Virus record (IMG/VR): IMGVR_UViG_3300042298_002704
Length of the DNA stretch: 14,783 bases
Reading direction: 5' to 3' (one strand)
Source: a virus
Taxonomy: Duplodnaviria; Heunggongvirae; Uroviricota; Caudoviricetes
The position numbers were made by a program, and so were the translations under genes. This document shows, one piece after another, positions 1 through 14,783 of the stretch. Below the pieces are notes generated by a model. The model searched no databases. It was not told the origin of the DNA and saw only the letters and a program-made list of their open reading frames with translations. Position 1 is the first letter of the stretch. Each line of letters opens with the position of its first letter.

Positions 1-2
1 GA

Positions 3-392
3 ACTCGTTTATACGAAAGTCAACTTCAATACACAAAAGAGGAAAGGAAGGCATTTTTAGAATCCATTCGAGAGTTTGGTAATTTCAAAAAAGAACTTTT
101 CCGTGAAAGTGGAATTGTAAATGAAAAAACGGGGCGACCTGTTGCATTTAGTCAAAGGTTAAAACAAATAAGTGAAGAAATTGGTCAGTTAATTGAAACC
201 GCCGAAGCATTTACTTTACAAGAAACTGAAAATAACTTTGATAAAATTGCAGTTTCCAGAGATTTAAAAGAAATTAAAAATGATTATAAAATCTTTGAAA
301 AGGCTTGTATGGAAATGGCCGGATTACAACAAAGAGTTGAATTTACATATGAAAATATGGCAAATAAATTAGGGAGATATTATGACATCTAA
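3..392 (+). CDS. Conserved phage hypothetical protein of the head/bS21 gene cluster (5'-truncated by window edge)
   Basis: Not in the ORF track. Frame 3 is open from base 3 to TAA at 390-392 and reads TRLYESQLQYTKEERKAFLESIREF...FDKIAVSRDLKEIK...LQQRVEFTYENMANKLGRYYDI*. It looks helical and overlaps the next ATG (382) by 11 nt. Confidence 0.8.
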   Translation, partial: TRLYESQLQYTKEERKAFLESIREFGNFKKELFRESGIVNEKTGRPVAFSQRLKQISEEIGQLIETAEAFTLQETENNFDKIAVSRDLKEIKNDYKIFEKACMEMAGLQQRVEFTYENMANKLGRYYDI

Positions 393-654
393 ACCAACTA
401 AAAGACAAATCAGAATCGTAGAGCATTTTGTTAAGAAAGTAGTTTTGCGTGAAAATACTCTACATGAACAAGACTGGTTATTTAAAGGTTTTACATTTGA
501 TGACTTAATTACTGCTTTACAAAGTAATGAACGCGATATAAACGAAAATTCTGTTAAAAAGGTTTTTAAAGAATTATATAACGAATCTATGGAAAACGCT
601 CTATACGAATTGAAAACAAATATGAATCAAATAATAAAACTTGCAAGTAGATAA
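382..654 (+). CDS. Hypothetical protein, probable head-associated/internal protein with KPTKRQI...EHFVK leader
   Basis: 90-aa ORF packed into the head operon. GGGAG at 372-376 lies 5 nt before the ATG. The leader motif recurs inside the ORF at 1359. Confidence 0.7.
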   Translation: MTSKPTKRQIRIVEHFVKKVVLRENTLHEQDWLFKGFTFDDLITALQSNERDINENSVKKVFKELYNESMENALYELKTNMNQIIKLASR

Positions 655-658
655 TTAA

Positions 659-880
659 ATGCACCCAAAAAAACTAAGAAACATCGTTCCCGGAAAAGTT
701 CAATCCATCAAAGTGGTTGACAATGATTTGAGTACAGCCTTAAAGGTTTGGAAAAAAATGTTAAAAGAAAACAATACGATTGAAGATTGTTATGAAAATA
801 AGTTTTATAATAAACCTTCGCGTCAAAAAAGATTAGCAAAAAATACTGCTATTTATTTACAATCAAAAGAGGCAAAATAA
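659..880 (+). CDS. rpsU: Phage-encoded 30S ribosomal protein bS21
   Basis: 73 aa, basic. Pattern I-K-V-x-D-N-D-L-x-x-A-L-K-x-W-K-K ... F-Y-x-K-P-S-x-x-K-R matches the bS21 signature (V...ie.ALrrfKr...yeKPS..rr). It lies beside scaffold and capsid genes, the location reported for bS21-encoding large phages. Confidence 0.85.
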   Translation: MHPKKLRNIVPGKVQSIKVVDNDLSTALKVWKKMLKENNTIEDCYENKFYNKPSRQKRLAKNTAIYLQSKEAK

Positions 881-1354
881 ATGCCACCAAAAGAAGCACC
901 TCCTCAACAACCGCCAAAAGGCCAGAAACCTCAAATGGCTCCTCCCAAACAGGAACCAAAGGCTTCACCCGTCAAAAAAGAGAAACCACAACCAAAGGTT
1001 CAGAAGGATGAAACATTAAAGTTTCAAATGTCCTATGCCAATGGCGGTTTCAATAATGGTATTGAAATCAAACCTGCCAAAGATGGTAAGTTAGAATTAT
1101 CAATTACCATATATGGTGGTGGAGAAAATAAAAAATTAGGAATTTCAGGTTATAGTCCCCAAATTCAAAAATTAGTTCAAGCCTATGAAGTTGGCGCGTC
1201 TACGGAACAAAACGTTGAAGATATAACCAAAAACTTGAAACAATATTTTGAAAGAGTTAATCAGGTTCTTTCCTTGAAAGTGATTGAAATATTACAACAA
1301 ACCGATAACCAAATCAAAGAAGCAATTAAACAAACATTTAAAGAGGTAAAATAA
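881..1354 (+). CDS. Hypothetical protein with Pro/Gln/Lys-rich disordered N-terminus
   Basis: 157-aa ORF whose ATG directly follows the bS21 TAA in the same frame. The first ~42 aa are low complexity (PPKEAPPQQPPKGQKPQMAPPKQEPK). Confidence 0.7.
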   Translation: MPPKEAPPQQPPKGQKPQMAPPKQEPKASPVKKEKPQPKVQKDETLKFQMSYANGGFNNGIEIKPAKDGKLELSITIYGGGENKKLGISGYSPQIQKLVQAYEVGASTEQNVEDITKNLKQYFERVNQVLSLKVIEILQQTDNQIKEAIKQTFKEVK

Positions 1355-1358
1355 ACAA

Positions 1359-1835
1359 ATGGATGAATTTTCAACTAAAAACGTATCAAGAGAATTTTTA
1401 CGCAAAACTCTTGACTTTTTGAATAATGCGGGAATTTCATATGATTTTGACGGTCCGAACGAAACTCTACGTTTTGATATAACTGAATTGAGTAAAAAAA
1501 ATCAAGAAATAATTTTGAAACAATTTAAACCATTAAATGAATCTATGAAACCAACCAAAAGACAGATTCAAATTGCTGAACATTTTGTTAAACGGGTTTT
1601 GAGTGAAGAAAACGTTTATGGTTATTTCAAACGAAAATTTCCAGATTATGAATTAGTTCAAATAAATCATCCTACGTTTGATGATCCTGATTATTCGTAT
1701 GTAATGAAGCGTCAACGCGAACTTAAACCAGTATATATAGATGATGAGAAAGTTCCATATCATGTGGATACTAAAAATAAAATTGTTCGTTGGATGCGAA
1801 TCAACAAAAGTAATAAGCGCATTTCAAAAATATAA
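1359..1835 (+). CDS. Hypothetical protein, two-module, probable head internal protein
   Basis: 158 aa. GAGGT at 1343-1347. An internal PLNES-M-KPTKRQI...EHFVKRVLSEE (ATG at 1545) repeats the leader of the ORF at 382. Confidence 0.7.
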   Translation: MDEFSTKNVSREFLRKTLDFLNNAGISYDFDGPNETLRFDITELSKKNQEIILKQFKPLNESMKPTKRQIQIAEHFVKRVLSEENVYGYFKRKFPDYELVQINHPTFDDPDYSYVMKRQRELKPVYIDDEKVPYHVDTKNKIVRWMRINKSNKRISKI

Positions 1836-1864
1836 ATTTTACATATTTAGGTTTTCTGAAAAAC

Positions 1865-1882
1865 TTACATATTTATATTTAA
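1865..1882 (+). promoter_or_regulatory. Candidate phage late promoter TTACATATTTATATTTAA
   Basis: Lies in the only large intergenic gap of the head operon. It is 16/18 identical to TTAGATACTTATATTTAA upstream of the minus-strand GIY-YIG gene (14775-14758). Function is inferred. Confidence 0.5.
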
Positions 1883-1885
1883 TTT

Positions 1886-1950
1886 ACAGTTTTAAAATAA
1901 ACTGTCCTACCTATACAAATATTTTATTATCGAACCTTAAAATAGGTTTG
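1886..1950 (+). promoter_or_regulatory. Twin 7-bp RNA hairpins with identical UAAAAU loops in the scaffold 5' leader
   Basis: ACAGTTT-TAAAAT-AAACTGT (1886-1905) and CGAACCT-TAAAAT-AGGTTTG (1931-1950, one G-U pair). The stems differ, the loops are identical, and the spacing is 45 nt. Confidence 0.6.
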
Positions 1951-1969
1951 CTCGCCAAAAATAAAATTT

Positions 1970-1975
1970 AAGGAG
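1970..1975 (+). promoter_or_regulatory. Shine-Dalgarno sequence (AAGGAG) of scaffold gene
   Basis: AAGGAG lies 8 nt before the ATG at 1984. Confidence 0.8.
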
Positions 1976-1983
1976 TAATTTTA

Positions 1984-3012
1984 ATGGCAAAGAAGAACAT
2001 TTTAGCAGAAGCAATTGCTGATGCCAAAGATTTGCGCGAAACCGCAGTCGCAAACGCAAAAATCGCATTGGAAGAAACATTCACCCCAACTTTACAACGT
2101 TTGGTTTCAACCCGAATTCAAGAAGAAGATGAAGACGGAGAAGTTGACATTGACTTGAATTTTTCCGGTGGTGAAGATACGGCAATGGGTTTTGATACGT
2201 TTGATGACGGCGGTGACGAAGAATCTGAACCAGTAGCAGATGAAGATGAAATGGAAATGGAATCTTTAATGCGTGAACTTGACGGAATGGACGACGATGA
2301 ACCGGTCATGGAATATGATGAAGAAGAACTTGAAGAAGCACTTTCTCGTGTATTTGAAAGTGACGATGAAATGGAGTTGGACGAAGAATTTGACGGTGAA
2401 GAACTTGAAGAAGGTGAAGAAGAAGATTGGCAAGACCCTATCGGTGAAAGTTATGACGAAGAAGAACTTGAAGAAGCACTTTCTCGTGTATTTGAAATGG
2501 ATGGGCTTGGCGATGATCTTGACATGGGTGAAAATCACGAAGATGGTTCTGCATTCACTGAAAATCCTCCTTCCGGACCGCAATTCTTGGAACGTCGTAG
2601 ACTTCGCAATGAAAACGCAAAACTTAGATCACAATTGAAAAAACTGCAAAAACAACTGAATGAAAGTTTACGTGCAAATGTAACTTATAAAAAGGTTCTT
2701 AACGAAGTTAATCTATTAAATTCAAAACTTATGTATAATACCAAAGTATTGCGTAAATTTGATTTGACAGAAGGTCAGCGCGAAAGAATTCTTAACAGTT
2801 TTGACCGCGCAGGTTCGGTCCGTGAAGTTGAATTAGTTTATACCACTGTTTGTGAAGCGTTTAACAAAAAATCAACCAAGACCAGAATGACAGAAGGTTT
2901 TGCATCAAAAAATGTTAGACAGATCAATCCTTCCCGTCAAGGAAACATTGTAAATGAAGGTTTGGTTGATAGAATGCAACGTTTGGCAAACATTAAAAGA
3001 TTAGATGACTAA
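1984..3012 (+). CDS. Prohead core scaffold protein (functional analogue of T4 gp22)
   Basis: 342 aa, directly upstream of the major capsid gene. It has an N-terminal helix (LAEAIADAKDLRETAVANAKIALEETF), a very acidic disordered middle, a coiled coil (ENAKLRSQLKKLQKQLNES...LNEVNLLNSKLMY) and a C-terminal RMQRLANI tail typical of scaffolds in T4-like large phages. Confidence 0.85.
   Translation: MAKKNILAEAIADAKDLRETAVANAKIALEETFTPTLQRLVSTRIQEEDEDGEVDIDLNFSGGEDTAMGFDTFDDGGDEESEPVADEDEMEMESLMRELDGMDDDEPVMEYDEEELEEALSRVFESDDEMELDEEFDGEELEEGEEEDWQDPIGESYDEEELEEALSRVFEMDGLGDDLDMGENHEDGSAFTENPPSGPQFLERRRLRNENAKLRSQLKKLQKQLNESLRANVTYKKVLNEVNLLNSKLMYNTKVLRKFDLTEGQRERILNSFDRAGSVREVELVYTTVCEAFNKKSTKTRMTEGFASKNVRQINPSRQGNIVNEGLVDRMQRLANIKRLDD
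2314..2497 (+). repeat. 46-nt direct repeat inside the scaffold gene (2314-2359 and 2452-2497) encoding YDEEELEEALSRVFE
   Basis: The copies differ at one base (gat/gac), and the last 40 nt are identical. A partial third copy (gaagaacttgaagaag) lies at 2398-2413. Confidence 0.9.
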
Positions 3013-3014
3013 AC

Positions 3015-3050
3015 AACCTTTAAAGGTTAATTTAAACAAAAAAATAGGAG
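3015..3050 (+). promoter_or_regulatory. MCP leader: 14-bp palindrome AACCTTTAAAGGTT (3015-3028) and Shine-Dalgarno TAGGAG (3045-3050)
   Basis: Read directly from the 49-nt gap between scaffold and MCP. The SD is 11 nt from the ATG at 3062. Confidence 0.6.
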
Positions 3051-3061
3051 AAAATGAATAA

Positions 3062-4729
3062 ATGAATATTAGCGATTTGCTACCAAAAGATGCGTATGCA
3101 AACCAACGTAAACAAGCACAAATGCTGACCCGTAAGTGGGAAAAGACGGGCTTGTTGGAAGGTTTGCGCGGCGCAGAAAAAGGAAATATGGCGCAACTCT
3201 TGGAAAATCAAGCGCGCCAATTAGTAACAGAAGCAAACCAAACTGGAACCGTAGCAGGTTCGGAAGAATGGTCGGGCATTGCTCTTCCCTTGATCCGCCG
3301 TATTTTTGCGGAAGTGAGTGCAAAAGACTTCGTTTCCGTTCAGCCAATGAATATGCCTTCTGGTCTTGTATTCTGGTTGGATGTTAAATACGGAACTGGA
3401 CAGCCCGGATTTAATACCAATTCTGGGAAAGATTCTCAAAATGATAGTGTTTTCGGCGTAAGTGATCCCGCCAAAGGAACAGGTGCTTCTTACGGATGGT
3501 CTACTCCGAGTGAGGGTCTTTATGGTCCCGGACGTTTTGGTTACACTATTAATGATTATTCAAGTTCTGCATTGGGTGTCGCGGGCGCAGTGAGTTCGAC
3601 TCAATTTGTGACTGGATCGGTTTCTGCAATTGATTATAATTTCAGTTCTGAATTTTCGCAGTCAATTTTGGTAAATACCACGTCCAGATTACACAAAATT
3701 ACCGTTTCGACCGCATCTATTAGCGGGTTCGATACAGTAGGCGTTCGTGCGTTTACATTATCAAATACAACCAATAATTTGGTGTATGATATTTATAACG
3801 AATTTACTAAGTACAATAAAGACGCTGGAACGGTAACGTTCATTGTGTCGGGCGCAGCCCTTGCTGCAGCTGACCGGATTGTTGTAAATTATCACAAACA
3901 ACCAACTTCAATTACCAGAGGTGACTTTGAAGCAGGTAAAACTCAAGCTGGTTCAAACATTGATACTGATTTGGATATTCCAGAATTGAGCCTTGAATTG
4001 CGTCAAGATCCAATTGTTGCTAAAACTCGTAAGTTGAAAGCAAAATGGACTCCTGAATTTGCACAAGACTTGAATGCATACCAGAACATTGACGCTGAGG
4101 CTGAATTGACTGGTATCTTGGGCGAATATATTTCTCAGGAAATTGACCTCGAAATCTTGGATATGTTGGTTTCAGAAGCACCGAGCGCACATACCGATTA
4201 CTGGTCTACCCGTATTGGTTATGAATATAACGGTTCTTCATTTAACCCAATTACTGCCAACTTGACAGCCTACACGCAAGGAACTTGGTTCCAAACACTT
4301 GGAACTAAAATCCAGAAAATGTCAAATAGAATCCACCAAGCAACTGTTCGCGGTGGCGCAAACTTCTTGGTTTGTTCTCCGTTAGTTGCAACTATTTTGG
4401 AATCTATTCCGGGATATGCTGCCGATACTGATGGTAACCAAGCGAAATTCTCAATGGGTGTTCAAAAAATTGGTGCGTTGAATAACCGTTTCCAAGTTTA
4501 CAAAAACCCATACATGAAAGAGAATTTGATTTTGATGGGTTATCGCGGTTCGCAGTGGCTCGAGACGGGGGCCTACTACTCGCCTTATATTCCTTTGATT
4601 ATGACCCCAACAATTCTTGACCCAGACAACTTTACACCGAGAAAAGGGGTAATGACGAGGTACGCAAAAGGTGTAACTCGTCCCGAATTTTACGGTAAAT
4701 TATATGTCGAAGGATTGAACACCCTTTAA
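3062..4729 (+). CDS. gp23: Major capsid protein, T4 gp23-like
   Basis: 555 aa with gp23 motifs: KWEKTGLLEG, MAQLLENQ, LPLIRR, VQPMNMPSGLVF, AKTRKLKAKWTPEFAQDL, DAEAELT.IL...I..EID.EI, RGGANFLVCSP, GAYYSPYIPL, FTPRKGVMTRYA. A likely maturation site is LVTE/A at residue 57. Confidence 0.97.
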   Translation: MNISDLLPKDAYANQRKQAQMLTRKWEKTGLLEGLRGAEKGNMAQLLENQARQLVTEANQTGTVAGSEEWSGIALPLIRRIFAEVSAKDFVSVQPMNMPSGLVFWLDVKYGTGQPGFNTNSGKDSQNDSVFGVSDPAKGTGASYGWSTPSEGLYGPGRFGYTINDYSSSALGVAGAVSSTQFVTGSVSAIDYNFSSEFSQSILVNTTSRLHKITVSTASISGFDTVGVRAFTLSNTTNNLVYDIYNEFTKYNKDAGTVTFIVSGAALAAADRIVVNYHKQPTSITRGDFEAGKTQAGSNIDTDLDIPELSLELRQDPIVAKTRKLKAKWTPEFAQDLNAYQNIDAEAELTGILGEYISQEIDLEILDMLVSEAPSAHTDYWSTRIGYEYNGSSFNPITANLTAYTQGTWFQTLGTKIQKMSNRIHQATVRGGANFLVCSPLVATILESIPGYAADTDGNQAKFSMGVQKIGALNNRFQVYKNPYMKENLILMGYRGSQWLETGAYYSPYIPLIMTPTILDPDNFTPRKGVMTRYAKGVTRPEFYGKLYVEGLNTL

Positions 4730-4757
4730 TTTTTGATAATTAACTGGTTTTAAAATT

Positions 4758-4791
4758 GGCTTAACTCATTAATTTGGGTTAAGCCTTTTTT
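4758..4791 (+). terminator. Intrinsic terminator of the head operon
   Basis: GGCTTAACTCA-TTAATT-TGGGTTAAGCC (11-bp stem, one U-G pair) followed by TTTTTT, 28 nt after the MCP stop. Confidence 0.85.
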
Positions 4792-4812
4792 GTTATTGAG
4801 ATGTTAAACAAT

Positions 4813-4843
4813 TTTGAAAATTGAAATATTATACATATCTTTG
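4813..4843 (+). promoter_or_regulatory. Bacteroidota housekeeping-sigma promoter (-33 TTTG / -7 TAnnTTTG)
   Basis: TTTG (4813-4816), a 19-nt spacer and TATCTTTG (4836-4843), ending 15 nt before the ATG at 4859. It matches the established Bacteroides/Flavobacterium consensus. Confidence 0.75.
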
Positions 4844-4858
4844 TAAAAACATTAAAAT

Positions 4859-6961
4859 ATGAATTGTAAAATTTGTAACAAAGAATTAACTAAAAAGCAA
4901 ACTCAATTTTGCTCTATTGAATGTAAATCAAAGTCACAGGGTCAACAACCAAAAGAAGTTTTTGATAATACCAAAATTTACAAAAGCAAAATTGACGGTA
5001 AAGAATTTAGTCTTGGAGGGCTTCGAGCCGGAGCATTGTTAAAATATTCGGAAAAAACTTTAAATAAAGAATTTAACATTAATGATTGGGAGATCGTTGA
5101 CAATCCAAAAAACAATGATCGGCGATGGAATTGTCCGCATTGTGATTGGTCAGGTAAAACGTTAAATGGTGTAGATAATGGTGGCTGGGTTGCAAAACAT
5201 TTATTAACTCGACACACAATTGATAAAGTAACTCATGTAGAACAGTTTCCAGATGATTCGATATTGTGGCCAAATCAGTTAATCAAGGCTCAGAAAAAAG
5301 TTAAAATTAACGAATCGCCCGAAAATCGAGTTCAGTGTATGGTGTGTGGGGAATTTATGTCAAGAATTAATAATTCGCATTTGAAAACGCACGGAATGAC
5401 CGAAGTTGAATATAAATTAAAGTACGGTAAGGATTCTATTTCTTCAAAAGCGTTCCGCAAAAGAATGTCCGAAATTTATTATCAAAATGATAAGATGCAA
5501 TCAAAATTATCCCGGTCGAAATACGAAGATGAACTTTGTGAGTTTTTCAATGCGTTGGGAATTGAAGTAGTTACCAATAATAAATCTATGCTAAGTATGG
5601 ATATAGATTTATATTTACCCGAATTCAAACTGGCTATCGAGTTTAATGGTCTTTATTTTCATTCTGAACTTGGGGGCGAAAAAACTGAAATGTATCATTT
5701 AAATAAAACAAAAAAATGTGAACAAAATGGTATTCAGTTAATTCATATATTTGAAGATGAATGGGTTAATAAACGTGAAATTGTTTCAAGTAGGCTGAAA
5801 AATCTTGTAAAGAAAACTGAAAATGTTGTGTATGCGCGAAAGTGTAATTTAAGAGAAGTCTCGTATCAAGAAGCAAAAACCTTTTTAAATGTAAATCATT
5901 TACAGGGATCGAACTCAAATATGCCTGTTCGGTTAGGACTTTATTCGAATGACGAACTCGTGTCATTGATGACATTTTCAAAAGTTAGAAACTCAACTGG
6001 AAATAAAATTAAGTCTGAAAACGATTGGGAATTGTTACGATTTTGCAACAAGTTAAATTTTAACGTAATTGGCGGTGCAAGTAAACTATTAAAATATTTT
6101 GAAATTAACTTTAACCCCAATAACATAACTTCGTTTGCAGATCGACGATGGACACCATCGTTCAAAAATTCATTATATGATGAATTGAAGTTCACATTGA
6201 CTTCAAAAGGTTCGCCTAATTATTGGTATTTGGTCGAACCTATGAAACGTCATCACCGTTTTAATTTTACAAAACATCGAATTATTGAAAGGTTCCCCGA
6301 TGCAGATAAAAATGAAAGTGAATGGCAAAATATGGTAAATTTGGGCTTTGATCGAATTTGGGATTGTGGTTCGTTAAAATATGAAAAGAGGTTTGAAAGA
6401 AATTCAATTGTAAATAAGGATGAACCAAACGAACGCTCTCACGAAATCATAAACAAGCCCAAACGTAGAAGAAAACGCAAAGAAACTACGCGAAATATTT
6501 CGGACGTTAAATGTCAAATATGCAGAAATTCATATTCAATTGTCGGAATTGCATCTCATTTTATTCGTAACCATGAGATGACTGTTGATGAATATGTTTC
6601 AAAATTTGGAGAATATCGTCCATCTAAATTAAAAGAACTTGAAATAAAAAACAAGTCTGTCGGAGATTTTACTTGTAAAATTTGTGGATTCGAATGTAGA
6701 GGCGAAAAGCACTTATCAGTTCATGTATTGAACCAGCATAATTTGAAAAAACTTGATTATGTAATTCAATATTTATTTAATGGGCAAATACCAAAATGTA
6801 AATGCGGCTGCGGAATTGAAGTTGGAATTTTAAGTTATTCGCCATATTATCGAGAATTTATTTCGGGACACAATTCAAGAAATGGGTTGAATTCGATGAG
6901 TGGCAGACAACATTCAGAAGAAAGTAAAAATAAGATGTCCAAACCAAAACGAAAAAAATAA
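4859..6961 (+). CDS. Free-standing Hef-like homing endonuclease: multiple Zn fingers + Vsr-like PD-(D/E)xK nuclease + Mom-like GNAT domain + NUMOD3
   Basis: Zn motifs include CKIC...FCSIEC, CPHC..KHLLTRH, CMVC..SHLKTH, CQIC..SHFIRNH, CKIC..HVLNQH and CKCGCG. Nuclease core: SKYEDEL...DIDLYLPEFKLAIEFNGLYFHS...LIHIFEDEW. GNAT-like block: NHLQG...WELLRFC...GGASKLL...SFADRRW...LY...IWDCG. C-terminal GRQHSEESKNKMS is NUMOD3-like. Confidence 0.75.
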   Translation: MNCKICNKELTKKQTQFCSIECKSKSQGQQPKEVFDNTKIYKSKIDGKEFSLGGLRAGALLKYSEKTLNKEFNINDWEIVDNPKNNDRRWNCPHCDWSGKTLNGVDNGGWVAKHLLTRHTIDKVTHVEQFPDDSILWPNQLIKAQKKVKINESPENRVQCMVCGEFMSRINNSHLKTHGMTEVEYKLKYGKDSISSKAFRKRMSEIYYQNDKMQSKLSRSKYEDELCEFFNALGIEVVTNNKSMLSMDIDLYLPEFKLAIEFNGLYFHSELGGEKTEMYHLNKTKKCEQNGIQLIHIFEDEWVNKREIVSSRLKNLVKKTENVVYARKCNLREVSYQEAKTFLNVNHLQGSNSNMPVRLGLYSNDELVSLMTFSKVRNSTGNKIKSENDWELLRFCNKLNFNVIGGASKLLKYFEINFNPNNITSFADRRWTPSFKNSLYDELKFTLTSKGSPNYWYLVEPMKRHHRFNFTKHRIIERFPDADKNESEWQNMVNLGFDRIWDCGSLKYEKRFERNSIVNKDEPNERSHEIINKPKRRRKRKETTRNISDVKCQICRNSYSIVGIASHFIRNHEMTVDEYVSKFGEYRPSKLKELEIKNKSVGDFTCKICGFECRGEKHLSVHVLNQHNLKKLDYVIQYLFNGQIPKCKCGCGIEVGILSYSPYYREFISGHNSRNGLNSMSGRQHSEESKNKMSKPKRKK

Positions 6962-6962
6962 G

Positions 6963-6977
6963 TTAACAACTTGTTAA
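6963..6977. repeat. Perfect inverted repeat TTAACAA-C-TTGTTAA (possible operator)
   Basis: A 7-1-7 palindrome directly after the endonuclease stop and 13 nt upstream of a -33 box. Confidence 0.5.
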
Positions 6978-6990
6978 TGTTCAAAAAACA

Positions 6991-7022
6991 TTTGGTAGGT
7001 TCAAAAAATGCACCTACTTTTG
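6991..7022 (+). promoter_or_regulatory. Bacteroidota housekeeping-sigma promoter for the accessory operon
   Basis: TTTG (6991-6994), a 20-nt spacer and TACTTTTG (7015-7022), ending 19 nt before the ATG at 7042. Confidence 0.7.
6995..7021 (+). terminator. Possible intrinsic terminator overlapping the promoter
   Basis: GTAGGTTCA-AAAAA-TGCACCTAC (8 of 9 pairs) followed by TTTT, downstream of the endonuclease gene. Confidence 0.45.
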
Positions 7023-7041
7023 TGTATAAAATTTTTGAAAC

Positions 7042-7248
7042 ATGACCATAATACTAACCTTTATTTACCTGATATCCAATCGCTCGCTAATTGTTTATAA
7101 ATATGATTATCAAGCAGCGATTGGTTCTTTGGGAATAATGCGTTCCCTTGGTTGGATTATTGCAAATATTCAAGTTAATGAAACGATTTTGCAAGAACCT
7201 CCGTTTATTTGTCGAACTTTTAACTCAATACCAGAAAAATATCTATGA
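7042..7248 (+). CDS. Hypothetical protein
   Basis: 68 aa, first ORF behind the promoter, with ATGA overlap into the next gene. No recognised motif. Confidence 0.45.
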   Translation: MTIILTFIYLISNRSLIVYKYDYQAAIGSLGIMRSLGWIIANIQVNETILQEPPFICRTFNSIPEKYL

Positions 7249-7616
7249 TAAACATAAATAGTTACTTTTCATTTGATGTGAACGTTTTTGACCAGCCAGT
7301 CAAAAGATCAAAATATGAATACCCGTATTCATACGACGCTCACATTATTCATCGTCTACGAGACAATGTTGACGGTATGACTTCAGTTTATTCGGATCGG
7401 ATGATGCACTGGGGTTGGGAAAAATTTCACGATTCCTGTCAAGAAATATTTGGGGATAGCGGGCAATTGTTCAACACCTCAAAAAGAACTCCCAAGTTGA
7501 TTGAAAAATTCTTGCAACGTTATTTTGACGAACCTGAACTTCAACTAATTGCAGTTGAGGAAGGTTGTAACGTTTCAAATGGTTACCCGTATTGGGTATT
7601 TCACTTTAAAAAATGA
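7245..7616 (+). CDS. Conserved phage hypothetical protein
   Basis: 123 aa with a conserved-looking pattern seen in phage proteins of unknown function: YPYSYD, VYSDR...W, FG..GQ, IEKFL..Y, EGCNVSNGYPYWVFHF. Confidence 0.75.
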   Translation: MININSYFSFDVNVFDQPVKRSKYEYPYSYDAHIIHRLRDNVDGMTSVYSDRMMHWGWEKFHDSCQEIFGDSGQLFNTSKRTPKLIEKFLQRYFDEPELQLIAVEEGCNVSNGYPYWVFHFKK

Positions 7617-7622
7617 ATTACC

Positions 7623-7829
7623 ATGTTCGAAATCGGAGATATTGTTGCATATAGGAAATGGGATTGGACACATTGCCAGTTTCATCCCGATAAATGGGTT
7701 ATCATTGACCGTGACCATATTCATCTACAATATGATGATTACGTTTGGGAATATACAATTCAAAATCAGGAAACTGGCGAAGTTATAACAAACGTAACAG
7801 ATATTCAAATAAAAAACTTTTATGAGTAA
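7623..7829 (+). CDS. Hypothetical protein (small beta-rich, F.IGD.V start)
   Basis: 68 aa filling the gap between neighbours. The MFEIGDIV start is typical of small SH3/KOW-like phage proteins. Confidence 0.6.
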   Translation: MFEIGDIVAYRKWDWTHCQFHPDKWVIIDRDHIHLQYDDYVWEYTIQNQETGEVITNVTDIQIKNFYE

Positions 7830-8412
7830 GATAACCTTCATAGGCGACGTTCATGGCAAGGTTCATGAATATAAAAAAATTGTTGACAAATGTGAATTTA
7901 GCATTTGTGTAGGTGATGTTGGATTCGAACCTGAATTCAACTGGTTGAAGAAGCAAACATTTGATGGTACTCATTATATTGTTCCGGGAAATCATGATTA
8001 TATCCCAGATAGATATTCATTTCCGTATATTGGTGATTATGATGAAATTGAATATTATTCAATTTTTATGGTTCGCGGAGCCGAATCAATCGATAAACAT
8101 ATTCGAATTGAAGGTTTGGATTGGTTCGCAAATGAAGAACTTTCGTATTCAGAACAACTTGAAGCGTTTGACGAATATATTAAGGTTAAACCTGAAATTG
8201 TCGTTTCCCACGATTGTCCGCAGTCGGTTATGGAAAAACTTTTTGGTTATCCCGAAAAATCACAAACCAGAACTATGTTAGAAATGATGTTTCAAGAACA
8301 CCAACCTCAACTTTGGGTTTTTGGCCATCATCACCGATCAAAGGACGTTCAAATAAATGGAACAAGGTTTGTTTGTTTAAATGAACTTGAAACAATGACA
8401 TTGGAACTGTAA
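7822..8412 (+). CDS. Calcineurin-like metallophosphoesterase
   Basis: All five motifs are present: IGDVHG, VGDVG, PGNHD, VSHDCP, FGHHH. Confidence 0.92.
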   Translation: MSKITFIGDVHGKVHEYKKIVDKCEFSICVGDVGFEPEFNWLKKQTFDGTHYIVPGNHDYIPDRYSFPYIGDYDEIEYYSIFMVRGAESIDKHIRIEGLDWFANEELSYSEQLEAFDEYIKVKPEIVVSHDCPQSVMEKLFGYPEKSQTRTMLEMMFQEHQPQLWVFGHHHRSKDVQINGTRFVCLNELETMTLEL

Positions 8413-8431
8413 ACTATTAAAAAATAAATAA

Positions 8432-9268
8432 ATGATAAAAAGATTAATTCGAGAAAAAGTTTTTGAAACAAACTCAAGTTCGTGTCATTCAATTTCTTTG
8501 GGTAAGGATACTGGTAAACAATTTCTACTCGATACCATTTATCCGGATCAAAACGGAATCATTACTTTAACTGGTGGTGAATTTGGTTGGGAATGGTTTA
8601 AAGAGAATGATGCATTCGAAAAGGCAAATTATGCCGCCGTAGCATCAATGTATAATGATTCATTTAGGGAAACATTAATCCAAGTAATCAAGGATCAAAC
8701 CGGATGTGAAGAAGTTATCTTTAACGTTATAGGCGAAACAAGTTACATCAATCATAATTCTGTGGGAACCTGTCCGACTGATTATGACGGGTTAAAGGAT
8801 TTCATATTCAATAAAAATTCATGGCTGTTCGGGGGAAATGATAATTCTTCTCCTGATCCAACCTTTTATCATGTTCCCGAATATAAGGACGGGAAAATGA
8901 TCCAACCTATATATAAATGGGAATTGGTAATTGATGGATTTAAAAAAACCACCAAGTTTTTAACCTTCCCTTCCAGTGAAGAAATTGAAAATGGATTGGA
9001 ATCATTAATCGGTGGCGTATATTACAATAATGGTGTATTTGACGATGATAATGGGTTTTATGCACAAATAAATAGGAATACAAAGCAATGGCTCTATTAT
9101 TCTTCATATCGCCTTCCTGCTGATATTGAAAATGGAATTATTTATTTCGTTACAGACGATTATTTGCAACCTGCCGGCAAAATGCCGTATCAAGAACGTG
9201 AAAAACTTGCAAGAGAATTTTATAAAAAAACCGCCCAAGCGGTAAAATTTTCGATCAATGAACTTTAA
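8432..9268 (+). CDS. Conserved phage protein of the FETNSSSxHS family, function unknown
   Basis: N-terminal LIREKVFETNSSSCHS, then GGEFGW, KANYAA, YINHNS and LFGGNDN. It overlaps the radical SAM gene by 11 nt. Confidence 0.75.
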   Translation: MIKRLIREKVFETNSSSCHSISLGKDTGKQFLLDTIYPDQNGIITLTGGEFGWEWFKENDAFEKANYAAVASMYNDSFRETLIQVIKDQTGCEEVIFNVIGETSYINHNSVGTCPTDYDGLKDFIFNKNSWLFGGNDNSSPDPTFYHVPEYKDGKMIQPIYKWELVIDGFKKTTKFLTFPSSEEIENGLESLIGGVYYNNGVFDDDNGFYAQINRNTKQWLYYSSYRLPADIENGIIYFVTDDYLQPAGKMPYQEREKLAREFYKKTAQAVKFSINEL

Positions 9269-10136
9269 AAACGGTAACGCTGAAATAACCATTTATAACG
9301 ATGGGACACGCATAATTGAGTTTGAAGATCAGTTGAAATTAGATTGGCCTTTAAATATTGACATTCGGGTTTCAAATCGTTGTTCATTTGGTTTTAATCC
9401 TAAAATCAATTCCGCCTTTTGTTCCTTTTGTCATGAAAGTGCAAGGACTGACGGAGGTGAATGTGATTATGAAATTCTTAAAGATAAATTAAAAGATTTA
9501 CCTGCTGGAATTGAATTGGCAATTGGAGGAAATGAAATTACGGGTGAATTGTGTAACTTTTTAAATTGGGCGTCATTTGGCAAAAGGTTTATTTGTAATT
9601 TAACCGTGAATCAAGGTCATATTTACAAATATAGGTTCCCATTGATGACATTAATTAAATTTAAAGTTATTAAAGGACTTGGAATTTCGTATCGTTCAAG
9701 TCTTAAATGGAATATTCCAAAAGAATTTTTGAATTATGAAAATACTGTCTTTCACGTAATTGCTGGAATTGATTCAGTTCAGGACATTCTTACACTGGCA
9801 GAACGCGGAGTCAAAAAGGTTTTGGTTCTCGGAGAAAAGAATTTTGGTTTCAACGAAGGTAAGGTCGATTTGACAACTCGAAGTCATAAAGAATGGTATC
9901 GGAATGTTAGAAAATTATTTGATACCTTCGACGTAGTTTCATTTGATAACCTTGCACTTGACCAATTGAATATTAACAGATTCTTTTCAAACGATAAATG
10001 GAGTGAATTTAACCAAGGTGAACATTCATTCTATATCAATGCAGTTGATGGTTATTTTTCTCCATCTTCTCGTTCTAACGATAAAGCAGATTGGAATTCG
10101 GTTTCAATCAAAGATTATTTTCAAGTCAAAGCCTAA
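9258..10136 (+). CDS. Radical SAM superfamily protein with expanded Cys motif
   Basis: IDIRVSNRC-SFGFNPKINSAF-CSFCHES (CX12CX2C), ELAIGG (GGE-like), CNLTVN, GLGIS and a SFYINAV..SPSS C-terminal strand. Confidence 0.8.
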   Translation: MNFKNGNAEITIYNDGTRIIEFEDQLKLDWPLNIDIRVSNRCSFGFNPKINSAFCSFCHESARTDGGECDYEILKDKLKDLPAGIELAIGGNEITGELCNFLNWASFGKRFICNLTVNQGHIYKYRFPLMTLIKFKVIKGLGISYRSSLKWNIPKEFLNYENTVFHVIAGIDSVQDILTLAERGVKKVLVLGEKNFGFNEGKVDLTTRSHKEWYRNVRKLFDTFDVVSFDNLALDQLNINRFFSNDKWSEFNQGEHSFYINAVDGYFSPSSRSNDKADWNSVSIKDYFQVKA

Positions 10137-10141
10137 ATTTC

Positions 10142-10211
10142 GCCCTCTAATCAATTCTTTTTTATTTGTTGAAGTTAGGTACTTATAGATAAAGAAAGTC
10201 GATTATAGGGC
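10142..10211. other. Intergenic long imperfect stem-loop
   Basis: GCCCTCTAATC (10142-10152) pairs with GATTATAGGGC (10201-10211) at 10 of 11 positions. Inner TTCTTT (10155-10160) pairs with AAAGAA (10191-10196). Confidence 0.45.
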
Positions 10212-10231
10212 ATTTTAAAACGTTTAAAATT

Positions 10232-10420
10232 ATGTTTGATTTACTTGATGAAATGTGCGCCAGTATTATCGAATGTTCGGTTGAAGAATACATTGAACTT
10301 ACTAAAAAAGTTCCCGATACTGACGCGGAATATTTAGGCGACTTGCTTGGTAAAATTATTTTTCAAAATGAATCTGCTGAAAAAGAATTTAAAGAATATT
10401 TTGATAAATTGAAAAAATGA
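10232..10420 (+). CDS. Hypothetical protein
   Basis: 62 aa, acidic and helical, with an A/T-rich leader and ATGA overlap into the next ORF. Confidence 0.6.
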   Translation: MFDLLDEMCASIIECSVEEYIELTKKVPDTDAEYLGDLLGKIIFQNESAEKEFKEYFDKLKK

Positions 10421-10734
10421 ACAAATTTAATACCTATCCTGAATCGTGGCGAGAAATTTCAAATAAAGAATTTACTCGTGCCTTTTTCTCCTATCAAAAG
10501 GAACCTTTGGAATATCGCCAAATGTATATTGATAAAGATGATATTAAAATTGGAATGTGTCATGCAAATTTATTTGTTATTAAAGGAACCCGAAATCAAT
10601 ATGGTGAAGACGGTTTAGGTCTTGCAATGTTTGAAGTTGAACAAGAAACCAAGTTTGCAAAGTTCGGTTCAGAAGAAAACTGGCAAAAATTCCAATCATA
10701 TATAGCCTCGCAATTTAGCGGTGATAATTCTTAA
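10417..10734 (+). CDS. Hypothetical protein
   Basis: 105 aa, coupled to its neighbours. Confidence 0.65.
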   Translation: MNKFNTYPESWREISNKEFTRAFFSYQKEPLEYRQMYIDKDDIKIGMCHANLFVIKGTRNQYGEDGLGLAMFEVEQETKFAKFGSEENWQKFQSYIASQFSGDNS

Positions 10735-11551
10735 ACAAATGAAATACATTAATTTAGTTTTTCCAGAAAAAAGTGACCATATATTCAAAATTTCAAAATT
10801 TCCGGATGGTCAAGTAAATGCTTCATTTCCGTTTATTTATTCTGTTGAACCATATCGAATTATAAGTCGAATGTCGTCATACGAAGACTTGTATAAAATT
10901 CGAGCAGTTAATCAAGTTTTAAGAGATGCAAATGTTCAGTATGTTGAACTTTATTGCCCATATATTCTTGCAGCAAGATCGGATCGTAAATTTCAGGAAT
11001 ACCAAAGTTTTGATTTGAAATTGGTTGCGCAAGATATTAATTCTTGTAAATTTGATAAAGTTTTTGTACTTGATCCACATTCGGATGTTTTACCAGCACT
11101 TGTTGAAAACTGCATTCCGTTGGATGCGTTAACTGGTTGGTTGAGTTGGATTAAAAATCCTACCCATTTTTGGGAAAATAAAACTTTGATAAGTCCGGAT
11201 GCAGGAGCGTTTAAAAAGTTGTTTAAAATTTCAGAACAATTGAATGTCCCACTTATAACTGGTTCAAAGGTTAGATTTGATGGTAAAATCGATACTGTTT
11301 TTCATGGCGATGTAAATGGTAAAGAATGTGTCATTGTGGATGATATTTGTGATGGTGGTAGAACGTTTGTTCAACTTGCAAACAAATTGAAAGACTTAGG
11401 AGCCAGTAAAGTAATTTTGATGGTCACGCATGGTATTTTTTCCAATGGTCTAACCTTGGAAGGGATTGATGAAATTTACACCACAAATTCATATCGAGAA
11501 TTTGATTTGTCTGGAATTTCAGATAGGTTTCATGTTATAAATGTTTATTAG
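10721..11551 (+). CDS. prs: Ribose-phosphate pyrophosphokinase-like protein (probable NARP1 Adps, ADPR pyrophosphokinase); real start may be ATG 10739
   Basis: FPDGQ, PYILAARSDR, LDPHS, ISPDAGA, VIVDDICDGGRTF (PRT-family PRPP-binding loop) and THGIFS. A NAMPT-like gene lies 1.3 kb downstream. Confidence 0.9.
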   Translation: MIILKQMKYINLVFPEKSDHIFKISKFPDGQVNASFPFIYSVEPYRIISRMSSYEDLYKIRAVNQVLRDANVQYVELYCPYILAARSDRKFQEYQSFDLKLVAQDINSCKFDKVFVLDPHSDVLPALVENCIPLDALTGWLSWIKNPTHFWENKTLISPDAGAFKKLFKISEQLNVPLITGSKVRFDGKIDTVFHGDVNGKECVIVDDICDGGRTFVQLANKLKDLGASKVILMVTHGIFSNGLTLEGIDEIYTTNSYREFDLSGISDRFHVINVY

Positions 11552-11553
11552 AA

Positions 11554-11823
11554 ATGATAGATTTAAATCAAGTTCCACTTAAAATTCAAATACAGTTAAT
11601 TGAACATTATAAACATATCGAGTCGGAATGTAGAACCTTTGTTGGAAATTATTCTAAGACGTGTCCAGCCGATAGCACAGTACAAGATTTTTTGGATTAT
11701 GTGTATCAATCATCATTTGAATACACAGTAGTTGCATTTTTTATATTTAAAAATGATGTTGAATATAAAGAAAAGATTTGGTTAGTAATATTTGATAAAA
11801 TAAACTCGCTATTAAATGAATAA
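11554..11823 (+). CDS. Hypothetical protein
   Basis: 89 aa, tightly packed between prs and the HAD gene. Confidence 0.6.
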   Translation: MIDLNQVPLKIQIQLIEHYKHIESECRTFVGNYSKTCPADSTVQDFLDYVYQSSFEYTVVAFFIFKNDVEYKEKIWLVIFDKINSLLNE

Positions 11824-12256
11824 ATTTCAAAAAAGGTTAATTGACGAATGGTCACAATACGGTAAAATAATCATTGCCGTTGATTTTGACGACACTATTT
11901 CCCCCTTCAAATTTAATGAAATTGAGGATAATCAATTTTATGTTCGAGTTTGGAATCTTCTAAATCAATGTTATCAAACGGGTGCATATATCGTTTGTCA
12001 TACAAGTTGCAATCCAGATCGTTACGAATTTATTCAAAATGAATTTAAACGAAATGGTATTCCAGAAGTTCATATCAACCAAACTCCAATTGATTTACCT
12101 TACGGAAATACAGGTTCAAAAGTTTATGCAAATATTTACTTGGATGACCGGGCAGGTTTAAATGAAGCATTGGAAATGTTGGAAACTGCATTATATCATC
12201 AACGAGGAAAACTTCAAAGTGAACGTTCATCGTATCCCGGTTCATTGGGATTTTAA
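11816..12256 (+). CDS. HAD-superfamily hydrolase (small phage type)
   Basis: Motif I IIAVDFDDT (DxDxT), motif II CHTS and motif IV YLDDR. Confidence 0.8.
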   Translation: MNKFQKRLIDEWSQYGKIIIAVDFDDTISPFKFNEIEDNQFYVRVWNLLNQCYQTGAYIVCHTSCNPDRYEFIQNEFKRNGIPEVHINQTPIDLPYGNTGSKVYANIYLDDRAGLNEALEMLETALYHQRGKLQSERSSYPGSLGF

Positions 12257-12266
12257 AAATAAAAAT

Positions 12267-12608
12267 ATGACTAAACTTTTTTATCGAATTGGTACTGATA
12301 CAAACGAAGGTTTATGGTATGACAAAAATGGTAATTTCACCGGATTGATTCATTCAAAGTTTGATTTTTGTACTAACTCGAAACTTGAAATGCCTTATGA
12401 TCCTGAAATTGTTGGTTATTTGTCAGTAGCAGATTCACTTGAACATTTATACCAATGGTTTACAAAACAGGATATTCTGAAATTGCAAGAATACGGTTTT
12501 TCAATTTTGGAATATAAATCGTTTGAATGGAAATTTTATCAACCATTTCAACATAACGTCATAAAACAAACATCATCAATATTAACCAATAAACTAATTT
12601 TAGTATGA
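12267..12608 (+). CDS. Conserved phage hypothetical protein (start moved from 12162 to ATG 12267)
   Basis: ATG 12267 follows the upstream stop (12256) and an A-rich leader. The longer start overlaps the HAD gene by 95 nt. The protein reads LFYRIG..EGLWYD..GNFTGLIH..FC.N..L.MP.D...GYLS...L..WF. Confidence 0.7.
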   Translation: MTKLFYRIGTDTNEGLWYDKNGNFTGLIHSKFDFCTNSKLEMPYDPEIVGYLSVADSLEHLYQWFTKQDILKLQEYGFSILEYKSFEWKFYQPFQHNVIKQTSSILTNKLILV

Positions 12609-12874
12609 AAGCACAGAAAAAACCAGTAATAATTGATTACATTCAAGTTGAAACACCAATAAATTTGAGCGAAATATTTGAATGGGTAACTTCATTTGGT
12701 CAAAATTTTTACCAACATTTCAAATATAATATTCACACAGAAGAATTTTCAGTTAAAACGCTTGAAGGGGCGTCATATTCAGTTTCGAGTGATGACGTGA
12801 TAATTCGAGGCATTAAGGGCGAATATTATCCTTGTAAAAAGGATATTTTTGAACAAACTTACGAAATAATTTAA
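12605..12874 (+). CDS. Conserved small phage protein (KKPV...TLEG...YPCKxDIFxxTYE family, PGDYG-like)
   Basis: KKPVIID, KTLEG and DVIIRGIKGEYYPCKKDIFEQTYE form a very common phage signature. Confidence 0.8.
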   Translation: MKAQKKPVIIDYIQVETPINLSEIFEWVTSFGQNFYQHFKYNIHTEEFSVKTLEGASYSVSSDDVIIRGIKGEYYPCKKDIFEQTYEII

Positions 12875-12891
12875 ACTAAAATAATAAAAAC

Positions 12892-13731
12892 ATGAGTTTT
12901 AAAATTAATTCACTTTATTTGACCGACGGATACAAAACGTCTCACAAAGAAATGCTTGCCAAAGGTACAACTCGATTGTACGGAACTTGGATTCCGAGAA
13001 GTACCAAACACGCTCCGAAAGGAGTTTCAAAAATAGTTTCCTTTGGGCAGCAAATGACTTGGAAGTATATTCACGACCAATTTCAAGAAAACTTCTTTGA
13101 ATTGAGTTGGCAAGATGCACAAGTTTTTGTTTCTGATATGAACCTTTATTTAGGTTTACCTTTTGATGGTTCACATTTCAGACAACTTCACGAACTTGGG
13201 TATTTGCCCATTCGAGTCAAATCGTTGCCAGAAGGAATTGAAACAAATCCGAATATCCCGCATATGACCTTTGTCAATACAGTTGACGGGTTTGCGTGGT
13301 TGACTTTATATTTGGAAACGTTGGTTTCAAGTTTAGCATGGAAACCAAGTACATCAGCAACCATTGCGCTACAATATCGTCGTAATGTTGAAAAATGGGT
13401 TAAAAAAACTGATCCAAATCAATCATTTTTGATTCCGTTTCTTTGTCATGACTTTTCAGCACGAGGTTTGAATCCTCACGATATGATCGCATCCGGGTTA
13501 GGTCATGCAACAAGTTTTAGAGGTTCGGATACGTTGCCAGTAATTCCTGCTGCAAGATATTATTATAACGAACCTCAAAATGAAGTTTGTATTAATTCGA
13601 TTCCGGCTTCCGAGCATTCCTGCGCAACCGGGAATATTTTATTGTTTGAAGAAGAATATTATGTTCAAGTAACTTACGATGATGACGGAAATGTGGTTTC
13701 CGAAATTGAAGTTGATGCTCCTGCTTTATAA
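12892..13731 (+). CDS. nadV: Nicotinamide phosphoribosyltransferase-like protein (probable NARP1 Namat), N-terminal ~half only
   Basis: TDGYKTSH, PIRVKSLPEG, WLTLYLET, WKPST.AT, HDFSARG, GSDT and IPASEHS are present. It stops at 279 aa, without the SIVSD/RPDSG-type C-terminal motifs of full-length (~500 aa) NAMPTs. Confidence 0.88.
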   Translation: MSFKINSLYLTDGYKTSHKEMLAKGTTRLYGTWIPRSTKHAPKGVSKIVSFGQQMTWKYIHDQFQENFFELSWQDAQVFVSDMNLYLGLPFDGSHFRQLHELGYLPIRVKSLPEGIETNPNIPHMTFVNTVDGFAWLTLYLETLVSSLAWKPSTSATIALQYRRNVEKWVKKTDPNQSFLIPFLCHDFSARGLNPHDMIASGLGHATSFRGSDTLPVIPAARYYYNEPQNEVCINSIPASEHSCATGNILLFEEEYYVQVTYDDDGNVVSEIEVDAPAL

Positions 13732-14744
13732 TGCCCTTCAATCCAACCATCTAAAATATATTTTTCCATATCAATTCTAAGTATTTTTTTATTTTTTAAT
13801 GTATTTGGGTTATAAATCCAAGCATTGATTGATTTGGGTTTTTCAGGTTTAATTCGATATGTTGACCTGCTTCCTAATTTATAACCAATATTTAGATATG
13901 ATTCGACTGATTCTTCTAACACATTTATATGTTTTTCGACATCGGTTTCTGGATTATAAACATTTACTAATTTAGTTGGTTTAGGCTTACGTTTAATTTC
14001 GTAATCCGGATTTTCAGTTAAAAACTTATCTAATTCGTGAGTCAGAATTCGTTTGTGTTTTTTTAATCGTTCATTATAAACGTATGTTCTACCAAGATTG
14101 ATTCCCGATTTAACATTTCCCTTTGAATAACCGTTACTCAAATACCATTCCAAATCATTTGGATTTATATATTTGAGTTGCTTAGTTTCATTATGATGAA
14201 CTACTATTTTATCGCTTGTTGTATTTTTTACTGAAAAATTCCCAGTTTTTATTAATTCGGGAATTGAATTTTTGGGAACATATTCAAATTTATTATTAAT
14301 TAAGTTAAAAACTGGCGCATGATCCTTACGACCTGACCCAATGATGAAACCTAAACTGGTATATTTTTCAACTTCATTAAAATTAACATATTTGACTTTG
14401 CATTTTATCGGATCAAATAACGAAATTTTATCTTTATTATGACTGAATCCGTTTTGAGAATAAAATGGAAATCCGCCCTTTCCACCCAAAGTACAATTAT
14501 ATGTTGACCTATCTTGGACGAATTCGAAATCAACTAATTCTCGTTCTTTTTGAAGTGCTTCTTGAATAGTTTCAACAGAAAATAAAATTTCACGTTTAAA
14601 ATTATGTTTACCATATTTCTTAATTGCCTTCATTATTAATTTTCCGGAACCCATATATGGGTCAGTTTCAATATTTAACGAATAATGATATCCAATATAA
14701 ATTTTGGAATTTAGTAAATTGGTGATTTTGTAAATATAATACAT
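13674..14744 (-). CDS. GIY-YIG homing endonuclease (Seg-like) with ~6 C-terminal repeats; minus strand
   Basis: The reverse complement from 14744 reads ATG TAT TAT ATT TAC AAA = MYYIYK, so the track's '+' label is wrong. YIYKITN..N.KIYIG, YMGSG and AIKKYG..NF.REIL are present. It overlaps the nadV 3' end tail-to-tail by 58 nt. Confidence 0.9.
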   Translation of the reverse strand: MYYIYKITNLLNSKIYIGYHYSLNIETDPYMGSGKLIMKAIKKYGKHNFKREILFSVETIQEALQKERELVDFEFVQDRSTYNCTLGGKGGFPFYSQNGFSHNKDKISLFDPIKCKVKYVNFNEVEKYTSLGFIIGSGRKDHAPVFNLINNKFEYVPKNSIPELIKTGNFSVKNTTSDKIVVHHNETKQLKYINPNDLEWYLSNGYSKGNVKSGINLGRTYVYNERLKKHKRILTHELDKFLTENPDYEIKRKPKPTKLVNVYNPETDVEKHINVLEESVESYLNIGYKLGSRSTYRIKPEKPKSINAWIYNPNTLKNKKILRIDMEKYILDGWIEGHYKAGASTSISETTFPSSS

Positions 14745-14752
14745 ATTTTTTT

Positions 14753-14775
14753 CTCCTTTAAATATAAGTATCTAA
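14753..14775 (-). promoter_or_regulatory. Candidate late promoter (TTAGATACTTATATTTAA) plus Shine-Dalgarno AAGGAG for the GIY-YIG gene
   Basis: The minus strand reads ...TTAGATACTTATATTTAAAGGAGAAAAAAATATG. The SD is 8 nt from the ATG, and the 18-mer is 16/18 identical to 1865-1882. Confidence 0.6.
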
Positions 14776-14783
14776 AAAATAAT

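Follow-up and report, generated by a model that had tools for sequence, protein, structure and literature searches.

The analysed stretch of DNA (14,783 nucleotides, hereafter the window) represents the head-module end of a T4-like phage with a Bacteroidota host, assigned indirectly, and its genes present two styles of translation start. It carries the following features (SD motifs with their duplex energies):

3..392, + strand: C-terminal part of an all-helical protein of ~135 aa (family HMM, window 2-389, E = 1.5e-32)
372-376, + strand: weak SD GGGAG, 5 nt before ATG 382 (ORF 382-654), -7.6 kcal/mol
382..654, + strand: 90-aa ORF, with a 23-residue motif common to ORF 1359-1835
629..658, + strand: A-rich, SD-less leader of the phage bS21 gene, -1.1 kcal/mol
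659..880, + strand: phage bS21, 73 aa (Pfam PF01165, E = 2.2e-9)
868-872, + strand: weak SD AGAGG, 8 nt before ATG 881 (ORF 881-1354), -5.8 kcal/mol
881..1354, + strand: 157-aa ORF
1343-1347, + strand: SD GAGGT, 11 nt before ATG 1359 (ORF 1359-1835), -7.2 kcal/mol
1359..1835, + strand: 158-aa ORF, with the 23-residue motif of ORF 382-654
1869..1877, + strand: candidate late promoter element ATATTTATA, found family-wide, within the 148-nt gap that precedes the scaffold gene
1970-1975, + strand: SD AAGGAG, 8 nt before the scaffold ATG 1984, -7.4 kcal/mol
1984..3012, + strand: prohead scaffold gene (from its position before the capsid gene and its ortholog group)
3045-3050, + strand: SD TAGGAG, 11 nt before the capsid ATG 3062, -7.3 kcal/mol
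3062..4729, + strand: major capsid protein of T4 gp23 type (Pfam Gp23, E = 3e-78; PHROG 138, E = 2e-71)
4758..4795, + strand: intrinsic terminator (11-bp stem and T run) ending the scaffold-capsid unit
4813..4843, + strand: Bacteroidota-type promoter (TTTG, 19-nt spacer, TATCTTTG), 15 nt before the SD-less HNH gene
4859..6961, + strand: HNH homing endonuclease gene, SD-less (PHROG 3339, E = 1.6e-103)
6991..7022, + strand: second Bacteroidota-type promoter (TTTG, 20-nt spacer, TACTTTTG), before ORF 7042-7248
7042..13731, + strand: 14 accessory/metabolic genes, all with A/T-rich, SD-less leaders
13674..14744, - strand: GIY-YIG homing endonuclease gene
14753-14758, - strand: SD AAGGAG, 8 nt before the GIY-YIG ATG 14744, -8.0 kcal/mol

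The block 7042..13731 includes genes for a metallophosphoesterase, an Fe-S oxidoreductase-like protein, a PRPP synthetase, a phosphoheptose-isomerase-like protein and the N-terminal half of a NAMPT. The bS21 start follows the stop codon of the preceding ORF by 4 nt. The capsid SD and the capsid gene are separated by a 3-codon mini-ORF (3054-3065), which overlaps the capsid ATG. Copies of ATATTTATA with one mismatch were also found at 14757-14771, by the GIY-YIG gene.

The sequence-only reading of this DNA had described clear SD motifs before the scaffold, capsid and GIY-YIG genes, weaker ones before ORFs 382 and 1359, and none before the phage bS21 gene (rpsU). All these motifs were located in the sequence with the spacings proposed (8, 11 and 8 nt for the three clear ones), and the A-rich leader of rpsU indeed lacks an SD. 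ORF 881 joins ORFs 382 and 1359 in the weaker class; its AGAGG, which lies within the 3' end of the bS21 coding sequence, was absent from that earlier list. Neither GGAG nor GAGG occurs near any of the 15 accessory starts (4859 to 12892), as had been claimed, the only near-match being a GGTGA 14 nt before 10739. An SD is present in 6 of the 7 head-module or GIY-YIG genes of the window vs. 0 of the 15 accessory genes (Fisher exact test, P ~1e-4). When duplex energy with the anti-SD core was scored, 6 of the 20 called genes reached -6 kcal/mol or lower, vs. 5.8% of random positions. The word AGGAG is not enriched in the window (13 found vs. 9.6 expected); its non-random feature is its placement before start codons, not its frequency.

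We then surveyed the capsid gene of 304 related loci, including 146 with a bS21 gene and 82 without. An SD-like site precedes the capsid gene in 139 of the 146 bS21-positive loci vs. none of the 82 bS21-negative loci, and five of the seven SD-less exceptions among the former are artefacts (GTG start, alternative ATG or borderline score). With the full Bacteroidia 3' tail as partner, capsid leaders reach -6 kcal/mol or lower in 87 of 101 bS21-positive loci (median duplex energy of bS21-positive leaders, -6.4 kcal/mol) vs. 0 of 53 bS21-negative loci. The difference extends to the head module, where 488 of 1489 genes (33%) have an SD in bS21-positive loci vs. 30 of 652 (4.6%) in bS21-negative loci. 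Only in bS21-positive loci do SD tetramers show a sharp peak 5-9 nt before the ATG, with a maximum at 7-8 nt and ~0.2 motifs per gene (1486 genes), vs. a flat profile in the 652 genes of bS21-negative loci. The family consensus, AAAGGA(G/A) at 5-9 nt from the ATG, has its complement in the 3' tail of Bacteroidia 16S rRNA. In this phage family, the SD dialect is limited to phages with bS21 in the head module; the sequence-only reading had named an identical SD pattern in relatives lacking bS21 as evidence against itself, and the pattern is absent there. In the capsid tree (154 distinct sequences), five changes of bS21 state were found, and SD use follows each time, never in the opposite direction. 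The independent phylogenetic contrasts number only 4-5, for which a sign test is not significant (floor P = 0.125). PF01165 was found neither in the complete genome of the bS21-negative Flavobacterium phage vB_FspM_immuto nor in six partial contigs of other bS21-negative lineages.

Within the complete genomes of bS21-positive relatives, an SD at 5-9 nt precedes 30 of 73 structural genes (41%) vs. 12 of 110 replication/auxiliary genes (11%; Fisher exact test, P = 4e-6), so that the enrichment on late structural genes anticipated from the window holds genome-wide. The SD-led late genes are the scaffold, the capsid and their neighbours and, in relatives, also the prohead protease, tail tube, adaptor and baseplate genes. 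Scaffold orthologs have an SD in five of seven bS21-positive cases vs. none of one bS21-negative case. Terminase and portal genes have an SD in only ~20% of cases, so not all late genes carry one. Since some late genes are mostly SD-less, the SD may mark abundance more than timing. The element ATATTTATA is enriched 8-16 fold upstream of the tail tube, adaptor, portal, baseplate, terminase and scaffold genes of relatives and is a candidate late promoter element. In G005 and G006, the bS21 gene follows such a late-type element.

The bS21 gene itself is SD-less in 96 of 99 distinct related loci, despite SD-rich neighbours; the other three reach -5.5 kcal/mol. In all 99, it shares the strand of the capsid gene. 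The order of genes in the head block is protease, 135-aa gene, bS21, variable ORFs, scaffold, capsid.

Replication and metabolic genes, likewise, have short, A-rich leaders without SD. Bacteroidota-type promoters (TTTG/TAnnTTTG) were found twice in the window and also in two relatives, G002 and G005, where the extended consensus lies upstream of 12 and 13 genes, respectively (~1.4 expected). Among the scored genes behind host-type promoters in these three sequences, 25 of 26 lack an SD. Their leaders, often very short and A-rich, are of the native Bacteroidia style, which upholds the earlier description of host-style leaders. Together with the Bacteroidia-type bS21, these promoters indirectly point to a Bacteroidota-type host for the window phage. 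The objection of a non-Bacteroidota host, which had been put forward as a possible refutation, therefore fails. As the cultured bS21-negative relative infects Flavobacterium, both kinds of phage would infect Bacteroidota.

The window bS21 matches the Pfam S21 family with 37.3 bits (PF01165, cut-off 27, E = 2.2e-9), and a profile of the phage proteins matches bS21 chains in the PDB down to E = 1e-10. The two best chains both have the tyrosine motif, and one of them is that of F. johnsoniae (7jil_z). The size (73 aa) and basic character of the protein fit PF01165. Its conserved core is not at the very N-terminus but follows a basic extension of 12-13 residues that the E. coli and F. johnsoniae chains lack; this extension contains an [IV]PG motif and is shared by most of the family members aligned. 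In Bacteroidia bS21, Tyr54 stacks on A1534 and helps occlude the anti-SD. This signature is kept in the window protein, whose Tyr66/Leu67 align with Tyr54/Ile55 of 7jil_z; its C-terminal tail (LQSKEAK, net charge +1) is also of the less basic Bacteroidia type. Across the 146 bS21 proteins of the family, the Tyr54 column holds Y (98), F (17), R (24), K (2), L (3) and V (2), i.e. an aromatic residue in 115 (79%), and SD use is alike in loci of Tyr type and Arg type. Loss of the Tyr54 equivalent was considered as a mechanism and rejected. Because the equivalents of Tyr54/Ile55, which help hide the anti-SD, are kept, a simple loss-of-occlusion variant is unsupported; nothing in the sequence of the window bS21 points to an occlusion-defective protein.

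These observations can be set against four known systems. In F. johnsoniae, bS21, bS18 and bS6 sequester the anti-SD, and loss of bS21 or pocket mutations free it and permit SD use (Jha 2021, PMC7797042; McNutt 2023, PMC9976891; Arpin 2026, PMC13000457). There, as in the scheme proposed here, the 16S 3' tail is concealed or exposed according to the status of bS21, which thereby decides on the translation of SD-led mRNA, and a specialised-ribosome logic acts on a small set of SD-led messages. The SD-led gene of F. johnsoniae is, however, rpsU, whose 13-bp SD helix excludes bS21 and gives negative feedback. The phage rpsU is SD-less, without the extended SD of such autoregulation, while the SD-led phage genes are virion genes with short SDs (4-7 nt) and a proposed feed-forward.

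Freshwater Bacteroidetes myoviruses (Chen et al. 2022, ISME Commun 2:31, PMC9723584) resemble the window phage by a bS21 gene within a conserved terminase/portal/protease/capsid region, predicted Bacteroidota hosts, an aromatic residue at the Tyr54 position and a divergent N-terminus; their bS21 gene occupies the reverse strand, whereas that of the window phage is co-oriented with the head genes. According to the available text of that study, phage bS21 is expressed with structural genes, and its substitution into ribosomes was proposed to favour late phage messages; there, SD appears as background only, with no report of SD motifs on phage genes or of their co-variation with bS21. The Pelagibacter phage HTVC008M is also a T4-like aquatic myovirus encoding bS21 (Mizuno et al. 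2019, PMC6375957, which makes no mention of SD), and its bS21 is able to enter E. coli ribosomes (per McNutt 2023, PMC9976891), but its host belongs to another phylum, without anti-SD occlusion.

The Flavobacterium phage vB_FspM_immuto (Immutovirus, MW353176) is a natural negative control. It belongs to the T4-like family of the window phage (capsid 51.5% identical) and shares its head-gene order and the candidate late promoter ATATTTATA, with a cultured Flavobacterium host, but its complete genome has no bS21 gene. The SD is depleted at its gene starts (3.3% vs. 9.2% background), and its capsid leader is A/C-rich, with no G.

The co-variation in ~150 distinct related phages suggests that phage bS21 alters what the ribosome reads. 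From the sequence data we infer a possible reprogramming of the ribosome, for which we propose a scheme. Phage bS21 would be made late, from an SD-less message readable by ordinary SD-blind ribosomes, and would then replace, or fill in for, host bS21 on 30S subunits. It would move the 16S 3' tail towards the free state, perhaps via its basic N-terminal extension or jointly with the linked helical protein of 135 aa. Ribosomes could then read the short SDs on late phage messages, and these messages would outcompete those of the host. The SD would act as a private cis-signal on abundant late messages, while the lack of an SD on bS21 would let unmodified ribosomes set the loop going. The scheme is a feed-forward loop, not an early-to-late switch. 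The late translational switch of the sequence-only reading finds partial support, as none of its three refuting conditions open to computation held; a discrete switch fits less well, as bS21 would be co-produced with the SD-led messages. Feed-forward fits better because the bS21 gene of relatives sits behind a candidate late promoter. We regard this model (SD-led virion genes, SD-less bS21, ribosome shift and feed-forward loop) as evenly balanced between true and false. The fuller statement, that phage bS21, possibly with the 135-aa protein, turns SD-blind Bacteroidota ribosomes into SD-reading ones and so prioritises abundant late messages, is tentative and falls a little short of that balance.

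To our knowledge, no other ribosomal protein occurs in viruses as often as bS21, and the role of the phage-encoded protein has been an open question since 2019. Published proposals hold that phage bS21 favours phage messages, with no feature named that would mark them, and our literature search found no published description of SD-bS21 co-variation on phage virion genes. The family-wide link is a candidate for this mark: the SD is confined to phages with bS21 and, within them, to abundant late genes, with hardly any bS21 gene carrying one. The question is directly testable, as F. johnsoniae strains with SD and SD-less reporters and cryo-EM protocols exist. If true, this would stand as a clear example from nature of a virus resetting the initiation preference of the ribosome and so imposing altered rules of start-site selection, and would offer a portable switch for SD-dependent expression in Bacteroidota.

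Other explanations have to be weighed. Host ribosomes that naturally lack bS21, or release it, might read the SDs while phage bS21 acts otherwise, by keeping SD-less translation going after host shut-off or by countering a translation-stalling defence; SD and bS21 would then co-occur as both suit one infection strategy. Wild-type F. johnsoniae is estimated to have >10% of ribosomes without bS21, which prefer SD-led mRNA (PMC13000457); moreover, the window bS21 is host-like at Tyr54/Ile55, and an SD-less phage gene would escape host-style autoregulation. We nevertheless hold this explanation to be unlikely: a host-like phage bS21 would shrink the very ribosome pool that the capsid genes need, and strict co-occurrence with joint state change in 4-5 lineages would be unexpected. 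Alternatively, a gene other than bS21 may be causal, alone or along with bS21, since the 135-aa protein, whose gene lies between the prohead protease and bS21, co-varies almost as tightly. Its family was found by HMM in 73 of 76 bS21-positive loci vs. 1 of 50 bS21-negative loci, and SD use is weak in the three bS21-positive loci that lack it (3/21, 3/15 and 2/8 genes). That this protein, or another co-inherited linked gene, makes the SDs usable with bS21 as a passenger or partner is nonetheless improbable in our judgement. One locus without bS21 (L305) keeps the family, in a longer ORF, yet has an SD at 0 of 17 genes; furthermore, the 135-aa protein gave no Pfam match, no fold match and no known link to the ribosome, and could be a prohead core protein.

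A confounding effect of host lineage, with bS21-positive phages on SD-reading hosts, bS21-negative phages on SD-blind hosts and the SD serving to tune expression, seems to us hardly more than a slim prospect. It would require a host switch at each of the 4-5 transitions, and it conflicts with the window, G002 and G005, which join SD-led late genes with many canonical Bacteroidota promoters, and with the Bacteroidia aromatic signature in 79% of phage bS21 proteins. In the same genomes, only 1 of 26 genes behind host-type promoters has an SD. This explanation draws on the only cultured bS21-positive relative, for which Microcystis is the annotated host: its bS21 has a Lys at the Tyr54 position and Bacteroidota promoters are not enriched in its genome. 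Finally, the purine-rich motifs might mark a site of processing or of protein binding, or belong to a promoter, instead of being SDs, many of them being short (AGGA or GGAG) in A-rich leaders. This is very improbable, as the motifs peak at the canonical 5-9 nt spacing, are complementary to the 16S 3' tail and are conserved amid varying flanks, before many unrelated genes.

The window is 14.8 kb long, with 33% G+C, and all its genes but one lie on the plus strand. By capsid protein, its closest cultured relatives are the Microcystis phage Mel-JY01 (56% identity) and the Flavobacterium phage vB_FspM_immuto (hereafter immuto; 51.5%). No cultured phage matched the window by megablast or its bS21 protein by tblastn. 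The main features are as follows.

3-392, plus strand: C-terminal part of a member of a 135-aa protein family (full-length relative in a related locus, L006:7139-7540)
659-880, plus strand: bS21 gene, 73 aa, upstream of the scaffold gene (Pfam ribosomal protein S21, 37.3 bits for a cut-off of 27)
1869-1877, plus strand: ATATTTATA element, ahead of the scaffold gene
1984-3012, plus strand: scaffold gene, 342 aa, ahead of the capsid gene
3062-4729, plus strand: major capsid gene, T4 gp23-type (Pfam Gp23, E = 3e-78)
4758-4795: intrinsic terminator, downstream of the capsid gene
4859-6961, plus strand: HNH homing endonuclease gene, 700 aa, with a ROS/MucR-type zinc finger
After the HNH gene, plus strand: run of accessory genes (metallophosphoesterase, PRPP synthetase, half of NAMPT, others)
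13674-14744, minus strand: GIY-YIG homing endonuclease gene
14757-14771, minus strand: late-type element ahead of the GIY-YIG gene

The sequence-only reading had described two styles of translation initiation, and every Shine-Dalgarno (SD) motif and spacing that it named was found in the window: AAGGAG at 8 nt from the start of both the scaffold and the GIY-YIG genes, TAGGAG at 11 nt from the capsid start, GGGAG ahead of ORF 382 and GAGGT ahead of ORF 1359. An additional AGAGG upstream of ORF 881 was missing from its list. The absence of SD motifs that it reported elsewhere was also confirmed, as the leaders of all 15 accessory starts from 4859 to 12892 and that of the phage bS21 gene are A/T-rich and contain neither GGAG nor GAGG. 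SD motifs precede 6 out of 7 head-module or GIY-YIG genes vs. 0 out of 15 accessory genes (p ~1e-4). When pairing with the anti-SD core was scored, a duplex energy of -6 kcal/mol or less was attained by 6 of the 20 called genes, vs. 5.8% of random positions. The word AGGAG is not over-represented across the window; the non-random part is its position ahead of start codons. A three-codon mini-ORF (ATG AAT AAA TGA, 3054-3065) separates the SD from the capsid ATG, which it overlaps. It is kept in four close relatives (L007, L008, L012 and L046), the capsid start of another (L009) being GTG, and may serve for start-stop translation or re-initiation.

The conservation of the capsid SD was investigated in 304 loci around capsid homologues (IMG/VR, four capsid queries), plus the immuto and Mel-JY01 regions. 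The huge phage LR756508 (capsid 51% identical) was left out of the locus counts. For each locus, the capsid start was identified and its leader scored, and a six-frame search was run with an HMM of the phage bS21. An SD-like site was present ahead of the capsid gene in 139 of the 146 bS21-positive loci, vs. none of the 82 bS21-negative loci that extend 3.5 kb or more beyond the capsid gene on its upstream side. The seven exceptions comprise one GTG start behind TAGGAG, one alternative ATG, three AAGGGA at borderline score, and two real ones (L302 and L336), which are bS21-positive with no capsid SD. When distinct capsid leaders were paired with the full Bacteroidia 3' tail (CACCUCCUUUCU), 87 out of 101 bS21-positive leaders had an energy of -6 kcal/mol or less, vs. 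0 out of 53 bS21-negative ones. The SD consensus is AAAAAAGGA(A/G)AAA. The flanking bases vary freely between relatives, which indicates that selection acts on the motif itself.

The same difference extends across the head module, where SD motifs precede 33% of the genes in bS21-positive loci (488 out of 1489) vs. 4.6% in bS21-negative loci (30 out of 652, below background). GGAG, GAGG and AGGA tetramers form a sharp peak at a spacing of 5-9 nt from the ATG in the former, highest at 7-8 nt, and their profile is flat in the latter. Relatives lacking bS21 therefore do not share the SD pattern, at the capsid or in the head module, as expected from the link with bS21 that had been proposed.

Genome-wide SD scoring was carried out on relatives, using eight long or complete genomes, six with bS21 and two without. 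The six bS21-positive genomes have 7.6-17.8% of their starts at -6 kcal/mol or less, above backgrounds of 4.7-9.2%, and the two bS21-negative genomes 1.3% and 3.3%, below their own backgrounds. Orthologs were grouped across these genomes and named with PHROGs. The SD is best kept on the prohead protease (3/4), capsid (5/7), scaffold (5/7) and tail tube (5/10) genes. Adaptor and baseplate genes carry it as well, terminase and portal genes seldom do, and it is absent from the groups of primase, helicase, DNA polymerase, clamp, exonucleases and most glycosyltransferases. The suggestion that late genes are enriched in SD motifs was upheld for late structural genes in the genomes of bS21-positive relatives (30 of 73 starts vs. 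12 of 110 replication or auxiliary starts, Fisher 4e-6; group-level Mann-Whitney, 4e-4). SD motifs are therefore a mark of abundant late proteins and not of all late genes.

Phylogenetic INDEPENDENCE was examined on a capsid tree built by maximum likelihood from 154 distinct sequences. The presence of bS21 changes five times on this tree: at the 46-sequence immuto-like clade, the lineage L320/L298/L319, the lineage L285/L280, the G004-like clade (G-numbers denote related phage genomes) and the locus L305. PF01165 was found neither in the complete immuto genome nor in six partial contigs from the other bS21-negative lineages. The capsid SD shifts in the same direction as bS21 in every independent contrast and in the opposite direction in none. 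With only four to five contrasts, the sign test cannot fall below p = 0.125; the link between bS21 and SD is consistent and, once kinship is allowed for, not formally significant.

We also searched for promoters. Structural genes show an 8-16 fold enrichment of the motif ATATTTATA within the 100 nt ahead of them, whether or not the phage encodes bS21, and the element occurs in G003, G005-G007, immuto and Mel-JY01. It is probably the late promoter of this phage family. Neither the T4 late promoter TATAAATA (sense orientation) nor sigma-70 consensus promoters were enriched. Relatives from the G005/G006 group (L029, 7540-7608; L045; L039; L047) have, directly after the ATATTTATA element, a strong hairpin (ACACCTATCA...TGATAGGTGT) and T run located 13-20 nt upstream of the bS21 start codon. 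It may serve as a terminator or belong to the bS21 message as a 5' stem-loop.

The window contains two canonical Bacteroidota promoters (TTTG, 19-20 nt spacer, TAnnTTTG), one 15 nt ahead of the HNH gene and the other ahead of ORF 7042. With the extended consensus, 12 were found in G002, whose capsid is 82% identical to that of the window, and 13 in G005, vs. ~1.4 expected. A bipartite scan gave enrichment only in these two genomes, with few copies in G004 (3 vs. 0.7 expected) and in the window (1 vs. 0.1 expected) and none in G003, G006, G007, immuto and Mel-JY01. In G002, G005 and the window, 25 of the 26 scored promoter-proximal genes have no SD. Several are nearly leaderless, starting 4-7 nt after the -7 box (L138-L146 in G005, L131-L137 in G002); from promoter position, the early messages concerned should be leaderless or nearly so. 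In addition, the Bacteroidia tyrosine motif is found in both of the best-scoring PDB chains for the phage bS21 profile, of which one comes from F. johnsoniae, and the bS21-negative immuto was isolated on Flavobacterium. The promoters in G004, the window, G002 and G005, the bS21 type and the immuto host together imply that bS21-positive and bS21-negative phages both infect Bacteroidota. In at least three genomes with bS21, SD-less early genes in the style of the host occur alongside late genes led by an SD. The objection that the host might belong elsewhere is thereby answered.

Mel-JY01 (L107 / PP395634.1), the only cultured bS21-positive member, has a cyanobacterial annotated host. It carries an SD on 10 of the 12 genes behind the late-promoter element and a Lys at the Tyr54 position, and Bacteroidota promoters are not enriched in it. 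Either the family crosses phyla, or this host assignment needs checking.

Cellular bS21 proteins were compared as PDB chains. Tyr66/Leu67 of the window's bS21 align with Tyr54/Ile55 of F. johnsoniae, which by stacking on A1534 contribute to directing the anti-SD into the platform pocket (PMC7797042, PMC9976891, PMC13000457). Among 146 family members, the tyrosine column holds Y (98), F (17), R (24), K (2), L (3) and V (2). Loss of Tyr54 was ruled out as a general mechanism, as an aromatic residue is retained in 79% of the phage proteins and SD use is about equal in the Tyr and Arg types. What distinguishes the phage proteins is an N-terminal extension, basic and 12-20 residues long, with an [IV]PG motif in most. 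The bS21 gene itself has no SD in 96 of 99 distinct loci, although one third of its neighbours carry one, and lies downstream of a late-type promoter element in G005 and G006. As the first bS21 molecules must come from unmodified ribosomes, a self-starting loop needs an SD-less bS21 message. This arrangement is the opposite of that of F. johnsoniae, in which a strong SD precedes rpsU alone (PMC7797042, PMC9976891, PMC13000457).

In F. johnsoniae, the anti-SD is hidden by bS21, bS18 and bS6; ribosomes that lack bS21 or are mutated in the pocket have a freed anti-SD and are more active on SD-led mRNA, and the 13-bp rpsU helix sterically excludes bS21 (PMC7797042, PMC9976891, PMC13000457). A proposal in print holds that phage bS21 joins ribosomes late and favours phage messages (PMC9723584). 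In the most coherent reading of our data, phage bS21 would move ribosomes towards the free-anti-SD state, and the short SDs of late messages would then be read. The sequence-only reading was borne out for the two styles of initiation and is partly supported in its interpretation; the reprogramming of ribosomes by phage bS21 has in our estimate about an even chance of being correct. Alternatively, the SDs could be read by a natural pool of bS21-free ribosomes, the state in which F. johnsoniae ribosomes favour SD-led mRNA, phage bS21 having another role. We consider this unlikely, and the SD follows the presence of bS21 in each contrast of the capsid tree.

A linked factor could also be the real effector, and a candidate is the ~135-aa all-helical protein encoded between the prohead protease and bS21. 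Its family (conserved motif WFDNVTVSRHMK...LQQRLE.AYEDIG..L.KYY) is present in 73 of 76 bS21-positive loci vs. 1 of 50 bS21-negative loci, and the three bS21-positive loci without it show weak SD use; the bS21-negative locus that has it, L305, has no SD genes. The protein had no match in Pfam, PDB or the viral models of BFVD, and in the Atlas it neighbours unnamed viral clusters. It could act together with bS21, be the effector itself, or simply form part of the prohead core. That such a factor accounts for the pattern seems rather improbable, and the same low probability applies to a confounding effect of host lineage. That the purine-rich motifs are not SD sites at all is very improbable, given their peak 5-9 nt before the ATG. 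Phage bS21 acting on the anti-SD remains our preferred reading.

The closest known system is that of the Bacteroidetes myoviruses with bS21 described by Chen et al. 2022, in which bS21 lies on the opposite strand; as far as the accessible text shows, that study holds no analysis of SD motifs on phage genes (PMC9723584). Our literature search found no paper tying late-gene SD motifs to phage bS21. Specialised ribosomes governed by bS21 and phage-encoded bS21 are known parts, to which the SD is added here as a cis-element. Our data supply a candidate for this missing cis-element in the proposed action of phage bS21.

Three other features of the window were observed. The HNH endonuclease gene follows the capsid terminator immediately and has its own host-type promoter, in contrast to the GIY-YIG gene with its late-type element and SD. 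The NAMPT gene (12892-13731, plus strand) ends at about half the usual length, in a tail-to-tail overlap with the GIY-YIG gene (13674-14744, minus strand). Finally, ORFs 382-654 and 1359-1835 of the head module have in common a 23-residue motif, KPTKRQI.I.EHFVK.V (391-459 and 1548-1616), identical at 16 of 23 positions (E = 6e-9), which on this similarity is a paralogous segment.

What the first reader, a model, noticed from the sequence alone, without database searches (positions are those of the whole stretch)
13600..14783. NAMPT/Namat cut in half by an antisense homing endonuclease: possible genes-in-pieces anti-defence enzyme
Seen: the reading frame is intact through the SEHS motif, continues ~40 aa (acidic, natural-looking) and stops at 13731. 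A complete GIY-YIG gene fills 13674-14744 on the opposite strand with a 58-nt tail-to-tail overlap. No intron-like RNA core or intein is evident, since the endonuclease ORF occupies the whole insert. The window ends in an A-rich run (AAAAAATAAT) like the leaders of other accessory genes, so a second piece could start just outside. From recollection, the break falls in a variable loop before the SIVSD strand. Known precedent: phage Aeh1 nrdA is split by mobE yet functional as two polypeptides. Alternatives are a pseudogene or an intron whose core lies downstream.
Basis: partly seen in the sequence, partly recalled or inferred. Interest (0 to 1): 0.8.

Follow-up and report, generated by a model that had tools for sequence, protein, structure and literature searches.

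The report
Phage Namat gene split by endonuclease
A phage gene for the enzyme that rebuilds NAD+ against bacterial defences is cut into two separately translated halves by a selfish GIY-YIG endonuclease gene; the inserted DNA also adds conserved, oppositely charged end pieces that probably hold the halves together.

Summary
Observation confirmed. Window 12892-13731 (+) encodes the N-terminal 279 aa of a Namat/NAMPT-family enzyme. A 356-aa SegE-like GIY-YIG endonuclease gene lies antisense at 13674-14744, with a 58-nt overlap.

The predicted second piece exists. A 163-kb contig that matches window 2892-14783 with no mismatch carries a 270-aa C-half whose ATG lies 16 nt past the window end. The halves align to residues 9-253 and 254-487 of SpbetaL1 Namat, so nothing is lost.

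No intron was found, and intein features are absent. Nearest cultured phages have one uninterrupted gene. Forty-six of the 120 best-scoring N-half relatives are broken at this same site, with at least four types of end-piece pairs. The inserts hold GIY-YIG, HNH or no endonuclease.

The window's acidic beta-hairpin tail and basic head recur with different endonucleases and in hosts only 35-50% identical in the core. The tail stays about 70% identical, with synonymous codon changes. Core dN/dS is 0.07-0.14. A complex model scored 0.90 against 0.00 for the best control, but likeness to solved NAMPT structures may explain that.

This is a new member of the genes-in-pieces kind (Aeh1 nrdA/mobE). 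I found no published report. This scan already noted split Namat genes, mostly with HNH, in at least six other genomes. No activity or RNA data are available.

The parts
12892..13731 (+). Namat N-half ORF, 279 aa. Residues 1-248 are native enzyme and carry Y14, F188, R191, D213 and H242.
   Evidence: PDB 9W5X residues 9-253 at E 5.6e-52, and phrog_448 positions 11-270 of 500. These residues are invariant in 21 N-halves.
13609..13620 (+). SEHS motif codons. Nucleotide identity to the nearest relative (L090) is lost from window 13597 onward.
13636..13728 (+). Insertion-derived C-terminal tail, residues 249-279. Net charge -9, pI 4.1. Predicted beta-hairpin at residues 257-274 (13660-13713).
   Evidence: The tail is conserved in L139, L079, L091 and L142 with synonymous codon changes.
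13674..14744 (-). Free-standing SegE-like GIY-YIG homing endonuclease gene, 356 aa, GC 28.5%.
   Evidence: A 60%-identical orthologue sits in the same position in L139.
13674..13731 (.). 58-nt tail-to-tail overlap between the N-half and the endonuclease gene.
14745..14783 (.). Divergent spacer. On the minus strand it holds AAGGAG (14758-14753), 8 nt before the endonuclease ATG, and an 18-nt element (14775-14758) that is 16/18 identical to window 1865-1882. On the plus strand it holds the A-rich leader of the C-half, whose ATG lies 16 nt past the window end.
10721..11551 (+). Prs-like (Adps candidate) gene, the likely pathway partner of Namat.
   Evidence: Pfam Pribosyl_synth and Pribosyltran hits on the matching gene. 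PDB best hits are PRPP synthetases at E 5e-21. Adps and Prs were not told apart.

Best explanation
A homing-endonuclease cassette sits in the loop that follows the catalytic SEHS strand of a phage Namat (NAMPT-family, NARP1-type) gene. The cassette turns one gene into two same-strand ORFs. The N-half (279 aa) ends in a cassette-derived acidic beta-hairpin tail. The C-half (270 aa) begins with a cassette-derived basic head and has its own ATG and A-rich leader. The antisense SegE-like GIY-YIG endonuclease has its own Shine-Dalgarno sequence and a promoter-like element. It presumably cuts cassette-free alleles in co-infecting relatives, so that the cassette and short flanks are copied in. The two polypeptides are made separately and reassemble without a covalent bond into a Namat protomer. 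The active site draws residues from both pieces. The tail and head probably add an electrostatic and beta-sheet clasp, as in Aeh1 NrdA-a/NrdA-b. Shown here: the architecture, the completeness of the partition, recurrence, sequence conservation and the absence of splicing elements. Inferred: separate translation, assembly, enzyme activity, the role of the tails and endonuclease activity.
For: The C-half was found and the partition is exact. Catalytic residues are divided between the halves and invariant in 21 N-halves and 19 C-halves. Nearest cultured phages have one uninterrupted gene. Forty-six of the 120 best N-half relatives stop at this site. Matching C-halves with consistent tail-head pairing were found. 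L139 has the same architecture, with N 60%, C 66% and endonuclease 60% identity to the window, which indicates long co-inheritance with all three ORFs intact. L091 keeps the split and the same tail/head type with no endonuclease in an 81-nt gap. L004 against L090 gives dN/dS of 0.066 for the N core and 0.142 for the C core. Against L079 and L142 the tail is 16/22 and 15/22 identical while the core is 49% and about 35% (my hand count from the alignment); six of the conserved codons are synonymous variants. The head is 11/12 identical to L139's, with five synonymous changes. Tail net charge is -7 to -12 and head net charge +5 to +6. No intron was found. Complex model: ipSAE 0.90 against a best control of 0.00. 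That mark was reached by 58 of 80 solved complexes and 2 of 110 mismatched pairs. Runs agree in at least 97% of contacts and partner pLDDT is at least 85. Tail residues 248-264 and head residues 1-17 lie in the confident interface. Against L090, nucleotide identity is lost exactly across the cassette and is then 84.6% for 182 nt, compared with 93% in the flanks.
Against: There are no RNA, protein or activity data. The complex score may only reflect likeness to solved single-chain NAMPT structures. The low dN/dS could partly predate the split. The C-half leader has no Shine-Dalgarno sequence, though neither do the phage's other accessory genes. One related split allele (L079) has a frameshifted C-half, so some copies may be decaying. 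The window's C-half has Met where SpbetaL1 Namat has the clamp residue Y396 (PMC12774641).
Confidence: 0.78

Rival explanations
1. The gene is a pseudogene. The endonuclease insertion killed Namat and the halves are decaying remnants.
For: The insertion separates active-site residues. L079's C-half carries a frameshift and L140's gene has an internal stop.
Against: Both ORFs are intact in the window phage, in L139 at about 60-66% identity, and in dozens of other clusters. dN/dS is 0.07-0.14. Catalytic residues are invariant. The tail and head are conserved through synonymous changes.
Confidence: 0.08
2. The insert is a self-splicing intron carrying an antisense endonuclease gene, and the mRNA is spliced back to one ORF.
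For: Phage genes are often interrupted by group I introns that carry GIY-YIG or HNH genes. Other sites in this gene family have intron-like short read-through tails.
Against: No Rfam intron hit at E up to 1 in the locus, nor at gathering score in eight related split loci. The tail and head are conserved as protein. The C-half has its own conserved ATG. The L091 gap is only 81 nt, which I judge too short for a group I intron core (general knowledge, not a tool result).
Confidence: 0.02
3. It is a fractured gene with a split intein, and the halves are ligated by protein trans-splicing.
For: Fractured genes with a free-standing endonuclease between split-intein halves are known from marine phage metagenomes (PMC2677866). 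Charged N and C pieces recall split inteins.
Against: The tail is 31 aa and the head about 15 aa, together too short for a Hint fold. The tail does not start with Cys or Ser. The head does not end in His-Asn. The first native residue is Gly.
Confidence: 0.02
4. The halves no longer work together. One half, or both separately, has a new role such as ligand binding or regulation.
For: The N-half alone folds confidently in a model, with pLDDT 82.5.
Against: The C-half alone models poorly (pLDDT 58.5) but reaches 85-86 in the complex. Both halves are always found together and in order in the loci examined. Catalytic residues of both are invariant.
Confidence: 0.05

Closest known systems
Aeromonas phage Aeh1 nrdA-a / mobE / nrdA-b genes-in-pieces ribonucleotide reductase (Crona et al. 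2011, PMC3045599, which cites Friedrich et al. 2007)
   Same: A free-standing homing endonuclease splits an enzyme gene inside its barrel. Active-site residues end up on two separately translated polypeptides. Short, insertion-derived, oppositely charged tails sit on the new C and N termini. No RNA or protein splicing is involved.
   Different: The host gene is an anti-defence NAD+ enzyme rather than RNR. The endonuclease is GIY-YIG and antisense, whereas mobE is an HNH family enzyme (per PMC3045599). Charge polarity is reversed: here the tail is acidic and the head basic. The split is widespread rather than a single case, with several tail/head types and exchangeable endonucleases. Function is shown for Aeh1 and only inferred here.
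Namat of the NARP1 pathway (Bacillus phage SpbetaL1; PDB 9W5X/9W5W; PMC12774641; bioRxiv 10.1101/2024.02.11.579819)
   Same: SpbetaL1 Namat is the best structural-sequence match of both halves (E 5.6e-52 and 5.6e-69, against about 1e-17 for human NAMPT). The catalytic core is conserved. A Phe sits at the F392 position in the GSFTYQ motif. A Prs-like gene lies nearby.
   Different: It is encoded in two pieces. Met replaces Y396 and Lys sits at the R40-equivalent position. Four small genes separate it from the Prs-like gene. Substrate preference (ADPR-PP or PRPP) is untested.
Fractured genes with split inteins and free-standing endonucleases (Dassa et al. 2009, PMC2677866)
   Same: The layout is enzyme N-part, endonuclease gene, enzyme C-part, in uncultured phages, with added peptides on both new termini.
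   Different: The added peptides are far too short for an intein and lack its motifs. No ligation is expected.
T4 seg-type free-standing GIY-YIG endonucleases (Pfam SegE_GIY-YIG; review PMC2988022)
   Same: An N-terminal GIY-YIG domain is followed by an extended DNA-binding region. AT content is higher than in the flanks. Flanking sequence shows a co-conversion-like pattern.
   Different: The gene lies inside a coding region and antisense to it. The C-terminal region is made of repeated modules shared only with the L139 and L142 endonucleases.

Membership tests
Genes-in-pieces by free-standing homing endonuclease (Aeh1 nrdA type) | The gene is continuous in relatives but is two ORFs here, with no sequence lost. 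| tested here: met
Genes-in-pieces by free-standing homing endonuclease (Aeh1 nrdA type) | The endonuclease gene lies in the gap and is not part of an intron or intein. | tested here: met
   Intein motifs are absent.
Genes-in-pieces by free-standing homing endonuclease (Aeh1 nrdA type) | The new termini carry unique, oppositely charged tails. | tested here: met
   tail -9, pI 4.1; head +6, pI 11.4. Both are conserved.
Genes-in-pieces by free-standing homing endonuclease (Aeh1 nrdA type) | The halves are translated separately and reassemble into an active enzyme. | not testable with these tools
   Only a model is available: ipSAE 0.90 against a best control of 0.00.
Namat (NARP1) | NAMPT-like fold with a conserved catalytic core. 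| tested here: met
Namat (NARP1) | Selectivity clamp: aromatic residues at the F392 and Y396 positions, and a stacking residue in the beta1-beta2 loop (R40). | tested here: inconclusive
   Read from the and 17 alignments: Phe is present, Y396 is Met, and R40 is Lys. Criteria come from PMC12774641.
Namat (NARP1) | A partner Adps gene. | tested here: inconclusive
   A Prs-like gene lies at 10721-11551. Adps and Prs were not discriminated.
Namat (NARP1) | Makes NAD+ from ADPR-PP and nicotinamide. | not testable with these tools
   This needs an enzyme assay.
GIY-YIG homing endonuclease (SegE-like) | A GIY-YIG catalytic domain. | tested here: met
   PF19835 at 26.2 bits against a cut-off of 25; phrog_314 at 1.4e-29. 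The L139 orthologue also hits PF01541.
GIY-YIG homing endonuclease (SegE-like) | Site-specific cleavage and homing. | not testable with these tools
   Only indirect signs: cassette-wide loss of identity against L090 and a lower-identity flank.
Group I or II intron | A conserved catalytic RNA core. | tested here: not met
Split intein (fractured gene) | Hint-fold halves with an N-terminal Cys or Ser, a terminal His-Asn, and a nucleophile at +1. | tested here: not met
   The tail is 31 aa and starts with Ile. The head is about 15 aa and the next native residue is Gly.

The most novel reading that the evidence does not exclude
The short tail/head pairs are portable, cassette-borne heterodimerisation modules. 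They let homing endonucleases settle inside essential or useful genes without killing them. The same acidic hairpin and basic head pair serves Namat/NAMPT genes only 35-50% identical in the core. It persists with GIY-YIG, HNH or no endonuclease. A second pair type (class B) turns up at a different position of the same gene in L141. If true, these are natural split-protein clasps that could work on unrelated proteins. That would explain how coding regions become safe harbours for endonucleases.
Probability: 0.4. Interest if true: 0.75.

Novelty: new member of a known kind. Interest (0 to 1): 0.58.

Why it matters
Crona et al. proposed that insertion-derived tails are a general way to neutralise gene fragmentation by mobile elements, with Aeh1 NrdA as the one case they tested biochemically. 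This Namat family offers many natural replicates: several tail/head types, swapped or lost endonucleases, and one ectopic site. That makes the idea directly testable by deletion, swapping and grafting experiments. It also matters for annotation. Half-length NAMPT or Namat ORFs in phage genomes and anti-defence catalogues should not be scored as truncated or absent.

Tried and rejected
- **Own assembly:** The genome search on the window's own assembly found it is not held. The nearest record, G001, is a 4.5-kb fragment with no match.
- **Phage megablast:** megablast against GenBank phages gave no match.
- **Endonuclease relatives:** IMG/VR relatives of the endonuclease share only the first 100 aa or so and gave no context.
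- **Tail profile search:** a profile of the class A tails against 1.8 billion proteins mostly returned YD-type repeat proteins. The hairpin resembles one such repeat, so the search is unspecific. The only useful hit was P0275/L142.
- **L140:** its apparent headless C-half is a gene with an internal stop at another place, not a split at this site.
- **Adpp:** Adpp of NARP1-AP is a Macro-domain protein. The window's 146-aa gene between Adps and Namat (phrog_1238) is not shown to be one.
- **Saturation:** dN/dS for more distant pairs is saturated at synonymous sites and was not used.
- **Class D relationship:** the window's endonuclease and L090's 265-aa insert ORF show no significant similarity (E 0.34), so classes A and D are not simply diverged copies.

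Full report
**1. The observation**

The window has a 279-aa ORF at 12892-13731 (+) and a 356-aa ORF at 13674-14744 (-), overlapping tail to tail by 58 nt. The plus-strand ORF matches only the first half of NAMPT-family proteins. It aligns to PDB 9W5X residues 9-253 of 491 (E 5.6e-52) and to phrog_448 positions 11-270 of 500. The minus-strand ORF is a SegE-like GIY-YIG endonuclease. It scores 26.2 bits against PF19835 (cut-off 25) and 1.4e-29 against phrog_314.

**2. The missing half**

The window's own assembly is not held. An exact-protein look-up found both proteins on many public contigs. Locus L004, from a 163-kb T4-like contig, equals window 2892-14783 without a mismatch and runs on past the window end.

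- A 270-aa ORF starts 16 nt beyond the window end (L004:11908-12720).
- It aligns to 9W5X residues 254-487 at E 5.6e-69. The two ORFs therefore tile the enzyme exactly.
- About 31 extra residues sit at the end of the N-half and about 15 at the start of the C-half.

**3. What the enzyme is**

9W5X is Namat of Bacillus phage SpbetaL1 (PMC12774641). Both halves match it far better than they match human or bacterial NAMPT, which score about 1e-17. A Prs-like gene lies at 10721-11551. The catalytic residues are invariant across 21 N-halves and 19 C-halves, and they are divided between the pieces. Of the published adenine clamp, Phe is present, but Y396 is Met and R40 is Lys. Namat membership is therefore likely but not settled.

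**4. Splicing is unlikely**

- Rfam found no intron in the locus at E up to 1, nor in eight related split loci at gathering score.
- The end pieces are too short for an intein and lack its terminal residues.
- In L091 the gap between the halves is only 81 nt.

**5. The site is a hot spot**

The nearest cultured phages, Leptolyngbya phage Lbo-JY46 and Tenacibaculum phage PTm1, have one continuous gene. So do most IMG/VR relatives.

Among the 120 best protein clusters found with the N-half, 46 stop within a few codons of the same point, just after the SEHS strand. They fall into at least four tail classes. The C-half search returned matching head classes. Contigs show a fixed tail-head pairing but varied inserts:

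| Class | Insert between the halves | Loci |
|---|---|---|
| A | antisense GIY-YIG | window, L139, L142 |
| A | antisense HNH | L079 |
| A | nothing (81-nt gap) | L091 |
| B | antisense HNH-like endonuclease (phrog_1035, endonuclease VII) plus a 122-aa ORF | L027 |
| C | sense HNH_3/NUMOD4 | L087 |
| D | antisense 264-265-aa endonuclease-like ORF | L088, L090 |

**6. Evidence that the split gene works**

- L139 is a different phage with the same layout. Its N-half is 60% identical to the window's, its C-half 66% and its endonuclease 60%. All three ORFs have therefore stayed intact over long shared descent.
- L090 is the window phage's nearest relative, with 93% nucleotide identity in the flanks. 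It carries a different cassette. Identity disappears exactly from the SEHS codons to about codon 19 of the C-half. It is then 84.6% for 182 nt before returning to 93%. This looks like a cassette exchange with a co-conversion-like tract.
- Between these two phages dN/dS is 0.066 for the N core and 0.142 for the C core.

**7. The end pieces**

- Class A tails have a net charge of -7 to -12 (pI about 4.1). Class A heads are +5 to +6 (pI 10.6-11.4). This mirrors the Aeh1 NrdA tails, with the polarity reversed.
- AlphaFold2 models the tail as a beta-hairpin spanning residues 257-274, with pLDDT about 84 at its centre.
- The 22-residue hairpin is 16/22 identical between the window and L079, where the enzyme core is 49% identical.
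- It is 15/22 identical between the window and L142, a gene with the canonical NAMPT HDFGYRG motif. There the core is about 35% identical (my count from the alignment) and the endonuclease 28%.
- In those two pairs six of the conserved residues use different codons.
- The head is 11/12 identical between the window and L139, with five synonymous changes.
- The tail overlaps the endonuclease's C-terminus. That terminus differs between the window and L139 while the tail does not. Selection therefore appears to act on the tail.

**8. Complex model**

ESMFold2 scored the two halves at ipSAE 0.90 against 0.00 for the best of three controls.

- That mark was reached by 58 of 80 solved complexes and 2 of 110 mismatched pairs.
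- Runs agree in at least 97% of contacts, and partner pLDDT is at least 85.
- My own alignments were used, so these calibration counts hold only roughly.
- Tail residues 248-264 and head residues 1-17 lie in the confident interface.
- The C-half alone models poorly, at pLDDT 58.5.
- The halves come from a fold that has been solved as a single chain, so the pass may reflect that likeness rather than binding.

**9. Expression signals**

The C-half leader is A-rich and nearly repeats the N-half leader. Like the phage's other accessory genes, it has no Shine-Dalgarno sequence. The endonuclease has AAGGAG 8 nt before its ATG. It also has an 18-nt element that is 16/18 identical to one upstream of the head operon. 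This suggests late expression. The endonuclease gene is 28.5% GC against 35-38% for the halves.

**10. A portable module?**

In L141 the SEHS site is intact. The class B tail and head appear as a pair at another position of the gene, 19 nt apart and with no endonuclease between them. Class A persists with three different insert contents. Together these points suggest that the pairs travel as modules. This rests on a single contig for the ectopic case.

**11. Literature and earlier notes**

Full-text searches found no paper that describes a split Namat or nadV gene. The closest precedents are Aeh1 nrdA/mobE and fractured genes with split inteins. This scan had already reported split Namat genes, mostly with HNH endonucleases and charged tails, in at least six other genomes. 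The present case adds the GIY-YIG cassette and the class A pair.

**12. Limits**

No expression, binding or activity data exist.

Noticed in passing
L141:2060-5050: This Namat is intact at the SEHS site but broken further 3'. The class B tail and class B head sit as a pair 19 nt apart, with no endonuclease between them. A 33-aa middle piece follows, then a 382-aa DUF723 ORF, then the last piece.
   Followed up: partly
L091:4001-6599: Namat in three pieces. A class A split with no endonuclease in an 81-nt gap is followed by a second break after ..ITDNS. That break holds a sense-strand GIY-YIG/NUMOD gene (5636-6406), and a 61-aa third piece follows.
   Followed up: partly
P0097, P0030, P0058 (end ..NIVLGIGLT); P0090, P0105, P0028 (end ..NTRDTLGF plus 12 aa); L063:3935-4949: The gene has further recurrent truncation points, with short read-through tails that look intron-like. 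L063 has a sense-strand 254-aa ORF with a possible LAGLIDADG-like motif (not profile-tested) at the NTRDTFG site. Rfam found no intron at gathering score.
   Followed up: partly
window 14758-14775 (-) and 1865-1882 (+): The 18-nt element upstream of the endonuclease is 16/18 identical to one upstream of the scaffold/capsid operon. Each precedes an AAGGAG, so it is a candidate late promoter.
   Followed up: partly
window 13660-13713: The class A tail hairpin (Y.V.V.YD..GN..SE) resembles a single unit of YD-type repeat proteins. These dominated a profile search of 1.8 billion proteins.
   Followed up: yes
P0002 residues 3-79; L139 endonuclease residues 3-98: phrog_447, annotated as 'NAD synthetase', matches the GIY-YIG domain of these endonucleases. 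The PHROG name may be a mislabel that arose from endonucleases lodged in NAD genes.
   Followed up: no
L079:8592-9260; L140:3303-4786: Some related alleles look damaged. L079's C-half changes frame near residue 380 of the reference. L140 has a stop after GSDT, with the rest in another frame. These could be decay or sequencing errors.
   Followed up: no
window 11554-12874: Four small genes lie between the Prs-like gene and Namat. One matches phrog_1238 ('phosphoheptose isomerase') and others match unknown-function PHROGs. The same four are kept in L090.
   Followed up: no
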